Below are positions 1 through 64,000 of a DNA stretch of 64,000 nt, in pieces. The stretch comes from a virus. Taxonomy: Duplodnaviria > Heunggongvirae > Uroviricota > Caudoviricetes. Under the pieces are notes generated by a model that made no database searches, was not told the DNA's origin, and was given only the letters and a program-made list of their open reading frames with translations. The stretch is taken from the IMG/VR virus record IMGVR_UViG_3300042894_001948; one strand, written 5' to 3'. A program made the position numbers and the translations under genes. Each line of letters begins with the position of its first letter. The first letter of the stretch is position 1.

Positions 1-2
1 AA

Positions 3-128
3 AAACTTAAAGAGTTTAAAGCTGCTAATAAGATTATGCTACGAACGTTTATAGAAGACATTAGTTCGACCGATACTAAAATGTCCGGTCGAATTAATGA
101 AGATACTATTTTGTTAAAAATAGGTTAA
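3..128 (+). CDS. C-terminal end of an upstream gene (partial, 41 codons open to the window edge), convergent with the giant minus-strand gene
   Basis: Frame-3 reading is open from the window edge to a TAA at 126-128 (…KMSGRINEDTILLKIG*). The short length makes this weak. Confidence 0.3.
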   Translation, partial: KLKEFKAANKIMLRTFIEDISSTDTKMSGRINEDTILLKIG

Positions 129-3100
129 GTTATAGTAACAGTAATAGTTCCAAATTTAGCAAATGCGCCACCTGACGCACCAGTAACTTTAATTGTTAAC
201 GATGCACCTGCAGTTAATAGAATAGTACTAGTTTCTCCATTGCCTGTTGCTTCGTCATTATCTTGATATGCACTATTATTTAACGATAATCTACAGTCAA
301 ACCCAGTTGCGGTAACTGTATAGGTCCTTGTATGTGTTGCAGTATAAGTAAACGTTAAAATTTGCGTAGCATATGTTGATGTACCAGTAAACGGTGTAGG
401 CGGTGCAAATGTCGGTAGATCAGTAACAACAGTTATACTTTTAGTTGAATTTCCAACGTTGTTATATGCACCAACAGTAACAATGTACGAAGCACCAGGG
501 GTGCATCCATTAAATGTATAAGTAGTTACAGTACCAGCCATAGGGAACGGATTTGCTAAAATATTACCGTAAGTAGAATTACTTGCACTAGCGTATATTA
601 ACGTTACCACACCACCACCGGCTGCATATGACCAAGAAATAGATATCGAAGTTGACGTTTTTGATACCAATGTCATCGTTAATGCACCTGGGGCTATATT
701 TTTAGTTGTTATTGTATATCTTCCTGTTTGTCCACCAACTGTAACGTCAATATATGTCGATGTAAGCGGTAACGAACTTGAAGTGCCGCCTGGTTGGAGT
801 GCAATTTGCCCACTAGCATTGGATTGTATTAAATCTGAAGAGGTAATATTAACTTGTGGAACACCTGCATACACGTATTTATTTGTTGCAGTACCCGAAA
901 CTGAAACTGTAAAATTATACAACGGTTCTAATCCAGATGCGTTTACCATTGCAGCTTGATACGTAGTACTTAAATTAGCACCAGTAATAGATCCAAACGT
1001 AAATGCATCCGCGGATGTATCTGCTGATCTAGTAGTAAGTTTCCATGTTCCTGATCCTCCTCCGACTGTTAGCGTAACTGTTCTAGATATACCTAAATCT
1101 GCTATCGCTGTCGCAACTTTAGCATACAATTGTCCACTACTATTAGTTGTGACAGTAATTGCAGAACCCGACGACGGTGTACTACTAGAAGATGCTGACC
1201 CAACTAAAAATACATTTGGATAAGTAGCATCACCTGACGCACTTATTGAAACACTAATTGGAGCATTAGCCGACATTCCAGATATTACAATTTCTTCTGA
1301 AACATAATATGCTTTATTATTAGCACCTGTTGTATTTGTAAATGAAAATGCATTTGGAGTTAAATCCGGAGTCGGAGTTACTGTTATAGTATTTGATGAT
1401 GCACTATACCCTGCAGCGTTAGACACTGCAACGTATATTGAATATGGTGTACTCCAGTTAATTGTTCCAGATAATCTTCCCGAATATGGAGGAGATGCAC
1501 TAATCCAGGTAGTTGTTAAATCTCCAGGATTTGGTGTAGTCCATATTGCGTAACTACTCCATGGTCCGCCTGTATTAGTACCTACTGTAAATCCAAAATC
1601 AATAAATCCTAATCCGCTAGCTATATATGACAAAGTTACAGTTACAACTGGAGCAGTTAACACTGGAGTTGCAGAAAATACTGAAGCTGAACCATTTGCA
1701 GTGCTATTACCTGCATATACTGAAAATAAGTATTGTGTACCATTAGTTAACCCAATATATGTAAACGTACCACTGCTAATGTTAGCATTTGACCCCGGGG
1801 TGCCGCCATTCATAACTGAAGCTACAAATTCAACCGGACCAGCTGTACTTGCTCCAAGTGTATAAGGAAACGATATCGATCCGTTTTGTGCAGTAACTGT
1901 TCCGATCGCCGGAGTCACATTCGGAGCCAATTTTGGTACAATTACAGTATTTGATGTAGCAGTGTACGCTGATAATGAAGAAGTAACTGTACAATACCAA
2001 GTTCCCCACCAAGTTCCCCAAACAGCATTTGATGTACCCATGTAATATGCAGTACTAGTACCATTATTAAGAATTGTCATAGGGGATGGTGAATTGAGAC
2101 CGGACATATTACCAGTGCCGGTACCGACAATATTAAAGGTATCCGTAGGCCATGCATTTGTAATAGAAACAGCCATTTCTCGAGTAGTTATATTAAATGA
2201 TATCGACACTGCTGGAATTGGATATACAGTTACCGTACCTGTAGTTCGTGTATGTCCGTTAGGACTAAATGTAGCCATAAACTGACAAGTACCACGAGCA
2301 CCCACCATATAAACTGTACTAGCACTTCCATTAGAATTTACTAGCAGACCGCTTAAAAATACAACGTCAGTTATATTGCCATTTGAGTTAACCGTTTGCA
2401 GTGTAACTGTACTGTTAGCTATTGCGCCAGTAATATTTAATGTTGCCGTTGATCCTACAGACATTGATGAAGGACTTACTGTAAATACTTCGTTTGCAGT
2501 AGTCCTAACACTATAGGTTTCAGTCCGTGACCCGACTGTATATGTCATAGAAGTAACTGTATTATAACTATTACTTGTTTGCAATACTAACTGCATTACG
2601 AATGACCCAGATGGACTAGTAGTTACAGTAGCTGATGTAGATAGTGGAGCACCTACTGTGGTGTAGGTTCCTGCGAAAAACGACCCCCCTGATGAACTAA
2701 CATTTATTGAGTAGTTGTGCTCTAAATCGGTAACATATGCTGCCGCTGAAGAAACTGTAGAGTTAATTGGAATTAAATAATCGGTTGATTCATCCCATGA
2801 CGCTAGTGGAAGAGTTGGATAGATATCCGCAGCTCTTGTTGTTGCTGTAAATACAGGATTACGGGTTCTTGATCCTACTGTTATCGATACTGTACATGTT
2901 GTACTAAATGTAGTTGGCATACGAACACCAAATGTAAGAGCAACTGACCCTGTACTATCTGTATTAATTGTAAGACTTGAATTAGTGTTTTCAGTTACAG
3001 AAGTTGCACCAGTAACACTCATACCACTAAATGCTTCAAAATTTGTAGATGACCAAGAAATTGTTATAGGGCAATTTTTAGACATTCCTGAAATCATTTG

Positions 3101-6100
3101 GCTTGCAGGATAGATCATGGCAAGCGGTTCTAAATTGTACGGACTTCCTGAATTGATAACTTCTATAACTGCAAATGTATCTGGATAGATGTCTGCATTT
3201 TGTGTAACAGTCTCTGAGTATCTTGTATGACCACTAGAATTAAATGTAGCGCGTAATCGATATGTTCCATATCCTGCTATAGTAAGTGTGATAGTTGCAG
3301 TACCAGTTGCCGATAATGCGCTAGTACGCACTAGTGTAGCTTGTATAGTGCCAGTTACATCATCTACATAAACCATATGCCAATCGTTGTCATTAGCTCC
3401 TGAAACTGTATATGTAATAGAAGCTCCATCAGTTATAGTACGTGTTCCAGCAGTAACACTAATTACTTCATTAACTTCAGATCGTACAGTCCATAATCCG
3501 GTATAAGTTCCTACAGTAAACGACATAGTAGTATCAGTTTTATAAGAGCCAGATGCAGTTAATTTTATGCCTAACATAAACTCTCCAAGTGAATTAGTAG
3601 TAGCAGTACCTGAAGCTGCATATCCTGCCATTCCGTCACCAACTACTAACCCGTTTGATGCACTAATATTTACAGTCCAATCTGGCTCTAATCTCTGCAT
3701 TACGTGAGTGGTATTTGCATTTGTCCCTAATGGATGATTATAAAACATATCCGGACTCCACGCCTCTGGAGTTAAGTCTGGATTTAACGAAGTATCGGTA
3801 ATTGACATAGTGGTATTTGACGTTGCAAAGTCACCAGTTGGTGATCCAGTTAATTGGAAAGACATTGTTTCTGGTGTACTTTCAGTTAAATGATCAGTTG
3901 CAATAGTAAACGATACAGTTGCAACACCGCTATTTACAATAAATGACCCAGTTAATGCAGGTGTCATACTTACAACTGTACCGCCAGTTGAAGTATACGA
4001 CATTGCAGAAAAGTCAGCAGCTGATACGCCTGTTATACTCCAATTATACGATGTATTAGTTGCTACATTAGTTGTTGAAATCCCAAATGATCCAGTATTT
4101 GAACCAGCGGTTTCAGTAACTGTAGCTCCGCTTCGTGTATATGTAAATAGCGGCATTGGGGTTACATACGCAGATGTTGTTGCTGCACTACTTATTCCGT
4201 TGTATACGTTTTTAGCATAAATAGAAAAGGTTCTAGTTCCTGACAATCGAGAATTGTTTGCAGACAAATCGCCTAATACAACTGATCCAGAAGTTATACC
4301 AGTTTTTGTTTGTCCGGTATCTGCAGTTACAGTATATGTATAAAGTGAATTATATGTCCATGATATAGTTGCAATACCTGTCCCGCCTACTGCAGATGGG
4401 TTAGATGGCGGATTTGGATCTCTAGTAGTTACCGAAAATGTTCTAGAACCTGCCCCTATTGTAAATGTACTAGTAACTGTATTTGTTTCATTTGGTGATG
4501 CATTCATTCTAGGCTGAAATACAATGTTACCACTACTATCCGGAATTACAGTTGCAGTTGTCACCCACCCTGTTGTTAACGATAATGTTCCAGTTTGGAA
4601 TGACCCATTTGATGCAGAAACAGTTACACCTCCACCGGTGCTATATCCAGGTGTAAATGTTCCAATTGTTACTGATGAACCGGCAACAGCTGTTGCATTT
4701 GGTTCTTGATTAGTAACACTTACAAATGCTGAAGTTATTGGATCTGGTTTTAAATCTGGAAGTGTTGTAATAGTGTTATCTACATAGATATTTCCTGCCC
4801 TGTTGTAGGTATAAATTCTTATTGTATAACCAGTCCATCCTATTAAGTTTGTGTTAGTTACAGTTGAAATAATCGAATTTGCTAATAACCCACTGTCAAA
4901 AACTTGCGACATATCACTTGTTAAGTATGCATACACTCGATAATTATCTACAGTTCTAGTTGGTGTTGTAACTGCTTTTGTCCATGATATAGAAATAGAA
5001 TTCATATCAGGAGTTAAAATTACACCCGTAACATTTACTGGTACTTCTGGCCACGATGTTTCAGTAGCAGTACCTGATTTTACAGATTCACCACCTGCAT
5101 TTACTGCTGCAACTTGATACGAATGTGCCGTATATGCGGTTATACCGGTATTATCAATAAACGGTGATGTTTTAGTGCCTACTGATGCGCCGTCTTTGTA
5201 TATTACATAAGATGTTGCTCCAACGGTAGTGCCCCATGTAACTGTAATACTTGTTTGACTTGTTGCAACCGCAGATGGCGCTGCTGGTTGAACAGTTTTA
5301 GTAGTAAACGATAATACAGCACTAACAGCAGTGCCTGCTTCATTATTAGTATCAACATATACATTGTAAACTGTGTTAGCTACTAATACAGATGTCGAAG
5401 TATTACCAACTGTTGTGTTTCCTAATAATCCGCTATTATATTTTTCAACACCGTCGGCCTGTAACAATACTCTTACTCGTTGACTAATAATAACCGGACT
5501 TGCAGATTTAGTCCATGTTACTGCTACAGTAGATGATGTTATATTTGTTAATGCGCCGTAACTTACAGCTGTTGCTGCAATTGGAAAATCTGGTAACGAT
5601 TTTGTTGCTGTACTAGCAGCCGAAATGGTTCCAACTCCGCTAGTACTTCTACCTTTAATTTTATACGTATGAGTAGAGTAAGTAACAACTGTATGATCAT
5701 ATGGAATTTGAACATTAGTTGTAATTAGTGTATCTACTGCAGAAATAACTTCGTATATATCATATGACGATGCATAAGATGCATTTGCAGTTACCCTTAA
5801 AATATTTTTACTTATTACAGTAATTACCGGAGTAGCTGGAGTTAACGGTATTATTTCTAATGTTAGTAACTCTGTAATTGTTTCTGCAGTTGGTAAAGGA
5901 GTTACTGCAGTATTTGATGCTAATAAATGTACAATATAATTAGCAGTGGTACTAATAGTAGTAGTTCCAGTACCCCACGTACCCGGATTTGATGGATAAA
6001 AAACAACAGCATGTGTTGCATCAGCACTAGAAATAATTTGAAAGTAACCATTATATGCAGTGTTACTGTTTCCGGCAATACGACACCACGAATTAACAGA

Positions 6101-7714
6101 TAGTACAGTTCCTATTGTTGAATATAAGTATGAAACTGAATATCCAGCAACACTGTTATATGTAACTGTAGTTGGTGTACTTGCTGCAGATATTGGTTGT
6201 GTCTTTACTATAACATTATTATTAGATACAGCATCGTTAACAATAGTTGTAGTTCCGGTACCGTATGTGCCTAACGCAGTAGTACCGGCATAAAATACAG
6301 TAGCATGGGTTGCATCTGCACTAGAAATAACTTGTACGTGTTTGTTATATGCAGTATTACTATTATTCTCAATACGGTACCATGATCCGGTAGTTAATGC
6401 AGCTCCTAATGATGAATACGTATATGCTACTGAATAACCGTATATGCTATTAATAGTAATCGGTACACCAGTTAACGAAAATGTTTCAACTTTCATAATT
6501 GTCGTAGTACCGGTACCCCATGTTCCGGGAGTTGTTCCTGGATAAAATACTACTGCATGAGTAGCATCAGCACTAGAAATAACCTGTACATTAGCATTGT
6601 ATAGTGGATTACTGTTTCCTTCAATACAATACCAAACATTTGTGATAAGTGCTGCACCAATTGACGAATAAGTATATTCTACTGAAAACCCAGTTACTCC
6701 GTTAAATGTAGTTGATGTTGGTGCGCCTGCTGCAGATATCTTTTCAACTTTTAGAATAGTAGTAGGACTAAACGTAGTTATTCCAAATACTTCAGGAGTT
6801 GTTGGGTAAAATACAGAAGCAGTAGTTCCATTAACACTAATAACTTGTACAGGAATATTATACAATAAGTTTGTATTTCCAGATATGCGATACCACGCAT
6901 TAGCAGTTAATGATGTACCTGAATGAGTAAAGTCTACTGAAAATCCAGGTGTACTATTGTAAGTAACTGCAATTGGTAAACTTGAAGAAATTATATACGG
7001 TAATATTTGAGATCCATTAAATGCAACTGCTGTCGGTATTCCTGCTGCAGATATTGTTTCAATTTTCATAATTAATGTAGTACCAGAACCCCATGCTCCG
7101 GGAGTTGTTCCCGGATAAAATAAGACTGCATGAGTTGCATCGGCACTAGAAATGACCTGCACTACTTTGTTATATAATGTGTTGCTATTTCCAGATAATC
7201 GATACCATGTATCAGCAGTTAACGCAACACCAAATGTTGAATATGTAAATGCTACTGAAAATCCTGCTACAGTTTTAAATGTTGTAGAAGTCGGAGTACC
7301 TGCTGCAGATATTGTAGGAAATGAACTCAACCCTGTTAAATTAGCAGTAGTTGCTAACGGTAGTGTTGTAAAATTTTGAGGAGTCCCGTAAACAATTGTA
7401 TCGGTTTTGGCATCTGTTACTGTAACTGTATACTTATTACAAATACCTTCTGAATCTCCCCATGATACTGTAGCAGACGATTGTGTAATAAGAGTAAACG
7501 TTGGATTTTTTGGTTTTCCAATATTTGATTTACCAAATCCGTCCCATAATGAAATTTTTGATAGATTATCTGGTTTTTGTAATAAATTTCTTACAGTAAC
7601 TTGATTTAACGATACTAATACAGTTGGATCAAAAAATAACTCAACATTAACTTGTGACATTGAAATTGAATTTTGTTGGTTGGTATTTGGATTTCGTTCT
7701 AATGGTAATGTCAT
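125..7714 (-). CDS. Giant fibre/adhesin-like virion structural protein (2529 aa), Ser/Thr/Gly/Val/Asn-rich, with about 5 tandem copies of a ~100-aa domain
   Basis: Uninterrupted 7.6-kb ORF. Beta-rich low-charge composition is typical of phage fibres. The repeated motif reads …YS.LG.ALT…WY.I.GNSN.LYN..VQVISSADATHAVVFYPGTTPGTWGTGTTTI…. Its ATG overlaps the stop of the upstream gene (TAATG). Confidence 0.8.
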   Translation of the reverse strand: MTLPLERNPNTNQQNSISMSQVNVELFFDPTVLVSLNQVTVRNLLQKPDNLSKISLWDGFGKSNIGKPKNPTFTLITQSSATVSWGDSEGICNKYTVTVTDAKTDTIVYGTPQNFTTLPLATTANLTGLSSFPTISAAGTPTSTTFKTVAGFSVAFTYSTFGVALTADTWYRLSGNSNTLYNKVVQVISSADATHAVLFYPGTTPGAWGSGTTLIMKIETISAAGIPTAVAFNGSQILPYIISSSLPIAVTYNSTPGFSVDFTHSGTSLTANAWYRISGNTNLLYNIPVQVISVNGTTASVFYPTTPEVFGITTFSPTTILKVEKISAAGAPTSTTFNGVTGFSVEYTYSSIGAALITNVWYCIEGNSNPLYNANVQVISSADATHAVVFYPGTTPGTWGTGTTTIMKVETFSLTGVPITINSIYGYSVAYTYSSLGAALTTGSWYRIENNSNTAYNKHVQVISSADATHATVFYAGTTALGTYGTGTTTIVNDAVSNNNVIVKTQPISAASTPTTVTYNSVAGYSVSYLYSTIGTVLSVNSWCRIAGNSNTAYNGYFQIISSADATHAVVFYPSNPGTWGTGTTTISTTANYIVHLLASNTAVTPLPTAETITELLTLEIIPLTPATPVITVISKNILRVTANASYASSYDIYEVISAVDTLITTNVQIPYDHTVVTYSTHTYKIKGRSTSGVGTISAASTATKSLPDFPIAATAVSYGALTNITSSTVAVTWTKSASPVIISQRVRVLLQADGVEKYNSGLLGNTTVGNTSTSVLVANTVYNVYVDTNNEAGTAVSAVLSFTTKTVQPAAPSAVATSQTSITVTWGTTVGATSYVIYKDGASVGTKTSPFIDNTGITAYTAHSYQVAAVNAGGESVKSGTATETSWPEVPVNVTGVILTPDMNSISISWTKAVTTPTRTVDNYRVYAYLTSDMSQVFDSGLLANSIISTVTNTNLIGWTGYTIRIYTYNRAGNIYVDNTITTLPDLKPDPITSAFVSVTNQEPNATAVAGSSVTIGTFTPGYSTGGGVTVSASNGSFQTGTLSLTTGWVTTATVIPDSSGNIVFQPRMNASPNETNTVTSTFTIGAGSRTFSVTTRDPNPPSNPSAVGGTGIATISWTYNSLYTYTVTADTGQTKTGITSGSVVLGDLSANNSRLSGTRTFSIYAKNVYNGISSAATTSAYVTPMPLFTYTRSGATVTETAGSNTGSFGISTTNVATNTSYNWSITGVSAADFSAMSYTSTGGTVVSMTPALTGSFIVNSGVATVSFTIATDHLTESTPETMSFQLTGSPTGDFATSNTTMSITDTSLNPDLTPEAWSPDMFYNHPLGTNANTTHVMQRLEPDWTVNISASNGLVVGDGMAGYAASGTATTNSLGEFMLGIKLTASGSYKTDTTMSFTVGTYTGLWTVRSEVNEVISVTAGTRTITDGASITYTVSGANDNDWHMVYVDDVTGTIQATLVRTSALSATGTATITLTIAGYGTYRLRATFNSSGHTRYSETVTQNADIYPDTFAVIEVINSGSPYNLEPLAMIYPASQMISGMSKNCPITISWSSTNFEAFSGMSVTGATSVTENTNSSLTINTDSTGSVALTFGVRMPTTFSTTCTVSITVGSRTRNPVFTATTRAADIYPTLPLASWDESTDYLIPINSTVSSAAAYVTDLEHNYSINVSSSGGSFFAGTYTTVGAPLSTSATVTTSPSGSFVMQLVLQTSNSYNTVTSMTYTVGSRTETYSVRTTANEVFTVSPSSMSVGSTATLNITGAIANSTVTLQTVNSNGNITDVVFLSGLLVNSNGSASTVYMVGARGTCQFMATFSPNGHTRTTGTVTVYPIPAVSISFNITTREMAVSITNAWPTDTFNIVGTGTGNMSGLNSPSPMTILNNGTSTAYYMGTSNAVWGTWWGTWYCTVTSSLSAYTATSNTVIVPKLAPNVTPAIGTVTAQNGSISFPYTLGASTAGPVEFVASVMNGGTPGSNANISSGTFTYIGLTNGTQYLFSVYAGNSTANGSASVFSATPVLTAPVVTVTLSYIASGLGFIDFGFTVGTNTGGPWSSYAIWTTPNPGDLTTTWISASPPYSGRLSGTINWSTPYSIYVAVSNAAGYSASSNTITVTPTPDLTPNAFSFTNTTGANNKAYYVSEEIVISGMSANAPISVSISASGDATYPNVFLVGSASSSSTPSSGSAITVTTNSSGQLYAKVATAIADLGISRTVTLTVGGGSGTWKLTTRSADTSADAFTFGSITGANLSTTYQAAMVNASGLEPLYNFTVSVSGTATNKYVYAGVPQVNITSSDLIQSNASGQIALQPGGTSSSLPLTSTYIDVTVGGQTGRYTITTKNIAPGALTMTLVSKTSTSISISWSYAAGGGVVTLIYASASNSTYGNILANPFPMAGTVTTYTFNGCTPGASYIVTVGAYNNVGNSTKSITVVTDLPTFAPPTPFTGTSTYATQILTFTYTATHTRTYTVTATGFDCRLSLNNSAYQDNDEATGNGETSTILLTAGASLTIKVTGASGGAFAKFGTITVTIT
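5900..7350 (-). repeat. Tandem in-frame repeats of ~300 nt (~100 aa) inside the 2529-aa gene, ~5 copies at 60-85 % nucleotide identity
   Basis: Near-identical DNA blocks recur near 5945, 6238, 6519, 6790 and 7085, e.g. 'cc(a/g)gtacc(c/g)catg(t/c)tccgggagttgttcc(t/c)ggataaaata…gcatgagt(a/t)gcatc(a/g)gcactagaaat(a/g)acctg'. Protein-level repeats cover aa ~125-600. Confidence 0.7.
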
Positions 7715-8784
7715 TATGTGTTACCTTTTAGTTTGTTAATTTCAACTTGCTGTTCCTTAATACATTCTATTAATAACGGTATTAACTTTGAATAATCAAC
7801 AGCTAACATTCCGGTATCTCGTTTATTTACTGCCTCTGGCAATACTGATTGTACTTCCTGAGCTACTACTCCAACATCATATTCTTTAAATAAAGATTGA
7901 TCTTGTGTTGCATAGAATTCTCTATTCCATTTAAATGTATTACCAGATAATGCCATTAATTTTTCAATTGGATTAGTGATAGGAGTAATATTTTCTTTTA
8001 ATCGGTTATCTGATAAACTATACGCAGTAACGTTACCTGTAGCAGATATATCTCCACCAACACTTATATTTCCTGTTGTAGAAATAGCCAACGGCGCAGA
8101 AAATGAACTAGATGCAGTGAGAGCCGCAGCAGCAGTTGATGAGGTAAATGTCGGATTTAATACATACGCAACTGTACCGGATCCGTTAAATGTAACTGTT
8201 TCTGAAGTATTGTTTATAGTGTTCAATGATATAGACGAATTTAGCGTTAACGTTTTATTGTCAGAAGCACTATCTAGTGTCATTGATTTATTTACAGTTA
8301 ACGTTTTACTATCAACACCTGCTAATGTTATTGTATTGTTTACAGTAAATACTTTTGTATCAAGAATTGTTAAGGTTGATCCATTTGCAGGAGCAGTAAC
8401 ATTTAATCGATTAAGGGTATTTGAATAACTTGGATACCATTCACCGATATTGTTACTAACTACATATGTTAAGTATAACGGTTTACCTATTTCGGCACTA
8501 ATTGCAATTGAAACGTTTCCTGTTGCATTAATAGTAAACTTTCCGGTTGGTATTATTGTAATCTGTCCACCGTTAACAAATGTTACTGGAGGATTAATAT
8601 TTGAAATACTGCTAGTTCCACTAACAAAAGAAATTTGAGTTGATAAACTAATACTATTAGCAGCAGGAATAGTAGGAACAGACGCACCGACATCATCTAC
8701 TCCTAAGTAATCCAAAAACGCTAGCCGACCTAAGTCTCCATTGGTCGGCACTTGATTTGGTTTTGTTCCAATAAAACTACTCAT
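7714..8784 (-). CDS. Tail fibre/tailspike-like protein (356 aa) with a C-terminal intramolecular-chaperone (peptidase S74-like) domain
   Basis: The C-terminus reads …YSLSDNRLKENITPI…LMALSGNTFKWN…VGVVAQEV…, matching the S-D-x-R-L-K-E-N-I auto-processing chaperone signature of endosialidase-type fibres. A good SD (TAAGGAG) precedes the ATG. Confidence 0.65.
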   Translation of the reverse strand: MSSFIGTKPNQVPTNGDLGRLAFLDYLGVDDVGASVPTIPAANSISLSTQISFVSGTSSISNINPPVTFVNGGQITIIPTGKFTINATGNVSIAISAEIGKPLYLTYVVSNNIGEWYPSYSNTLNRLNVTAPANGSTLTILDTKVFTVNNTITLAGVDSKTLTVNKSMTLDSASDNKTLTLNSSISLNTINNTSETVTFNGSGTVAYVLNPTFTSSTAAAALTASSSFSAPLAISTTGNISVGGDISATGNVTAYSLSDNRLKENITPITNPIEKLMALSGNTFKWNREFYATQDQSLFKEYDVGVVAQEVQSVLPEAVNKRDTGMLAVDYSKLIPLLIECIKEQQVEINKLKGNT

Positions 8785-8850
8785 TAATTTAACTCCTTAG
8801 AAAGTGTTAATGTATCTTTAAAATTATATTCTTGTCTCATTCTTAATTCC

Positions 8851-11800
8851 TTATTGGGTTGTAATTGCCGTTATTTCTGCATCATTTAATCTTACTGGAT
8901 AATATGCAATTTTAGAAATTGTTTGAGCACCTGTTTCGTTACCTATATTTAACCGTTGCATAGGATTTACAGAATCGACTATATCTGAAGAACTATCAGT
9001 TACTAATGTTGCATTATCACCATTTGAAATATAAGACACTATAGCATTTGTAACAGTGATAACTACACTTGCCGATAAAGTAGTTGATGGTGCTTGTGAA
9101 GTTACTAAGGTGTTTCCTAATACCGAAACAACATAAGTTCCTGCAGGATATGAACCTACTCCGGTTGTTACTGCAATAGATGCACCTGGAAATATTCCAT
9201 TAATTACTGCAATTGATGTAAATGTAGTAGTTGTTGTAGTTGATGCCGATGCAGTAATTACTACTGGTAATAACGTTGATCTGTACGCTACTGCATGAGT
9301 AACTTCATTATTTAAAACTGCAGTAGTTATACTAGAAAGATTAAACTGTGTTGTCGATGTATTAGTTTTACCAACTGCTTTATAAATCATTGACGACGTG
9401 CCAGTAGTTAACCCACCTACTGCGATAGTTGTAGATTGATTAACGTTTTCAATAAACACACCACCATAATCTTTAACTATAATTGACTTATCAATTGCAG
9501 TTGCAGCTTGAGAAATTAATATAGTACCTTCATTTTGATTATACCATCTTGAGAAATTAGTACCGCCAACATAAACCGTATCTGCTTCTCGTGTTACAAT
9601 AGTTGTAACAGTTGGTATATAACTTGTAACCATTCCTCCATCTTCTAATTGCGCACCCCACATTACAATCGAATCACCTGCTGTTTCTAACTTAATACCT
9701 ACACCATGATCTGATGTATTGTCAGTAAAATCATATCTTGTTAGTGTTGTAGTTACTGGAATTGTATACCAAGATGGCTCTGAAGACACAGTTACTTCGG
9801 TATTTGGATCCATTGTGTATTGTATACTTCCTGTTCCTGAAACTCTCTTAATCCATATTGAGAATGTTCTAGGGGTGCCAGAGCTGGCAGGAGCAGATTG
9901 GAACATAATTGTTGCAGGAGCAAGTGCAGTTGTACCGCTATCAGCTGTAAATTTAATTGCAGTAGTTCCATCCGGAGCAACTACACCAGATAATGGATCT
10001 CTTGAAATACGTGTATCATACCATGTTGTAGCATCTGTTATTGCTCCTAACGTGAATAGCGCAGAATATCTTATATAATTAGTTCGACTTTCTTCGATTA
10101 ATAACCCTGATGACATTCTAGTTACTGTATTATATGTAAACCTTGGTTGATTAGCAATTGCAACTTTCATTACTCCTGACATATCATAATATGTACCAAT
10201 TGACTCACGCGTAAATGTAATCCTTGGATCTAATGTTCTACTATTAGCAAAATCAAACATTACGGTTGGTTTTACTTTTGGTCTTGTATCACTTGCTTCT
10301 AATCCTGCACCGGACGATCTAAATGTACCCTGTCTTGCATCAAATGTACTTCCTGTTGGTAAAGTCCATGATCCGGAAATTGTACCAGTAAGGTTAGTAC
10401 CACTGTAATTAAGTGTAGATGCGTTTATTGTATTACCTGAAACATCTAATGTTCCTAAAACTTTAACTACAACTGGTGCTAAATTAGTACCATTACCTAC
10501 TGCAGTTAAAAAGTCAGAAGAACCAGGAGTTGTAAATACTACCTTTATTGTTTCTGCCGCACCTGCTCCTATAGTATCAATAATTTTAGAACCGTCAATT
10601 TTATATTGTTCGGCATTAATATCACCAACATCACCAGTTTTTACTATTCTATTTCTTAGATCATTAGTAGTAGTTGTAGCTATTAAACTATAGGTATTTT
10701 GAGAAGTGGTTGTTCCGTTGTAAGACGCTAACATAACATAATTAGTTAACGCAGTAGTACCACTACCAAATACCGCATTCGTAATACCGTCACCGCCTGT
10801 AACAACTGTACCAAATGATATTTCAGTAGGTGCTACCGATGATCCACTATTATTTCCTAATACATTCCCTGTACTTATTGCAGCTAGTTTACCTAACGCA
10901 ACACCGTTATTTTTAAGATCGATCCAACCGTATGTTGCGTTAAATTGATTACTATTAAAGCTAGCAACACCTAAATTAGCCTGAACAAAACTACTTGGTA
11001 CAGTAGACGCTGTAGGTGCAGCAGTTAGTGCGAGTTTACTTTGATCAACTGCAGCAGTTGAACTAACCATACTGTTAACAATCTTACCAGCACCGATTAT
11101 AGAAGTTAAATTGTAATATGTTATTCCGGAAATTGTTTCAGAAACAACCGATAACGTTATATCTCCGATAATCGTTTTATTACGCCATTTATACTCTGTT
11201 GACAATCCACTGTCAGTTGGTCCAATTACATATGATAACACTTGTGCAGATTGTGGAGTACCTGTTACTTTAACATCACCTAACTTTGAAACTGCATCTT
11301 TTGACGATATTTGAGTATCTACATAACCTTTAGTTGCAGCATCTGAATCTACTGCAGGTCCATTTAAGCCAGTAATTCGATGCTCGCCATTCATGTTAAT
11401 AGGGCCGTTCATAGCAGTAATACCATTTAATGGTAAGAATCCAGGTCCAATAATTGACGTAAACGGCATCAATGAACCACCGTGATCTAATCCTAATCGT
11501 TTATCAATATACCCACGTACTGCACTTTGAACAGGAACAATTTCAGATGCATTGTTAGTTAATGATGAATCAGATGAAAACTCGTTAACAACAACCCCTC
11601 TACTAAAACCAAACCCTTCGATGTTTGATAACGAAATCTTAGCACTAAACGTTACAGTACCAGTACCTTGGTCTACTGAGAAGAAACGTCCTACTCTAAA
11701 TATACCATCTTGATTAGTTGAAACGTAAAAACAACGTCCTACACCTTCGTCTAATGTTTCGTGTGCAGGGTTTCTTGCTAATGCAGGATCACCGTAGATT

Positions 11801-14800
11801 GAATATGGAATATTTGTAGTACTATATCCGCCGGTACCTATATCACAGAAATCGTGTCCTGTTGCACGACAGGTACTAATACGTGTCGTTACTTGGCCGC
11901 CTACATCAACTGCATACCCAAGTTTTAAAGTATAAGATGATGTTTTACTAAACGGTTTACTAATACCTAAACTATCACCTAATCCAGATGTACTAGTTCT
12001 AACAATTGTAGTAGTACCAGTTCCATATAATCCGGGATTATACGGATAAAATATAACAGCATGGGTAGCATCAGCACTTGAAATTACTTGTACAAATCCG
12101 TTATAAAGTAAACTGCTATTTCCTGCAATTTGGTACCAAGTTCCTGCAGTAAGAGCTGATCCTAATGTTGAATAATTATATGCTACCGAATACCCTTCAA
12201 CACCATTATAAGTAGTTAATGTTGGAAGACCTGTGTTGGCATTAACAATTGTAGCAGCAGTATCTGCACCAAAAACACCAGGATCTCCAGAAAACAACGT
12301 AGTTAATTGTGTAACGGTTTCACCGGTAGATGCAATAGACGTTCTATAAACAGGTGTTGTTAGCTCTATTATTATTACTGCATCACGGTCTTGTGATGAC
12401 CGTGCTGGAGCATTTGGAGCAATACCAATTTGAATAGTTGGCGTAGTTATATAACCCGACCCTGGTCTTATTAAATTAATTTGTGTAATAACACCATTAA
12501 CTACATTACATGATGCAGTTGCTTGTTGAGTGTACGGTTCACCTACTATAGTGATAGGTGGTGGTACAGTATATCCAGTACCGCCATCTGATATATAAAT
12601 TCTTTTTACACTAGCTGCTAATATTGCTCTAATTGGAGACCCGTTTGGTGCCCAACATGACGGACTTACTACAATTTTGTTAGTATCTTTATCAACTGAT
12701 TGAACAATTGTTTCCGAGTTCATATTTGCAGTAGTTGGTGTTTTGATTGATACCAATAAACTAGTACCAGATATAAAATCAGTTTTTACTGCGTTACTTG
12801 GTGATCCTGTAGTTAACGTAAATGTATATGTCGACGGAGTTGATTTTACATAATAGATAATTCCTTTTTCTAATCCATTAGTTGTAGTATTTGACTTAAC
12901 TATATCACCTGTAGATAGACCAGTTTCTGCAATTGTTGTAAATGTAGTACCACTAGCAATAGTTGTTACAATATATTCAGATGTAATGATCATTCCCGGC
13001 ACATACCCTTCAACCGATGGAAGAGTTAAGGTAGTTTGATCTTTTATTGAAGTAACCTGCAACGGAACATTATAATTAGAATTTGAATTTCCGCTAATTG
13101 TAATAAAGCTATCAACTTTTGGTATTAAGTTATCCTTATTGTACGGAATGTTAAATGTTACTAATTTATTAACTGTGCTGTCAACTTGTAATGTACTACT
13201 TGCAAACACCATTGCAGGAATACCAGTTCCGTCTGCAGAATTATTAATAATTGCATTAGCTGAAATTTCAAGATAGCCGTTGTTATTAACACCAAATGTA
13301 ACTTCACTTCCTGCAGTAACAGTACCTACACCATTTAAAACAGTTATACTAGTATGCGTTAAATTTCCTACAGTAATTTCTGAACTTACAACAGTACCAA
13401 TAAATTCAACAGTAGATACTCCGCCAACTAACACTTTACTGACAATAATTGTTCCAGGAACAATTGTTCCCGAATTTCCTGAAACTTCTAATATCTGAGT
13501 AGTGTTGTTATACTCTACACCTAATCTAGATGCTGCAAAAGTCGGAACTACATATTTTAATACACGATGTAATCTACCATTCCATGAAGTGATATATGTT
13601 CCTTTATTGATTTGATCAATAACTGAATCTTGTGTAATACGACTTACTGCTATTTTAGTATCACTAACTTTAGATCCTTGTGTTTTAAATGAGAACGACA
13701 CCGGGCCTGCTGGAGTAATTGTTGGATTTGCAGTTGATGTAGTTACCGACCCTAATGTAATAGTATAAACACTACTTATTGGTCCGGTTACAGTTGATAC
13801 AATTTGTCCTGTAAACCCAATGCCTACAATAGTTTGTCCAGCTTCGATTATTCCGACAACATTATTAACTGTTATTGTAGTACTTGAAACACTACCGGAT
13901 ACGATAGATGCTGTTATATTTGAAGAAGGATCACCATTTACGATGTTAGCAGGGTCAACAATAAAACTGTAATATGCAAAATCATTATCACTTTGTAAAA
14001 TTGCAACGTTTGGATCTAATAAATCACCAGTTGATTCTGTTAAGTTATATGCAACAATACGATATACATCATTTAAGTTGTCATTATATTGTAATGCAGT
14101 TGATGGTCTAGTCGGTTTAACGTTATCAATATTATTAAATTTTACGTTAGTTGTTACACGAATAGTTACTACCTGCCCATGGTACAATTCTTTTGCTAAC
14201 CCAGCCGATGCTGCACTAGTTGAACTTGTTGAAGCAGATAAGTTCAGTTTAAGAACTGTTTTAGTTCCAATTAAAATTGAAGTATACTCAACTGATGTGA
14301 TTGAATACTTAGTAATAATACCGCCATTTACTGTATGATCAATTTCTAATGTAGAACCATTTGTTGGTTTATAATCATAACCACTAATCCACACAGATAC
14401 CGCAGAAGTTGTAGCAGTAGGAGTCATTTCGTTAATAGTTAACCCTTGTTTATACACTATTGCAGTTTGAATCATGTGGTTAGCAAGGTTAGTACTATCT
14501 GGTAATTCAGTAACGTCAAACCCCGACGCCCTCATACCGTAATTACCAAAGGTGTTTGAACAGCCTACGCCTCTTAAGTTACTACCGTTGTTTGCCCAAA
14601 GCCCGGTATGTGCATAATACGTAAATGTACATACTTGTTCAGTAAACGCACCATTTGTTGCAAGAATACCATATGCTAAATCATTAAACATAGCAAAGTC
14701 GTTTGCTAACATAGACCGATTACCGCCAGTTTCTAAATTAATCCGTAAATTAGCACCATTATTTAAGAAAGTAGTAACCGATGATGCAATAGTTGATATA

Positions 14801-17800
14801 TCGGTTAACACTGTACCGTAATCATCTGTATTATCTCCAGTTGGTAATGATGGGAAGTACTGCGGTCCGATAACAAGTGTTAACAATGCACCTGCACCGT
14901 ACCCTGTAGATATATTACTATTTGCAGTTGCAAGGGCAGTTAATGATGCCGGAGTAGATGTAAAGTTGCCAGCAGTTGCTCCTGTTCTTGTAAAACTAAC
15001 TGCAGTTACTGCACCAGTTAACGACACTGCAGTAACATATGCAATTACTCCAGATACTCCGGATACTGTTAATAAATTACCAACTGCATATGTGCCAGTT
15101 TGTGTTCCTGATATAGTTGCAGATACAACTTTACATGGTATAGCAACTGACGGAATAGCTGTCCATGCATGATCAACAACATAATCAATTATTATATCAC
15201 ACAAATTGCCTGCGTTAGTTACATAAGTAGAAGTTGACGTCGGTAGTGTGGTATAAAAGATTTGGCTTACACCGTTACCGGACGATTTAGTAATTACATT
15301 ATTTGCTATAATATCTTGCAATATAGATTTTAAATGAATGTATGCTTGTTTACATAATTCAAGTTCGTCCGGAATAACACTTTGTATATTATTAGCAGTA
15401 TCATAATAATAAAATGAAATAGCACTATCATAAGTTTGACTTGTTCCACCAAAGAAAATGTCATACGTGATAGCATCAATTATGTACCCGGTATCTCTTT
15501 CGCTAGTTAACACGTTATAATTAGCAAACTTACTAATATTATACCCGCTGCTACCAGCAGCAAGCCATGCACTAATTTCTGTTTTAATAAACTCTTTATT
15601 GTTTTGAATAATATCACGAACTTTATTTAAATCACTGGTTGCACTAGTAGGCCAAGTAATAGTAGGTGTTGCATTAACCCCGTTGCTAATCATACCAGTT
15701 ATAATTCTAATATTATTTGATAATAAACTAGTATTTGCAAAGTATAAATTTGCCAATCTTGCAGATTCGTCAATACCTGAAATTGTTAAATCTTTCAAAC
15801 CACCAATTAATAAGCTTGAATACGTTCTTAAAAATGATCTACCTGCATGTATTGATCGATAGTTAGTTCCTAATATAGCATCAGTTATTGCAGCATCAAG
15901 AACAAACCCAACGTCACGTTGTGCTTTTAATAAGTCATAAGTAAGTGCATGGGTAACAGGATCATACATATACGTAGTTGACTTATCTAACGTTAACACC
16001 ACTGTTTTAGTTGATGCATCAAAACTTGCAATATCATCAATCTGATATCGGTTACCACGTACATAGAAAGAGCAAGGTGGTTGTGGCGGTCTAACATCTA
16101 AACCACTATTGTCTTCACCTATTACTGTTACAGTAAGTCCTTGATCTGCAATGTTAGTAATTGTACCATATAATCTACCTGCAAACCCGTCAATCAATTG
16201 ACCACCTGCAAATCTTTTATAGTTATTACTTTGCGAGAAACTAGAACATTCTTGGATGTATGGTGATTTAGTTTTAATGTTACCTTCTGGATCAAGTACC
16301 ATAGCAAATCCGCCATGACCTTGGAATGTCATACCTAAAACCCTGTTTCCTTCATTACATAAAAATACGTCAATTTCTTTATTATTTTTAGGTGTACTGT
16401 TGATATCTAACGGATCAGTTAAGTAATGACGTCCGTAATTGTTAGTATCAAACAATTTCCACGTAACTATTTTAGTTACACCTGCTACAATAACAGAATA
16501 CGGATATATCCCTGGTTGATCAAATGGATAAATTACAGTACAATTCATAGTGTTGCCACTTACTGAATCAATAACTGCTCTTCCTCGTTTTTTATTATCA
16601 GTAGTCGATGTATCAGCAATTACTCTACCAACCCATGATAATAATGCTTGATAGTTACTACCTAATGTAACAACGATCTTATTTGATACACCGTCAAATG
16701 ATGCAGTAATATTGTGTGAAATTACACCGGTACCGTTATTAGTAAACGACACAGCACTTCCATCTTTAACAGATGCAACCTTAAACGTGTTTATTGAAAC
16801 AGGAATTACAAAATACCCTACATTTAATGTTAACCCAGTAGTTGTATTAACTGATAAAAATGTAACTCGATTGTTTAATAAAAATCCATGACTTACTAAT
16901 GTAATTAAGTCGCCGGAATCAGTAAAAGACACGTTAGTTGAAACAACTGGAGAATAATCAGTATAATGAGTCATTATACCGGTACCGTTGTTAGTTAACG
17001 TCGATGCACTACCAGTAATAGACAATTTAACTTTAAATGTGTTTTCTGAAACAGGTATTGCATAATAATCAATATCAGTAGTTAACCCGGTAGTTGTACT
17101 AATAGTTACAAATTTTACTTTTGAATTTAAAATAAGACCATGCGATGCTAATGTAACTAAATCACCGGTATCTGTAAATGACACAAAACTTGATACTACA
17201 GGTGAATCATCAGTTCCGTTATAATTAACTTTACCAATTTCTAGTGCATCAATAATAGAATCACGATAAAAGAACATGTTAACCCATGCACTTTGACTAA
17301 TTCTGTCAATTGGTCGAATAATTGTTCTACGGAATTCGTCACCTTTAATAGAAACGTTAGCGGGTAATCTAATTGGATAATCTTCGTAGTAAATACCACT
17401 TTCTACAAATACTGTAATTTGTAAATCACGAACAGTTTCACCAAATTCTAATTCCTCACCAACTTGAATTACAACAGTTAATGTTGTGCTAGTACCAGTT
17501 GGTATTGCATCTGCAGTAAATGAGAATGTATTAGTCGTTACAGATGATACAACCCATGAACCTGTTGGTGCATTAGTGTTACTACCAGAAAAATTAGCAG
17601 AATTTACAATAATATTTGTTCCTGCAGTAACTGTGTGATTGTTACTAGTAACTATAATATTAGCATTTGAATATGCCCAGGTAACATTAGATAAAATATA
17701 AGATGATGTAAAGAATCCAGGTTTAGATAACCGAACTTGTACAGTATCAACATTTCCTAGTGTACCTACACCAAACTCACCAGGTCCTGTTATCGCAGTT

Positions 17801-20800
17801 GGGGTTTGACCAATACTTAATTCAGCTGTATTTCCAGATGTTAACGTAACTACTGCAGTGCCAGTTGACAACGTAGCAGATAATCCAGTAACTGTTCCAA
17901 CAGTGATTGTAATACTGCCTGCAGTTTTATGATTAACCGATAGTGTAAATTGTGTAAGACTGTCAATTGAGATAATAGTTAACGATGTATCTTGTGCCGG
18001 CACATATTTTACAATTGTGCCATATGCGTCCGATGCATCAACTGTTGATGAACCGACACCAAGTACTACTTTAGCAGGAAAAATATCGTTGTTTGACGGT
18101 GACCCTTGATCAACAAATCCTCTACCACCATTGTTAACACAAACATGCCATATTCCAGTGCCGTATGATGCAACTGGTGCTACGCCGACACCGTATTGAA
18201 GAATATTAAGAACTGTATCAAAACTATTAGTAAATTTTGTTATTGAATCATTTGAATTTAATATACCTGTTCCATTTAATGTCAATGTAACAGAATTACC
18301 AGTTAATGTAGTTAATTTAAAATTATGAGTAGTTGCATTTGCTACATAATAAATTGTATTGGTAACAATACCAGTAGTTGTTGTGATAGATGAGAATGAT
18401 ACTGATGTACCGTTAGTTAGACCATGGCTAGTTAAAACAACTAAATCGCCAATATCAACAAACGATACTGATCTTAATGATGCAACATTTGCTGCTATAT
18501 TACCTTGTACAAATATAGAAGTTGACGGTAACTCGCTTGCATTTGAGAATGAAACAAGCTGAGGCAACGATTGATATCTAACTGCAGTTTCTTTATTTAA
18601 GACCTGCAATGCAACTGTTTTAGCAAATTGTAATCCGTCAAGCGATTGTTTATAATGTGTGCCGCCAACTGCAATAGTTCTTGCACTAGCATTTTTATAA
18701 AAACTTTTTCCTGAATTAATAGCTTGCCATGTTCCGCCTGTTATTAAATCAATACACATTGAATCAATGATAAATCCTAAATCTCTATAACACAACGATT
18801 CATCGTATACAAACCCGCCTGCAAATGTAGTATTAACATACACAACAGTGCTGTTAACAATTGACGTTGAATTGTTTATAATAAGATTTCTTAATGATAT
18901 TGCATTTCTATACATATCATTTGTATCATTATTAGTAAATGTATCTTCGTTAACTAGCGTTATTGTAGGGCTGGCAACAGTTAAAAAGTTAACAACTTTG
19001 TCAACTTTATCGTTAATTAACGCAGTTATTGCAGATAGTTGAGGCGCAGTGCCGGAATAATTAGCAGTAATTTGTGCAGTAGCAAAAGTTTTTACACGAT
19101 TAAAAATGTTTGTTGTACCGTTGGTGTTACCTGGTGCATCGCCAACTTTTGTATATTGTTGACTTGCTCGATATAATGCCGAATCTCCACCAAACGTTAT
19201 ATCATATAACAACGCAGTTACAATATTTTGTAATTCCTGAACCATCTTTACTCGATCATAAGTAACGCCGTAAAACAGTTCTCCAATATCTCGATTATCA
19301 TATACATACAATTCGGTGTTAGTAGCAATATTGTTAATGATACTATATGTAAAAATTGATCTAGTTTGATCAATCATTGCTGCAGTAATAGTTTGATTAG
19401 TGTTAACTTTTATATTTGAACTTAATGCAGGAAACGTTGGTAACGTTGTTGGAACTTTACCAGATTGTATAATATCGGTTATAACTTTGAATAATCTTAT
19501 AATTTTAGTTTGTTTAATCTCAGTATCAATTACTGGATAAAACTTATTCATAAACCAAGATGTAGATGTAGTAGGTCCGGTTGTATACACAGCAGTTGTA
19601 TTGCCAATACCGGTATAGACTGTTTGCAAATCACTATTGCCGGTTGTAATATCTGGGTATGTAGTAGACACTGGCACATTTGCAATATCAGTTAAAATAT
19701 CTGCAATTAACGTAATGTTTGACGAAACTGACAACGACGCAACTATACCATTAGATAGTGTATCATTTCTATATTGTCTTACAGATTGCTGATATGATAC
19801 GTTTAATGTACCGTTTTTAATAATTGATTGTGCTAATACGTTGACATGTCTAATTGCTGCAATACATGCTTCTGATTCTGAATCTTTAATAAAATTAGAT
19901 GATGCGTTAGCCCAAAATTGTTTTCCAGCATACACACTTTGACTATTACCGCCGTATGTTAAATCGTATACTAAACTCCAAATAATATATTTTATATCAC
20001 GATTGCTTAACGCTCTATCATAAATTACATTTGGATATTTTGAACTTAAAAACGACAATGTTTCAGCTTGAATAAATGCAATATTTTCTAACAATAACTG
20101 TTTAGCTGATGCATGCCCAACTAGATCATACCCTACTGCTGGATTTGCAGGTAATGGATACTTTACTGCAGGCAATGTTCCGTACAGTACGTAGTTACGA
20201 ATAACGTTAATATTTGAAATAATTAAACTTGTTTTTGATGCCGCTGGTAGATTACGAATTGCCGGTGTTAACATTAACAAGTTGATTAAATTTTTACGAT
20301 CTATGGTACCAGTTGCACTAAATCTTCCAGCATTTAATTGTAATGTAGTATTTGAGAACGAAACTGAAGTAAGGGTTGATCTAGTAACTACAAACGAAAC
20401 AACTGCACTGTTATTAAATGAAGAAATTGTAACCGCATCAGACGCAATATCTATACCAATTAGAGATGCATTAATAAGAATCTCACTTGCTACTGGATAC
20501 AAAATTGATGTTTGTGTGTTAAAGAATAATGTTATTTGAGATCCGTCACACTCTGCTGATTTAATAGATATTGGATTAATAATTAACATAGATGCTAATT
20601 GTTCAGCACTTATATTAGTACCAGCATTTTTAAATGCAATTGCTGTTTGAACACTTTGATAATTTGATTTAAACAATGCATCGTACTTAATTGCATTAAT
20701 TAATTGTAAAGTATATGCTTGTAATGCAACTGTGTTATATGAGAAATCGATAATTTGATCTCTTATAAAGTTAACAGTTTCGACCCACTGAATTAAACCA

Positions 20801-22131
20801 TCACTAGTTGGATTATCGTGAACATAACTTACACCTTCCCAGTATGAATTGTAATTAGTACCCGACGTAGCAGAATCTGGATTAGATGCGCCTAGCACTA
20901 AATCGGTTCCGATATTTGTTAATAAAACATTAATCTTATCTTTAAGTGTATTAGTGTCATAGGCAAACGGATTAACGTATTTTTTATTAATATACGCAAT
21001 TGCTTCTGCTTGAATAAAACCTTTGTTTGCTTGTAATAAATTAAATGCAGCAACATACCCAGAATCGCTAGAATTTCCACCAGTTAACGACACTTTTTGA
21101 ATTTTTGAAAAATACTGATCAGCACTTATCGTATAGGAAATACGTTGTTTGTATGGGCCTGGTTCTTGACTTGCTACATTAATTAATGACTCTGCATGTA
21201 ACATTGCAGCACCGACCGACCTAAAAGCGTAATTCCAAAATCTACCTTCTTTACCTGCAGGAGTTTGTGATTGTAAATCATCGCCGCTAGTTGCTACGTA
21301 TAGATTAACATTACTTGAAAATGTTTTTTTATCAACATAAAACGCAGTTGCGGCTTGTAAATCATCTTTATTATCAATACCAACTATACCTGCTAATTCT
21401 TTTGGATGATCATGTAAATACAGCGGCCCTGTCATAGTATCACCACCGCGGTATATTGTATTCTTACGAGGTAGTACTTCGGATGGCAAATAATTACTAG
21501 TTAATGTTGAATCGTATGTGCTTCCTGCAGATGTATCAGGTGCAATCGGTTCATTACGCGCACTTACTGGACCTGGTACAATTGAACCGTTTGAATCTAC
21601 TATACCTATAGTACCGTCTTCTGTTAATCTTACATAATTTTTATTTGCATAACCAACGTTAACTACTAACTCGTCAAGTGTAGTTGTAACATTAAGAGGA
21701 GCCCATAAGGTGTTAAATGATTGAACTAATGCATCGCTTGGATCCGGAACTCTTCCGATAGGAAACCCATTTGCATTAAACGGATATTTAATTTCAGGAG
21801 TTTCATCTTCTGAAAGTTGAGATGCTTTTGATGATATAACGATCGACGTGTCAGTGATATTAATGTCAATAAACTTATTACCTTTAACTAATTTTCTAGC
21901 AGTTAAACTGGTACCAGTTGCATTACCCATAATAATTTGATTTCCAACTAATACATCATTTACTGTTGAATAATCGCAACCATCTGCTAAATCAGAAAAG
22001 GTAATACGGCCGCCTTGGTTAAAAATTGCATATATTTCAGTAAAGTTTGCATTAACTTTACGAAATGCGTCTCTTATACTATCACCAGTGCCGTCGTTGC
22101 CTTGTACACCGATTTGAATTTGTTCTTGCAT
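8851..22131 (-). CDS. Giant virion fibre/adhesin-like protein (4426 aa)
   Basis: Single 13.3-kb ORF. AAGGAG sits 5 nt upstream of the ATG at 22131. The N-terminus (GNDGTGDSIRDAFRKVNANFTEIY) resembles fibre N-terminal attachment motifs. It contains one copy of the ~100-aa VQVISSADATHAV… domain and three copies of a ~72-aa repeat. Confidence 0.8.
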   Translation of the reverse strand: MQEQIQIGVQGNDGTGDSIRDAFRKVNANFTEIYAIFNQGGRITFSDLADGCDYSTVNDVLVGNQIIMGNATGTSLTARKLVKGNKFIDINITDTSIVISSKASQLSEDETPEIKYPFNANGFPIGRVPDPSDALVQSFNTLWAPLNVTTTLDELVVNVGYANKNYVRLTEDGTIGIVDSNGSIVPGPVSARNEPIAPDTSAGSTYDSTLTSNYLPSEVLPRKNTIYRGGDTMTGPLYLHDHPKELAGIVGIDNKDDLQAATAFYVDKKTFSSNVNLYVATSGDDLQSQTPAGKEGRFWNYAFRSVGAAMLHAESLINVASQEPGPYKQRISYTISADQYFSKIQKVSLTGGNSSDSGYVAAFNLLQANKGFIQAEAIAYINKKYVNPFAYDTNTLKDKINVLLTNIGTDLVLGASNPDSATSGTNYNSYWEGVSYVHDNPTSDGLIQWVETVNFIRDQIIDFSYNTVALQAYTLQLINAIKYDALFKSNYQSVQTAIAFKNAGTNISAEQLASMLIINPISIKSAECDGSQITLFFNTQTSILYPVASEILINASLIGIDIASDAVTISSFNNSAVVSFVVTRSTLTSVSFSNTTLQLNAGRFSATGTIDRKNLINLLMLTPAIRNLPAASKTSLIISNINVIRNYVLYGTLPAVKYPLPANPAVGYDLVGHASAKQLLLENIAFIQAETLSFLSSKYPNVIYDRALSNRDIKYIIWSLVYDLTYGGNSQSVYAGKQFWANASSNFIKDSESEACIAAIRHVNVLAQSIIKNGTLNVSYQQSVRQYRNDTLSNGIVASLSVSSNITLIADILTDIANVPVSTTYPDITTGNSDLQTVYTGIGNTTAVYTTGPTTSTSWFMNKFYPVIDTEIKQTKIIRLFKVITDIIQSGKVPTTLPTFPALSSNIKVNTNQTITAAMIDQTRSIFTYSIINNIATNTELYVYDNRDIGELFYGVTYDRVKMVQELQNIVTALLYDITFGGDSALYRASQQYTKVGDAPGNTNGTTNIFNRVKTFATAQITANYSGTAPQLSAITALINDKVDKVVNFLTVASPTITLVNEDTFTNNDTNDMYRNAISLRNLIINNSTSIVNSTVVYVNTTFAGGFVYDESLCYRDLGFIIDSMCIDLITGGTWQAINSGKSFYKNASARTIAVGGTHYKQSLDGLQFAKTVALQVLNKETAVRYQSLPQLVSFSNASELPSTSIFVQGNIAANVASLRSVSFVDIGDLVVLTSHGLTNGTSVSFSSITTTTGIVTNTIYYVANATTHNFKLTTLTGNSVTLTLNGTGILNSNDSITKFTNSFDTVLNILQYGVGVAPVASYGTGIWHVCVNNGGRGFVDQGSPSNNDIFPAKVVLGVGSSTVDASDAYGTIVKYVPAQDTSLTIISIDSLTQFTLSVNHKTAGSITITVGTVTGLSATLSTGTAVVTLTSGNTAELSIGQTPTAITGPGEFGVGTLGNVDTVQVRLSKPGFFTSSYILSNVTWAYSNANIIVTSNNHTVTAGTNIIVNSANFSGSNTNAPTGSWVVSSVTTNTFSFTADAIPTGTSTTLTVVIQVGEELEFGETVRDLQITVFVESGIYYEDYPIRLPANVSIKGDEFRRTIIRPIDRISQSAWVNMFFYRDSIIDALEIGKVNYNGTDDSPVVSSFVSFTDTGDLVTLASHGLILNSKVKFVTISTTTGLTTDIDYYAIPVSENTFKVKLSITGSASTLTNNGTGIMTHYTDYSPVVSTNVSFTDSGDLITLVSHGFLLNNRVTFLSVNTTTGLTLNVGYFVIPVSINTFKVASVKDGSAVSFTNNGTGVISHNITASFDGVSNKIVVTLGSNYQALLSWVGRVIADTSTTDNKKRGRAVIDSVSGNTMNCTVIYPFDQPGIYPYSVIVAGVTKIVTWKLFDTNNYGRHYLTDPLDINSTPKNNKEIDVFLCNEGNRVLGMTFQGHGGFAMVLDPEGNIKTKSPYIQECSSFSQSNNYKRFAGGQLIDGFAGRLYGTITNIADQGLTVTVIGEDNSGLDVRPPQPPCSFYVRGNRYQIDDIASFDASTKTVVLTLDKSTTYMYDPVTHALTYDLLKAQRDVGFVLDAAITDAILGTNYRSIHAGRSFLRTYSSLLIGGLKDLTISGIDESARLANLYFANTSLLSNNIRIITGMISNGVNATPTITWPTSATSDLNKVRDIIQNNKEFIKTEISAWLAAGSSGYNISKFANYNVLTSERDTGYIIDAITYDIFFGGTSQTYDSAISFYYYDTANNIQSVIPDELELCKQAYIHLKSILQDIIANNVITKSSGNGVSQIFYTTLPTSTSTYVTNAGNLCDIIIDYVVDHAWTAIPSVAIPCKVVSATISGTQTGTYAVGNLLTVSGVSGVIAYVTAVSLTGAVTAVSFTRTGATAGNFTSTPASLTALATANSNISTGYGAGALLTLVIGPQYFPSLPTGDNTDDYGTVLTDISTIASSVTTFLNNGANLRINLETGGNRSMLANDFAMFNDLAYGILATNGAFTEQVCTFTYYAHTGLWANNGSNLRGVGCSNTFGNYGMRASGFDVTELPDSTNLANHMIQTAIVYKQGLTINEMTPTATTSAVSVWISGYDYKPTNGSTLEIDHTVNGGIITKYSITSVEYTSILIGTKTVLKLNLSASTSSTSAASAGLAKELYHGQVVTIRVTTNVKFNNIDNVKPTRPSTALQYNDNLNDVYRIVAYNLTESTGDLLDPNVAILQSDNDFAYYSFIVDPANIVNGDPSSNITASIVSGSVSSTTITVNNVVGIIEAGQTIVGIGFTGQIVSTVTGPISSVYTITLGSVTTSTANPTITPAGPVSFSFKTQGSKVSDTKIAVSRITQDSVIDQINKGTYITSWNGRLHRVLKYVVPTFAASRLGVEYNNTTQILEVSGNSGTIVPGTIIVSKVLVGGVSTVEFIGTVVSSEITVGNLTHTSITVLNGVGTVTAGSEVTFGVNNNGYLEISANAIINNSADGTGIPAMVFASSTLQVDSTVNKLVTFNIPYNKDNLIPKVDSFITISGNSNSNYNVPLQVTSIKDQTTLTLPSVEGYVPGMIITSEYIVTTIASGTTFTTIAETGLSTGDIVKSNTTTNGLEKGIIYYVKSTPSTYTFTLTTGSPSNAVKTDFISGTSLLVSIKTPTTANMNSETIVQSVDKDTNKIVVSPSCWAPNGSPIRAILAASVKRIYISDGGTGYTVPPPITIVGEPYTQQATASCNVVNGVITQINLIRPGSGYITTPTIQIGIAPNAPARSSQDRDAVIIIELTTPVYRTSIASTGETVTQLTTLFSGDPGVFGADTAATIVNANTGLPTLTTYNGVEGYSVAYNYSTLGSALTAGTWYQIAGNSSLLYNGFVQVISSADATHAVIFYPYNPGLYGTGTTTIVRTSTSGLGDSLGISKPFSKTSSYTLKLGYAVDVGGQVTTRISTCRATGHDFCDIGTGGYSTTNIPYSIYGDPALARNPAHETLDEGVGRCFYVSTNQDGIFRVGRFFSVDQGTGTVTFSAKISLSNIEGFGFSRGVVVNEFSSDSSLTNNASEIVPVQSAVRGYIDKRLGLDHGGSLMPFTSIIGPGFLPLNGITAMNGPINMNGEHRITGLNGPAVDSDAATKGYVDTQISSKDAVSKLGDVKVTGTPQSAQVLSYVIGPTDSGLSTEYKWRNKTIIGDITLSVVSETISGITYYNLTSIIGAGKIVNSMVSSTAAVDQSKLALTAAPTASTVPSSFVQANLGVASFNSNQFNATYGWIDLKNNGVALGKLAAISTGNVLGNNSGSSVAPTEISFGTVVTGGDGITNAVFGSGTTALTNYVMLASYNGTTTSQNTYSLIATTTTNDLRNRIVKTGDVGDINAEQYKIDGSKIIDTIGAGAAETIKVVFTTPGSSDFLTAVGNGTNLAPVVVKVLGTLDVSGNTINASTLNYSGTNLTGTISGSWTLPTGSTFDARQGTFRSSGAGLEASDTRPKVKPTVMFDFANSRTLDPRITFTRESIGTYYDMSGVMKVAIANQPRFTYNTVTRMSSGLLIEESRTNYIRYSALFTLGAITDATTWYDTRISRDPLSGVVAPDGTTAIKFTADSGTTALAPATIMFQSAPASSGTPRTFSIWIKRVSGTGSIQYTMDPNTEVTVSSEPSWYTIPVTTTLTRYDFTDNTSDHGVGIKLETAGDSIVMWGAQLEDGGMVTSYIPTVTTIVTREADTVYVGGTNFSRWYNQNEGTILISQAATAIDKSIIVKDYGGVFIENVNQSTTIAVGGLTTGTSSMIYKAVGKTNTSTTQFNLSSITTAVLNNEVTHAVAYRSTLLPVVITASASTTTTTTFTSIAVINGIFPGASIAVTTGVGSYPAGTYVVSVLGNTLVTSQAPSTTLSASVVITVTNAIVSYISNGDNATLVTDSSSDIVDSVNPMQRLNIGNETGAQTISKIAYYPVRLNDAEITAITTQ
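11990..12290 (-). repeat. Single copy of the ~100-aa VQVISSADATHAV domain, shared with the 2529-aa gene
   Basis: The protein segment …YSVAYNYSTLGSALTAGTWYQIAGNSSLLYNGFVQVISSADATHAVIFYPYNPGLYGTGTTTIV lies about aa 3300-3400. DNA near 12020-12105 is ~80 % identical to the blocks at 6238-7165. Confidence 0.6.
16716..17193 (-). repeat. Two adjacent copies of a ~72-aa repeat (F.D.GDL.TL.SHG…TTTGL…YY.IPVS.NTFKV…NNGTGI) in the 4426-aa gene
   Basis: Protein repeats sit at aa ~1647-1722 and 1733-1805. Matching DNA blocks ('taccggtaccgtt(g/a)ttagt(t/a)aacg…') are visible near 16730 and 16980. Confidence 0.55.
18255..18468 (-). repeat. Third, more diverged copy of the ~72-aa GDLV.L.SHGL…NGTGI repeat
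   Basis: aa ~1222-1292: VSFVDIGDLVVLTSHGLTNGTSVSFSSITTTTGIVTNTIYYVANATTHNFKLTTLTGNSVTLTLNGTGIL. Confidence 0.5.
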
Positions 22132-22166
22132 TTACGTGTCACTCCTTGTGTGAGAATGTTATTTGT

Positions 22167-22196
22167 TTGTGGTATTTATCAAAAAAATTTTATAAT
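22167..22196 (+). promoter_or_regulatory. Candidate sigma70-like promoter (TTGTGG-N18-TATAAT) upstream of a small zinc-ribbon gene
   Basis: TATAAT at 22191-22196 with an imperfect -35 about 18 nt upstream. Weaker than the other promoters in the window. Confidence 0.3.
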
Positions 22197-22214
22197 CTTA
22201 ATGTAAATACAAAT

Positions 22215-22502
22215 ATGATTATCTCTACAGAATACTGTATTAATGAATATACAAGAATTAGTAAACTTGGGAACACCCATACCTATTTTCGAAAAAAAAC
22301 TATAGTTACATTACGATGCGATAATTGCAATTTAATGTTTACTCGTAATAAAGGTTCGATGGATCCGGCACGATTAACTAATCAATTCTATCATGTATGT
22401 AGTAGTTGTAATGCTAAACAATTTGCACAATCAAAAGGTGTTGAAAGAAGAAAAATATGGGAAATGCCAGTTAGTAGTCTAAAGACATTAGACCAATTAT
22501 AA
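22215..22502 (+). CDS. Small Cys-rich (zinc-ribbon-like) protein, ~95 aa
   Basis: ATG at 22215 (MIISTEYCINEY…). It carries C-x2-C…C-x2-C pairs (LRCDNCN … CSSCN). The longer ATG-initiated ORFs upstream are probably artefactual extensions into the fibre-gene leader. Confidence 0.45.
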   Translation: MIISTEYCINEYTRISKLGNTHTYFRKKTIVTLRCDNCNLMFTRNKGSMDPARLTNQFYHVCSSCNAKQFAQSKGVERRKIWEMPVSSLKTLDQL

Positions 22503-22521
22503 ATATGAAAAAGGAGATATT

Positions 22522-22854
22522 ATGTTTGAATTTATCAAATCATTATTTAAAAGAAAACCTGCTAACACTCAATCATCAGATCCTGTGTTAATCCATGCAG
22601 ATATTGGCGAGAGTGTTGTTATTACAGAAGTTTCATTAGCAGAGGTAAAACCAAAAAAACCAAAGGTAACTAAATTAAAAGAAGTTGAACCAGTTAAACC
22701 TGTAACTCCTGCAGTAGCTAAAGGTGTTAAAGCAGCTAAACCAAAAACACCTAAACCTAAACAGGCAAAAGTTGAACCTGCAAAAATTGTGCAACTTGTA
22801 CAACCGTTACCAACTAAGAAAAAAGGTCGTCCTAAAAAAGATACTACTGTTTAG
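22522..22854 (+). CDS. Lysine/proline-rich histone-H1/AlgP-like DNA-binding protein with an AT-hook (KKKGRPKKD)
   Basis: RBS AAAGGAG-N7-ATG. The C-terminal two-thirds are KPK/AKP repeats (…KPKKPKVTKLKEVEPVKPVTPAVAKGVKAAKPKTPKPKQAKVEPAK…KKKGRPKKDT). A clean terminator follows. Confidence 0.6.
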   Translation: MFEFIKSLFKRKPANTQSSDPVLIHADIGESVVITEVSLAEVKPKKPKVTKLKEVEPVKPVTPAVAKGVKAAKPKTPKPKQAKVEPAKIVQLVQPLPTKKKGRPKKDTTV

Positions 22855-22860
22855 TCATTA

Positions 22861-22888
22861 AAAAAGGCAGCCTAAGCTGCCTTTTTTC
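22861..22888. terminator. Bidirectional rho-independent terminator between convergent genes
   Basis: aaaaaGGCAGCctaaGCTGCCtttttt: a GC-rich 6-bp stem flanked by an A-run and a T-run. Confidence 0.7.
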
Positions 22889-23419
22889 TTATCCTGTATA
22901 TCTACAGTGGCTTTTACGAGTTTCCCACAGCTCAACTGCAGTAACCTTTGCTACATCACCTATACGTGATTGAGCATACTCAAACAAATATTTACAAATG
23001 TTTTCGCTTGTTGGTACAAAATCAACTAATACAAAACTATTATAATGTAATTGCATACTGTCTGTTAGCCCAACCCAGTTATAACTTCCTAAATTTGAAA
23101 AGTTTTTAAAATCTTCAATCTTAGGCATGTGACTTGCTGTGATCATATCAAAATTTGGATCGTTAATATCAATCATAAATTTATGATCCAATACATCATC
23201 TACAAATTGTTTCATAAAGTTTAAATTCTTAAAGTCTGTAACCATTTCTGAATGATCTAACGTATCAGAACCTAAAAATACTTTAATTGAATAGCTGTGT
23301 CCGTGTAAATGCTTGCAGGCACAGTCAGTTGAAATACTTAACTCAACATGATTTAATTTTTGTGCCCATACTCTGTGTCCGCCTTCCCACGAAAATGTTT
23401 TGTCTATTTCCCACTTCAT
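22889..23419 (-). CDS. queD: 6-carboxy-5,6,7,8-tetrahydropterin synthase (QueD/PTPS family)
   Basis: Has the C-x3-H-G-H zinc motif (CKHLHGHSYSIKVFLG), a …MVTDF…LDH… core and a C-terminal …ETRKSHCRYTG. These are collinear with E. coli QueD (CGRLHGHSFMVRLEI…IIDF…LDH…ETCTAGCIYRGE). Confidence 0.75.
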   Translation of the reverse strand: MKWEIDKTFSWEGGHRVWAQKLNHVELSISTDCACKHLHGHSYSIKVFLGSDTLDHSEMVTDFKNLNFMKQFVDDVLDHKFMIDINDPNFDMITASHMPKIEDFKNFSNLGSYNWVGLTDSMQLHYNSFVLVDFVPTSENICKYLFEYAQSRIGDVAKVTAVELWETRKSHCRYTG

Positions 23420-23597
23420 ATATAAATTCCTATTGTTAAATTAAAAACATATTATACATTATTTAGAAAATTTTGTCAATCAGATAATAAATAGAAAGGT
23501 AGTTCACGGAATAGGGATTCCTAACTACTTTATTTATCTAAAACTAAAAGAACAATATTAGGTTGGGAAATAATTGAAATCTCAAAATGCATACCTT

Positions 23598-23621
23598 AAA
23601 TAAATGGGAGATTAATCTCCC
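23598..23621 (-). terminator. Perfect 9-bp-stem hairpin between two minus-strand genes (possible attenuator/terminator)
   Basis: AATGGGAGAttaaTCTCCCATT. The flanking T-tract is weak, so the call is tentative. Confidence 0.3.
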
Positions 23622-23685
23622 ATTTCATATAATTGCCTGTCTATTAAAAAGCTATATTATATAATCATTGCTTCAAGAAGTCAAC

Positions 23686-24114
23686 CTACTTCTTCATTTC
23701 AGTACAACTATCTACTGCTGGACATTCATTGCAAATATCAGTATTAGTTGCTTTACAATTTACAATAATCTTTACATGTTCAAGATCTGTTGAAATGTCA
23801 TTTAATATCTGATATTCATTATGTATTGCTCTAACTAACTTACCTATTGTACTAACCGTCCAATACCACCAATTTATACTAACTATTAAGCTAACCGAAA
23901 TAATACCCCACCAAATTAAATTGTTATTAAGACTAGACAGATAAAACCAGCTAGCAATTATGCAACATACTGCTACTACTACTATTGAACTAGCATACAG
24001 CCACATTCTTCGTTGACGATAAATTATTTCCAATTCAACGGTGTGCTCATCTATTGTTCCTTGTCTATTATTGTCATTTGTCATTACACTCCTAAAGCAC
24101 CAAACGGTTTCCAT
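23686..24114 (-). CDS. Membrane protein (2 TM helices) with a Cys-rich C-terminal tail
   Basis: Hydrophobic stretches LYASSIVVVAVCCIIASWFYL and IWWGIISVSLIVSINWWYWTV, with C-terminal …CKATNTDICNECPAVDSC. Confidence 0.5.
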   Translation of the reverse strand: METVWCFRSVMTNDNNRQGTIDEHTVELEIIYRQRRMWLYASSIVVVAVCCIIASWFYLSSLNNNLIWWGIISVSLIVSINWWYWTVSTIGKLVRAIHNEYQILNDISTDLEHVKIIVNCKATNTDICNECPAVDSCTEMKK

Positions 24115-25541
24115 TCACCTGGGGTGCCACTACGAATACATACCCATCCTACATACCCATCATTTATTGGATTTTTACTCCATATAATATCCCCTGTGGT
24201 GTATTCTCCAGCTGCCGGTACTCCGTCACCTACTATAAATTTCTTATTGTTAAAACTAACAGCTCCGCTGACTGAAAAACTAACAGACGGATCAGGATTA
24301 TTGATCCCAATAGATACTGGCCCAAATACTTTTACCGGACGACGGGTATTTTGTAAAGATCCAATTACTATCTCAGAATTAGAAGCATATAGTACAGCAT
24401 TATCATCTACACTCATTGATACAGCAGTAACCGCTACTAATTTTGATGTCTCAATGGAATCAATCAATAACTTACCAACAGTTACATTTCCAGATAGTGT
24501 TGTATCACCGGCAACTGTTAACTCTTTTAAGTTTCCAACAGATTCTAATTTAGAAGTTACGACGGAATCACCTAACTTAGTTTCCGAAATAACTTCTATA
24601 CCATTAATAAAATATGATTTATCTGCAGACACATCAATCGATTCGCTTGACCACAATCTACATGGATCAGATTTTAATAATAGATGCGATGACGTATTAT
24701 TGACGTTATTCCATTGTAACCCTTTATTGTATATGCCTTCTGTAGTTGTCTCGTTAAACATTAACGACGATGTTCTTTCAACACGAATATCAGAAACAAC
24801 CGAATCTGCATATAATGAACCAAACACTCTTAATACAGCTGATTTATTAAACTGATTACCAATTTCAACATCGCCTGAATGTTTAATTAAAATTCGATCA
24901 ATATTATCGGTTATAATAGAAAAGTCATGATTTGAGTTAGTTCCAATTGATGCAATATTATTTGCTGGACTACCTATTGAAATCTCAACATTATTATCAA
25001 TTATGCTAATTGATGCTGATGGATCAGTTGTACCTAACCCTAACCGATTTGTATTTTCATCAAAATATGCAAATCCGCCAATAGCAGCTGACCCTATTAC
25101 AGAAAGTGCAGTTAATGCACCTACTTGTCTAAGATTACTCTTTGTAACAGTTGGACCTAACGAAGTTAAACTTAGCACTGCAGTATTGTCAATTAAGTAT
25201 GATGACTCAACTGATATATCAATGTTACTAGAAGTCCATATGCGATTGCCTGTTCGATAAATTAACTGGGTTGCACCTTCTTCACATGTCCATGTAATAC
25301 CTTTGCCGTTTAGCTCACTAAACGTTTTTGCATACCAATTACCAAAATCAGTAGTCTCTGATATTAACTCTTTAACTCGTAATGTATTTGCAGTAATGTT
25401 ACGAGATTGCAAATCACCGTAAATGTTAACTGAACCGTGTGTTATTGTGTTACCATTAATACTAACATTACTATTGATTTCTGAAACAGCTAACTTATCA
25501 ATAAGAACGGTATCGTTTTGAATATTAAATATATGTGTCAT
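24084..25541 (-). CDS. Tail-fibre-like protein (485 aa)
   Basis: Asn/Ser/Thr/Gly-rich beta composition. The C-terminal tip …GDIIWSKNPINDGYVGWVCIRSGTPGEWKPFGALGV resembles the conserved C-terminal tip motif of many phage tail fibres. Confidence 0.65.
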   Translation of the reverse strand: MTHIFNIQNDTVLIDKLAVSEINSNVSINGNTITHGSVNIYGDLQSRNITANTLRVKELISETTDFGNWYAKTFSELNGKGITWTCEEGATQLIYRTGNRIWTSSNIDISVESSYLIDNTAVLSLTSLGPTVTKSNLRQVGALTALSVIGSAAIGGFAYFDENTNRLGLGTTDPSASISIIDNNVEISIGSPANNIASIGTNSNHDFSIITDNIDRILIKHSGDVEIGNQFNKSAVLRVFGSLYADSVVSDIRVERTSSLMFNETTTEGIYNKGLQWNNVNNTSSHLLLKSDPCRLWSSESIDVSADKSYFINGIEVISETKLGDSVVTSKLESVGNLKELTVAGDTTLSGNVTVGKLLIDSIETSKLVAVTAVSMSVDDNAVLYASNSEIVIGSLQNTRRPVKVFGPVSIGINNPDPSVSFSVSGAVSFNNKKFIVGDGVPAAGEYTTGDIIWSKNPINDGYVGWVCIRSGTPGEWKPFGALGV

Positions 25542-25601
25542 AATTAAGTCTCTTTTTAATATTTATCATAATTATGGCGAGTATCAGACACACGGAAATC
25601 T

Positions 25602-25609
25602 TATAAATA
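25602..25609 (+). promoter_or_regulatory. T4-late-type promoter box TATAAATA, 19 nt upstream of the structural gene ATG
   Basis: Exact TATAAATA at 25602-25609 in the divergent intergenic region before the 871-aa structural gene. This is the consensus of gp55-dependent late promoters in T4-like phages. Confidence 0.4.
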
Positions 25610-25627
25610 CTGCAAACGAGAACAAAT

Positions 25628-28243
25628 ATGGAACTAACTGTTTGGACACAACCATCGGGGTCTCTTGGTACATTCCAAGAGGACTCTAATTTTAATTTAC
25701 AATTACCTGTTAACGATGACAGCACTATTGCTTACAAGGTTATTTCAGGAAAACTACCTGGCGGGTTATGGTTAAACCACGACCACATACTAGGTACTCC
25801 GTATGAAGTTGCTCGAAATACAAAGTTTTCTTTTTGTATTAGAGCAAGTAAAAATAATCAAATTGCTGATAGAACATTCACTATTACAATCAGCGGACCA
25901 GATAACCCTGTAATTTTAACTCCGCCTGGCTTATTAAACATCGGACCACATAAACAATTGTTTATGATTGACAACGCATTTATTAATTACCAAATAAACG
26001 CATTTGATACTGATACTATTGCAGGACAAAAATTAACATACTTTATAACAGAAGGTACCCTACCCCCAGGGTTGTCTCTTACACCGGATGGTGTAATTTA
26101 TGGTATTGTAGAACCAGTAACTAGCTTAAAAGTAGGAGAAGGTAATGGTAAGTATGATTACGGCCTGTATGATGCCGGTAATTATGATCTTGCAAATCCG
26201 CCATCGCAAAACAATTACGATGTAATTGTTTACGACTATACTATGGGATATGATTCAAGTTTTATACCACAGCCAAAAGCAATTAATAGATACTACGAAT
26301 TTGTTGTAACTGTAACTGACGGAGACACTACTTCCCCACCGTATCGCAAATTTCAAATATATGTAGTTAACCCGGCATCGTTTAGAGCTGACTCAGAATC
26401 GTTAATTTCAAATTCTAACGTATACACTGCAGATACAACTTACGTCCAAGCTCCGGTATGGCTTACATCCTCTAATTTAGGAACATACCGAGCAAACAAC
26501 TATGTAACATTAGTACTTGATGTATTTGATACATACTCGTTATACTACAAATTAGAACCTATCAATGCCTTATCTTTAGCAACCGCCACTCGTAGATTAC
26601 CGCAAGATGGCGGATCATTTGATTATAACAGAGTTGGTAGTTATATTGTTACTACAACTGCAACTGTTGTATCACCGGTAGTCGGGCATTACGTAAAATT
26701 TGCTGGTTCTAAAATATTTAATAGAATTGCAGAAGTGCATTCCTACACAACTAACGAGTACACTCTTACATTACACTCTCCCCTTGATGTTAGTTTAACT
26801 AACGGAACACAGTTTTTTATTGGAACAAAGAGTGAAATACCTCTAGGTATGCGATTTGATGAAATTTCAGGAGATGTATTTGGAAAAGTACCTGCACAGT
26901 CTGCAATTACAAAGTCATATAGCTTTACTGTAACTGCAATTCGAATCGGCGATGTAAATACTACTGAAATTAATAGTGTGTCAAGAGTCTTTACAGTTGA
27001 TATTATTGGAGAAATTGATAGTGCTATTACTTGGAATACTCCTAGCAACTTAGGCCATGTTGATGCAGGATACGTTTCATTACTTAATATTAATGCTACT
27101 ACGTCTATCCCAAATGCAAGCATAATTTATAATATAACTTCTGGACAGTTACCTCCGGGATTATCATTAGAATTTGACGGTGAAATAACTGGTAAAGTAC
27201 AACAATTTGGTAATACTATTAACTTTGACAATAACGCTACTACATTTGATACAGATGAGTTAGAATACAGAGTTACATTTGATACTTACAAACTTAGACT
27301 ATTCCCGTTATTAGCAGATGCTAATTATACATTAAATCCGGCATCTGGTTTGCAAGATAAAAACACAACGTTTGATTTTAATCTTACAACAATCGGATCA
27401 GTATTAAACACAACTACATTTAACCAAACTAACAAAGAATACGGACTAACGTCATTTGATTTATACATTGATTCTACTACATTTGATAATAGGCTTACAA
27501 CTATTGATCGAGTATACAATTTTACAGTTACTGCATCTGATCAATATTACTATAGCGCATCGGTTAGATCATTTAAAATAGCAATAGAAGTACCAAATAA
27601 TATTGAATATAGCAATATATCAGTTAAACCGTTCTTAAATCCGGCACATCGAGTAATTTGGTCTAAATTTATTAACGATTCCGCAATATTTACGCCAGAC
27701 AATATTTATAGACCATACGATTCACTGTTTGGAATACAAGATAACTTGTCAATGTTGCTATATGCCGGAATTGAAACAAGTGATTTAGGTCATTTTAGTG
27801 TATTAACAACCGAAACCATTAAACGATTCCAATTTGAAAACGTTTATAAAGCAATTGCATATAACCCCGGTACTAAAACACCAGTTTATGAAGTAATATA
27901 CGTGAAAATGATAGATCCAATGTTAGCAGATACGCTATATGATAAAAATAATGTCACACAATGGCGGTCTCAAATTTCAAAGCTTGGTAAATTAAAATGG
28001 GATTATATGCCATTGTGGATGAGATCAGTGCAACCGGATTCTAGAACGCAGTTAGGATTTACATTAGCAATTCCGTTGTGTTTTTGTAAGGTCGGAACAG
28101 CTGACAACATACTGTTAAATATTAAGTATAGTAATTTTGATTTTAAACTAATAGATTACACAGTTGATAGAGTAATAATAAACAAAATTATCGGTGATAA
28201 CACTGATAAATATATTGCATTTAATAATAGGAACCTCCAATGA
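25628..28243 (+). CDS. Virion structural protein (871 aa) with putative-Ig (He_PIG-like) repeats; baseplate/tail-fibre-associated candidate
   Basis: Recurrent …G.LP.GL.L……I.G.P/V motifs: ISGKLPGGLWLNHDHILGTPYEV, TEGTLPPGLSLTPDGVIYGIV, TSGQLPPGLSLEFDGEITGKV, DEISGDVFGKV. Confidence 0.7.
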   Translation: MELTVWTQPSGSLGTFQEDSNFNLQLPVNDDSTIAYKVISGKLPGGLWLNHDHILGTPYEVARNTKFSFCIRASKNNQIADRTFTITISGPDNPVILTPPGLLNIGPHKQLFMIDNAFINYQINAFDTDTIAGQKLTYFITEGTLPPGLSLTPDGVIYGIVEPVTSLKVGEGNGKYDYGLYDAGNYDLANPPSQNNYDVIVYDYTMGYDSSFIPQPKAINRYYEFVVTVTDGDTTSPPYRKFQIYVVNPASFRADSESLISNSNVYTADTTYVQAPVWLTSSNLGTYRANNYVTLVLDVFDTYSLYYKLEPINALSLATATRRLPQDGGSFDYNRVGSYIVTTTATVVSPVVGHYVKFAGSKIFNRIAEVHSYTTNEYTLTLHSPLDVSLTNGTQFFIGTKSEIPLGMRFDEISGDVFGKVPAQSAITKSYSFTVTAIRIGDVNTTEINSVSRVFTVDIIGEIDSAITWNTPSNLGHVDAGYVSLLNINATTSIPNASIIYNITSGQLPPGLSLEFDGEITGKVQQFGNTINFDNNATTFDTDELEYRVTFDTYKLRLFPLLADANYTLNPASGLQDKNTTFDFNLTTIGSVLNTTTFNQTNKEYGLTSFDLYIDSTTFDNRLTTIDRVYNFTVTASDQYYYSASVRSFKIAIEVPNNIEYSNISVKPFLNPAHRVIWSKFINDSAIFTPDNIYRPYDSLFGIQDNLSMLLYAGIETSDLGHFSVLTTETIKRFQFENVYKAIAYNPGTKTPVYEVIYVKMIDPMLADTLYDKNNVTQWRSQISKLGKLKWDYMPLWMRSVQPDSRTQLGFTLAIPLCFCKVGTADNILLNIKYSNFDFKLIDYTVDRVIINKIIGDNTDKYIAFNNRNLQ

Positions 28244-28815
28244 GTAATATAGTAGCAACAACAATCGATATTCATTACCCGGTAGCGGGTGTCGATAACG
28301 ACAGTAAAGGATTTCGTGACAATTTTGCACGAATTCAAACTGCATTAGCTCAAGCTAAAGCAGAACTTGAACAATTTGAAACACATGCAGTATTAAAAAC
28401 ACCATTAGCCGGCGCAGGTGTTTCAACAAACGATTTATCCGGCGGCATACTGCTTAATGGCAGATATAATAAATTTTACGCTACATCTTATTCTGCAACT
28501 ATTACTGATACTAGTGTTGATGTTTCTTTGTGGAACGGTGAGTTTCAAAAATTTACATTAACGCAAAATACTTCACTTACGTTTAGTCATTGGCCAGTTA
28601 CTGGTTTATACGGTATTATAAGATTACATCTAATTGCTGGAACGTCAAACTCAGTAGCTATAACACTAGGAACCTCGAGCGGTGGCACAGTTATCGAAGA
28701 AACCGGATTTCCGGTTTTAGAAATTGACAATGAGGCATATCAATCGATCGAAGCATTTAGCTATGACGGTGGTACAAATGTGTTTTACAGATATTTAGGT
28801 CGTTATGAATTTTAA
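28240..28815 (+). CDS. Structural-module protein (191 aa); its N-terminal motif resembles the giant fibre N-terminus
   Basis: ATGA overlap with the upstream gene. N-terminal …GVDNDSKGFRDNFARIQTAL… parallels …GTGDSIRDAFRKVNANFTEI… of the 4426-aa protein. Confidence 0.55.
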   Translation: MSNIVATTIDIHYPVAGVDNDSKGFRDNFARIQTALAQAKAELEQFETHAVLKTPLAGAGVSTNDLSGGILLNGRYNKFYATSYSATITDTSVDVSLWNGEFQKFTLTQNTSLTFSHWPVTGLYGIIRLHLIAGTSNSVAITLGTSSGGTVIEETGFPVLEIDNEAYQSIEAFSYDGGTNVFYRYLGRYEF

Positions 28816-28817
28816 TT

Positions 28818-29048
28818 ATGCATCCATTAGTATATAATTTATCAGAGTTAAAGACTACTGAGTTAGAAGCAAAGATAAACGACTTAACTAAAAAATATTT
28901 TATGACTTCAAATTATGAATTACAAAACCAAATTACTATTATGTTAGACGCATATAAGGAAGAGTTAAGTAATAGACAACGTGAGGAATGGAATAAAGTA
29001 ATGGAATCTAGAAATAAAGGACTTGACAAACTAATAAATGTAAGTTAA
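28818..29048 (+). CDS. Hypothetical protein (76 aa), predicted coiled-coil
   Basis: Tightly packed ORF immediately after the previous stop. Charged/heptad-like sequence. Confidence 0.4.
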   Translation: MHPLVYNLSELKTTELEAKINDLTKKYFMTSNYELQNQITIMLDAYKEELSNRQREEWNKVMESRNKGLDKLINVS

Positions 29049-29057
29049 AATACATAC

Positions 29058-29567
29058 ATGAAATTAGATAAATTTGCAAACCCAATTTTTAACGAATCTG
29101 ATGTGTTTGATGTCTTGTATTCAGGACATCAAACATCATTATCAAATATTGTAGTTGAAAACACTTACGAATTTTCACAACTTTCTAAAATAGCAGAGAT
29201 GACCTTTGCTACATTTGATTCATCAACATACGACTTATCGATTGACGAGTTTGATAGCAAATCACAAGACTGCTGGTTTATGCCAATTGAATATTATTCA
29301 TTTGATGTACAAGAGTATTGTATATCAAAATGTACATCTAGTACTGAACAAACACGAGTTTTAGATGAGCTAGCAGAATTTAAAAAAAGAAACATGATTC
29401 GATTACTGCAATGGCTTAAATTTTTTGTAGATACCTGTTTACAAGAAAATATTATTTGGGGCGTAGGAAGAGGATCTAGTGTTTCTAGTTTCGTGTTATA
29501 TTTGTTAAATGTTCACAAAATAGATAGTATTAAATATAATTTAGATTGGCGAGAGTTTTTAAGATAA
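29058..29567 (+). CDS. Hypothetical protein (169 aa)
   Basis: ORF with compact spacing. No recognisable motif. Confidence 0.5.
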   Translation: MKLDKFANPIFNESDVFDVLYSGHQTSLSNIVVENTYEFSQLSKIAEMTFATFDSSTYDLSIDEFDSKSQDCWFMPIEYYSFDVQEYCISKCTSSTEQTRVLDELAEFKKRNMIRLLQWLKFFVDTCLQENIIWGVGRGSSVSSFVLYLLNVHKIDSIKYNLDWREFLR

Positions 29568-29589
29568 GTAACTAATAAAGGAGAATAAC

Positions 29590-29934
29590 ATGGCATTATA
29601 CAAAACAGCTAAAGGTAAAGTAATTGATATGGCTAGACTAGCAAGTCAAAACGAACTTGCAGTTGCAGTAAGCAACGTTCGCATTAACGCAAGAGGCGAC
29701 GAATTAGGTCCAGGTGGTCAAATTATTCGTAAACAACCGGATGTTCCACATGTTCCGTCTACAGGAACACCAGTTGAAATATATTCTGCACCAGTACAGA
29801 CTGCACAACCTATAATTAAAGAACAACCTAAAGTACAACCGGCATTAACTACACCGGCTCCGGTTTTTGAGCCAATAGTCGAATCAGTTGCATCCGATTT
29901 TACTAAAGCTAACAACAATAAAGGTAAACAATGA
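29590..29934 (+). CDS. Hypothetical protein (114 aa)
   Basis: RBS AAAGGAG-N6-ATG. ATGA overlap with the downstream GroES-like gene. Confidence 0.55.
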   Translation: MALYKTAKGKVIDMARLASQNELAVAVSNVRINARGDELGPGGQIIRKQPDVPHVPSTGTPVEIYSAPVQTAQPIIKEQPKVQPALTTPAPVFEPIVESVASDFTKANNNKGKQ

Positions 29935-30314
29935 TTGTAACAGGACACCTAGATACTATTCATGATAATGTGTTAATTACAGATATGAACTTTGCAGAAC
30001 AATTTTCTGCAGGCGGGATTATTGTTAGCAGTGACAACGGTAAAACTGAAGGTATTAAACCTCGTTGGGGCAAAGTATTTAAAGTTGGTCCAGATCAATC
30101 TGACGTTAACGTCGGTGATTGGATTTTAATAGAACATGGTCGATGGACACGTGGTGTCGAAGTTGAAGACACTAACGGTAGCATTGTTACTGTTAGACGA
30201 GTTGAAACTAAAGCAATTATTGCAGTTTCAGATCATTTACCCACAGACGTCAACCTAGGCGCATCAAACGCATCAACTGTACAAGAGTTTGACTTTAGTC
30301 AGCCAATGTACTAA
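29931..30314 (+). CDS. Co-chaperonin GroES / T4 gp31-like protein
   Basis: The pattern …SAGGIIVSSDNGK…GKVFKVGPD……VNVGDWILIE……SIVTVRRVE..AIIAVSD parallels GroES (SAGGIVL…GEVLAVG…VKVGDIV…ESDILAIV). Confidence 0.55.
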   Translation: MIVTGHLDTIHDNVLITDMNFAEQFSAGGIIVSSDNGKTEGIKPRWGKVFKVGPDQSDVNVGDWILIEHGRWTRGVEVEDTNGSIVTVRRVETKAIIAVSDHLPTDVNLGASNASTVQEFDFSQPMY

Positions 30315-30320
30315 CCTGTG

Positions 30321-30351
30321 AAGACGCAGTATTTGACATACTGCGTCTTTT
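30321..30351 (+). terminator. Rho-independent terminator whose loop carries the -35 box of the next promoter
   Basis: AAGACGCAGTATttgacATACTGCGTCTTtt: a 12-bp perfect stem followed by a T-tract. Confidence 0.6.
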
Positions 30352-30361
30352 ACGCTATAAT
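30333..30361 (+). promoter_or_regulatory. Consensus sigma70 promoter TTGACA-N17-TATAAT
   Basis: TTGACA at 30333-30338 and TATAAT at 30356-30361, about 30 nt upstream of the clamp-loader ATG. Confidence 0.6.
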
Positions 30362-30391
30362 ACACTTTTAAACTAATCAATAGGTATCACA

Positions 30392-31312
30392 ATGGCAACA
30401 AAATCATTATGGGTAGAATCTTACCGTCCTGCAACTCTTGACGGATATGTATTCAAAGACGACAGACAACAACAACAGATACAGAGTTGGATTGAACAAA
30501 AAAGTATTCCGCATTTATTGTTTAGTGGCGGCGCAGGTGTGGGCAAAACAACACTTGCAAAAATATTATTTAATGAATTAGAAATAGATGATTTGGATAT
30601 TTTAGAAATCAACGCATCTCGTGAACGCGGCATTGACGCAATGCGAGATAGAATTACAAACTTTATTCAAATGATACCGTTTGGTGAGTTTAAAGTAGTG
30701 CTACTTGACGAAGCTGACTTCTTAACACCGCCTGCACAGGCTAGCTTACGTGGTATTATGGAAGAATATTCCGATACATCAAGATTTGTACTAACATGTA
30801 ACTACCCAAATAAAATTATTCCTGCTATTCATTCGAGATGTCAAGGATTCCATATTGAAAAAGTTGATAGTGTAGAATTTACTGCACGAGTTGCTACAAT
30901 TTTAATGGAAGAAAACATTGAATTTGAGTTAGATACACTTGATACTTATGTTAAAGCAACTTATCCAGATTTAAGAAAATGTATTAACACTATTCAAATG
31001 AATAGCATATCTGGTGTACTTAAAACGTCGGCTACTGGTGATGCAGGACTTCCTGACTACAAACTTGAAATGGTTGACTTATTTAAAGCAGGTAAAATTG
31101 ATACTGCCCGTAAATTATTATGCTCTCAAGCACGTCCGGAAGAAATGGAAGAGATTTATAGATGGTTATACGATAATATTAGTGTATTTGGCGATGAAGA
31201 TAAACAACGCAAAGCAATTCTTATTATTAAACAAGGTCTAGTCGATCATGCGCTAATATGTGATGCAGAGATTAATTTATCTGCTACATTAATACGATTA
31301 GGCAATCTGTAA
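30392..31312 (+). CDS. Clamp-loader ATPase subunit (RFC small-subunit / T4 gp44-like)
   Basis: Walker A GGAGVGKTT, DEAD-box-like LLDEADFLT and the sensor-1 SRC. The length (306 aa) and order of motifs match the RFC/gp44 family. Confidence 0.85.
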   Translation: MATKSLWVESYRPATLDGYVFKDDRQQQQIQSWIEQKSIPHLLFSGGAGVGKTTLAKILFNELEIDDLDILEINASRERGIDAMRDRITNFIQMIPFGEFKVVLLDEADFLTPPAQASLRGIMEEYSDTSRFVLTCNYPNKIIPAIHSRCQGFHIEKVDSVEFTARVATILMEENIEFELDTLDTYVKATYPDLRKCINTIQMNSISGVLKTSATGDAGLPDYKLEMVDLFKAGKIDTARKLLCSQARPEEMEEIYRWLYDNISVFGDEDKQRKAILIIKQGLVDHALICDAEINLSATLIRLGNL

Positions 31313-31314
31313 AC

Positions 31315-31343
31315 TTGCAGTAATGCATTTAATATAGTATAAT
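31315..31343 (+). promoter_or_regulatory. Sigma70-like promoter TTGCAG-N17-TATAAT
   Basis: TATAAT at 31338-31343 and TTGCAG at 31315-31320, upstream of the small membrane protein/SPFH pair. Confidence 0.5.
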
Positions 31344-31373
31344 ATGTTTTTATTTAATTACTAAGGAGCAACT

Positions 31374-31583
31374 ATGTTGTTAATTTATTTTAAGGTGCTA
31401 GCTGTATTATTATTCTTTCTACTACAGTTTATTTTTGTACTACCGTACTACATGTCATCAAACGAATGGTGGGAATTTACACTAGGTTGGTTTATTTTAT
31501 TAATCATTGATCCGATTGTAATTTACAAATTATGGAAGGATGCAGTTAAACCCGTTGACGAACTTTTTAAGGAGGTAAAATAA
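31374..31583 (+). CDS. Small two-TM membrane protein, translationally coupled (TAATG) to the SPFH gene
   Basis: Contains LAVLLFFLLQFIFVLPYY and FTLGWFILLIIDPIVIY. An AAGGAG RBS for the next gene lies inside its 3' end. Confidence 0.5.
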   Translation: MLLIYFKVLAVLLFFLLQFIFVLPYYMSSNEWWEFTLGWFILLIIDPIVIYKLWKDAVKPVDELFKEVK

Positions 31584-32434
31584 TGAATAAATTACTATTA
31601 GTTGCAGCAATGGCTACTGTACTTTCTGGCTGTTCAAATGTTAATGTAGGCGAAGTAGGCATTAAAGTACATTTACTAGGCGGTGATAAAGGTGTTGACA
31701 CTGAGCAATTAACTCCAGGACGTTATTGGATTGGTATAAATGAACAACTGTATACGTTCCCAACATTTATGCAAAACTATACATGGACAAGATCTCGTAA
31801 TGAAGGTCGTAACGAAGATGAGTCAATTACATTCCAAACTAAAGAAGGCCTGTCTGTAAACGCAGATATTGGTATTACTTACACATTACAACCAGATAAA
31901 ATTCCAGTGTTATTCCAAAAATATCGCAAAGGTATTGATGAAATCACACACGTTTATTTGCGTAATTTAGTGCGTGATGCAATTAACACTGAGTCATCTA
32001 CTAAGTCAATTGACTCTGTTTACGGTGAAGGTAAATCAGATTTAATTAAAGCTGCTGAACATCGTGTTCGTGCTGAAGTTGAATCATACGGTATTGTGTT
32101 AGATCACTTATCTTGGGTTGGTGATATTAGATTGCCAGAGACTGTAACTGCTGCAATTAATGAAAAGATTGGTGCATCGCAACAAGCAATCACACGTCAG
32201 AACCAAGTTGAAACTGCTAAAGCACAAGCTGCAATTGCTATTGCACAAGCAGATGGTGAAGCTCAAGCACGCCTACTCGTAGCTGAAGCTGAAGCTAAAG
32301 CTATTCATTTAAAAGGTGAGGCTGTTAAGAACAATCCAGGTGTAGCAGAACTTAATGCCATAGAAAAATGGAACGGTGTGTTACCTGTTACTATGTTACC
32401 AAACAGTTCAGTACCAATGATTGGAATAAAATGA
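31583..32434 (+). CDS. SPFH/band-7 (stomatin/YqiK-flotillin-like) lipoprotein
   Basis: Lipobox LSGC at the N-terminus. SPFH core, and a C-terminal Ala/Glu-rich coiled coil (…KAQAAIAIAQADGEAQARLLVAEAEAKAIHLKGEA…) typical of YqiK/flotillin-like proteins. Confidence 0.75.
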   Translation: MNKLLLVAAMATVLSGCSNVNVGEVGIKVHLLGGDKGVDTEQLTPGRYWIGINEQLYTFPTFMQNYTWTRSRNEGRNEDESITFQTKEGLSVNADIGITYTLQPDKIPVLFQKYRKGIDEITHVYLRNLVRDAINTESSTKSIDSVYGEGKSDLIKAAEHRVRAEVESYGIVLDHLSWVGDIRLPETVTAAINEKIGASQQAITRQNQVETAKAQAAIAIAQADGEAQARLLVAEAEAKAIHLKGEAVKNNPGVAELNAIEKWNGVLPVTMLPNSSVPMIGIK

Positions 32435-32862
32435 AAGCCAAGTTTAAACAGGCTTTTATGAAAACAGCTTATGTATTTGCGGAATTAAGTTCCGCAATTA
32501 AGCTTAAAGTTGGTGCTGTTGTAGTTAAAGACGATAGAATTATTAGTCTTGGCTACAATGGTACTCCTACGGGATGGGATAATGTATGCGAACTTGAAAT
32601 TATTAATTTTCAGGATGGATCTGTTCAACTTAAAACTAAATCAGAAGTTATTCATGCAGAAATGAATGCACTTATGAAACTAGCAAGTTCAACTGAATCT
32701 GGTAAAGGTGCAGCTATCTTTATTACCCATTCGCCTTGCATGGAATGTGCTAAAGGAATATATCAAACTGGTATAACTGAAGTATACTATACCGAAGCAT
32801 ATCGTAATGTAGATGGTATTGAATTTTTACAAAAATGTGGTATTACTGTTGAAAAACTATAA
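32431..32862 (+). CDS. dCMP deaminase (cytidine/deoxycytidylate deaminase family)
   Basis: Zinc-binding HAEMNAL and PCMECAK motifs. The likely start is the ATG at 32431 (MKAKFKQAF…), overlapping the SPFH stop. Confidence 0.8.
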   Translation: MKAKFKQAFMKTAYVFAELSSAIKLKVGAVVVKDDRIISLGYNGTPTGWDNVCELEIINFQDGSVQLKTKSEVIHAEMNALMKLASSTESGKGAAIFITHSPCMECAKGIYQTGITEVYYTEAYRNVDGIEFLQKCGITVEKL

Positions 32863-32900
32863 AAATAGCAGCTGAACTAGTCAGCTGCTAGTTCTATTTT
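32861..32900. terminator. Bidirectional terminator between convergent dCMP deaminase (+) and phoH (-)
   Basis: aaaaatAGCAGCTGAactagTCAGCTGCTagttctatttt. Confidence 0.6.
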
Positions 32901-32907
32901 AAAACTT

Positions 32908-33639
32908 CTAACTTTCCCCGTAGAGTGCTAAAACCTCCTTCACAGCACTATGTCGTTCAATATCCTTATGCGTAAAGTACGCAACCTCAATATGGCTTAA
33001 TGCCGTTTTATTTTTATCTAATCTATCGATAAACTCCAATAATCCGTTATCATGCAAGCGATCAGCTTGAGCTAAATCCCCTGTTACAACCATACGTGAA
33101 TTTTCCCCTAATCTAGTAAGAGCCATCTTCATTTGATTAGGTGTAGTATTTTGAGCCTCGTCAAAAATGATATAAGCATTTTTAAACGTTCTCCCTCTCA
33201 TATAACTTAGTGGACTGATTTCAATATCACCTTCAGCTAGAAATTTTGCAATATCTGTCTGATGGTAATACTCTCCGAATACATCAAAAATAGGTCTTGT
33301 CCATGGCGCCATCTTTTCATTTAATGTGCCTGGTAAGAACCCTAATTCTTCATCTACCGATACTGCTGGTCTAGTTACAATAATCTTATCTATTAACCCT
33401 TCTTGAAATAATTTAATCCCATTTTGAACTGCTAACATTGTTTTCCCTGTACCTGCCGGTCCAACTGCAAACACAATGCTAGTATCTTCATCTTGTAGCA
33501 TTGCGACATATTCTTTCTGACTTTGGTTTCGCGGGTTTAATGTTACGCTGTATCTTTTTGGTTTAATCAATTTTGGTTGTTGAAACTCAACTATGTTAAC
33601 TTGCGATGTGAAACGTTTTTGTACTCGTTTTTGGGCCAT
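32908..33639 (-). CDS. phoH: PhoH-like ATPase
   Basis: Walker A GPAGTGKT, …IIFDEAQN… Walker B, …VVTGDLAQADR…. The length (243 aa) is typical of phage PhoH. Confidence 0.85.
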   Translation of the reverse strand: MAQKRVQKRFTSQVNIVEFQQPKLIKPKRYSVTLNPRNQSQKEYVAMLQDEDTSIVFAVGPAGTGKTMLAVQNGIKLFQEGLIDKIIVTRPAVSVDEELGFLPGTLNEKMAPWTRPIFDVFGEYYHQTDIAKFLAEGDIEISPLSYMRGRTFKNAYIIFDEAQNTTPNQMKMALTRLGENSRMVVTGDLAQADRLHDNGLLEFIDRLDKNKTALSHIEVAYFTHKDIERHSAVKEVLALYGES

Positions 33640-33788
33640 ATAGTATAACTCCTAGATTGTGTTAGAATGGTAGTAACCACAGCGACATGACTACTACACA
33701 GTTATTTAATAGATCATATGCAAATATAAAGAAATACCGGTTGATTTTAAACCAGGATAAATAAGTGTAAACGTTTTAGGATATTATT

Positions 33789-34370
33789 ATGGCAACGGAT
33801 GTATTAGATATTATTAAAAACATTCAAACTCTATACGAGAACAATTCAAGTTTAGCAGTATTAAAAGACTTTGAACGAGTACTTGACGAATTAGATTTGT
33901 ATGTTTATAAAAATTGGGAAGATGGTGAATTGGCCTATGGTCCAAAAGTTGATCGGCATTGGATTACTGTTGGATTTATGTGGCCAAAAGATAAAATGCC
34001 CGATCCAGATGGCGGTAAACGATTAGTAGATCTAGGATGCAAAGTTAAGTATCAAAAATCTCATCTTATTGATCCTCGCCCAATTAAGTCACCAGACGAT
34101 ATACGCCCAGGTACTAAAAAAGGTAAATTAGACAGACATCCAATTTGGATTGTAGAAATGCAAATGCCAAAAAAATTAGCATTTGATATGTATAAAGGCT
34201 ATATGGATAAATTAAAAAATGAAAATAGAGAGACCGACACTGCACCGCAACAAGGAACACCTACTCCAGCAGCTCCAGCAGGTGCACCAGGTATGCCTCC
34301 AGCAGCTCCAGCAGGTGCACCAGGTATGCCTCCAGCAGGCGGCGGTATGCCTCCAGCAGCTCCAATGTAA
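33789..34370 (+). CDS. Hypothetical protein (193 aa) with a C-terminal PAAPAGAPGMPP tandem repeat
   Basis: Three copies of (PAAPAGAPGMPP)-like units at the C-terminus. The matching DNA repeat is 'ccagcagctccagcaggtgcaccaggtatgcct' x2-3. Confidence 0.55.
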   Translation: MATDVLDIIKNIQTLYENNSSLAVLKDFERVLDELDLYVYKNWEDGELAYGPKVDRHWITVGFMWPKDKMPDPDGGKRLVDLGCKVKYQKSHLIDPRPIKSPDDIRPGTKKGKLDRHPIWIVEMQMPKKLAFDMYKGYMDKLKNENRETDTAPQQGTPTPAAPAGAPGMPPAAPAGAPGMPPAGGGMPPAAPM

Positions 34371-34378
34371 GGATTACA

Positions 34379-35107
34379 ATGATTATTACAGAAAGGTTAC
34401 ACGCAAACGATCTTAAGAATTTAGTGAATCGGATTTTTGAAATTGATTCATATAAAAGTAAAATTGGAGATGATGAAGACGTTATTGTCTTATCATTTAC
34501 TGTTGATCACGAAGATCCTGCAAAAGATTTAGAAAATTTTGTTGAAATGGGCTACGACTTTGTATTAGATGCAGATGTTAGTCCAGGCGAAACAGATGAC
34601 GGAAATTATAAAGTTTTTATTGAAATTGAGCGCACTAGACATGCTCCTGAGATTATTTTAGAATTAATATCTGGTATTGAGAAATTAACAAGTATACCAG
34701 ATATGAAATTTAGATACTTTAAAAGTTTTAAGAGTTATGATGCAAATTTAAAGAACTTAACTAAACATATTCCTTGTAATCAAGAAGACTACGAAGAAGC
34801 AACTAAAAAACACGGGTTAGATAACTTTAGTAACTTCTTTAAAGAGAGTTTCTCAGAAGTTACAGTACTCGACGAATCAATTTCATTTAAAAATCAATGG
34901 AGTGATTCATTAAAATTTGATATTATTACTAGTGGACCTAAACAAACAGTTTATAACGAAATACAAGGTCCAATTGTGTTAGAAGGAAGTGCAATTGCAG
35001 AAGTAATGTACTTTACAAAACGCATTGGCAACTACAATATTACCAAAGTTGGTAATACATTTATATTTGAAAACAGCGGATGGGCTGTTGCATTGGAGAA
35101 AAAATAA
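34379..35107 (+). CDS. Hypothetical acidic protein (242 aa)
   Basis: ORF with tight spacing to its neighbours. No recognisable motif. Confidence 0.55.
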   Translation: MIITERLHANDLKNLVNRIFEIDSYKSKIGDDEDVIVLSFTVDHEDPAKDLENFVEMGYDFVLDADVSPGETDDGNYKVFIEIERTRHAPEIILELISGIEKLTSIPDMKFRYFKSFKSYDANLKNLTKHIPCNQEDYEEATKKHGLDNFSNFFKESFSEVTVLDESISFKNQWSDSLKFDIITSGPKQTVYNEIQGPIVLEGSAIAEVMYFTKRIGNYNITKVGNTFIFENSGWAVALEKK

Positions 35108-35727
35108 TGGCATTCACATTTACAGAAGCACACTTAGCAAAAATTATTCCAGGTAACTCATACATTTCAGAATGGTATGATGCGTTATCGTCTATCTTAC
35201 CAGAATACGATATTAACACACCAGAACGCGTCGCAGCATTCCTTGCGCAAACTGCACATGAAAGTGGTAACTACACTGCATTAAAAGAAAACTTGAACTA
35301 CAAAGCAGTTACCTTGCAAAAAGTATTTCCTAAATACTTTCCAAATGCAGCATTAGCAGAATCTTATGCAGGTAAACCAGAAAAAATTGCTAGCAAAGTG
35401 TACGGTGGACGTATGGGTAACGGTGACGAATCTACAGGCGAAGGATATAAATTCTGCGGACGTGGTCTTATTCAATTAACAGGTAAAGACAACTATACAC
35501 GTTTTTCTGAAAGCTTAGAAATGGATATTGATGAAGCTATTGAATACTTAGAAACATTTGAAGGCGCTGTGCAAAGTGCTTGTTGGTTTTGGGAAACTAA
35601 TAACTTAAATCAATGGGCTGACAAAGGTGACATTGTTACACTTACAAAACGTATTAATGGTGGCACTATTGGACTTGAAGATCGCAAACATCATTATGCT
35701 AACGCAATGAAAGTATTGAGTGCATAA
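35107..35727 (+). CDS. Endolysin, glycoside hydrolase family 19 (chitinase-like lysozyme)
   Basis: GH19 signature …RVAAFLAQTAHESGNYTALKE…KYGGRG.IQLTG..NY…. The start is taken at the ATG at 35107, preceded by GGAG. Confidence 0.8.
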   Translation: MAFTFTEAHLAKIIPGNSYISEWYDALSSILPEYDINTPERVAAFLAQTAHESGNYTALKENLNYKAVTLQKVFPKYFPNAALAESYAGKPEKIASKVYGGRMGNGDESTGEGYKFCGRGLIQLTGKDNYTRFSESLEMDIDEAIEYLETFEGAVQSACWFWETNNLNQWADKGDIVTLTKRINGGTIGLEDRKHHYANAMKVLSA

Positions 35728-36227
35728 TGTTTATCTTACATTTCCTCCCTGATTCATATTTACTTTGGGCGGTTAATACAATCCTGCTATTAGGTGCTAT
35801 CGGTACTATAGCAGGATTTTTTATTAAGTTCATTCCATTTTTAAATCATTACAAGCTATTGTTAAATATACTGTCAACATTTTTACTAGTTGTAGGAGTT
35901 TACTTTAAAGGTGGTTATGGTGTTGAAATGGAATGGCGTAACCGTGTAGCAGAACTTGAACAAAAAATAGCTGTAGCAGAAGCCCAATCAAAAGAGGTTA
36001 ATATCCAAATTGAAACTCGTGTAGTGGAAAAAGTAAAAGTTATTAAGGAAAAAGTATATGCAACCAAAAAAATTATTCAAGAACACAAAGAGATTATTAA
36101 TGCCAAATGTACTGTTCCTGATGTTGCAAGGGTGCTCTACAACAGTGCCGTTAACAATGAGCTTCCCGCAGGTACCTCCGTCCTTGATGGAGCCAGCACC
36201 AACGTTAAAGACATTATCTCAAACTAA
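35727..36227 (+). CDS. i-spanin (Rz-like), candidate
   Basis: N-terminal TM helix (WAVNTILLLGAIGTIAGFFIKFI…), then a coiled-coil periplasmic domain. It lies immediately after the endolysin (ATAATG overlap). Confidence 0.55.
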   Translation: MFILHFLPDSYLLWAVNTILLLGAIGTIAGFFIKFIPFLNHYKLLLNILSTFLLVVGVYFKGGYGVEMEWRNRVAELEQKIAVAEAQSKEVNIQIETRVVEKVKVIKEKVYATKKIIQEHKEIINAKCTVPDVARVLYNSAVNNELPAGTSVLDGASTNVKDIISN

Positions 36228-36357
36228 ACCAGAATTAAGTGATATATTAGACAATGCTAGTGAGAATTACGGTTCTTACTATGAGTTACGAGAACGATAT
36301 CTTGCCTGGCAAGATTGGTACAAACAACAAAAGAAAATATATGAGGACGTAAAATGA
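36058..36357 (+). CDS. o-spanin (Rz1-like) lipoprotein, starting inside the i-spanin gene in the +1 frame, candidate
   Basis: Signal peptide and lipobox (…VLFLMLQGCST…) followed by a Pro-rich periplasmic segment. The overlapped out-of-frame arrangement matches the classic Rz/Rz1 pattern. Confidence 0.55.
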   Translation: MQPKKLFKNTKRLLMPNVLFLMLQGCSTTVPLTMSFPQVPPSLMEPAPTLKTLSQTKPELSDILDNASENYGSYYELRERYLAWQDWYKQQKKIYEDVK

Positions 36358-36758
36358 AAAAAGTATTAGCAATTATTATACTTAGTATGCTATCCGGTTG
36401 TGCAGCAATGGATGCATATTTTATGGCTAAATTTGATGAAAATGAATATCAACTGATTAATGACGTTCGCAGTCTTTCTCAAATAAGCGCAGAATTTTGT
36501 GGTAATCAACAACAAATGGTTCCAATTGTAGATCGTATATATTTAAAAAGTATGGAATTTAAAAACTATGCTGAATTTATACCAGAAAACAAAGCAACTA
36601 TAAAACTATCGGAATCGTTAATGGATTTAACGGAGCCGTTGCATGTGCGGTATCATAAAACAGAAAAAATAAGTGAAGCTTATTGTAAACAGAAAATGGA
36701 TATTTTAACAAAAGCGGCAAGTACAATTGCCCAAACTATAGGGAGTAAACCACGATGA
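36354..36758 (+). CDS. Lipoprotein (134 aa)
   Basis: Lipobox …ILSMLSGCAAM…. ATGA overlap with the o-spanin stop. Confidence 0.5.
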   Translation: MKKVLAIIILSMLSGCAAMDAYFMAKFDENEYQLINDVRSLSQISAEFCGNQQQMVPIVDRIYLKSMEFKNYAEFIPENKATIKLSESLMDLTEPLHVRYHKTEKISEAYCKQKMDILTKAASTIAQTIGSKPR

Positions 36759-37024
36759 GTACACAAGATATTTTAAATAGTTTAAGCGGATACGACACTG
36801 TTAAAAGTCATGCTCTTGCAGATGCAGCAGCAGAACTTAAAGGATTAACTGAAGACTTTCAAAACGGTGTTATTAGTGCTTCTGAATATGAAGAATTGTT
36901 ACAAGACATTTCTACAACTGGCATTATTATTGAAGATGCAGCAGCACTTAGCGCACAAACTGAATTAAACAAAATTATAAACACTGCAATCACAATTGCA
37001 TCAACAGCAGCAAAAGCAATTTAA
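36755..37024 (+). CDS. Hypothetical protein (89 aa), Ala-rich helical
   Basis: ATGA overlap with the upstream gene. Confidence 0.45.
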   Translation: MSTQDILNSLSGYDTVKSHALADAAAELKGLTEDFQNGVISASEYEELLQDISTTGIIIEDAAALSAQTELNKIINTAITIASTAAKAI

Positions 37025-37039
37025 ATACAAGGAACGTAA

Positions 37040-37513
37040 ATGGAAGAAAATAAAGAGGATTTTATGACAAAATACTGGCGCCCAATGATGGCAATGACTT
37101 ACATGATTACATGTTTGTTTGACTTCGTATTAGGACCAATTTTATACAATATTTTACAATACTACAACCCCGGTCAAAACTTAGACATGTGGCAACCATT
37201 AACATTACAAGGTGGTGGTCTTTATCACATTGCAATGGGTGTTGTATTAGGTATTTCAGCTCACGGTCGTACACAAGAAAAAATTAACACACCAAGTTTA
37301 CCTGGAATGGGTAGTTTCATGCCGGCACCGCAAGAACCACCAGCTCCGGCTCCAGTTTATGCACCTGCACCGGCTCCAGTTTATGCACCAGCACCTGCAC
37401 CGGTATATGTACCGCCAGCACCTGCTCCAGCACCAGTAGTTGAAGAAGCTCCTGCACCTGTTAGAAAAAGACCGATGGCAAAACCAATTCCAAAATCAGA
37501 TGAACCAATTTAA
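37040..37513 (+). CDS. Two-TM membrane protein with a Pro-rich PAPAPVYA tandem repeat tail (holin candidate)
   Basis: TM1 MAMTYMITCLFDFVLGPILY, TM2 LYHIAMGVVLGISAHG. Then PAPAPVYAPAPAPVYAPAPAPVYVPPAPAPAPV. It sits adjacent to the lysis cassette. Confidence 0.45.
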   Translation: MEENKEDFMTKYWRPMMAMTYMITCLFDFVLGPILYNILQYYNPGQNLDMWQPLTLQGGGLYHIAMGVVLGISAHGRTQEKINTPSLPGMGSFMPAPQEPPAPAPVYAPAPAPVYAPAPAPVYVPPAPAPAPVVEEAPAPVRKRPMAKPIPKSDEPI

Positions 37514-37522
37514 GGAAACATT

Positions 37523-37759
37523 ATGAAAAAACTTTTATCATTAATTATTATTGGCATGTTAGCAGCTTCACCAGTTGCATATGCTAATCATGAAGAAGGC
37601 CATGTAGGCCCAACTACTAAAGAAGTTTGCAAAACTGTAAAAGGTAAGAAACAATGCAAAACTATCAAAGTTCATAAGAAATTTGAAGGTAAAAAAGTTC
37701 CACCTAAAAAAGCAGTTGTGAAACCAACTCCAAAAAAAGTAGTTAAAAAACACAAATAA
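37523..37759 (+). CDS. Small secreted lysine-rich protein (78 aa)
   Basis: N-terminal signal peptide MKKLLSLIIIGMLAASPVAYA. The mature part is K/V-rich with two Cys. Confidence 0.5.
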   Translation: MKKLLSLIIIGMLAASPVAYANHEEGHVGPTTKEVCKTVKGKKQCKTIKVHKKFEGKKVPPKKAVVKPTPKKVVKKHK

Positions 37760-37768
37760 TCAAAATCT

Positions 37769-37797
37769 TGACAGGTCAGTTATTGTATAGTATAATT
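37769..37797 (+). promoter_or_regulatory. Consensus sigma70 promoter TTGACA-N17-TATAAT upstream of dnaJ
   Basis: TTGACA at 37769-37774 and TATAAT at 37792-37797. It is embedded in a larger inverted repeat (AGGTCAGTT … AACTGACCT). Confidence 0.65.
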
Positions 37798-37833
37798 ACT
37801 GTACAAACTGACCTTTTTTATGAGAAATTAACC

Positions 37834-38673
37834 ATGACAGACTTTTATTCAAAATTAGGTGTGTCCAAAGACGCATCACAAGACGATATTAAAAAAGCAT
37901 ATCGTTCATTAGCTAACAAGCACCATCCGGACAAAGGTGGAGACCAGGCAACATTTAAAGATATATCAGTAGCATATGATACGTTAAGTGATCCACAAAA
38001 ACGCCAAGAATACGATATGCAACAAAATAGCAATCCATTTGGAGGATTCCACGGCGGAGGACAACATTTCCACTTTGATATGAATGACATGTTTGGCCAA
38101 CATGCACATTTTACAAATATGTTTGGAAATGGATTTAGACAGCAACAACGAAATAGAGATTTAAATCTACAAGTACAAGTAACGCTGGTTGAATCGTACA
38201 ATGGAAAACAAGTTGATGCAACATTTAATATGCCAAGTGGACGACCACAAACCGTAACAATAAACGTTCCGGCTGGTATTGATCACGGTGATACTATTAG
38301 ATATAACGGGTTAGGAGATGATTCTATTCCTAATATACAAAGAGGAAACCTTAATGTAACTGTTCATGTTATTCCTGATCCTAATTTTAGAAGAGAAGGC
38401 AACGATGTATACACAACGTTGCATATTTCACCAATTGAAGCAATGATCGGGTGTATCAAAGACGTTAAGACTATTACAGGCAACACTATTCAAGTAACAA
38501 TTAGACCAGGTGTCGAAACAGGCACAGAGTTTGCTAAAGCAGGTGCCGGTTTTACAAATCTACACAGCAAACAAACTGGAAGATTTGTTACGGTTATTAA
38601 AATTGCTCCGTGTTTAGTAACAGATCCAGCATTAGTAGCACAATTGCAGCAAATACAAAGCCAACTTGCTTGA
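37834..38673 (+). CDS. dnaJ: DnaJ-family co-chaperone (J domain plus C-terminal substrate-binding domain; no zinc-finger repeat seen)
   Basis: J-domain DFYSKLGVSKDASQDDIKKAYRSLANKHHPDKGGD with the HPD tripeptide. The C-terminal beta-rich region resembles DnaJ_C. The start is taken at the ATG at 37834. Confidence 0.8.
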   Translation: MTDFYSKLGVSKDASQDDIKKAYRSLANKHHPDKGGDQATFKDISVAYDTLSDPQKRQEYDMQQNSNPFGGFHGGGQHFHFDMNDMFGQHAHFTNMFGNGFRQQQRNRDLNLQVQVTLVESYNGKQVDATFNMPSGRPQTVTINVPAGIDHGDTIRYNGLGDDSIPNIQRGNLNVTVHVIPDPNFRREGNDVYTTLHISPIEAMIGCIKDVKTITGNTIQVTIRPGVETGTEFAKAGAGFTNLHSKQTGRFVTVIKIAPCLVTDPALVAQLQQIQSQLA

Positions 38674-38697
38674 CATTATTATAAAATAGTGTATAAT
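38670..38697 (+). promoter_or_regulatory. Sigma70 promoter TTGACA-N16-TATAAT upstream of the ClpA-like gene
   Basis: TTGACA at 38670-38675 and TATAAT at 38692-38697. GGAG RBS before the ATG at 38732. Confidence 0.6.
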
Positions 38698-38731
38698 ATA
38701 ACTTTATTTACAACTACAAGGAGCTACTACT

Positions 38732-41017
38732 ATGGTTGAACCAAGCGATACACTACAAACAATCTTTGACAAAGCAATTACTGCTGCAAAAAATATGCAT
38801 CACGAATATGTTACGCTTGAACATGTGTTATTTTCAATGCTTATGGAAGATGAGCATTTTGCTAATACTATTCAAGGATATGGCGCAGATATTGTTTTCC
38901 TTAAAAATGTAGTATTAGAACATCTTCAAACTAAGTGTCACGAGATAACTACTACAGAAGTAGTAGTTAAACCTAAAAAAACACAAGCAGTTGAACGTTC
39001 ATTAAATCGTGCATTTACGCAAGTATTGTTTAATGGTGGTCAAAAGATACAGCCGGTTGATTTTTTCCTAGCAATGTTAGGTGAAAAACGGTCATGGGCA
39101 TTCTATTATGTATCGCAAGTAAATATTACTAAAGAAAAGTTTAATGAATACTTAGTTAATGTGTTAGATGACGACGATCCCACTGCTGAATCAGTTAAAT
39201 CATCGCCTGTTAATAATAAAGCATTACAAGCATACACTACTAACTTAAATGATGAAGTTAAAAATAACAAGATTGATCCGGTTATTGGTCGTGTTGACGA
39301 ACTTGAACATATTGCATTAGCACTAGGGCGTCGTAGCAAAAACAATGTTATTATGGTAGGTGATCCTGGTGTAGGTAAGACTGCAATTGCTGAAGGTCTT
39401 GCATTTAATATTGTAAATGGCTCAGTTCCGGAGTTTTTAATAGACTACACAGTATACAATCTAGACATCGCTGCTATGTTAGCTGGTTCTAAGTACCGAG
39501 GCGACTTTGAAGAACGATTTAAAGCTGTTATTAAGTCATTACAGAAACTTGGTAAATGCGTATTGTTTATTGATGAAGCACATATGATTAGTGGTGCAGG
39601 GGCATCGGGTAATTCATCTAATGATTTAGCTAATATGATGAAGCCTGCCCTTAGTAAAGGTAACATTAAAGTTATTGCAAGCACTACATGGGATGAATAT
39701 CGTAAACACTTTGAGAAAGATCGTGCATTAATGCGTAGATTCCAACGAATTACAGTTGATGAGCCTACACAAGAGATGACTTTACAGATTCTTAAAGGTA
39801 TTAAGAAGTATTACGAAGGGCATCACAAACTTAAAATTAAAGACGATGCATTACAAGCAGCAATTAAGCTATCTGTAAAGTACCAAGCAGACAAAAAGTT
39901 ACCAGATAAGGCTATTGACTTAATTGATTGCGCATGTTCGAGGTTTAACCTAAAACTTGCAACTGATCGAGTAGTAGCTGAGGCTGAAATCCAGTTTGAA
40001 CTGGCTAAAATGCTTAACATGCCAGTTGAACAGATTATGCAGACTGAAACTACGTCGTTAGTGACGTTACAAGAGAAGTTAGAAGCCGAAGTATATGGTC
40101 AAGACACTGCATTAACTGAAATTGTTGACAAGATTATGGTTGCCCAAGCTGGTTTGAAGCCCGAAAACAAGCCAATTGGTAGTTTTGTGTTTATGGGGCC
40201 TACTGGTTGTGGTAAAACCGAGACTGCTAAAGCTCTAGCTAAACACTTAAACACTAAATTAATACGGTTTGACATGTCAGAGTACCAAGAAAAACATAGT
40301 ATTAGCAAGTTGATTGGTAGTCCTCCAGGTTATGTAGGCTTTGAAGACAATGCAGGCCTGTTGATTACACAGATTCAAGAGAATCCTAACGCTGTATTAC
40401 TGTTTGATGAGATTGAAAAGTCACATCCAGACGTATCAACAGTATTACTACAAATGATGGACAACGGATTTGTTACAGGGTCTAATGGTAAACAAGCCGA
40501 TTGTCGCCATATTGTACTAATTTTAACTACAAACGCCGGTGCACAGACTGCAGAAAAGAATCAAATCGGCTTTGGTACTCAAGAAAAAGACTATTCAGAT
40601 GCAGATCTTAAAAAGTTTTTATCACCTGAGTTCCGTAACAGATTAGACGGGGTTATTACGTTTAATAAACTAAGCAAAGACTCCATGGTTAAGGTTATTA
40701 ACAAATTCATCGACGAAGTACGTGAACAAGTTAAAGACAAAGGTATTCGTATTAAGATTGACAAGGCTGCAACTAACTGGTTACTAGAAAAAGGATTTGA
40801 TCCTAAGATGGGTGCTAGACCGTTACATCGTGTAATTGATAAAGAAATCAAACGCGATCTTGCTAAAATGATGTTATTTGGTGATCTTAAAAACGGTGGC
40901 TGGTTAACTATTAGTGTAACTGATGATAAGATTACACTCATTGCTAAACCTAAAACACCTAAGGTACAAACAATTACATTTGATAAAATGTTTGAAGTTA
41001 ACGATGCCGATGTATAA
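38732..41017 (+). CDS. Two-domain AAA+ Clp/Hsp100 ATPase (ClpA-like, no obvious ClpB middle domain)
   Basis: N-domain, D1 Walker A GDPGVGKTAIAEGLA with Walker B LFIDEAH, D2 Walker A GPTGCGKTETAKALA with LLFDEIEKAH, and sensor-2 GARPL. 761 aa. Confidence 0.85.
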   Translation: MVEPSDTLQTIFDKAITAAKNMHHEYVTLEHVLFSMLMEDEHFANTIQGYGADIVFLKNVVLEHLQTKCHEITTTEVVVKPKKTQAVERSLNRAFTQVLFNGGQKIQPVDFFLAMLGEKRSWAFYYVSQVNITKEKFNEYLVNVLDDDDPTAESVKSSPVNNKALQAYTTNLNDEVKNNKIDPVIGRVDELEHIALALGRRSKNNVIMVGDPGVGKTAIAEGLAFNIVNGSVPEFLIDYTVYNLDIAAMLAGSKYRGDFEERFKAVIKSLQKLGKCVLFIDEAHMISGAGASGNSSNDLANMMKPALSKGNIKVIASTTWDEYRKHFEKDRALMRRFQRITVDEPTQEMTLQILKGIKKYYEGHHKLKIKDDALQAAIKLSVKYQADKKLPDKAIDLIDCACSRFNLKLATDRVVAEAEIQFELAKMLNMPVEQIMQTETTSLVTLQEKLEAEVYGQDTALTEIVDKIMVAQAGLKPENKPIGSFVFMGPTGCGKTETAKALAKHLNTKLIRFDMSEYQEKHSISKLIGSPPGYVGFEDNAGLLITQIQENPNAVLLFDEIEKSHPDVSTVLLQMMDNGFVTGSNGKQADCRHIVLILTTNAGAQTAEKNQIGFGTQEKDYSDADLKKFLSPEFRNRLDGVITFNKLSKDSMVKVINKFIDEVREQVKDKGIRIKIDKAATNWLLEKGFDPKMGARPLHRVIDKEIKRDLAKMMLFGDLKNGGWLTISVTDDKITLIAKPKTPKVQTITFDKMFEVNDADV

Positions 41018-41618
41018 CACTGTTAAGAAATTCTATAGAGGCGTGTACAAGTACAATATTGTACTTCGCCTCTATCACGGCGTAGTGTTTCGAGGTAAAG
41101 ATAAACGTCGTTACACGAACGCATTTACTGTTGCAATGAATCAAAGTACTACGACTATGCGGCAACCGTTACGTGGAGAGCTTGAAATCCTTCCGCAACT
41201 TTACGAGTATGTTATGACTATGGAGGATTTTGCAACACGGTACGAACAACCAAGGTTGCATTTTTATACAAACAATTATAGTGACATAGAAGCAATACGA
41301 GATATGATTCCAGAAGAATTAATTGTTTCAATTGGATTACCACCAGATGATTTGCAACCAGGAATGGTGTATATGCCAGAAGTCCCGTATGAATTTCGTG
41401 TTACTTTAGGAAGTGTTACTAAAGTTAATACAGAATTTGTAGAATGGGCAGAAGGTAATAAAAACATTAGATTACAACCAAGAACTAAATCTAATTTAGA
41501 ATCTCCAGGAATATACAATTCTGGTACACAGTTATATGTTACAGGAGAACGTAATTTATTGTTTGTAAGAATACACTTAGGTAATGTTAATTTAACTGTT
41601 GAGAGGATTCTTAATTAG
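41004..41618 (+). CDS. Hypothetical protein (~204 aa)
   Basis: The ATG at 41004 (MPMYNTVKKFY…) overlaps the end of the ClpA-like gene. The longer upstream extension lies inside clpA and is unlikely to be translated. Confidence 0.5.
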   Translation: MPMYNTVKKFYRGVYKYNIVLRLYHGVVFRGKDKRRYTNAFTVAMNQSTTTMRQPLRGELEILPQLYEYVMTMEDFATRYEQPRLHFYTNNYSDIEAIRDMIPEELIVSIGLPPDDLQPGMVYMPEVPYEFRVTLGSVTKVNTEFVEWAEGNKNIRLQPRTKSNLESPGIYNSGTQLYVTGERNLLFVRIHLGNVNLTVERILN

Positions 41619-41649
41619 TATAAATATACTAATAACATGGAATTTAACA

Positions 41650-42024
41650 ATGCGTATTACAGACCTACTTGAAAATGCTCACTTTAAAAGTGAAGAATTT
41701 ATTAAACAAACTGAAGACGGTAATGACATCGATTACGATTTAATTGATGATTTAGTTTTCTTTTTAAACAACGACGACGACGTTTACCGCCGTTGTCTCT
41801 TACCTGCAGTACATGTGTTTATTGATAAACAGAAAGCAGATGAAGAGACTAAATATACTATTTTTAAATCTGCAGTAGCAAAAGGTTATAAACAGTATAT
41901 TAAGAAATATCCAATTCGTGAATTACCGTCAACTCTTGATACTAAAGTTTGGAGAGATGTATGCAAAAAACTTTTTGATCAAATATCTAAAGATATGGAA
42001 GACGGACAATACGATCACACTTAA
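41650..42024 (+). CDS. Hypothetical acidic protein (~124 aa)
   Basis: Start chosen at the ATG at 41650 (MRITDLLENAHF…) to avoid overlap with the previous gene. No recognisable motif. Confidence 0.45.
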   Translation: MRITDLLENAHFKSEEFIKQTEDGNDIDYDLIDDLVFFLNNDDDVYRRCLLPAVHVFIDKQKADEETKYTIFKSAVAKGYKQYIKKYPIRELPSTLDTKVWRDVCKKLFDQISKDMEDGQYDHT

Positions 42025-42045
42025 CATTATTATATAGGTAACAAT

Positions 42046-43758
42046 ATGGCAGGAATTGCACACCCTGAAGATCTTATCATTAGTGAGGGATCTAAAGGTG
42101 CCCAACGAGCAGTTAATGAATTAACTAGTCTTTCTTATAACACTAATACATTAACTATTAAATGGGATGGCTTTCCTGCAATAGTTTTTGGACGAGATAA
42201 TAATGGCACATTAGTGTTTGTTGACAAACACATGTTCAAACAAATTGCCGCTGGCAAACTCAACTTTACTACCATTAGAGATTATGATGCTACTCGCAAC
42301 GCTAATCGTAGTGATCTATGGGACAAAGAAGACATCCTACGTCCTGCATTAGAAAAAATTATTCCAAACGTAACTAATACGTATTATATGGGCGACTTGC
42401 TATGGGCAGGACTTCCGGCTAGTATTAACAATTCATTTGTCTTTAAACCTAATACTGTCGAATATAGAGTTAAACACCATAGTGAGTTAGGGAACGTAAT
42501 TGCTAATAGTGTTGGCGGCATTGCAGTGCATACATTCTTTCCCGGTTTAACAGCAGAAGACGAACCAATTACTGGATTTAACGGGTTTTCAGAATGTAAA
42601 GACATTACGTTTATTGCAACTGAAATGACTAACAAGCCAAGTATTGTAATAAACAGCACACTATTATTAAATGCACAACAAGCTATTGCAACACACAGCA
42701 ACGCTGTAGACGTGGCTATCAGCAAAATAACTACAACTAAATGTAAATGTGTACTTAACGCAATAGGCCCGTTTATTACAAGTATGATCGAATCTGAAGA
42801 TTTAGAAACAAATATTGTTAATAGATTTATCAAATTTGCTACTCCAAGATTTACTAAATCTGTTACAGAAAAACTATGTACCCCAGCCGGAAGATTTCAC
42901 ATAGACATTTATAAAGGATTAATAGGACTGTGGGAAATTTGGAGTGCAATATCTAAACTTAAATTAGATATAAAACAGCAAATTGATCAACAACAAGTTC
43001 ACAGTGCAGTGCATCCTATAATAAATAGTATTATAAGTCACGAAGGTTACGTTACAGGCGCGGGTAACACTAAGTTAAAAATTATTAATAGATTAGAATT
43101 TAGCCGCGCCAACTTTTCTAAATACAAAGTGTCGGTTGAAGAAATTGAAACAAAAAGTAATATGTCAATGGCAACTTTTTGTTTTGGTAGAATGAATCCT
43201 CCTACAGTTGGACATAAAAAAGTTATACAACAAACTGTAGAACTTGGAAAAGAACATGCTTATATATTTGCAAGTAACAAACATGATCCAAAAAGTGATC
43301 CATTAGATTATGAAGTTAAAACTGAATTTATTAAAAAAATACATCCTGATTATTCTAATTTTATGGTAACAGAATATGTAAGAGATCCATGGCAAGCTGC
43401 ATGTTGGTTATATGATAGAGGTTACAGACATATGACATTTATTGCAGGTAGTGATAGATTAGGACCAGGTAATAGAAGTTTAGAAACCGCTCTGAATAAT
43501 TGGAATAGCGGTCCGTCACGTACTACTGATTATGCGCGTGGTCCAAATGGTAGAGAATATGTAGTATTAAACTTTGTTAGCAGTGGAGATCGTAAAGACT
43601 CTACTAATAACGCTAGCGGTACATTAGCACGCGAATATGCTAAATTAGGTGACAAAATTAATTTCCAACTAATAACTGGAGTAAGTGAAGATATCACAGT
43701 TTGTGGTAAAACATTATACCAAGCAACTAGAGAGGGAATGAACTGCACAATGGAATGA
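42046..43758 (+). CDS. Two-module protein: N-terminal ligase-like nucleotidyltransferase (KxDG) fused to a C-terminal (H/T)xGH cytidylyl/adenylyl-transferase fold
   Basis: N-terminal …LTIKWDGFPAIVFGRDNNGTLVFVDKHMF… resembles motif I of T4 Rnl1-type ligases (LTKEDGSLVS…). C-terminal …FCFGRMNPPTVGHKKVIQQ… resembles the GRFQPFHxGH motif of NMNAT/NadM-type nucleotidyltransferases. Confidence 0.5.
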   Translation: MAGIAHPEDLIISEGSKGAQRAVNELTSLSYNTNTLTIKWDGFPAIVFGRDNNGTLVFVDKHMFKQIAAGKLNFTTIRDYDATRNANRSDLWDKEDILRPALEKIIPNVTNTYYMGDLLWAGLPASINNSFVFKPNTVEYRVKHHSELGNVIANSVGGIAVHTFFPGLTAEDEPITGFNGFSECKDITFIATEMTNKPSIVINSTLLLNAQQAIATHSNAVDVAISKITTTKCKCVLNAIGPFITSMIESEDLETNIVNRFIKFATPRFTKSVTEKLCTPAGRFHIDIYKGLIGLWEIWSAISKLKLDIKQQIDQQQVHSAVHPIINSIISHEGYVTGAGNTKLKIINRLEFSRANFSKYKVSVEEIETKSNMSMATFCFGRMNPPTVGHKKVIQQTVELGKEHAYIFASNKHDPKSDPLDYEVKTEFIKKIHPDYSNFMVTEYVRDPWQAACWLYDRGYRHMTFIAGSDRLGPGNRSLETALNNWNSGPSRTTDYARGPNGREYVVLNFVSSGDRKDSTNNASGTLAREYAKLGDKINFQLITGVSEDITVCGKTLYQATREGMNCTME

Positions 43759-43761
43759 GAA

Positions 43762-44169
43762 ATGAAACGATATACAAACGAAGATATACGAGAATTCGAG
43801 ATTGCATTACAAGAAATGCAAGCTGCTGTATTACAAGAAGCAAAATTACGCAAGGGTGCGCTTAAGGCATCACCCGGTATGACGTCATGGCCAGCATTAA
43901 ACAATAATAACAACCCATATCATGCATATAGATTTGGAATGTCATTAGCAGGTTCGCCTGACAACTTTGTTGAAAAAGAAGGACCGGTTGGTGGGAATTT
44001 TATTACAATGTCTTATACAGACGGTGACGAACTGATTCTACAATCTGCTGCAAAGAAAATGGGATTTAGTAGTAAATCAATGAGTTCGTCTAAAAAATCA
44101 TGCGAACTACCAGACATTAATAAAACTAGCCCAGTTGCTAATAAGAAACGAAATCGTTACGGGATTTAA
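43762..44169 (+). CDS. Hypothetical protein, paralog A of a tandem pair (135 aa)
   Basis: Shares …YRFG(M/V)…GS.D…GPVG…YTD.(E/D)…(K/R)N(R/K)YG(I/V) with the next gene. Confidence 0.55.
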   Translation: MKRYTNEDIREFEIALQEMQAAVLQEAKLRKGALKASPGMTSWPALNNNNNPYHAYRFGMSLAGSPDNFVEKEGPVGGNFITMSYTDGDELILQSAAKKMGFSSKSMSSSKKSCELPDINKTSPVANKKRNRYGI

Positions 44170-44170
44170 A

Positions 44171-44575
44171 ATGAAAGTATACGATATTCTACGTGAAGAT
44201 GATAACAGCAGTACTGCAGGTATCGGTGAGAATACAAAGAAACAATCTAAGTCAGGAAAAGTACACGATCAGTTTCAAACAGCTATAAAAGGTATGGAAA
44301 CATATACTGATAAAAATTCATATTATACTATGTATAGATTTGGTGTTGACATGGCAAGGGGATCTCAAGATCAACCGTATGATCCATCAGGACCAGTTGG
44401 CAACCAAATGGCTACACTTGCATACACCGATGCTGAACAACAGATTATTGATAACAGTAAAAAGAATTTAGGTTTAAAAAGTAAAAAACTAACTTCTAAA
44501 GACAGCTTTGAAAATCAAAATACTTACACAATAAGTCCTGTAGCTACCGTAAAAAGAAATAAGTATGGGGTATAA
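44171..44575 (+). CDS. Hypothetical protein, paralog B of the tandem pair (134 aa)
   Basis: ATG at 44171 (MKVYDILRED…) directly after the paralog A stop. Confidence 0.55.
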   Translation: MKVYDILREDDNSSTAGIGENTKKQSKSGKVHDQFQTAIKGMETYTDKNSYYTMYRFGVDMARGSQDQPYDPSGPVGNQMATLAYTDAEQQIIDNSKKNLGLKSKKLTSKDSFENQNTYTISPVATVKRNKYGV

Positions 44576-44577
44576 AT

Positions 44578-44835
44578 GTGAAACAGTATAGAATAACATC
44601 TGAAAATATACTACAAGACAGTCCTGATGACTGTTTTCTTGCGACCGACGACCCAATACAAGAATTAAAAATTGCTCATCATTTAGGCGGATTAGGTGCA
44701 GATGCACGATTACACGAATATCGCGCTAATCAAAAACAACAATCGTTCGGTGACGAACGCGGCAAATATCAACGTGAAAATAATATCAAACCCGGAACTC
44801 CTGCATGGTTTGAACTATGGAGTAAACCATTATGA
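44578..44835 (+). CDS. Hypothetical protein (85 aa); GTG start inferred
   Basis: ORF begins with GTG immediately after the upstream TAA. ATGA overlap with the next gene at 44832. Confidence 0.4.
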   Translation: MKQYRITSENILQDSPDDCFLATDDPIQELKIAHHLGGLGADARLHEYRANQKQQSFGDERGKYQRENNIKPGTPAWFELWSKPL

Positions 44836-45092
44836 GAATTTTAGACATTATATCAGAAACTGCATCAGCAGGAGCTACTAGTTCTTCAAGTATAGGAACA
44901 GTAGTTAATCCACATATTAGCCCAGGAAAAGCAAGGGGCAAAAAGTCATACACTGGTAGTATGGCCACAGGAAGTGGAACTAAAGCGCCGCCACAACCAA
45001 AAGTAGTACAACCTAAAAATCCAGACGGCACTGCTAAGAACGGCGCCGACATGGATAACTTATTTGGCAGCGGAAGTATTAAAAGAGGCTAA
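44832..45092 (+). CDS. Hypothetical Gly/Ser-rich protein (86 aa)
   Basis: GGAG RBS. Four-base overlap with the upstream gene. Confidence 0.45.
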   Translation: MRILDIISETASAGATSSSSIGTVVNPHISPGKARGKKSYTGSMATGSGTKAPPQPKVVQPKNPDGTAKNGADMDNLFGSGSIKRG

Positions 45093-45114
45093 ATATACTA
45101 TAACGGAGTTTACC

Positions 45115-46317
45115 ATGAAAAATAGAAAAAACCTTTCAGAATTTGCAGGACTCGAAGTAGAGTTACCAAAATTTGATTTACAAACACCAGACGTTGAAAT
45201 TAACCAACACGAAGTCCCATCAGAACACCAAGTTGACCATGATGACGAAGGCGCAATGGTAAAAGCTGACTTGTTTAAGTTAGCAAAATACAGCGTTAAA
45301 CTATTTAAAAAAATTGAAGACGAAGATCAGTTTGAATCTTGGGTTCAAGCAAAAATTACTAAAGCTGCAGATTATATTTCGTCAGTCTATCATTACTTAG
45401 AATATGAAATGAAATTTAGCGAATATGGCGAAAAATTAGAAAACAGCGATGTTTATTCAGAAAGCCAAAAACGTGAAATTAGAAATATGATTTTAGAAGG
45501 TAAAAAACAACTTGCTGTTATTAAAATTAGCCAAGCTAACAGACTTAATAATTCAGTAATACGCGAAGGCGTTCAGCATGCATGTACTGAATGTGGCGGT
45601 ACTGGAATGGTTGAACAACCACTCCCAGAACGCACTAAAAAATTAGTACAAAAACATAAAACATTGCATAACTTTATTGATAAAAAATTCAGAGATGAAA
45701 ACCATAATGGTATTGATGACCGCAACGAATTTGAAGAAGAAATTTCTCCAGTTAAAAAACCAAGTGCAGTAGCTGACAAAAAAGGTAACAATCCATTTGC
45801 TAAAAAAAATGACAAAAAAGGCGGCAATGGTGATGCATTTAAAAAAGTTTTAGACAAAGAGAAAAGCAAACCTACTAGCGAAGAATCAGAAGCTCCTAAA
45901 AAATCAGCTCCTAAAAAATCAGCTCCTAAAAAAGATAGTGAAGAATCAAAAGCTCCTAAAAAAGACAGCAACGACTCATCAAGCGAGAAAAAAGACAGTG
46001 CAGAAAGCAAACCTAAATCAAAAGTAAACAATCAAGATACTGGTAATCCATATGCTAGCAAAAAAGAAACCAAAACTGATGAATCGTTTTACGAAGGTAA
46101 AAAAGCTGCCGCTGCCACTATGTGGAAAAATGTCAAAGAGTCTGCTAAACAAAAAGCTGATAAAGACTACGACGGTGATGGCAAAATTGAATCTGGAAAA
46201 GACGAACATAAAGGTTCTGTTGATAAAGCAATTAAAGCTTCAAAAGAAAAAGAATGTGTAAAAGAATCAATCGAATTAACACGTTTAAGAGAACTTACTT
46301 TACGAGTGATTAGATAA
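45115..46317 (+). CDS. Highly charged Lys/Glu-rich protein with an SAPKK tandem repeat and a CxxC…? zinc-knuckle-like segment (scaffold/internal protein candidate)
   Basis: ACGGAG RBS before the ATG at 45115. Contains …EAPKKSAPKKSAPKKDSEESKAPKKD… and …HACTECGGTGM…. Confidence 0.55.
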   Translation: MKNRKNLSEFAGLEVELPKFDLQTPDVEINQHEVPSEHQVDHDDEGAMVKADLFKLAKYSVKLFKKIEDEDQFESWVQAKITKAADYISSVYHYLEYEMKFSEYGEKLENSDVYSESQKREIRNMILEGKKQLAVIKISQANRLNNSVIREGVQHACTECGGTGMVEQPLPERTKKLVQKHKTLHNFIDKKFRDENHNGIDDRNEFEEEISPVKKPSAVADKKGNNPFAKKNDKKGGNGDAFKKVLDKEKSKPTSEESEAPKKSAPKKSAPKKDSEESKAPKKDSNDSSSEKKDSAESKPKSKVNNQDTGNPYASKKETKTDESFYEGKKAAAATMWKNVKESAKQKADKDYDGDGKIESGKDEHKGSVDKAIKASKEKECVKESIELTRLRELTLRVIR

Positions 46318-46319
46318 TC

Positions 46320-46919
46320 ATGGATATGAAGCAAATTCTACAGGCAATGGATTCAGTTAAAACATCTGCACCTATAGAAGATACTAACGACATAAAGAAA
46401 TTTATGTCGATTGTAACAGAAGGAGCTACCCCACATAAAGTTGCATTGCCTGTACAAATGGCAATGCAACACTATGCTACCCCGGTTGCTAATGAATTAA
46501 CTAAAAAAACATCTAGACCTTCGTTACTTAAACAATACATGGCCGAAGCATCTGCAGAACAAGAACAAGTGCATTATGCAAAGAAAGCAGAGATTAATCA
46601 GTATGCACAATACATTGCATATAAAGTAATGGGCGAATCGTTAGACGGACATAGCATGGGATATGATCCTGGTGCCGGACCAGGTATGGGACAATATGAA
46701 GAATCTGCTGAAAATCCTCAAGATGTAGTTACAGTAGACATTCCGTTGCTTATTCGATTACTTGAATATGCTAGAGAAGATGCTCAAACCGATATGGATT
46801 TGCATAATGTAGCAGACATGTTAATTAAGTTAAGTGCCACAGGTGAGGTGCTAACAATGGACAATTATGATCAGATAGTTGGCGATCAGCAACTAATAGG
46901 ACCTCCAGAGGAAGACTAA
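46320..46919 (+). CDS. Hypothetical acidic protein (199 aa)
   Basis: ORF with ATGA-type junction to the downstream gene. No recognisable motif. Confidence 0.5.
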   Translation: MDMKQILQAMDSVKTSAPIEDTNDIKKFMSIVTEGATPHKVALPVQMAMQHYATPVANELTKKTSRPSLLKQYMAEASAEQEQVHYAKKAEINQYAQYIAYKVMGESLDGHSMGYDPGAGPGMGQYEESAENPQDVVTVDIPLLIRLLEYAREDAQTDMDLHNVADMLIKLSATGEVLTMDNYDQIVGDQQLIGPPEED

Positions 46920-49507
46920 TGAATTTTAGAGATTTAATGAATAAACTAGACAACATTAATAATGGAATGTTGGCTGAAGGGTTAACCCTATCTGCAATCA
47001 TTGCAGTAACATCAGGGTATGAACAAGATGATAAGGTAAGAATACCAAAATTAGCACAATTAGCTAAAGAAAACGGTTTAGAAGGATTAGTTGATCCAGT
47101 AAATGGAAATTATATTTCAAACGAAGGCGAAGTAGACGATGAAGTACCATTTGAAATTGCGCAAAAATTATCAGCAGCTGGTCTATTGCCTAAAAACGCT
47201 AGATTGCCGCAGGCAGGTTGGTTTGACAACGAAGACACCTTTAAAAAAGCAAACGCGGACTTAGTTAGTCAAAGTTCTCAAATTTCAGGTGATGCAGATG
47301 CGTTACATGATAAAATTAAACAAATGATGGACTTGTTTAATAAAATTTTAGAATTACGTAAAAAACGCGCTGATAAAAACTTAGCAGCTAATAGCTTAGG
47401 ATCACCTGGTGCAAATGCAGCAGCTGCCAATGCTATTACTCCTCCAAATATTGCTAATACACTAAACAACATTCAAACTAGTATGAAAGATGCAAGTGCT
47501 GGCATGGCAGATCCCGGTAATATAACAAAAATGGCAAATGATGCAATTACAAAAGGAATGGCATTACAAAATGCACCTACTGCTGTAAAAGAATCATACG
47601 GTATGGCTAACGCATTACTTGACAGCTTTGGTTATGAACAATTAAATGAAGATCTTGCAAGCGACGCAGGAGACCTCGGACGCGGTGTATGGAACGGTGC
47701 CACATGGGGTACTGGTAGCAATATTAATGCTGGAGTTAAAAGTTTAGTTAAAGGAACCAAATATAAAGACGAACTAGCAGGGGAACTTGCTGCTAATAAA
47801 GAAGCCGAAGAAAGAAGTCCATGGTTATACGGTGGTGGTGACTTAGCTGGAAGTTTTGTAGCTCCGGGCGGTGCAGCTAAAGGTCTTGCAGGTGTTGCAG
47901 GTGTAGTAGGTAAACGATATATTGCAGGACAAGCAGTTGATGCAGCTAATGCACATACGTTAGGTACCCAACAAACTCCAGTAGGTCCGCATCCTGCAGG
48001 TAATGCTGGTACTAATCATATCATGGCATTGCAACAACAATTAAAAGCTAAAGGTGCTGACTTAGGTACAAGCGGTCTTAACCACGACGGCGTTGACGGA
48101 ATCATGGGGCCTAAAACTAAAGCAGCACAAGCAAAATTTGGCATTAAAGAAGGTACAGAAATGAAACAATTAACAGTAGCTGAATCAATTGCAGCTATGC
48201 GCGATACATTGGAACGTATTAACAATCCTCAATTAAACGAAGTTGATGCAATTGGTGCCATAGGGAAAGTAGGCAGCAAATTACTCGGCAGAACAGCAGC
48301 CAATGATGCAAGCGCGTTAGGAAAAGCAGCAGCTAATGATGCGTCTATGGGGTGGGGAAAGCTACAAGGTGCAACTTCACAAGGTGCAGGTGATGTAAGT
48401 CAGTTAGGTAAACTAGGTGCAGGACCAGCATGGGGCGGCACTGCTGCAGCAGATGCAGGAAAAATAGCAGCAGCTGATGCAGAAAAAGCTGCAGCTCAAG
48501 GCGGTATGGATGTAGGTAAACTTGGTAATAGTAAAAACTATAAATTTGCCGGTAGAGCTGAAAAAGCAGCAGAAAAAGGCGGTAAAAGAAATGCTGCTAT
48601 TGCAGGATTAGCTGCAGGCATGGCTGGGTATAGTGCATTAGCAGGTGATAACGGACAAGGTCCAATGCCACCACCGGGACCAAAACCACAACCTAAACCA
48701 CATCCGCACGGTCCAGTACATAAACAAGGTAATCCTGAAATTATGAAATGGCAAGAATTGTTAAATGCTAACGGTGAACACCTTAAAGTTGACGGTATTT
48801 ACGGTCCAGAAACACAAGCTGCATATGACAGAGTGTTCCCTAAATTCCAACCAGATCCTAAATTCCCAGGTACTAATGCAGCTCCACAACCTGTAGCCGA
48901 ATCTATTAGATCATTAAGTGCAAGATTGTCATTAATTGAAAGTGGATTAGATCCTGAATTTATGGACGAATTAGCCAACGAAGGTATCGGTGATGCATTA
49001 GCAAAAATTGGGAAAGGCGCATGGAACGCAGGTAAAAACTTAGTACGTGGTGCTAAAGGTGAGCCAGCATTGTCTAGAGCAAGCAGCGCAGGCCCAACAC
49101 AATTATCTAGAGCAGATAAAATTGCACACGGTGCAGGTGATATTGCTAACAAAAATCCAAAAACTGCTAGCTTCTTAGGTGGCGCAGCAGCAGGAGCAGG
49201 CGGCATGGCTGCATGGGACGCATATCATAGTGGTCAAGGTCCTAAACCAGATCCAATACATGATCCTGCACCACATATTCATAAACCACATCCGCATATA
49301 GGTGGCGGTGGCGGCGGCACTACTCCCGTAACACCACTAACTCCTCCTACACCACCTGTGACTCCAGCAGCAGATCCTTCTGATGCAGAAATGGCAGCAT
49401 TAATGGCTCAACTTAGAACATTAATGGCAGATGTAGGTAAAAGTTCAAATCCTGAAGCACAAAAAGCAGTTGCTGATATGACTACAAGACTGAACGGCGT
49501 ACAATAA
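46919..49507 (+). CDS. Large Gly/Ala/Lys-rich protein (862 aa) with two peptidoglycan-binding (PG_binding_1-like) modules and a (Gly)6/Pro-Thr tail
   Basis: …LGTSGLNHDGVDGIMGPKTKAAQAKFGI… and …LKVDGIYGPETQAAYDRVF… match the L.VDG.FG..T..A…FQ peptidoglycan-binding pattern. Long low-complexity AAK/GKLG stretches. C-terminal …HPHIGGGGGGTTPVTPLTPPTPPVTP…. A strong terminator follows. Confidence 0.65.
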   Translation: MNFRDLMNKLDNINNGMLAEGLTLSAIIAVTSGYEQDDKVRIPKLAQLAKENGLEGLVDPVNGNYISNEGEVDDEVPFEIAQKLSAAGLLPKNARLPQAGWFDNEDTFKKANADLVSQSSQISGDADALHDKIKQMMDLFNKILELRKKRADKNLAANSLGSPGANAAAANAITPPNIANTLNNIQTSMKDASAGMADPGNITKMANDAITKGMALQNAPTAVKESYGMANALLDSFGYEQLNEDLASDAGDLGRGVWNGATWGTGSNINAGVKSLVKGTKYKDELAGELAANKEAEERSPWLYGGGDLAGSFVAPGGAAKGLAGVAGVVGKRYIAGQAVDAANAHTLGTQQTPVGPHPAGNAGTNHIMALQQQLKAKGADLGTSGLNHDGVDGIMGPKTKAAQAKFGIKEGTEMKQLTVAESIAAMRDTLERINNPQLNEVDAIGAIGKVGSKLLGRTAANDASALGKAAANDASMGWGKLQGATSQGAGDVSQLGKLGAGPAWGGTAAADAGKIAAADAEKAAAQGGMDVGKLGNSKNYKFAGRAEKAAEKGGKRNAAIAGLAAGMAGYSALAGDNGQGPMPPPGPKPQPKPHPHGPVHKQGNPEIMKWQELLNANGEHLKVDGIYGPETQAAYDRVFPKFQPDPKFPGTNAAPQPVAESIRSLSARLSLIESGLDPEFMDELANEGIGDALAKIGKGAWNAGKNLVRGAKGEPALSRASSAGPTQLSRADKIAHGAGDIANKNPKTASFLGGAAAGAGGMAAWDAYHSGQGPKPDPIHDPAPHIHKPHPHIGGGGGGTTPVTPLTPPTPPVTPAADPSDAEMAALMAQLRTLMADVGKSSNPEAQKAVADMTTRLNGVQ

Positions 49508-49520
49508 TCCGTTACAATTA

Positions 49521-49548
49521 AAAAAGGCAGCTAGTCTGCCTTTTTTTA
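49521..49548 (+). terminator. Rho-independent terminator
   Basis: aaaaaaGGCAGctagtCTGCCttttttt. Confidence 0.75.
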
Positions 49549-49568
49549 CCTTCATTTTACCAAGCCAG

Positions 49569-49597
49569 TTGACATACTGAGCAATCGAATATATAAT
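49569..49597 (+). promoter_or_regulatory. Consensus sigma70 promoter TTGACA-N17-TATAAT
   Basis: TTGACA at 49569-49574 and TATAAT at 49592-49597. ACGGAG RBS before the ATG at 49627. Confidence 0.65.
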
Positions 49598-49626
49598 ATA
49601 TACATATTAACACAACGGAGAAACAA

Positions 49627-49881
49627 ATGAGTAGAGCATACGGTCCAGAAGAAAAAGCTAAACTTGAAAAATTAATTAACGAAGGTTCTTTAGTTTTACG
49701 TGAAGTTGAAGACTTACAAGCTGGCTTAAAAGATACTGTAAAAGCAGTAGCAGAAGAATTACAAGTTAAACCAGCAGTTATAAATAAGGCTATCAAGATA
49801 GCACATAAAGGTAATTGGGCGGATCATAATGAAGATTGGGAAGAAGTTGAAGCAATCTTAGACATTACAAAACGTATTTAA
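49627..49881 (+). CDS. Hypothetical small acidic protein (84 aa)
   Basis: First gene after the terminator/promoter pair. No recognisable motif. Confidence 0.5.
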   Translation: MSRAYGPEEKAKLEKLINEGSLVLREVEDLQAGLKDTVKAVAEELQVKPAVINKAIKIAHKGNWADHNEDWEEVEAILDITKRI

Positions 49882-49934
49882 AAAGTAGTAACATTGAGAA
49901 CGGTAGGCAGGCCATAAGCTGCAAAAGGGTATTT

Positions 49935-50153
49935 GTGAGCCACAAATCACATAAACTGAGATACAATATGGAAGAATTTGAAATCTGTACGGAATGTATT
50001 CGTCCGGAGATATGTTTATCAAGATGCGAATGCAGTATTATTGTTAGTAGCGAAGAAGCTGTTGCAAGAATACGTGACGAAGAAGCATTTATGTCATGGA
50101 TTAACGAACACGCAACTAATCGCGATATCGGTCGCGACGGCGGTGCAGAATGA
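49935..50153 (+). CDS. Small Cys-rich protein (up to 72 aa; start uncertain)
   Basis: …ICTECIRPEICLSRCECS… cysteine cluster. ATGA overlap with the DNA polymerase start. Confidence 0.4.
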   Translation: MSHKSHKLRYNMEEFEICTECIRPEICLSRCECSIIVSSEEAVARIRDEEAFMSWINEHATNRDIGRDGGAE

Positions 50154-52810
50154 GTTATATAGACGGATACTTTGATCGTAACAACGACATTATTAAAATT
50201 GTAGAAAGAAATTCAAAAGGTGAGCGTGAGTTTAAAGATATTCCTGTTAAACATACGTTATATTATAAAGACCCGAGAGGGAAATATCAATCAATTTACG
50301 GAGATCCCGTATCAAAAATCGTTTGTAGAAATACAAAAGAGTATAGAAAAGAACTTTCTATACACAGCTCAAATAAAACATACGAAGCAGATATTAACCC
50401 AATATTTGCGTGTTTATCAGAAAACTATCTTAATCATGACGCACCTAAACTAAATGTTGCGTTCTTTGATATCGAGGTTGATTTTGATCCTGAACGCGGG
50501 TATGCATCACCTGATGATGCATTTATGCCTATTACTGCTATTGCTGTACACTTACAATGGTTAGAAACACTTATTTGTTTAGCAATACCTCCAAAAACAT
50601 TAACTATGGAACAAGCAGAAGAACAAGTTAAAGAGTTTCCTAATACATTTTTATTTAAAACAGAAGGTGAGCTATTAGACACATTTCTTAACTTAATAGA
50701 AGATGCTGACATTTTAAGTGGCTGGAATAGTGAAGGATTTGATATTCCGTATACAGTTAATCGCGTTACTAAAGTATTATCAAAAGATGATACACGTAGA
50801 TTCTGTTTATTTGATCAATTACCTAAAAGACGTGAATACGAAAAGTACGGTAAAGCATCTGTAACATATGACTTTGTAGGACGAGTACATTTAGATAGTT
50901 TACAACTATATCAAAAGTACACATACGAAGAAAGACATAGTTTTAGACTTGACGCTATTGCAGAATATGAGTTAGGCGACCGTAAAACACAGTATGAAGG
51001 TACACTTGATCAACTGTATAACAACGACTTTAAAACATTTGTTGAATACAACAGACAAGATACTATGCTTTTAGATAGACTTGATAAAAAACTAAAGTTT
51101 ATTGACTTAGCTAACACACTTGCACATGAAAACACTGTATTATTACAAACTACTATGGGCGCAGTTGCTGTAACAGAGCAAGCTATTATTAACGAAGCAC
51201 ATCATAGAGGATTTGTAGTACCAAATAGACGTAGAGAAGAACCAATTCAAGCTGCAGGTGCGTATGTTGCGTATCCTAAAGAAGGAATTCATGACTGGAT
51301 AGGCTCACTAGATATTAACTCACTGTATCCAAGTGCTATTAGAGCACTAAATATGGGTCCGGAGACTATTGTAGGACAGCTAAGACCTATCGTAACTGAC
51401 GATTTTATCTCTTTACAAATTGCAAAAGGCAAATCATTTGCTGCTGCATGGGAAGGGTTGTTTGGTACATTTGAATACACTGCTGTTATGAATGAAGAAA
51501 TTGGTACTGATATTACAGTTGACTGGGAAAACGGTGATACTAATGTTCTTAGTGCTGCGGAAGTATACAGACTAGTGTTTGAAAGTAACCAACCATGGGT
51601 GCTATCGGCAAATGGAACAATCTTTTCAGTTGAGAAAGAAGGTGTTATTCCCGGATTGCTTAAACGATGGTATGCAGAACGTAAAGAAATGCAAGCTAAG
51701 TTAAAAGACGCAATTAATGCAGGTAACAAGATTGAAGAAGAATACTGGGACAAAAGACAGCTAGTTAAGAAGATTAACCTAAATAGTTTATATGGTGCTA
51801 TTCTTAATCCAGGTTGTAGGTTCTTTGATAAACGTATTGGGCAATCAACTACACTAGTAGGACGTCAAATTGCTAAACATATGGCTGCAAAAGTAAATGA
51901 AATTATTACAGGTGATTATAACCATACCGGTAAAGCTATTATTTACGGCGATACTGACTCTTGTTATTTTTCAGCGTATAATACACTTAGAGCTGATATT
52001 GACAAAGGGTTAATTCCGTGGTCTAAAGAGAATATTACACAATTGTATGACCAAATTGGCGACGAAGTTAACGGTACGTTTCAACAGTTTATGTTAGATG
52101 CATTCCACTGTCCTAAATCACGTGGTGAAGTTATTAAAGCAGGACGTGAGATTGTTGGTAGTAAGTCACTATTCATTACTAAAAAGCGTTATGCAGTATT
52201 AGTATATGATAAAGAAGGCAAGCGTAAAGATACTAATGGTAAAAACGGTGAAATTAAAGCTATGGGCTTAGATTTAAAACGTAGTGATACACCGGAGTTT
52301 ATTCAAGACTTCTTATCTAACGTGTTAACTATGGTACTAGCGGGAGAAAGCGAAGATGACGTACTAGATTACATTACTGAATTTAGATTATTATTCAAAG
52401 CTAGACCCGGATGGGAAAAAGGTTCACCTAAACGTGCTAATAACATTACCACTTATGCAAATAAAGAAGATAAGCAAGGTAAAGTCAATATGCCAGGACA
52501 TGTTAGAGCAAGTTTAAATTGGAATACATTAAAACGCATGTATGGTGACAAGTATTCAATGGCGATCACAGATGGTGCAAAAGTTATTGTATGCAAACTT
52601 AAACAAAATCCATTAGGGTTTACAAGTGTTGCATATCCAGTAGATGAATTACGACTGCCGCAATGGTTTAAAGACTTACCATTTGATCATAATGAAATGG
52701 AACAAACGATTATTGATAATAAATTGGATAACTTAATTGGGATTCTTAATTGGAAACTAGTTAATACCTCTGATAAAAACACATTTAACAACTTATTTGA
52801 CTTTGATTAA
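50150..52810 (+). CDS. Family-B DNA polymerase (T4 gp43-like)
   Basis: Exo I FFDIEVD, …NSEGFDIPY… (compare T4 NIEGFDVPY), motif A LDINSLYPSAI, motif B KINLNSLYGAIL, motif C IYGDTDSCYF. 886 aa. Confidence 0.9.
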   Translation: MSYIDGYFDRNNDIIKIVERNSKGEREFKDIPVKHTLYYKDPRGKYQSIYGDPVSKIVCRNTKEYRKELSIHSSNKTYEADINPIFACLSENYLNHDAPKLNVAFFDIEVDFDPERGYASPDDAFMPITAIAVHLQWLETLICLAIPPKTLTMEQAEEQVKEFPNTFLFKTEGELLDTFLNLIEDADILSGWNSEGFDIPYTVNRVTKVLSKDDTRRFCLFDQLPKRREYEKYGKASVTYDFVGRVHLDSLQLYQKYTYEERHSFRLDAIAEYELGDRKTQYEGTLDQLYNNDFKTFVEYNRQDTMLLDRLDKKLKFIDLANTLAHENTVLLQTTMGAVAVTEQAIINEAHHRGFVVPNRRREEPIQAAGAYVAYPKEGIHDWIGSLDINSLYPSAIRALNMGPETIVGQLRPIVTDDFISLQIAKGKSFAAAWEGLFGTFEYTAVMNEEIGTDITVDWENGDTNVLSAAEVYRLVFESNQPWVLSANGTIFSVEKEGVIPGLLKRWYAERKEMQAKLKDAINAGNKIEEEYWDKRQLVKKINLNSLYGAILNPGCRFFDKRIGQSTTLVGRQIAKHMAAKVNEIITGDYNHTGKAIIYGDTDSCYFSAYNTLRADIDKGLIPWSKENITQLYDQIGDEVNGTFQQFMLDAFHCPKSRGEVIKAGREIVGSKSLFITKKRYAVLVYDKEGKRKDTNGKNGEIKAMGLDLKRSDTPEFIQDFLSNVLTMVLAGESEDDVLDYITEFRLLFKARPGWEKGSPKRANNITTYANKEDKQGKVNMPGHVRASLNWNTLKRMYGDKYSMAITDGAKVIVCKLKQNPLGFTSVAYPVDELRLPQWFKDLPFDHNEMEQTIIDNKLDNLIGILNWKLVNTSDKNTFNNLFDFD

Positions 52811-52817
52811 AATACAG

Positions 52818-52846
52818 TTGACAATACAACACAAATACATTATAAT
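52818..52846 (+). promoter_or_regulatory. Consensus sigma70 promoter TTGACA-N17-TATAAT
   Basis: TTGACA at 52818-52823 and TATAAT at 52841-52846. GGAG RBS before the ATG at 52869. Confidence 0.65.
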
Positions 52847-52868
52847 ATATACACACTAGGAGATATAC

Positions 52869-53603
52869 ATGAAAGACTTTTTACAAGATTTAGTAAGACA
52901 TACACACACATTAGGCGTATTACCATTAGTTAAAGTTTCTGCAGAAGATACATATGTTGCAATTGATTCAATGGCTGAAGATAGATCAGTGATTCTTAAT
53001 GCAAAAACACATGCACCTGTTAACGGGTTAAACAGCGTATTTGGTATGCCAAACTTAAACAAATTAGACTTACACCTTAAATGTCCAGAATATAAAGACG
53101 ACGCAGTTATTAATATAGTATATGATACACGCGATGGTGAATACGTTCCTACTGGATTACACTTTACCAATGCTACTGGTGACTTCCAAAATGATTACAG
53201 ATTTATGTCTCGTGCAATTATTGAAGCAAAAGTAAAGAAACCTAAAAACAAAGTAGAAATTGTTTACGATATTGAGTTTAAACCTGAATCAGCCAATGTA
53301 CAGCGTTTAAAATTTCAAGCTGCAGCACATACAGAAGAAACTGTATTTCAAGTATCAACTGAAGATAATAACTTAGTTTTTAGCTTTGGCGATGCTAGTA
53401 CACACGCAGGTACATTTGTATTTTACTCGGGCATTGATTATAAATTAAAAAATACATGGTCATGGCCTGTTGCACAAATTCTAAGTATTTTAAATTTAGA
53501 CGGTAATATTACAATGAAAATTGCAGATCAAGGAGCATTACAAATTATTGTCGAAAGCGGTATTGCTGAATACACGTATACATTACCTGCACAAACAAAA
53601 TAA
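52869..53603 (+). CDS. Hypothetical protein (244 aa); possible sliding clamp (gp45-like), based on size and position only
   Basis: Sits immediately downstream of the DNA polymerase, and its length is close to T4 gp45. No diagnostic motif was recognised, so the function is speculative. Confidence 0.5.
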   Translation: MKDFLQDLVRHTHTLGVLPLVKVSAEDTYVAIDSMAEDRSVILNAKTHAPVNGLNSVFGMPNLNKLDLHLKCPEYKDDAVINIVYDTRDGEYVPTGLHFTNATGDFQNDYRFMSRAIIEAKVKKPKNKVEIVYDIEFKPESANVQRLKFQAAAHTEETVFQVSTEDNNLVFSFGDASTHAGTFVFYSGIDYKLKNTWSWPVAQILSILNLDGNITMKIADQGALQIIVESGIAEYTYTLPAQTK

Positions 53604-54013
53604 TGATAGACATTAGAAACGCATTAAAATTATTAGACGTTGTTTATGTTAATCAAAATGAAAGTGTTAAGTCATCTCTTGATAAAGTAACAATGTTAGC
53701 ACAGTTAGATTCTCCTGTATGGACTCCACCTGGTCCGTTTGAACAGTTTTATGTTGATTATGAATACATGAAACAACGTGTGCAAGGACTTGAATCAAGA
53801 TTAAACACACTTGAAGGCTATAATAGAGATCCATATACTAATCACACTGTTAATTCTTATATAGCTAACTATGTTAATACGAGTTATCAAATTACAGGTA
53901 TGTCTACAAAAATTACAGCTTTAGAAACTAAATTGCAAGAAGTTACTACACTACTTGCAACGTTAACCCCAGAACAGGAAGAAGATGAATCGGAACTTAA
54001 CAGCAAAATATAA
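53603..54013 (+). CDS. Hypothetical coiled-coil protein (136 aa)
   Basis: ATGA overlap. Heptad-rich segments (…LESRLNTLEG…ITALETKLQEVTTLLATL…). Confidence 0.5.
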   Translation: MIDIRNALKLLDVVYVNQNESVKSSLDKVTMLAQLDSPVWTPPGPFEQFYVDYEYMKQRVQGLESRLNTLEGYNRDPYTNHTVNSYIANYVNTSYQITGMSTKITALETKLQEVTTLLATLTPEQEEDESELNSKI

Positions 54014-54054
54014 TAAGTTATAGTTGCGGATAAATATACGTTTAGGAGATTAAT

Positions 54055-54810
54055 ATGTTTTATGTATATGTATATCTAGATCCACTTTTTCCATCCAACT
54101 GTAGTTACGATAACATTTCCTTTACTTATGTGCCAATATATGTTGGTAAAGGTAAAGGAAATCGATATAAGGATCATATGGTAAAAACATCAAATAAAAT
54201 TTTTGAAAACAAGATACAGTTTTGGAAAACTAATAATATTAAACCAATTGTTATATTTATTGAAACTAATATATCTGAACAAGATGCATGGGATATAGAA
54301 GAACGATTAGTTGTAGAGATTGGAAGATTAGATTTAAAAACGGGACCATTATTAAATTTAACCAACGGTGGGGAAGGATGTTCCGGAATTATACCGTGGA
54401 ACAAAGGTATACAAACTGGTTCATTTTTAACAGCAGACGGTCAATCTAAAATAAGCAATGCTAATAAAGGTAAGGTACTTTCAGATGAAACTAAATCTAA
54501 AATAAGTGTAGCTAATAAAGGTAAACCTAAATCTATTGTGCATTGTAAAAAAATAAGTGAGTCACTGACGGGTAACATTCCGTGGAATAAAGGAAAACAC
54601 ACTGGTCAAGAATCGTGGATGACAGGTAAAGCTCACTCATTAGAATCTCGTAAAAAGATGTCAGATTCTCACAAGGGAAATACGCTCACTGAAGAACAAA
54701 AAACTAAAATTAGTAATAAATTAAAAGGGCGTGTTATATCAGATGAAACACGAATTAAAATGTCAGAATCAAAAAAACAATACTGGGCACAAAAGAAAAA
54801 TGGAACGTAA
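54055..54810 (+). CDS. GIY-YIG homing endonuclease with NUMOD3-like DNA-binding repeats
   Basis: N-terminal FYVYVY…YVGKGKGNRYKDH (GIY…YIG module). Repeated …IPWNKG…TG… / …NKGK..S.ETK.KIS.ANKGK… units downstream. Confidence 0.75.
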   Translation: MFYVYVYLDPLFPSNCSYDNISFTYVPIYVGKGKGNRYKDHMVKTSNKIFENKIQFWKTNNIKPIVIFIETNISEQDAWDIEERLVVEIGRLDLKTGPLLNLTNGGEGCSGIIPWNKGIQTGSFLTADGQSKISNANKGKVLSDETKSKISVANKGKPKSIVHCKKISESLTGNIPWNKGKHTGQESWMTGKAHSLESRKKMSDSHKGNTLTEEQKTKISNKLKGRVISDETRIKMSESKKQYWAQKKNGT

Positions 54811-56500
54811 TTTAACAAATATTCAAACAGGTACAAACGGGCTAAGCCAATATGCCGTATTCCTTCCTGCAACGTCGGGATTTTACTCAACGTTTATTGG
54901 AAGACAACGCTACGGGAATTATGTAGAACCGTCTCGTATACCAACGTCATTTAAATCAGGAGTAGAAAGTTTAAATTACTTAGAACCTGATAAGGGTGAA
55001 TTTTATTACAGATGGTGTTTGTATTCAGCTGGTCACGCAAACTTAGACTTAGACAAAGATGATGAAGCTGAAGATATGTTTCGTAACAGAGATAGAACTA
55101 CAAGTTGGGTATTAGGCGATTCGGGAGGTTTTCAGATTGGTAAAGGTGTTTGGCCAGCTGATTGGAAAGATCCTACTTGTCCTAAAGCACAAAAGAAACG
55201 TGAACAAGTGTTACGGTGGATGGACGAGTTAATGGATTACGGTATGTGTCTTGATATTCCTGCGTGGGTTGCACGTATGCCAGCAGGACGAAGAGCAACT
55301 GGCATTAACAATTACAAGGATGCAGTTAAAGGTACATTTATTAATAATGAATACTTTATCCAAAATCGTACAGGTGCATGTAAATTCTTAAATGTATTGC
55401 AAGGCGAAACACATAAAGATGCCGAAAAATGGTATCAGAGTATGAAAAAGTTTTGCGATACTAAAGTTTACGGTGATAAAGCATTTAACGGCTGGGCAAT
55501 GGGTGGTCAAAACATGTGCGATGCTGATTTAGTACTTAGAAGAATTGTTTCGTTAAAATTTGACAATATGTTACAAGAAGGTCAACATGACTGGATGCAT
55601 TTCTTAGGCACTAGCAAATTAGAATGGGCATGTTTACTAACTATGATACAACGATCGGTCCGTAAACACATTAATCCTAATTTTACTATTAGTTATGATT
55701 GTGCTAGTCCATTCTTAGCTACTGCAAACGGTCAAGTGTATGTTACAACCGAACTTGAAGATAGAGCAAAATGGGTCTATCGAATGGTGCCAAGTGTAGA
55801 TGATAAAAAATACGCAACTGATACTAGGTTATTTAAAGATGTAGTAATCGACGATGGTATTTTTAAAGTGTTTACTCCAAGTCCACTTATTGATCAAGTA
55901 CAAATAAAAGATATATGCATTTATGGAGCAGGTGTTCCTAATTGGACAGAAGTTGATAATGACGGTATTGATCACACTAAGTTGTTTACAGAACCATTAT
56001 ATTTAAATGATCCTAAATACTGGGTTACTATGGGTAACACTAATAAGATTAACAAAGTTGGTAGAACAAGTTGGGACAGTTTTAGTTATGCTATATTGAT
56101 GGGTCATAATGTATGGAGCCACATTAACGCAGTACAACGTGCAAATGAAGCAGTTGATAACAATATTTTGCCATATATGTTAGTTGATGAAAAATTTAAT
56201 CCGGTATTTGTTAGTGATATTATTGATAAAATTATTAGTAGCAAATCTAAACGTGTTGCGTTAAACCTAATAAAAAAATATAGTAAACTATGGATTGATA
56301 TTCCAGGTACACGCGGTAATTGTGGTAAAAAGACAATCAATGCTGATACAAAATTTAACGAATTTTGGACACTTGATGAATTAGAGCCTGATGATTTAGA
56401 CGACGATAATTTTGATCCAACAGCTTATGATTTTTCTGAAGAAGATGAAGACACGTTACATAACCTAGAAGATAGCATTAAAGATGAACAGACAGTATAA
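54800..56500 (+). CDS. dpdA: DpdA-like DNA-guanine transglycosylase (tRNA-guanine transglycosylase superfamily)
   Basis: TGT-family catalytic signature …VLGDSGGFQIGKG… (compare Tgt …TDSGGFQV…). ~567 aa. The start is taken at the ATG at 54800, overlapping the GIY-YIG stop. folE/queE lie nearby. Confidence 0.7.
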   Translation: MERNLTNIQTGTNGLSQYAVFLPATSGFYSTFIGRQRYGNYVEPSRIPTSFKSGVESLNYLEPDKGEFYYRWCLYSAGHANLDLDKDDEAEDMFRNRDRTTSWVLGDSGGFQIGKGVWPADWKDPTCPKAQKKREQVLRWMDELMDYGMCLDIPAWVARMPAGRRATGINNYKDAVKGTFINNEYFIQNRTGACKFLNVLQGETHKDAEKWYQSMKKFCDTKVYGDKAFNGWAMGGQNMCDADLVLRRIVSLKFDNMLQEGQHDWMHFLGTSKLEWACLLTMIQRSVRKHINPNFTISYDCASPFLATANGQVYVTTELEDRAKWVYRMVPSVDDKKYATDTRLFKDVVIDDGIFKVFTPSPLIDQVQIKDICIYGAGVPNWTEVDNDGIDHTKLFTEPLYLNDPKYWVTMGNTNKINKVGRTSWDSFSYAILMGHNVWSHINAVQRANEAVDNNILPYMLVDEKFNPVFVSDIIDKIISSKSKRVALNLIKKYSKLWIDIPGTRGNCGKKTINADTKFNEFWTLDELEPDDLDDDNFDPTAYDFSEEDEDTLHNLEDSIKDEQTV

Positions 56501-57008
56501 TAACATAACTACAAACACTGCTAAGTTTTTTATTGGTAACGAAGTTGAACACACACCAGCATATGGTTTAAAAACATTGTTTGTTGTTGGTAATCAAACT
56601 ATAGAAGCAGTACATTATCGGTTAGATGCTGAAGAAGATGTTACACACATCTTCTTTGGTGCAAACCATAGTTTTAATCCAAATACACCAGGTGCATGGA
56701 TTGACTGGAATCACATAATTGAACACTTTTTAAAATTAGGCAAACAGTGTTCATTAGATATTCCATTTACAGTAGTAAACGATTTTAATAATAAAACTAA
56801 CTTATGTTCATATTCAAATTTTATTCCACAAATTAGAATTCCGGTTGCAAATATTAAAGATTGGAGTTATAATACAATGATAAAATTAGATGACATAGAT
56901 TTTAACGCAACTAATCCCGGGGTGTGGACACATAACTTAAAAGCATTGCAAAATGATGATGTGTTTACTAGCTGGACTGACTATAACAACGACAATATAA
57001 TTAAATGA
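56484..57008 (+). CDS. Hypothetical protein (174 aa) in the dpdA cluster
   Basis: Overlaps the dpdA stop. Operon-like packing. Confidence 0.5.
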   Translation: MNRQYNNITTNTAKFFIGNEVEHTPAYGLKTLFVVGNQTIEAVHYRLDAEEDVTHIFFGANHSFNPNTPGAWIDWNHIIEHFLKLGKQCSLDIPFTVVNDFNNKTNLCSYSNFIPQIRIPVANIKDWSYNTMIKLDDIDFNATNPGVWTHNLKALQNDDVFTSWTDYNNDNIIK

Positions 57009-57364
57009 CAGATAATAAAATGATATGGGTTACTTTTAAGAAAGAAGGAATTCACCATTACCCTGATGCATTAACTAACCCTAACTTAATAGATGTATCT
57101 TTTTTAGGACATCCACATAGACATATATTTCATTTTAAAGTATGGATAGAAGTTACGCATTCTGACAGAGACATTGAGTTTATACAATTTAAACGATGGT
57201 TAGAATCATTGTATATTAGTTCAACATTATCATTAGATAACAAAAGTTGTGAAATGATAAGTAATGATTTATCATTAACAATTAGAAATGAATACCCTAA
57301 TAGGGCAATTTGGATTGAAGTTTCTGAAGACGGCGAAAACGGATCATTTATTAAGTATTTGTAA
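57005..57364 (+). CDS. Short QueD/PTPS-like T-fold protein (119 aa), a second paralog
   Basis: …FKKEGIHHYPD…FLGHPHRHIFHFKVWIEV…IEFIQFKRWLE… is collinear with the QueD core (FEAAHRLP…LHGHSFMVRLEI…IIDFAELKAAF). Confidence 0.45.
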   Translation: MTDNKMIWVTFKKEGIHHYPDALTNPNLIDVSFLGHPHRHIFHFKVWIEVTHSDRDIEFIQFKRWLESLYISSTLSLDNKSCEMISNDLSLTIRNEYPNRAIWIEVSEDGENGSFIKYL

Positions 57365-57365
57365 T

Positions 57366-57578
57366 ATGAAACATTATGTCTCAAAAGCTATGCTTGAACA
57401 AAAAATTAATCGTTTACGCCAAGAGATATCAGTCTTTGAAATCCAACATATGAAATCAGCTAACCCTAAACTTAAAAACGTAGTACACATTAAACAATTA
57501 AGAAATCAACTGTACGATTTGAAGGAACAACTGCTAATTCGTACTAATCAAACTATATTAAAAAACGGAAGAAAATAA
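57366..57578 (+). CDS. Hypothetical small protein (~70 aa)
   Basis: ATG at 57366 directly after the previous stop. Basic, helical. Confidence 0.4.
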   Translation: MKHYVSKAMLEQKINRLRQEISVFEIQHMKSANPKLKNVVHIKQLRNQLYDLKEQLLIRTNQTILKNGRK

Positions 57579-57579
57579 A

Positions 57580-57834
57580 ATGGCTAAAAATTACAAAACA
57601 TTCTCATACTTTGAATCACGTCCAGATGTTGTTAAAATCTTTGAAGATTTAGAAGCATTCCATGACTTTTGTAGAATTGAGTTACGTAAATTTGATCCAG
57701 CAGATTTATATCGCAAAGATAGTAAATCATACGGTTCGTACATAGCAAGTAAACGTCCTCGTAAACCTTATCAAGGTAATAAACCTTGGCCAAACGGTGT
57801 TAGACCAAAACATTATAATAATAAAAAAGCCTAA
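57580..57834 (+). CDS. Hypothetical small basic protein (84 aa)
   Basis: ATAAAATGG junction. A terminator hairpin follows. Confidence 0.45.
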   Translation: MAKNYKTFSYFESRPDVVKIFEDLEAFHDFCRIELRKFDPADLYRKDSKSYGSYIASKRPRKPYQGNKPWPNGVRPKHYNNKKA

Positions 57835-57852
57835 CAGTTATTTTTCAACTAT

Positions 57853-57881
57853 GAAAGCTCCGTACGGAGCTTTCACTCTTT
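57853..57881 (+). terminator. Rho-independent terminator (weak T-tract)
   Basis: GAAAGCTCCGtaCGGAGCTTTCactcttt. Confidence 0.5.
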
Positions 57882-57891
57882 AAGGAATTTT

Positions 57892-58986
57892 ATGAAACCT
57901 ACTATTTGGATATTTCCTGTAGAACCGCTAGATACTAGATATACTAGACAATGGCACACTCATATCCCTAAACAACTACGTCAGCACATCAAAGACAAAT
58001 ATAACATAGTTCAAATAGACGGAGAACAAAATGCAACTGACGTAACTCCGGGTGCATTTTTAAACTTTGTTGATACTAATGTATGGAAAAGCTCACAGCT
58101 TGTTGGGTTTTTAAAAAACTATCACAGAACTACGCCAAACGATCATTTCTTGTTTACTGATGCATGGAATCCTACTATTGTACAATTAAAGTACATTAAT
58201 GACTTAGAACATTTAAATTGGACATTTCATGGCCTATGGCACGCGGGTAATTATGACAAACATGACTTTTTAGGAAACATTACAGGTGCATGGGTTAACC
58301 TTGCAGAAAAAGCAATGTTTACATCATACACACATAATTATTTTGCTACAGAATTTCATGTAAGAATGTTTTTTGACAATATAGTACAATACGGTTATCC
58401 AAGTGAAAATCCATGGTATGACGAAGACTGGGATGAAGTGTATGACGACAAGTCTATTATAAAAACAGGTTGGCCTATGGAGTATTTAGAAGATACATTA
58501 GCTCCATATAAAGGTGCAGAAAAACGTAATTTAATATTATTTCCACATCGAATTGCTCCGGAAAAACAAGTTGATATTTTTAGAGCGTTGGCTCATCAAT
58601 TACCACAATACGATTTTGTAGTGTGCCAAGATGAAAAGCTAACTAAAGACGAATATCATAAATTACTAAGTGAAGCAAAGATCGTATTTAGTGCTAACTT
58701 ACAAGAAACATTAGGCATAAGTTGTTACGAAGGCGCATTGCTTGGTGCTATACCTATGGTTCCTGATAGATTAAGTTACAAAGAAATGTATATGTATCAT
58801 TTTAAATACCCGTCAGAATGGACTGAAAGTTATGCAGATTACGAAGCTCACAGTTATGATTTATGTAATAAAATTATTCATTATATAGAGAACTATGATA
58901 GTATAGCGCATTATGTACAAACACAAACAGAATATTTAACAAAAGAGTTTTTTAACGCAGAGAAATTATATGATAGATTTAAATAA
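57892..58986 (+). CDS. GT-B fold glycosyltransferase (GT4/GT1-like, EX7E motif)
   Basis: TAAGGA RBS. C-terminal …ANLQETLGISCYEGALLGAIPMVPD… carries the E-x7-E motif (E-TLGISCY-E) with a following G..P.V, characteristic of retaining GT4-type enzymes. Confidence 0.5.
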   Translation: MKPTIWIFPVEPLDTRYTRQWHTHIPKQLRQHIKDKYNIVQIDGEQNATDVTPGAFLNFVDTNVWKSSQLVGFLKNYHRTTPNDHFLFTDAWNPTIVQLKYINDLEHLNWTFHGLWHAGNYDKHDFLGNITGAWVNLAEKAMFTSYTHNYFATEFHVRMFFDNIVQYGYPSENPWYDEDWDEVYDDKSIIKTGWPMEYLEDTLAPYKGAEKRNLILFPHRIAPEKQVDIFRALAHQLPQYDFVVCQDEKLTKDEYHKLLSEAKIVFSANLQETLGISCYEGALLGAIPMVPDRLSYKEMYMYHFKYPSEWTESYADYEAHSYDLCNKIIHYIENYDSIAHYVQTQTEYLTKEFFNAEKLYDRFK

Positions 58987-59398
58987 AGATACAATTACAT
59001 TTACTATGGACGGAGATGCACGTTATAGTATACCAGCGTTTGATGCAAGTTCATTATCATCGTACACTGCTTCAAACATAATGAGCGGAACAGCAGCAAG
59101 TGATACTATCACTATTACAGGTAGTAATGGCATATACGGACATAATACTATATCAGGAATTGGTTCCACTAACTTAACAAGTAACTATTACGCATATAAC
59201 GGAATAGGAGCAAATACTTGGTCTAATGCCAATTGGGCTGCTGCAAATGGAAAACCATTTGTAGATGCATTTCCAGATTGGAATGCATTTAGAACACTAT
59301 GCGAAGATTATCCGGGTTTAGAAAAAGCATACGAAAATTTAAAAACAATTTATACAATTTGCTATGAAGATAGCATATTACCAAAGGATGACGAATGA
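58970..59398 (+). CDS. Hypothetical protein (142 aa)
   Basis: Overlaps both neighbours (operon-like). Confidence 0.45.
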   Translation: MIDLNKDTITFTMDGDARYSIPAFDASSLSSYTASNIMSGTAASDTITITGSNGIYGHNTISGIGSTNLTSNYYAYNGIGANTWSNANWAAANGKPFVDAFPDWNAFRTLCEDYPGLEKAYENLKTIYTICYEDSILPKDDE

Positions 59399-59925
59399 AA
59401 GTAGTAAAATATAATTGGGCACAGTTAGAAGGTGCTGCATTAGAACTTGCACGACAAATACATGCGTCTAAATGGAAACCAGATTACATTGTTGGAATTA
59501 CACGCGGGGGACTTATTCCCGCAAACTTACTTAGTCAGTATCTCGGAGTTAAGATGTTAACATTACACGTTAGTTTACGTGATCATCCGGATGATAACGA
59601 ACACAATGCATGGATGGCATGTGATGCATTTGGAATTACTGATGACGAATTAGCAAGTACTGGTCAAGCTAAAAACATTTTAATCGTTGATGATATAAAT
59701 GATTCTGGTGCAACACTTGAATGGATTAAAGCTGATTGGCAATCATTATGTTTACCAGATGATATTCGGTGGAAACATGATGTATGGCATAAGAATGTAA
59801 GATTTGCTACAATATTTGATAATAGTGCTAGTAATGCACATGTTGATTATTGTGCTGAAGAATTTGATAAACGAGACGATCCAATTTGGATCGACTTTCC
59901 TTGGGAAAACTACTGGAAGAAATAA
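59395..59925 (+). CDS. Type I phosphoribosyltransferase (purine/HGPRT-like)
   Basis: PRPP-binding motif …NILIVDDINDSGATLEW… and an N-terminal …DYIVGITRGGLIPANLLSQYLGV… hood region. 176 aa. Confidence 0.7.
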   Translation: MKVVKYNWAQLEGAALELARQIHASKWKPDYIVGITRGGLIPANLLSQYLGVKMLTLHVSLRDHPDDNEHNAWMACDAFGITDDELASTGQAKNILIVDDINDSGATLEWIKADWQSLCLPDDIRWKHDVWHKNVRFATIFDNSASNAHVDYCAEEFDKRDDPIWIDFPWENYWKK

Positions 59926-60257
59926 TGGATCTACATTCAATAGCTAACAAACACGGTATACGAAGCATAGACGTTGAACAATATTATGCTGCAGGTGATA
60001 ATTATTCGTTAGATTGGTCAAGATCAAACCTGCCAAGCGAACGAGCAAACATTACAAGGTCGTTAACTGTTAAAATACACGAGAGAGATTTTATAACGTT
60101 AATTGACAAAGCTGAAAAATGGGAAGAATGGAATAAAAAATACTATGAAGATATGTATGTTAGAGATTCTAATCCAACTGTAAAAGCAGCATACGAAAAA
60201 TATCAAATGTTTTTAGAAATAGCAAGATCGGAAGTAAAAAATGACAGATTTAACTAA
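59926..60257 (+). CDS. Hypothetical protein (~110 aa)
   Basis: ATG at 59926 overlapping the PRTase stop (ATAATGG). Confidence 0.45.
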
Positions 60258-60402
60258 AGAAGAATTACAAGAAAAAATTGCACAAGTAAAAAGTGATATG
60301 GCAAAACATAGAGATTCTAGTAATCCTCGAATGTTATTAGGGCTTGCTCAATATTTAGAATATTTAGAAGACGAATTAAAAACCTTGACAAAGAACTCTT
60401 AA
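60241..60402 (+). CDS. Small coiled-coil ORF (53 aa)
   Basis: AAAAATG overlap with the previous gene. Followed by a hairpin. Short, so the call is tentative. Confidence 0.3.
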   Translation: MTDLTKEELQEKIAQVKSDMAKHRDSSNPRMLLGLAQYLEYLEDELKTLTKNS

Positions 60403-60413
60403 CTAATAAATAA

Positions 60414-60445
60414 CAATGGGCAATCATGATAGGAATGCCCATTTT
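60414..60445 (+). terminator. Hairpin with a short T-tract (possible terminator)
   Basis: AATGGGCAatcatgataggaaTGCCCATTtt. Confidence 0.4.
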
Positions 60446-60479
60446 AAAAATCAATTATGTAAGGAGTAAGGAATCTTAT

Positions 60480-61340
60480 ATGTCATCTAATAACAATATA
60501 TATTATGTCTATGTATACTTAGATCCAAGAACACCAGGTCAATATGTTTCTACATTTTGTTCACTGTTATTTAAACCATTTTATGTAGGTTACGGTAAAA
60601 ATAATCGATTATTTGATCATCTTAAAGAAGCACGGCCTACACGAAAATATAAAAATTCACATAAATTAAACACAATTAGAGAATTAACTAGATTGCAGTT
60701 ATTACCAATAATTTTTAAAGTAGCCACTAATCTATCTGAAGAAGATGCAGTAGAATTAGAGACTAAATTAATTTTAGAATTTAGAAACTATAAAATAACA
60801 AATATTCGTGAGAGAGGGTGGGTGTCCCATCAAACTGCAAGGAGTAACCCTGTTCGTAACTTACAACCGCACATTGGGCTAAGAACAGACACAATTACAG
60901 TATACAATACTAACATCAAAGAACATACTATTATTAAGAAATCTAAATTATTAGATTTACAAGAGGCTAATAGTCATCATGATATTATTGTTACAACCGG
61001 TATTAAAACAAGAATTGGTGCTAACACTACTATGGCAAGAGTAGGTACTAATAATGGCATGTATGGTAGATCTGCAACTAAAGGGTATAAATGGTGTATA
61101 ATTAACAATGTTGAATATTTTTTATCTAAAAAAGATGTTGACTTTTACTTAGAAAACAATTATAATATTACATATGGTAGATTAAATAAACCTTCTAAAC
61201 AGAGAATAATTTTTGAAGGTGAACTTAAAGGAAAATACCGAACTAATCAAGATATTAGCGATAATCCTACACAATGCTATCAAATTGGATTAATTTGGAA
61301 ACATGATAAACCTACTTTTAAAAATCACAAACAAATATAA
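60480..61340 (+). CDS. GIY-YIG homing endonuclease (second copy)
   Basis: AAGGAG RBS. N-terminal IYYVYVYLDPR…PFYVGYGKNNRLFDH… (GIY-YIG variant). The C-terminus is basic with repeat-like helices. Confidence 0.65.
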   Translation: MSSNNNIYYVYVYLDPRTPGQYVSTFCSLLFKPFYVGYGKNNRLFDHLKEARPTRKYKNSHKLNTIRELTRLQLLPIIFKVATNLSEEDAVELETKLILEFRNYKITNIRERGWVSHQTARSNPVRNLQPHIGLRTDTITVYNTNIKEHTIIKKSKLLDLQEANSHHDIIVTTGIKTRIGANTTMARVGTNNGMYGRSATKGYKWCIINNVEYFLSKKDVDFYLENNYNITYGRLNKPSKQRIIFEGELKGKYRTNQDISDNPTQCYQIGLIWKHDKPTFKNHKQI

Positions 61341-61354
61341 CAGGAATTAAAATA

Positions 61355-62032
61355 ATGAGCTTTGATAAAACTAAAACAGATCCAGCGTTAGGTAAACGAG
61401 TAAGAGAATATTTAATTAGTAAAGGAGTTGAAACTCCAATTAATAATACGGCCCTAGTAGTTGATAATAAAACAAAAATTGACATTATTGAAAACGCATT
61501 TACAACAATATGGTCAACATTAGGAATGGACTTAACAGATGATAGTTTAGCAGAAACACCAAATCGAATGGCTAAAATGTACACAAATGAAATATATTTT
61601 GGACTTAAAGAAGAAAACTTTCCAAAGTGTACTACTATTAAAAACAAAATGGGCTACAATGAAATTGTTGTGGAAAGAAATGTAAACATACAAAGTAATT
61701 GTGAACATCACGGAGTTGTAATTGACGGCTTTGCAACAGTTGGTTATATTCCAAACGAGGTTGTACTTGGACTAAGCAAAATTAATCGTGTAGTTGAATA
61801 CTTTGCAAAACGTCCGCAAGTACAAGAAAGATTAACCGAACAAGTATTCCATGCATTAGAATACATATTAGGCACTGATAATATTGCAGTAGTTATTGAT
61901 GCAAAACATTATTGTGTTGCTGCAAGAGGTGTAGAAGATACTGGCAGTTCTACTGTTACAAGTAAGTTAGGCGGCGCATTTAAAAACGATCCAACTACTC
62001 GTGCAGAATTTATGAGTATTGTAAACAAATAA
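61355..62032 (+). CDS. folE: GTP cyclohydrolase I (FolE)
   Basis: …NIQSNCEHHGVVIDG… catalytic CEHH motif. …SKINRVVEYFAKRPQVQERLT… conserved C-terminal region. Confidence 0.85.
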   Translation: MSFDKTKTDPALGKRVREYLISKGVETPINNTALVVDNKTKIDIIENAFTTIWSTLGMDLTDDSLAETPNRMAKMYTNEIYFGLKEENFPKCTTIKNKMGYNEIVVERNVNIQSNCEHHGVVIDGFATVGYIPNEVVLGLSKINRVVEYFAKRPQVQERLTEQVFHALEYILGTDNIAVVIDAKHYCVAARGVEDTGSSTVTSKLGGAFKNDPTTRAEFMSIVNK

Positions 62033-62040
62033 GGAGAGTT

Positions 62041-62490
62041 ATGAAAGACTTAAAACTACAAATTCCAGCAGAAGGCATTATGAAAACAAGTGACTGGGGT
62101 AACAGTAAAATGTATAAAATTCAATGCACATGCGGCAACGACGATGACAATATTGAGTTTATGGTTGAGGCAGATGATCTTAATATGATCACTGTAACTA
62201 CATTTACAACACAAAAAACTGCGTACTGGGATAGACCATTTGATGTTTCGAACACATACAAAATTAAAAATTCGTTTTTAAGCAGTATTGCATACGAAAC
62301 ATTGAGCTTTCTTAACGGGTTTCAGCATCGTATTAAAATGACATGGAATTTGTGGTTTAATGGTTATCTTAAATATCAGCAGTCTACTATAATGTCCGAG
62401 CAACAGACATTAAACTATGCAGAAACATTGAAAGCTGCTATTAAAGATTGCAAAGAATTTCATAAAGAGGCTTACAATGAGAAAAACTAA
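62041..62490 (+). CDS. Hypothetical protein (149 aa)
   Basis: AAGGAGAG RBS. No recognisable motif. Confidence 0.5.
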   Translation: MKDLKLQIPAEGIMKTSDWGNSKMYKIQCTCGNDDDNIEFMVEADDLNMITVTTFTTQKTAYWDRPFDVSNTYKIKNSFLSSIAYETLSFLNGFQHRIKMTWNLWFNGYLKYQQSTIMSEQQTLNYAETLKAAIKDCKEFHKEAYNEKN

Positions 62491-62716
62491 AGAGAATCTT
62501 GAGCATAGAATCCAGCTCAAAAAAGACGAGATTGAGCGGTATATGGACAGAATTAAAAACTATCCGGCTGACAGATTGGAACGCAATGGTAAGCTATATC
62601 TTCAAAAATTACAACATAATCTTATTATCTTAGAGAACAAGGTAGACAACCGTGAAGGTCGTCGTAAACTTAACGCGTCACTAGGATATGCTAGAATCGG
62701 ATTAAACAATGTTTAA
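62477..62716 (+). CDS. Hypothetical small protein (79 aa)
   Basis: Overlaps the previous stop. Basic/helical. Confidence 0.4.
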   Translation: MRKTKENLEHRIQLKKDEIERYMDRIKNYPADRLERNGKLYLQKLQHNLIILENKVDNREGRRKLNASLGYARIGLNNV

Positions 62717-62726
62717 GGAATAACAG

Positions 62727-63533
62727 GTGACTGACTATAAACAACATATTTTAAAACATTCTTTAAATCCAAACAATCATAATATAACCCGCTATGTAAC
62801 ATTTATTGAGCATTGTAAAACCTTAGTACTTAATGACAAATACACCGAAACTCATCATATCGTTCCTAAGTCATTTGGCGGATTAGATAATATTAACAAC
62901 TTAATTACGTTAAGTGCAAGGCATCATTATATAGCACATTTATTATTAGCAAAAGGCACAAATAGTCCTAAAATGATTAAAGCATTACACTTAATGGTGT
63001 ATTCTAAAACTGGTGATGTATGCCGATCTTATAAAATAACCAATAGAGTGTATGCATACCTTAGAGAATCGCATGCAAAGGTTGTAAGTAATTATAGTAA
63101 AGGCACAGTGGTTGCAAAAAATTTGAATACTTTAGAAATTAAACGAATTCCTAAAGAACTTTTTGACAAATATAACGGTATTATATATGTTGCATTAGCA
63201 AAGGGTAGAAAAGACAGTATAGCAACTGTTAACAAAAAAAGAGAAGCTAGTAAACGACCACGCATAGTTTGTCAACAATCTATAGTTAGAAGCCAAACTG
63301 CATCTAAATACTCTTACTGTACACCTAAAGGATTTTGTAACACTAGTAAAGAACTACTAACAGTTTATCCAACATTTACTAAAAATACATTGACTATTAT
63401 TAATAATGATGTTATTATAACACATAAATTTGCGTCAATTCATAATGAGTTTTCAACGTTTGTTGGAAAATCTTTTAAAGAATTTGGTATAACTAAATTA
63501 ATCAAGGATAATACATGTCACACATTAAAATAA
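62727..63533 (+). CDS. HNH homing endonuclease
   Basis: …TETHHIVPKSFGGLDNINNLITLSARHHYIAH… (H-N-H core with flanking histidines). Confidence 0.7.
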   Translation: MTDYKQHILKHSLNPNNHNITRYVTFIEHCKTLVLNDKYTETHHIVPKSFGGLDNINNLITLSARHHYIAHLLLAKGTNSPKMIKALHLMVYSKTGDVCRSYKITNRVYAYLRESHAKVVSNYSKGTVVAKNLNTLEIKRIPKELFDKYNGIIYVALAKGRKDSIATVNKKREASKRPRIVCQQSIVRSQTASKYSYCTPKGFCNTSKELLTVYPTFTKNTLTIINNDVIITHKFASIHNEFSTFVGKSFKEFGITKLIKDNTCHTLK

Positions 63534-64000
63534 GCGAGATATTTTACTCACTGCAAGGCGAAGGGCGATTTATGGGAGTACCGTCAATTTTTTTACGAAC
63601 ATTTGGTTGCAATTTTCGCTGTAGAGGTTTTGGAATGCAAAACGGTGAATTAAGTACGGAAGCTTTGGATCTTGCAAAATCTGCATCATTATATACAAGC
63701 TATAATTTACTTCCATTAGTAACTACCGGTTGTGACTCATATGCTGCGATATATCCGCAGTTTAAGCGTTTAAGTCCAACTATGTCAATAGACGAAGTTG
63801 CAGCTAAAATGATTGAGCTGTTACCTAACGGTGAATGGGGTGGTGTACACTTAGTTATTACAGGTGGCGAACCATTATTACCAGGTTGGCAACAAATATA
63901 TCCAGAATTACTAAGACATCCTAAACTTGCAGACTTAAAAAACATTACATTCGAAACTAATGGTACACAAGAACTGTTACAAGATTTTGAAAACTACTTA
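63515..64000 (+). CDS. queE: 7-carboxy-7-deazaguanine synthase QueE (radical SAM), 3'-truncated by the window end
   Basis: …ISEIFYSLQGEGRFMGVPSIFLRTFGCNFRC… (QueE N-terminus and a Cys cluster) and …VITGGEPLL…. The ATG at 63515 overlaps the HNH stop. The reading frame is open to the window end. Confidence 0.75.
   Translation, partial: MSHIKISEIFYSLQGEGRFMGVPSIFLRTFGCNFRCRGFGMQNGELSTEALDLAKSASLYTSYNLLPLVTTGCDSYAAIYPQFKRLSPTMSIDEVAAKMIELLPNGEWGGVHLVITGGEPLLPGWQQIYPELLRHPKLADLKNITFETNGTQELLQDFENYL

Follow-up and report, generated by a model that had tools for sequence, protein, structure and literature searches.

The phage studied here, an uncultured jumbo phage with a genome of about 310 kb and a distant relative of the Pseudomonas phage PA5oct (Wroclawvirus), carries a 7-deazaguanine gene cluster whose novel element is a GT-B glycosyltransferase (GT) of a new family with an intact E-x7-E motif. 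The neighborhood of the GT in other phages and in bacteria supports its membership in the deazaguanine module. The best reading, put forward here tentatively, is that of a DNA-modification module in which DpdA inserts 7-deazaguanine, which the GT then glycosylates. The conserved GT accompanies the base-exchanging enzyme in many phages as well as in some bacteria, from which a sugar-bearing DNA base is predicted; to our knowledge, no glycosylated purine has been found in any DNA, nor do we know of any GT-carrying phage with established chemistry.

Gene content of the module

The module lies at 54.8-64 kb of the window (the whole 64,000-nucleotide stretch analyzed) as a co-oriented cluster on the plus strand comprising DpdA, orf174, a T-fold protein, small ORFs, the GT, a phosphoribosyltransferase (PRTase), FolE and QueE (Table 1). 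The ORFs named in a preliminary description of this DNA were all recovered at the reported positions and on the plus strand. They overlap by 4-40 nt or abut as it had stated, except for a gap of 57 nt before the GT, and the small unknowns number six instead of four (orf174, the 70-aa ORF, orf84, orf142, orf123/118 and orf53). Between the PRTase and folE there is, in addition to the genes listed there, a GIY-YIG homing endonuclease. Of 80 IMG/VR loci retrieved with the GT, nearly all keep this gene order, and therefore the arrangement is not due to chance.

TABLE 1. Position and features of the module genes and of the inserted endonucleases in the window.
Feature	Position	Strand	Characteristics
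QueD, canonical (CPH4 synthase), 176 aa	22889..23419	-	PF01242 PTPS, E 7.8e-26
DpdA-like DNA-guanine transglycosylase (putative), divergent TGT superfamily, 566 aa	54800..56500	+	catalytic motifs, identity to PA5oct
orf174, conserved acidic protein	56484..57008	+	many invariant polar residues; fold resembles QueE partial barrel
DpdL, QueD-paralog T-fold, putative 7-carboxy-7-deazaguanine decarboxylase, 119 aa	57005..57364	+	LxxxHRHxF motif
70-aa ORF, predicted coiled-coil-like	57366..57578	+	called as gene on L100 and L006
orf84, small basic protein	57580..57834	+	pI 9.8; almost always directly upstream of GT
GT-B glycosyltransferase, GT4-like, new family, presumably retaining, 364 aa	57892..58986	+	E-x7-E, FPHR and PEKQ motifs
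orf142	58970..59398	+	acidic low-complexity N-terminal part, conserved C-terminal ~45 aa; 26 loci
Type I purine phosphoribosyltransferase, closest to XGPRT/Gpt, 176 aa	59395..59925	+	PF00156, E 7e-17
orf123 (118 aa with the start used on sister contigs)	59886..60257	+	close relatives only
orf53, small protein	60241..60402	+	subset of clade, 14 loci
GIY-YIG homing endonuclease, insertion in module	60426..61340	+	PF22945 LEM-3_GIY-YIG on identical L100 gene
FolE, GTP cyclohydrolase I	61355..62032	+	PF01227, 1.8e-58
orf149, conserved protein between FolE and QueE	62041..62490	+	28 loci, always just upstream of QueE
HNH-type homing endonuclease, insertion ahead of queE	62727..63533	+	weak NCBIfam IscB/HNH match, 1e-4
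QueE (7-carboxy-7-deazaguanine synthase), N-terminal 161 aa	63515..64000	+	tblastn with PA5oct QueE, 2e-17

FolE, QueD and QueE would, judging from gene content, convert GTP into 7-carboxy-7-deazaguanine (CDG). The canonical QueD, detected by tblastn with QueD of ACP17 (1e-7) and of Escherichia coli (3e-6), is encoded 31 kb away from the remaining module genes, and the preliminary description was thus right in calling the T-fold protein of the cluster a second QueD-like one. The queE gene extends past the window end and continues on the sister contig L100; its fragment shares 50-75% identity with the full-length QueE of 67 loci. QueC was found neither in the window nor in 88 related loci, so that the pathway would stop before preQ0.

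The small T-fold protein, regarded as unusual in the preliminary description, corresponds to DpdL, a QueD paralog already published with the same motif and proposed as CDG decarboxylase (Hutinet et al., 2023, PMC10516641). Residues 34-42 (LGHPHRHIF; L34-GHP-H38-R-H40-I-F42) reproduce the published signature exactly, the His/Glu ligands common to QueD are kept, and the protein matches phrog_17812 (9e-36), shares 58% identity with ACP17 DpdL and its family HMM matches phiST DpdL (4e-21). According to the published proposal, this putative enzyme would convert CDG into 7-deazaguanine; DpdL and DpdA of phiST or ACP17 produced no 2'-deoxy-7-deazaguanine (dDG) in E. coli (Hutinet et al., 2023, PMC10516641).

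The DpdA-like protein has no Pfam, NCBIfam or PDB sequence match, and its assignment, a probable one, is based on motifs together with weak profile-profile matches. In the alignment, the two motifs that hold the catalytic Asp residues of E. coli Tgt, TDSGGFQ and FDCVMP, have GDSGGFQ (aa 129-135) and YDCASP (aa 322-327) as their counterparts, and hhalign gave P=0.002 against Tgt, 8e-4 against phiST DpdA3 and 0.007 against ACP17-type DpdA. The start is most likely the ATG at 54800, as in the gene call of L100, versus the GTG at 54731 of the mechanical ORF. The conserved Asp motifs suggest that this enzyme would swap genomic G for 7-deazaguanine after replication.

The GT is an acidic protein (pI 5.5) in which E272-x7-E280 (nt 58705-58731) is invariant across 40 homologs, and with a confident GT-B model it looks catalytic. 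Its closest folds are GT4-type enzymes, whose acceptors are sugar phosphates, malate or thiols and not nucleobases or DNA.

The PRTase carries the motif ILIVDDINDSGATL at aa 95-108 and matches the NCBIfam xanthine PRTase (4e-16, yet far below the cutoff) and, in the PDB, 1vdm (5e-9) and XGPRT (1e-6). Aligned with E. coli Gpt, it retains the DDxxD PRPP loop and the stacking Trp, and Lys115 is replaced by Asn. This enzyme had also been taken as unusual, but homologs occur in PA5oct, BUCT-ZZ01, phiST, immuto_2-6A and the CP220 group, the last three being the described phage groups in which complete replacement of G has been proven, and often lie beside FolE. The text of the pathway paper does not mention it (Hutinet et al., 2023, PMC10516641).

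Among the small proteins, orf174, which lacks an Fe-S cysteine motif despite its QueE-like fold, and the basic orf84, found upstream of the GT in 79 loci and without family matches in Pfam, NCBIfam and phrog profile searches, would be conserved partners in the module. The 70-aa ORF is conserved only in the closest relatives (94% identical, L005/L006), orf142 is recognized mostly by its C-terminal part and weakly matches an 86-aa ORF of PA5oct (E 0.0025), and orf149 had no family match in an NCBIfam search. Both homing endonucleases are outside the pathway: the GIY-YIG gene is absent or different at the equivalent position of other loci and the HNH gene is absent in L005.

Linkage of the glycosyltransferase in phages and bacteria

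Co-conservation of the GT with dpdA, a check suggested by the preliminary description, is observed in Dpd/Que clusters of at least seven phage lineages, mostly adjoining a long DpdA, as well as in bacterial DpdA islands. The GT lies between DpdA and DpdL in ACP17, adjoins DpdA in BUDD and BCSR5, and directly follows DpdL in BUCT-ZZ01 (order DpdA, DpdL, GT); in Phosso it adjoins DpdL, with no DpdA found within 9 kb of the GT. In a DpdL-centered sample of 80 IMG/VR loci, the GT accompanied window-type DpdA in 33 of 36 loci, ACP17-type DpdA in all five and the short phiST-type DpdA3 in none of 16; this absence indicates that the GT tracks the type of DpdA and does not serve a general phage need.

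In genomes of Alphaproteobacteria the GT ortholog always adjoins a DpdA-like gene and, in the seven loci examined, a transporter of the Vut_1/YhhQ family, which is of the deazapurine-precursor type, lies between them in a three-gene island devoid of QueE, FolE and PTPS. These islands mostly lack DpdL, and hence the glycosylated base may differ between systems. Further sugar-enzyme genes accompany the GT, namely a PIG-L-like deacetylase in the BCSR5 and BUDD clusters, a second GT in BUCT-ZZ01 and an SDR "epimerase" fragment in PA5oct. GT orthologs were looked for in LPS or NAD contexts lacking dpdA and none was found; the one gene in a sugar-metabolism context, that of PhiXhv-15, is a remote GT4 paralog with 24% identity. 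The assignment of the GT to the module stands as first described. Its position beside DpdA or DpdL in independently ordered lineages and in a bacterial island with a transporter, otherwise hard to explain, suggests a shared substrate.

Proposed chemistry and competing explanations

As its gene linkage suggests, the GT would use a nucleotide sugar to glycosylate deazaguanine, either as free base or in DNA, yielding a glycosylated G analogue. The most plausible site, in our view, is the exocyclic 2-amino group, since it is common to all 7-deazaguanines. The pathway genes without QueC, the DpdA motifs, synteny with PA5oct, DpdL homology, the linkage of the GT in phages and bacteria, the extra sugar enzymes, the catalytic appearance of the GT, the precedent of HuiG and the behavior of PA5oct DNA argue for this reading; against it, 7-deazaguanine has no hydroxyl or obvious O-glycosylation handle, and N- or C-glycosylation must be assumed. 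The acidity of the GT, the acceptors of its closest folds, the negative DpdL plus DpdA experiment in E. coli and the weak scores of DpdA also count against it. Sugar decoration and a nucleotide-level route, the two options raised in the preliminary description, are both possible and have precedents in HuiG and TubE/ToyH of deazapurine natural products. The XGPRT-like PRTase would act at the base/nucleotide interface in one of two possible roles, recycling guanine expelled by DpdA to GMP and GTP for FolE, or ribophosphorylating a deazapurine like TubE and ToyH.

The second role is central to a pre-replicative route, which we consider unlikely, in which the PRTase would join CDG or 7-deazaguanine to PRPP, kinases and ribonucleotide reductase would supply the deoxy-triphosphate to PolB, DpdL would decarboxylate the base or nucleotide, DpdA would clear residual G and the GT would have a soluble intermediate or DNA as its acceptor. 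The PRTase homologs of the three complete-replacement groups are consistent with this route, as are their co-occurrence in phiST and immuto with MazG-type NTP pyrophosphatases and NMP-kinase-like genes, the AAA_28 nucleoside-kinase-like gene of the BCSR5 cluster, the resemblance to the tubercidin cluster (no QueC, CDG, a PF00156 PRTase and a decarboxylase), the report of ADG nucleoside in the cytoplasm of cells infected by CP220 and the failure of DpdL plus DpdA alone to make dDG in E. coli. However, the PRTase matches guanine/xanthine PRTases best, is missing within 10 kb in about 40% of the window-clade loci and from the ACP17 cluster, abuts FolE and not DpdL or QueE in seven of nine compact operons, and is paired with FolE in Brevundimonas phage StAshley without any Que/Dpd genes. 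Moreover, neither MazG nor a dedicated kinase was seen in the scanned part of the window, and the PA5oct restriction data have been read as motif-specific (GA/GG), which fits a transglycosylase.

Tight PRTase-FolE adjacency in many lineages, including StAshley, together with the XGPRT-like character of the enzyme and its conserved PRPP-loop Asp and stacking Trp, would also suit a still more doubtful explanation, in which the product is plain dDG, a possible endpoint of DpdL clusters as phiST shows, the PRTase salvages released guanine through GMP and GTP to FolE, pulling the exchange forward, and the co-regulated GT has another target (base, protein or soluble metabolite). The recurrence of the GT beside or between DpdA and DpdL in otherwise differently ordered lineages, the bacterial island and the lack of the GT in phiST-type loci speak against it. 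Very improbable is a glycosylated pterin made by FolE, PTPS-like T-folds, SDR and GT, comparable to cyanobacterial biopterin glucoside and involving no DNA base, for which the SDR fragment of PA5oct could be adduced, but the match of the GT to BGluT is no closer than that to dozens of other GT4 enzymes, QueE and the TGT-like gene, always in the cluster, play no part in making pterin glycosides, and the bacterial islands pair the GT with DpdA and the transporter, without FolE or PTPS.

Comparison with known systems

The glucosylation of hydroxymethylcytosine in T4 depends on alpha- and beta-glucosyltransferases that belong to other GT families than the enzyme of the window. Its acceptor also differs from the one proposed for the module, being the hydroxymethyl group of a pyrimidine that is made as a nucleotide. 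Closer in gene content are the tubercidin/toyocamycin clusters, which encode a PF00156 PRTase (TubE, ToyH; the likeness is at the level of PF00156) with FolE, QueD and QueE; TubE joins CDG to PRPP, and the tubercidin cluster likewise has a decarboxylase but no QueC, and works on CDG. This decarboxylase is a UbiD-family enzyme and not a T-fold, the pathway continues with GMP reductase and phosphatase steps to a free nucleoside antibiotic, and no TGT-like enzyme is encoded.

In the huimycin/dapiramicin clusters a GT gene lies beside 7-deazaguanine genes and the deazapurine base is the acceptor, a likeness of proposed function and of context; HuiG glycosylates the base with UDP-GlcNAc, beside which the PIG-L-type GlcNAc-deacetylase-like gene of the BCSR5 and BUDD clusters can be set. 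Unlike the module, these clusters make an actinomycete secondary metabolite from preQ0, include QueC and an O-methyltransferase, and have no nucleic-acid insertion enzyme.

The DpdA3-DpdL system of Cellulophaga phage phiST (Hutinet et al., 2023, PMC10516641), with dDG at every G, shares with the window FolE, QueD and QueE without QueC, DpdL with its signature, a divergent TGT-like DpdA and a small XGPRT-like PRTase, encoded elsewhere in the phiST genome. It differs in its short DpdA3 (259 aa), in lacking the GT and orf174, and in the MazG and AAA_18 kinase-like genes beside DpdL, whereas the DpdA of the window, 566 aa long, belongs to another subfamily and is accompanied by the GT, orf174 and orf84.

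PA5oct DNA contains a modified G, resists cleavage at several G-containing restriction sites and is a target of hypermodification-sensing END nucleases. Its cluster (EST35_0316-0322, annotated as hypothetical except for QueE) has a 172-aa SDR/epimerase-like ORF instead of orf174 and orf84, and does not include FolE and QueD. It belongs to the replication module and has in common with the window the order PolB, clamp, DpdA-like, GT, DpdL, PRTase and QueE, and identities between both phages reach 38% for DpdA (EST35_0316), 41% for the GT, 51% for DpdL and 27% for the PRTase.

Host phage and layout of the modification module

The window is AT-rich (31-42% GC), and a comparison with 50,697 deposited phages gave no close relative; Pseudomonas jumbo phages of the PA5oct family come nearest at the nucleotide level, matching at 67% across 8% of the query. 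Proteins of the window are present on metagenome contigs of 266-358 kb and the sequence was therefore assigned to an uncultured jumbo phage. Every gene from 50.1 kb to the end of the window lies on the plus strand, and the canonical QueD is encoded far from the rest of the cluster. An E. coli QueC query gave no match in the 64 kb window (of a genome of ~310 kb) or in 88 related loci. The preliminary description of the cluster was accurate overall, except for its count of small ORFs and its dpdA start.

Coordinates of the replication/modification module and of other features of the window
Feature	Coordinates	Strand	Remarks
Giant ORF	125-7714	-	2529 aa
Giant ORF	8851-22131	-	4426 aa
Canonical QueD	22889-23419	-	PF01242, 8e-26
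Clamp-loader subunit	30392-31312		
SPFH/Band-7 protein	31583-32434		
DnaJ	37768-38673		PF00226/PF01556
ClpB/Hsp104-type AAA+ chaperone	38732-41017		full length; PF07724, PF10431
PolB	50150-52810	+	
Sliding clamp	52869-53603	+	followed by a 136-aa ORF
GIY-YIG/NUMOD homing endonuclease	54055-54810	+	
DpdA-like protein	54800 (or 54731)-56500	+	566-589 aa
orf174	56484-57008	+	
DpdL	57005-57364	+	119-aa T-fold
70-aa ORF	57366-57578	+	
orf84	57580-57834	+	
Glycosyltransferase (GT)	57892-58986	+	364 aa
orf142	58970-59398	+	
Phosphoribosyltransferase (PRTase)	59395-59925	+	176 aa; followed by orf123 and orf53
Second GIY-YIG endonuclease	60426-61340	+	between orf53 and FolE
FolE	61355-62032	+	PF01227, 2e-58
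orf149	62041-62490	+	followed by orf79
HNH endonuclease	62727-63533	+	
QueE	63515, past window end	+	start only

Three homing endonuclease genes (two GIY-YIG/NUMOD and one HNH) interrupt the module between genes. In relatives these elements occupy other positions or lie within PolB, which is split by an intein or endonuclease in PA5oct and in one related locus (L005). The two giant ORFs occupy the first third of the window, and DnaJ is encoded beside the ClpB/Hsp104-type chaperone.

Enzymes encoded by the cluster

DpdA is a TGT-like DNA-guanine transglycosylase, and the window protein was accepted as a probable divergent member of the TGT superfamily. Its GDSGGFQ (aa 129-135) and YDCASP (aa 322-327) motifs are invariant across 13 homologs and are superposed by hhalign on both catalytic Asp motifs of E. 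coli Tgt (TDSGGFQ, FDCVMP), while LQG, GWAMGG and HFLGT align with their Tgt equivalents in the profile-profile alignment (P=0.002 against E. coli Tgt, 8e-4 against phiST DpdA3 and 0.007 against the DpdA type of ACP17, BUDD and BUCT-ZZ01, which itself matches Tgt with 88% probability). None of the 13 members matched the TGT profile PF01702 in Pfam, even at E 10, the window protein had no match in NCBIfam or PHROGs, and neither the single sequence nor the 13-member profile matched the PDB. The HMMs of the window-type, phiST DpdA3 and ACP17-type proteins do not cross-hit, and the window protein is 38% identical to its PA5oct counterpart; in these comparisons it falls into a long subfamily of its own, common to PA5oct and to the bacterial islands described below. 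The isoelectric point was uninformative as a clue to DNA binding, DpdA and the GT being equally acidic.

The 119-aa T-fold protein was correctly recognized in the preliminary description as a QueD-like paralog, but it belongs to an already known family. By definition DpdL is a QueD paralog with LxxxHRHxF in place of CxxxHGH; it was found in phages that encode DpdA, FolE, QueD and QueE without QueC and was proposed as the CDG (7-carboxy-7-deazaguanine) decarboxylase on the route to 2'-deoxy-7-deazaguanine (dDG); heterologous expression of DpdL plus DpdA in E. coli failed (Hutinet 2023, PMC10516641). The window protein carries LGHPHRHIF at aa 34-42, a signature kept in 11 DpdL sequences including that of phiST and lying in the same columns as C..HGH of E. 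coli QueD, and it retains the His/Glu ligands shared with QueD. It matches DpdL of ACP17 (tblastn 3e-39, 58% identity) and the founding member of phiST, CGPG_00067 (4e-9, 34% identity), the family HMM finds phiST DpdL at 4e-21, and the gene context is the same (DpdA, FolE, QueD and QueE in the window, and no QueC there or in the 88 loci). PDB sequence and profile searches returned noise alone. By motif and homology the protein is thus assigned to DpdL, with a putative decarboxylase role. In Vibrio phage Bakedbeans (L105, 9200-10381, ~390 aa) and Chryseobacterium phage MA9V-3 (L106, 9428-10312, ~290 aa) DpdL forms the C-terminal part of longer proteins, fused behind an uncharacterized N-terminal domain.

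At the sequence level the GT represents a new family, GT4-like and presumably retaining, whose donor and acceptor are suggested by context. The AlphaFold model is confident (pLDDT 91) and shows a GT-B fold with two Rossmann-like domains. The E-x7-E motif of the C-terminal domain keeps E272 and E280 without exception in 40 homologs and also in the orthologs of PA5oct, ACP17, Phosso and bacteria. R220 and K225 are invariant residues too. The window protein stays below the gathering score of Pfam Glycos_transf_1 (15.9 bits, cutoff 26.4), which divergent orthologs exceed (BUDD 45.7, BCSR5 42.0, BUCT-ZZ01 26.5 and 28.3); the family profile had no PDB sequence match.

The PRTase is a genuine type I purine enzyme, nearest to the xanthine/guanine PRTases. 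It matches PF00156 (61.7 bits, cutoff 26.3), its PRPP loop VDDINDSGAT aligns with IDDLVDTGGT of Gpt, and the stacking Trp of Gpt is kept, with Asn at the position of Lys115; the score against the xanthine/guanine PRTase equivalog NF006613 is 59 bits, well under the cutoff of 138. PRTases of the window clade share a conserved insertion of ~20 aa behind the PRPP loop.

Pfam, PHROGs and NCBIfam scans of orf174, orf84, orf142, orf123 and orf149 returned nothing useful. The acidic, conserved orf174 has many invariant polar residues. It was considered as a QueE derivative and rejected: the match is one of fold alone, with neither the CxxxCxxC [4Fe-4S] motif of the radical-SAM QueE family nor sequence similarity to QueE. 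An orf174 homolog does occur in the ACP17 cluster; none was found in PA5oct, BUDD, BCSR5, BUCT-ZZ01 or Phosso, where proteins in the equivalent position are unrelated. Conserved in 28 loci immediately before QueE, and without a family match, orf149 may be a further pathway component.

Linkage of the glycosyltransferase to DpdA in phages and bacteria

More than 8000 metagenomic sequences are homologous to the GT, the top 120 with identities of 56% or higher and on contigs of up to 393 kb, and at least 587 GT loci were found in IMG/VR. Among the 80 best of these loci, every contig of sufficient length keeps the order PolB, clamp, DpdA, orf174, DpdL, orf84, GT, (orf142), PRTase, FolE, orf149, QueE; the PRTase is detectable in roughly 60% of the 80. 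In cultured phages the ortholog always lies within a Dpd/Que cluster: DpdA-GT-DpdL-x-SDR-PRTase-QueE in the PA5oct family, QueD-FolE-orf174 homolog-DpdA-GT-DpdL-QueE in Acidovorax phage ACP17, GT-DpdA, clustered with DpdL, QueE and FolE, in Xanthomonas phages BUDD/X1 and Burkholderia phage BCSR5, QueE-PRTase-x-QueD-FolE-GT4-DpdA-DpdL-GT in Synechococcus phage BUCT-ZZ01, and DpdL-GT-x-FolE, with no DpdA found nearby, in Sinorhizobium phage Phosso.

The BUDD (L090, 2885-4458) and BCSR5 (L099, 9357-12105) clusters additionally encode a PAPS-reductase-like ATP-pyrophosphatase, a PIG-L/LmbE-like deacetylase (APHVDDE motif in BCSR5), a protein of 143-155 aa without assigned function and, in BCSR5, an AAA_28 kinase-like protein. 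These genes suggest either a GlcNAc transfer followed by deacetylation or an amide-forming step.

A further set of 80 IMG/VR loci was chosen on purpose around DpdL and ordered by resemblance to phiST. In this set the GT accompanies window-type DpdA in 33 of 36 loci and ACP17-type DpdA in 5 of 5, and is absent from all 16 loci with the short phiST-type DpdA3. The cultured DpdL phages of the phiST group, MA9V-3, RHph_I1_18, Ahp1, D479 and Bakedbeans also have no GT nearby. The GT thus follows the long DpdA types as an optional extension and does not belong to the core steps of deazaguanine synthesis. An LPS or envelope setting was not seen for the orthologs; only a remote paralog in PhiXhv-15 (24% identity) adjoins GlmS and a BshB-like deacetylase, and a generic envelope/LPS role was rejected for the orthologs themselves.

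A scan of 185,579 bacterial genomes recovered GT orthologs (41-45% identity) in Alphaproteobacteria, namely Pelagibacterium, Devosia, Ochrobactrum, Azospirillum, Methylobacterium and a Rhizobiales isolate. Each adjoins a window-type DpdA-like gene that retains DSGGYQ and FDSA, and a small Vut_1/YhhQ-family membrane protein is encoded between the two in 7 of 7 loci examined (two of them above the Pfam gathering threshold); the three genes lie at about 7.0-10.1 kb in each of L199-L205. YhhQ is a preQ0/preQ1 importer. No FolE or QueE was found in the bacterial loci, and DpdL only in that of Methylobacterium. A serine recombinase is located close by in two Pelagibacterium loci, in Devosia and in a further locus (L208); proteins of 331 and 311 aa, uncharacterized, are encoded upstream of the island in the two Pelagibacterium loci only. 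Bacterial and phage gene content together therefore make DpdA and the GT the conserved core pair, the deazapurine being, to judge from the genes present, made by the phage or, in bacteria, imported. The DpdA-YhhQ-GT arrangement has the appearance of a mobile island for DNA modification or defence in bacteria, apparently undescribed.

A predicted sugar-bearing base and its relation to known pathways

As read from sequence, the module encodes CDG enzymes without the preQ0 step, DpdL, a TGT-like enzyme that keeps its catalytic residues, a GT-B enzyme that looks catalytically intact and a purine-type PRTase. From the published proposal, DpdL would make 7-deazaguanine and DpdA would exchange it into DNA; from its linkage, the GT may place a sugar onto the deazapurine or onto the modified DNA. 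Sugar decoration is plausible because HuiG of huimycin biosynthesis glycosylates a 7-deazapurine base with UDP-GlcNAc and because some phage clusters contain extra sugar-type genes (a GlcNAc-deacetylase-like gene, a second GT or an SDR fragment). 7-Deazaguanine offers no obvious acceptor group. Since the bacterial islands mostly have no DpdL, the acceptor position is likely common to all 7-deazaguanines, and the 2-amino group is favoured by analogy with the structure of huimycin.

As a tentative proposal, to which we give somewhat less than even chances, long-type DpdA and the GT would act together as a two-enzyme unit that writes glycosylated 7-deazaguanine into DNA. If true, the unit would be very widespread, occurring in thousands of jumbo-phage contigs, in PA5oct, ACP17, BUDD, BCSR5 and BUCT-ZZ01 and in mobile islands of Alphaproteobacteria that take up the base by means of a YhhQ-like transporter; Phosso has the GT and DpdL, but no DpdA near them. 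Eight 7-deazaguanine DNA bases have been described, none with a sugar, and such a base would be the first sugar-bearing purine known to us in any genome. We found no description in the literature of a glycosylated deazaguanine, or of a PRTase or GT together with DpdA. The co-variation, seen in phages and bacteria alike, of the GT with a single class of DNA transglycosylase predicts a new hypermodified base, a sharp prediction that is testable in cultured phages such as ACP17 and PA5oct. The latter is a phage-therapy candidate with a modified G of undefined structure already known in its DNA; the authors of that study suspected modified G from QueE and a PTPS gene and left the structure unidentified. 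A sugar-bearing base of the predicted kind would be relevant to evasion of restriction and CRISPR, to recognition by type IV and END nucleases, to sequencing of jumbo-phage DNA and to enzymatic tools for DNA glycosylation.

The preliminary observation is confirmed, and its interpretation finds partial support. By these homology and co-conservation searches, the new and strongly linked part of the cluster is the GT, with orf174 and orf84. The PRTase, first regarded as unusual, is instead a widespread though unremarked companion of complete-replacement clusters. Using phiST PRTase (L093, 3908-4336) as query, homologs were found in Flavobacterium phage immuto_2-6A (L189, 5980-6375, between QueE and FolE in a cluster with MazG, DpdA and a kinase), in the Campylobacter CP220/CP21/F379 group (F379: L188, 6001-6414), in BUCT-ZZ01 and in Brevundimonas phages, and a DpdL-specific role was accordingly rejected. 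Complete replacement of G has been experimentally proven in exactly three phage groups, those of phiST (dDG), immuto_2-6A (fdPreQ1) and CP220 (dADG), and a small XGPRT-like PRTase is common to all three. Neither a phosphoribosyltransferase nor a glycosyltransferase is mentioned in the main text of Hutinet 2023 (PMC10516641). The presence of PRTases in all complete-replacement deazaguanine phages, together with the failed expression of DpdL and DpdA in E. coli, suggests that the published pathway has missing steps. A PRTase-FolE fusion in Vibrio phage 033B was also considered and rejected, Pfam finding no PRTase domain; this 300-aa FolE (L190, 2821-3723) has an N-terminal extension of ~115 aa that tblastn aligned weakly with the C-terminal half of phiST PRTase.

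The evidence is divided between two roles for the PRTase. One is guanine salvage and GTP supply, consistent with the gene abutting FolE in 7 of 9 compact phiST-type operons and with a FolE-PRTase pair in Brevundimonas phage StAshley, which has no detectable QueC/D/E, DpdA, DpdL or GT; this pair (L094, 7313-8468) lies within an RNR/dNMP-kinase module. The other, in line with the nucleotide-level route raised in the preliminary description, would be a pathway of the tubercidin/toyocamycin kind, to which the co-occurrence of the PRTase with MazG and NMP-kinase-like genes and the ADG nucleoside reported in CP220-infected cells also point. The analogy is with the tubercidin cluster, which, like the phage set, uses CDG, lacks QueC and encodes a PF00156 PRTase and a decarboxylase.
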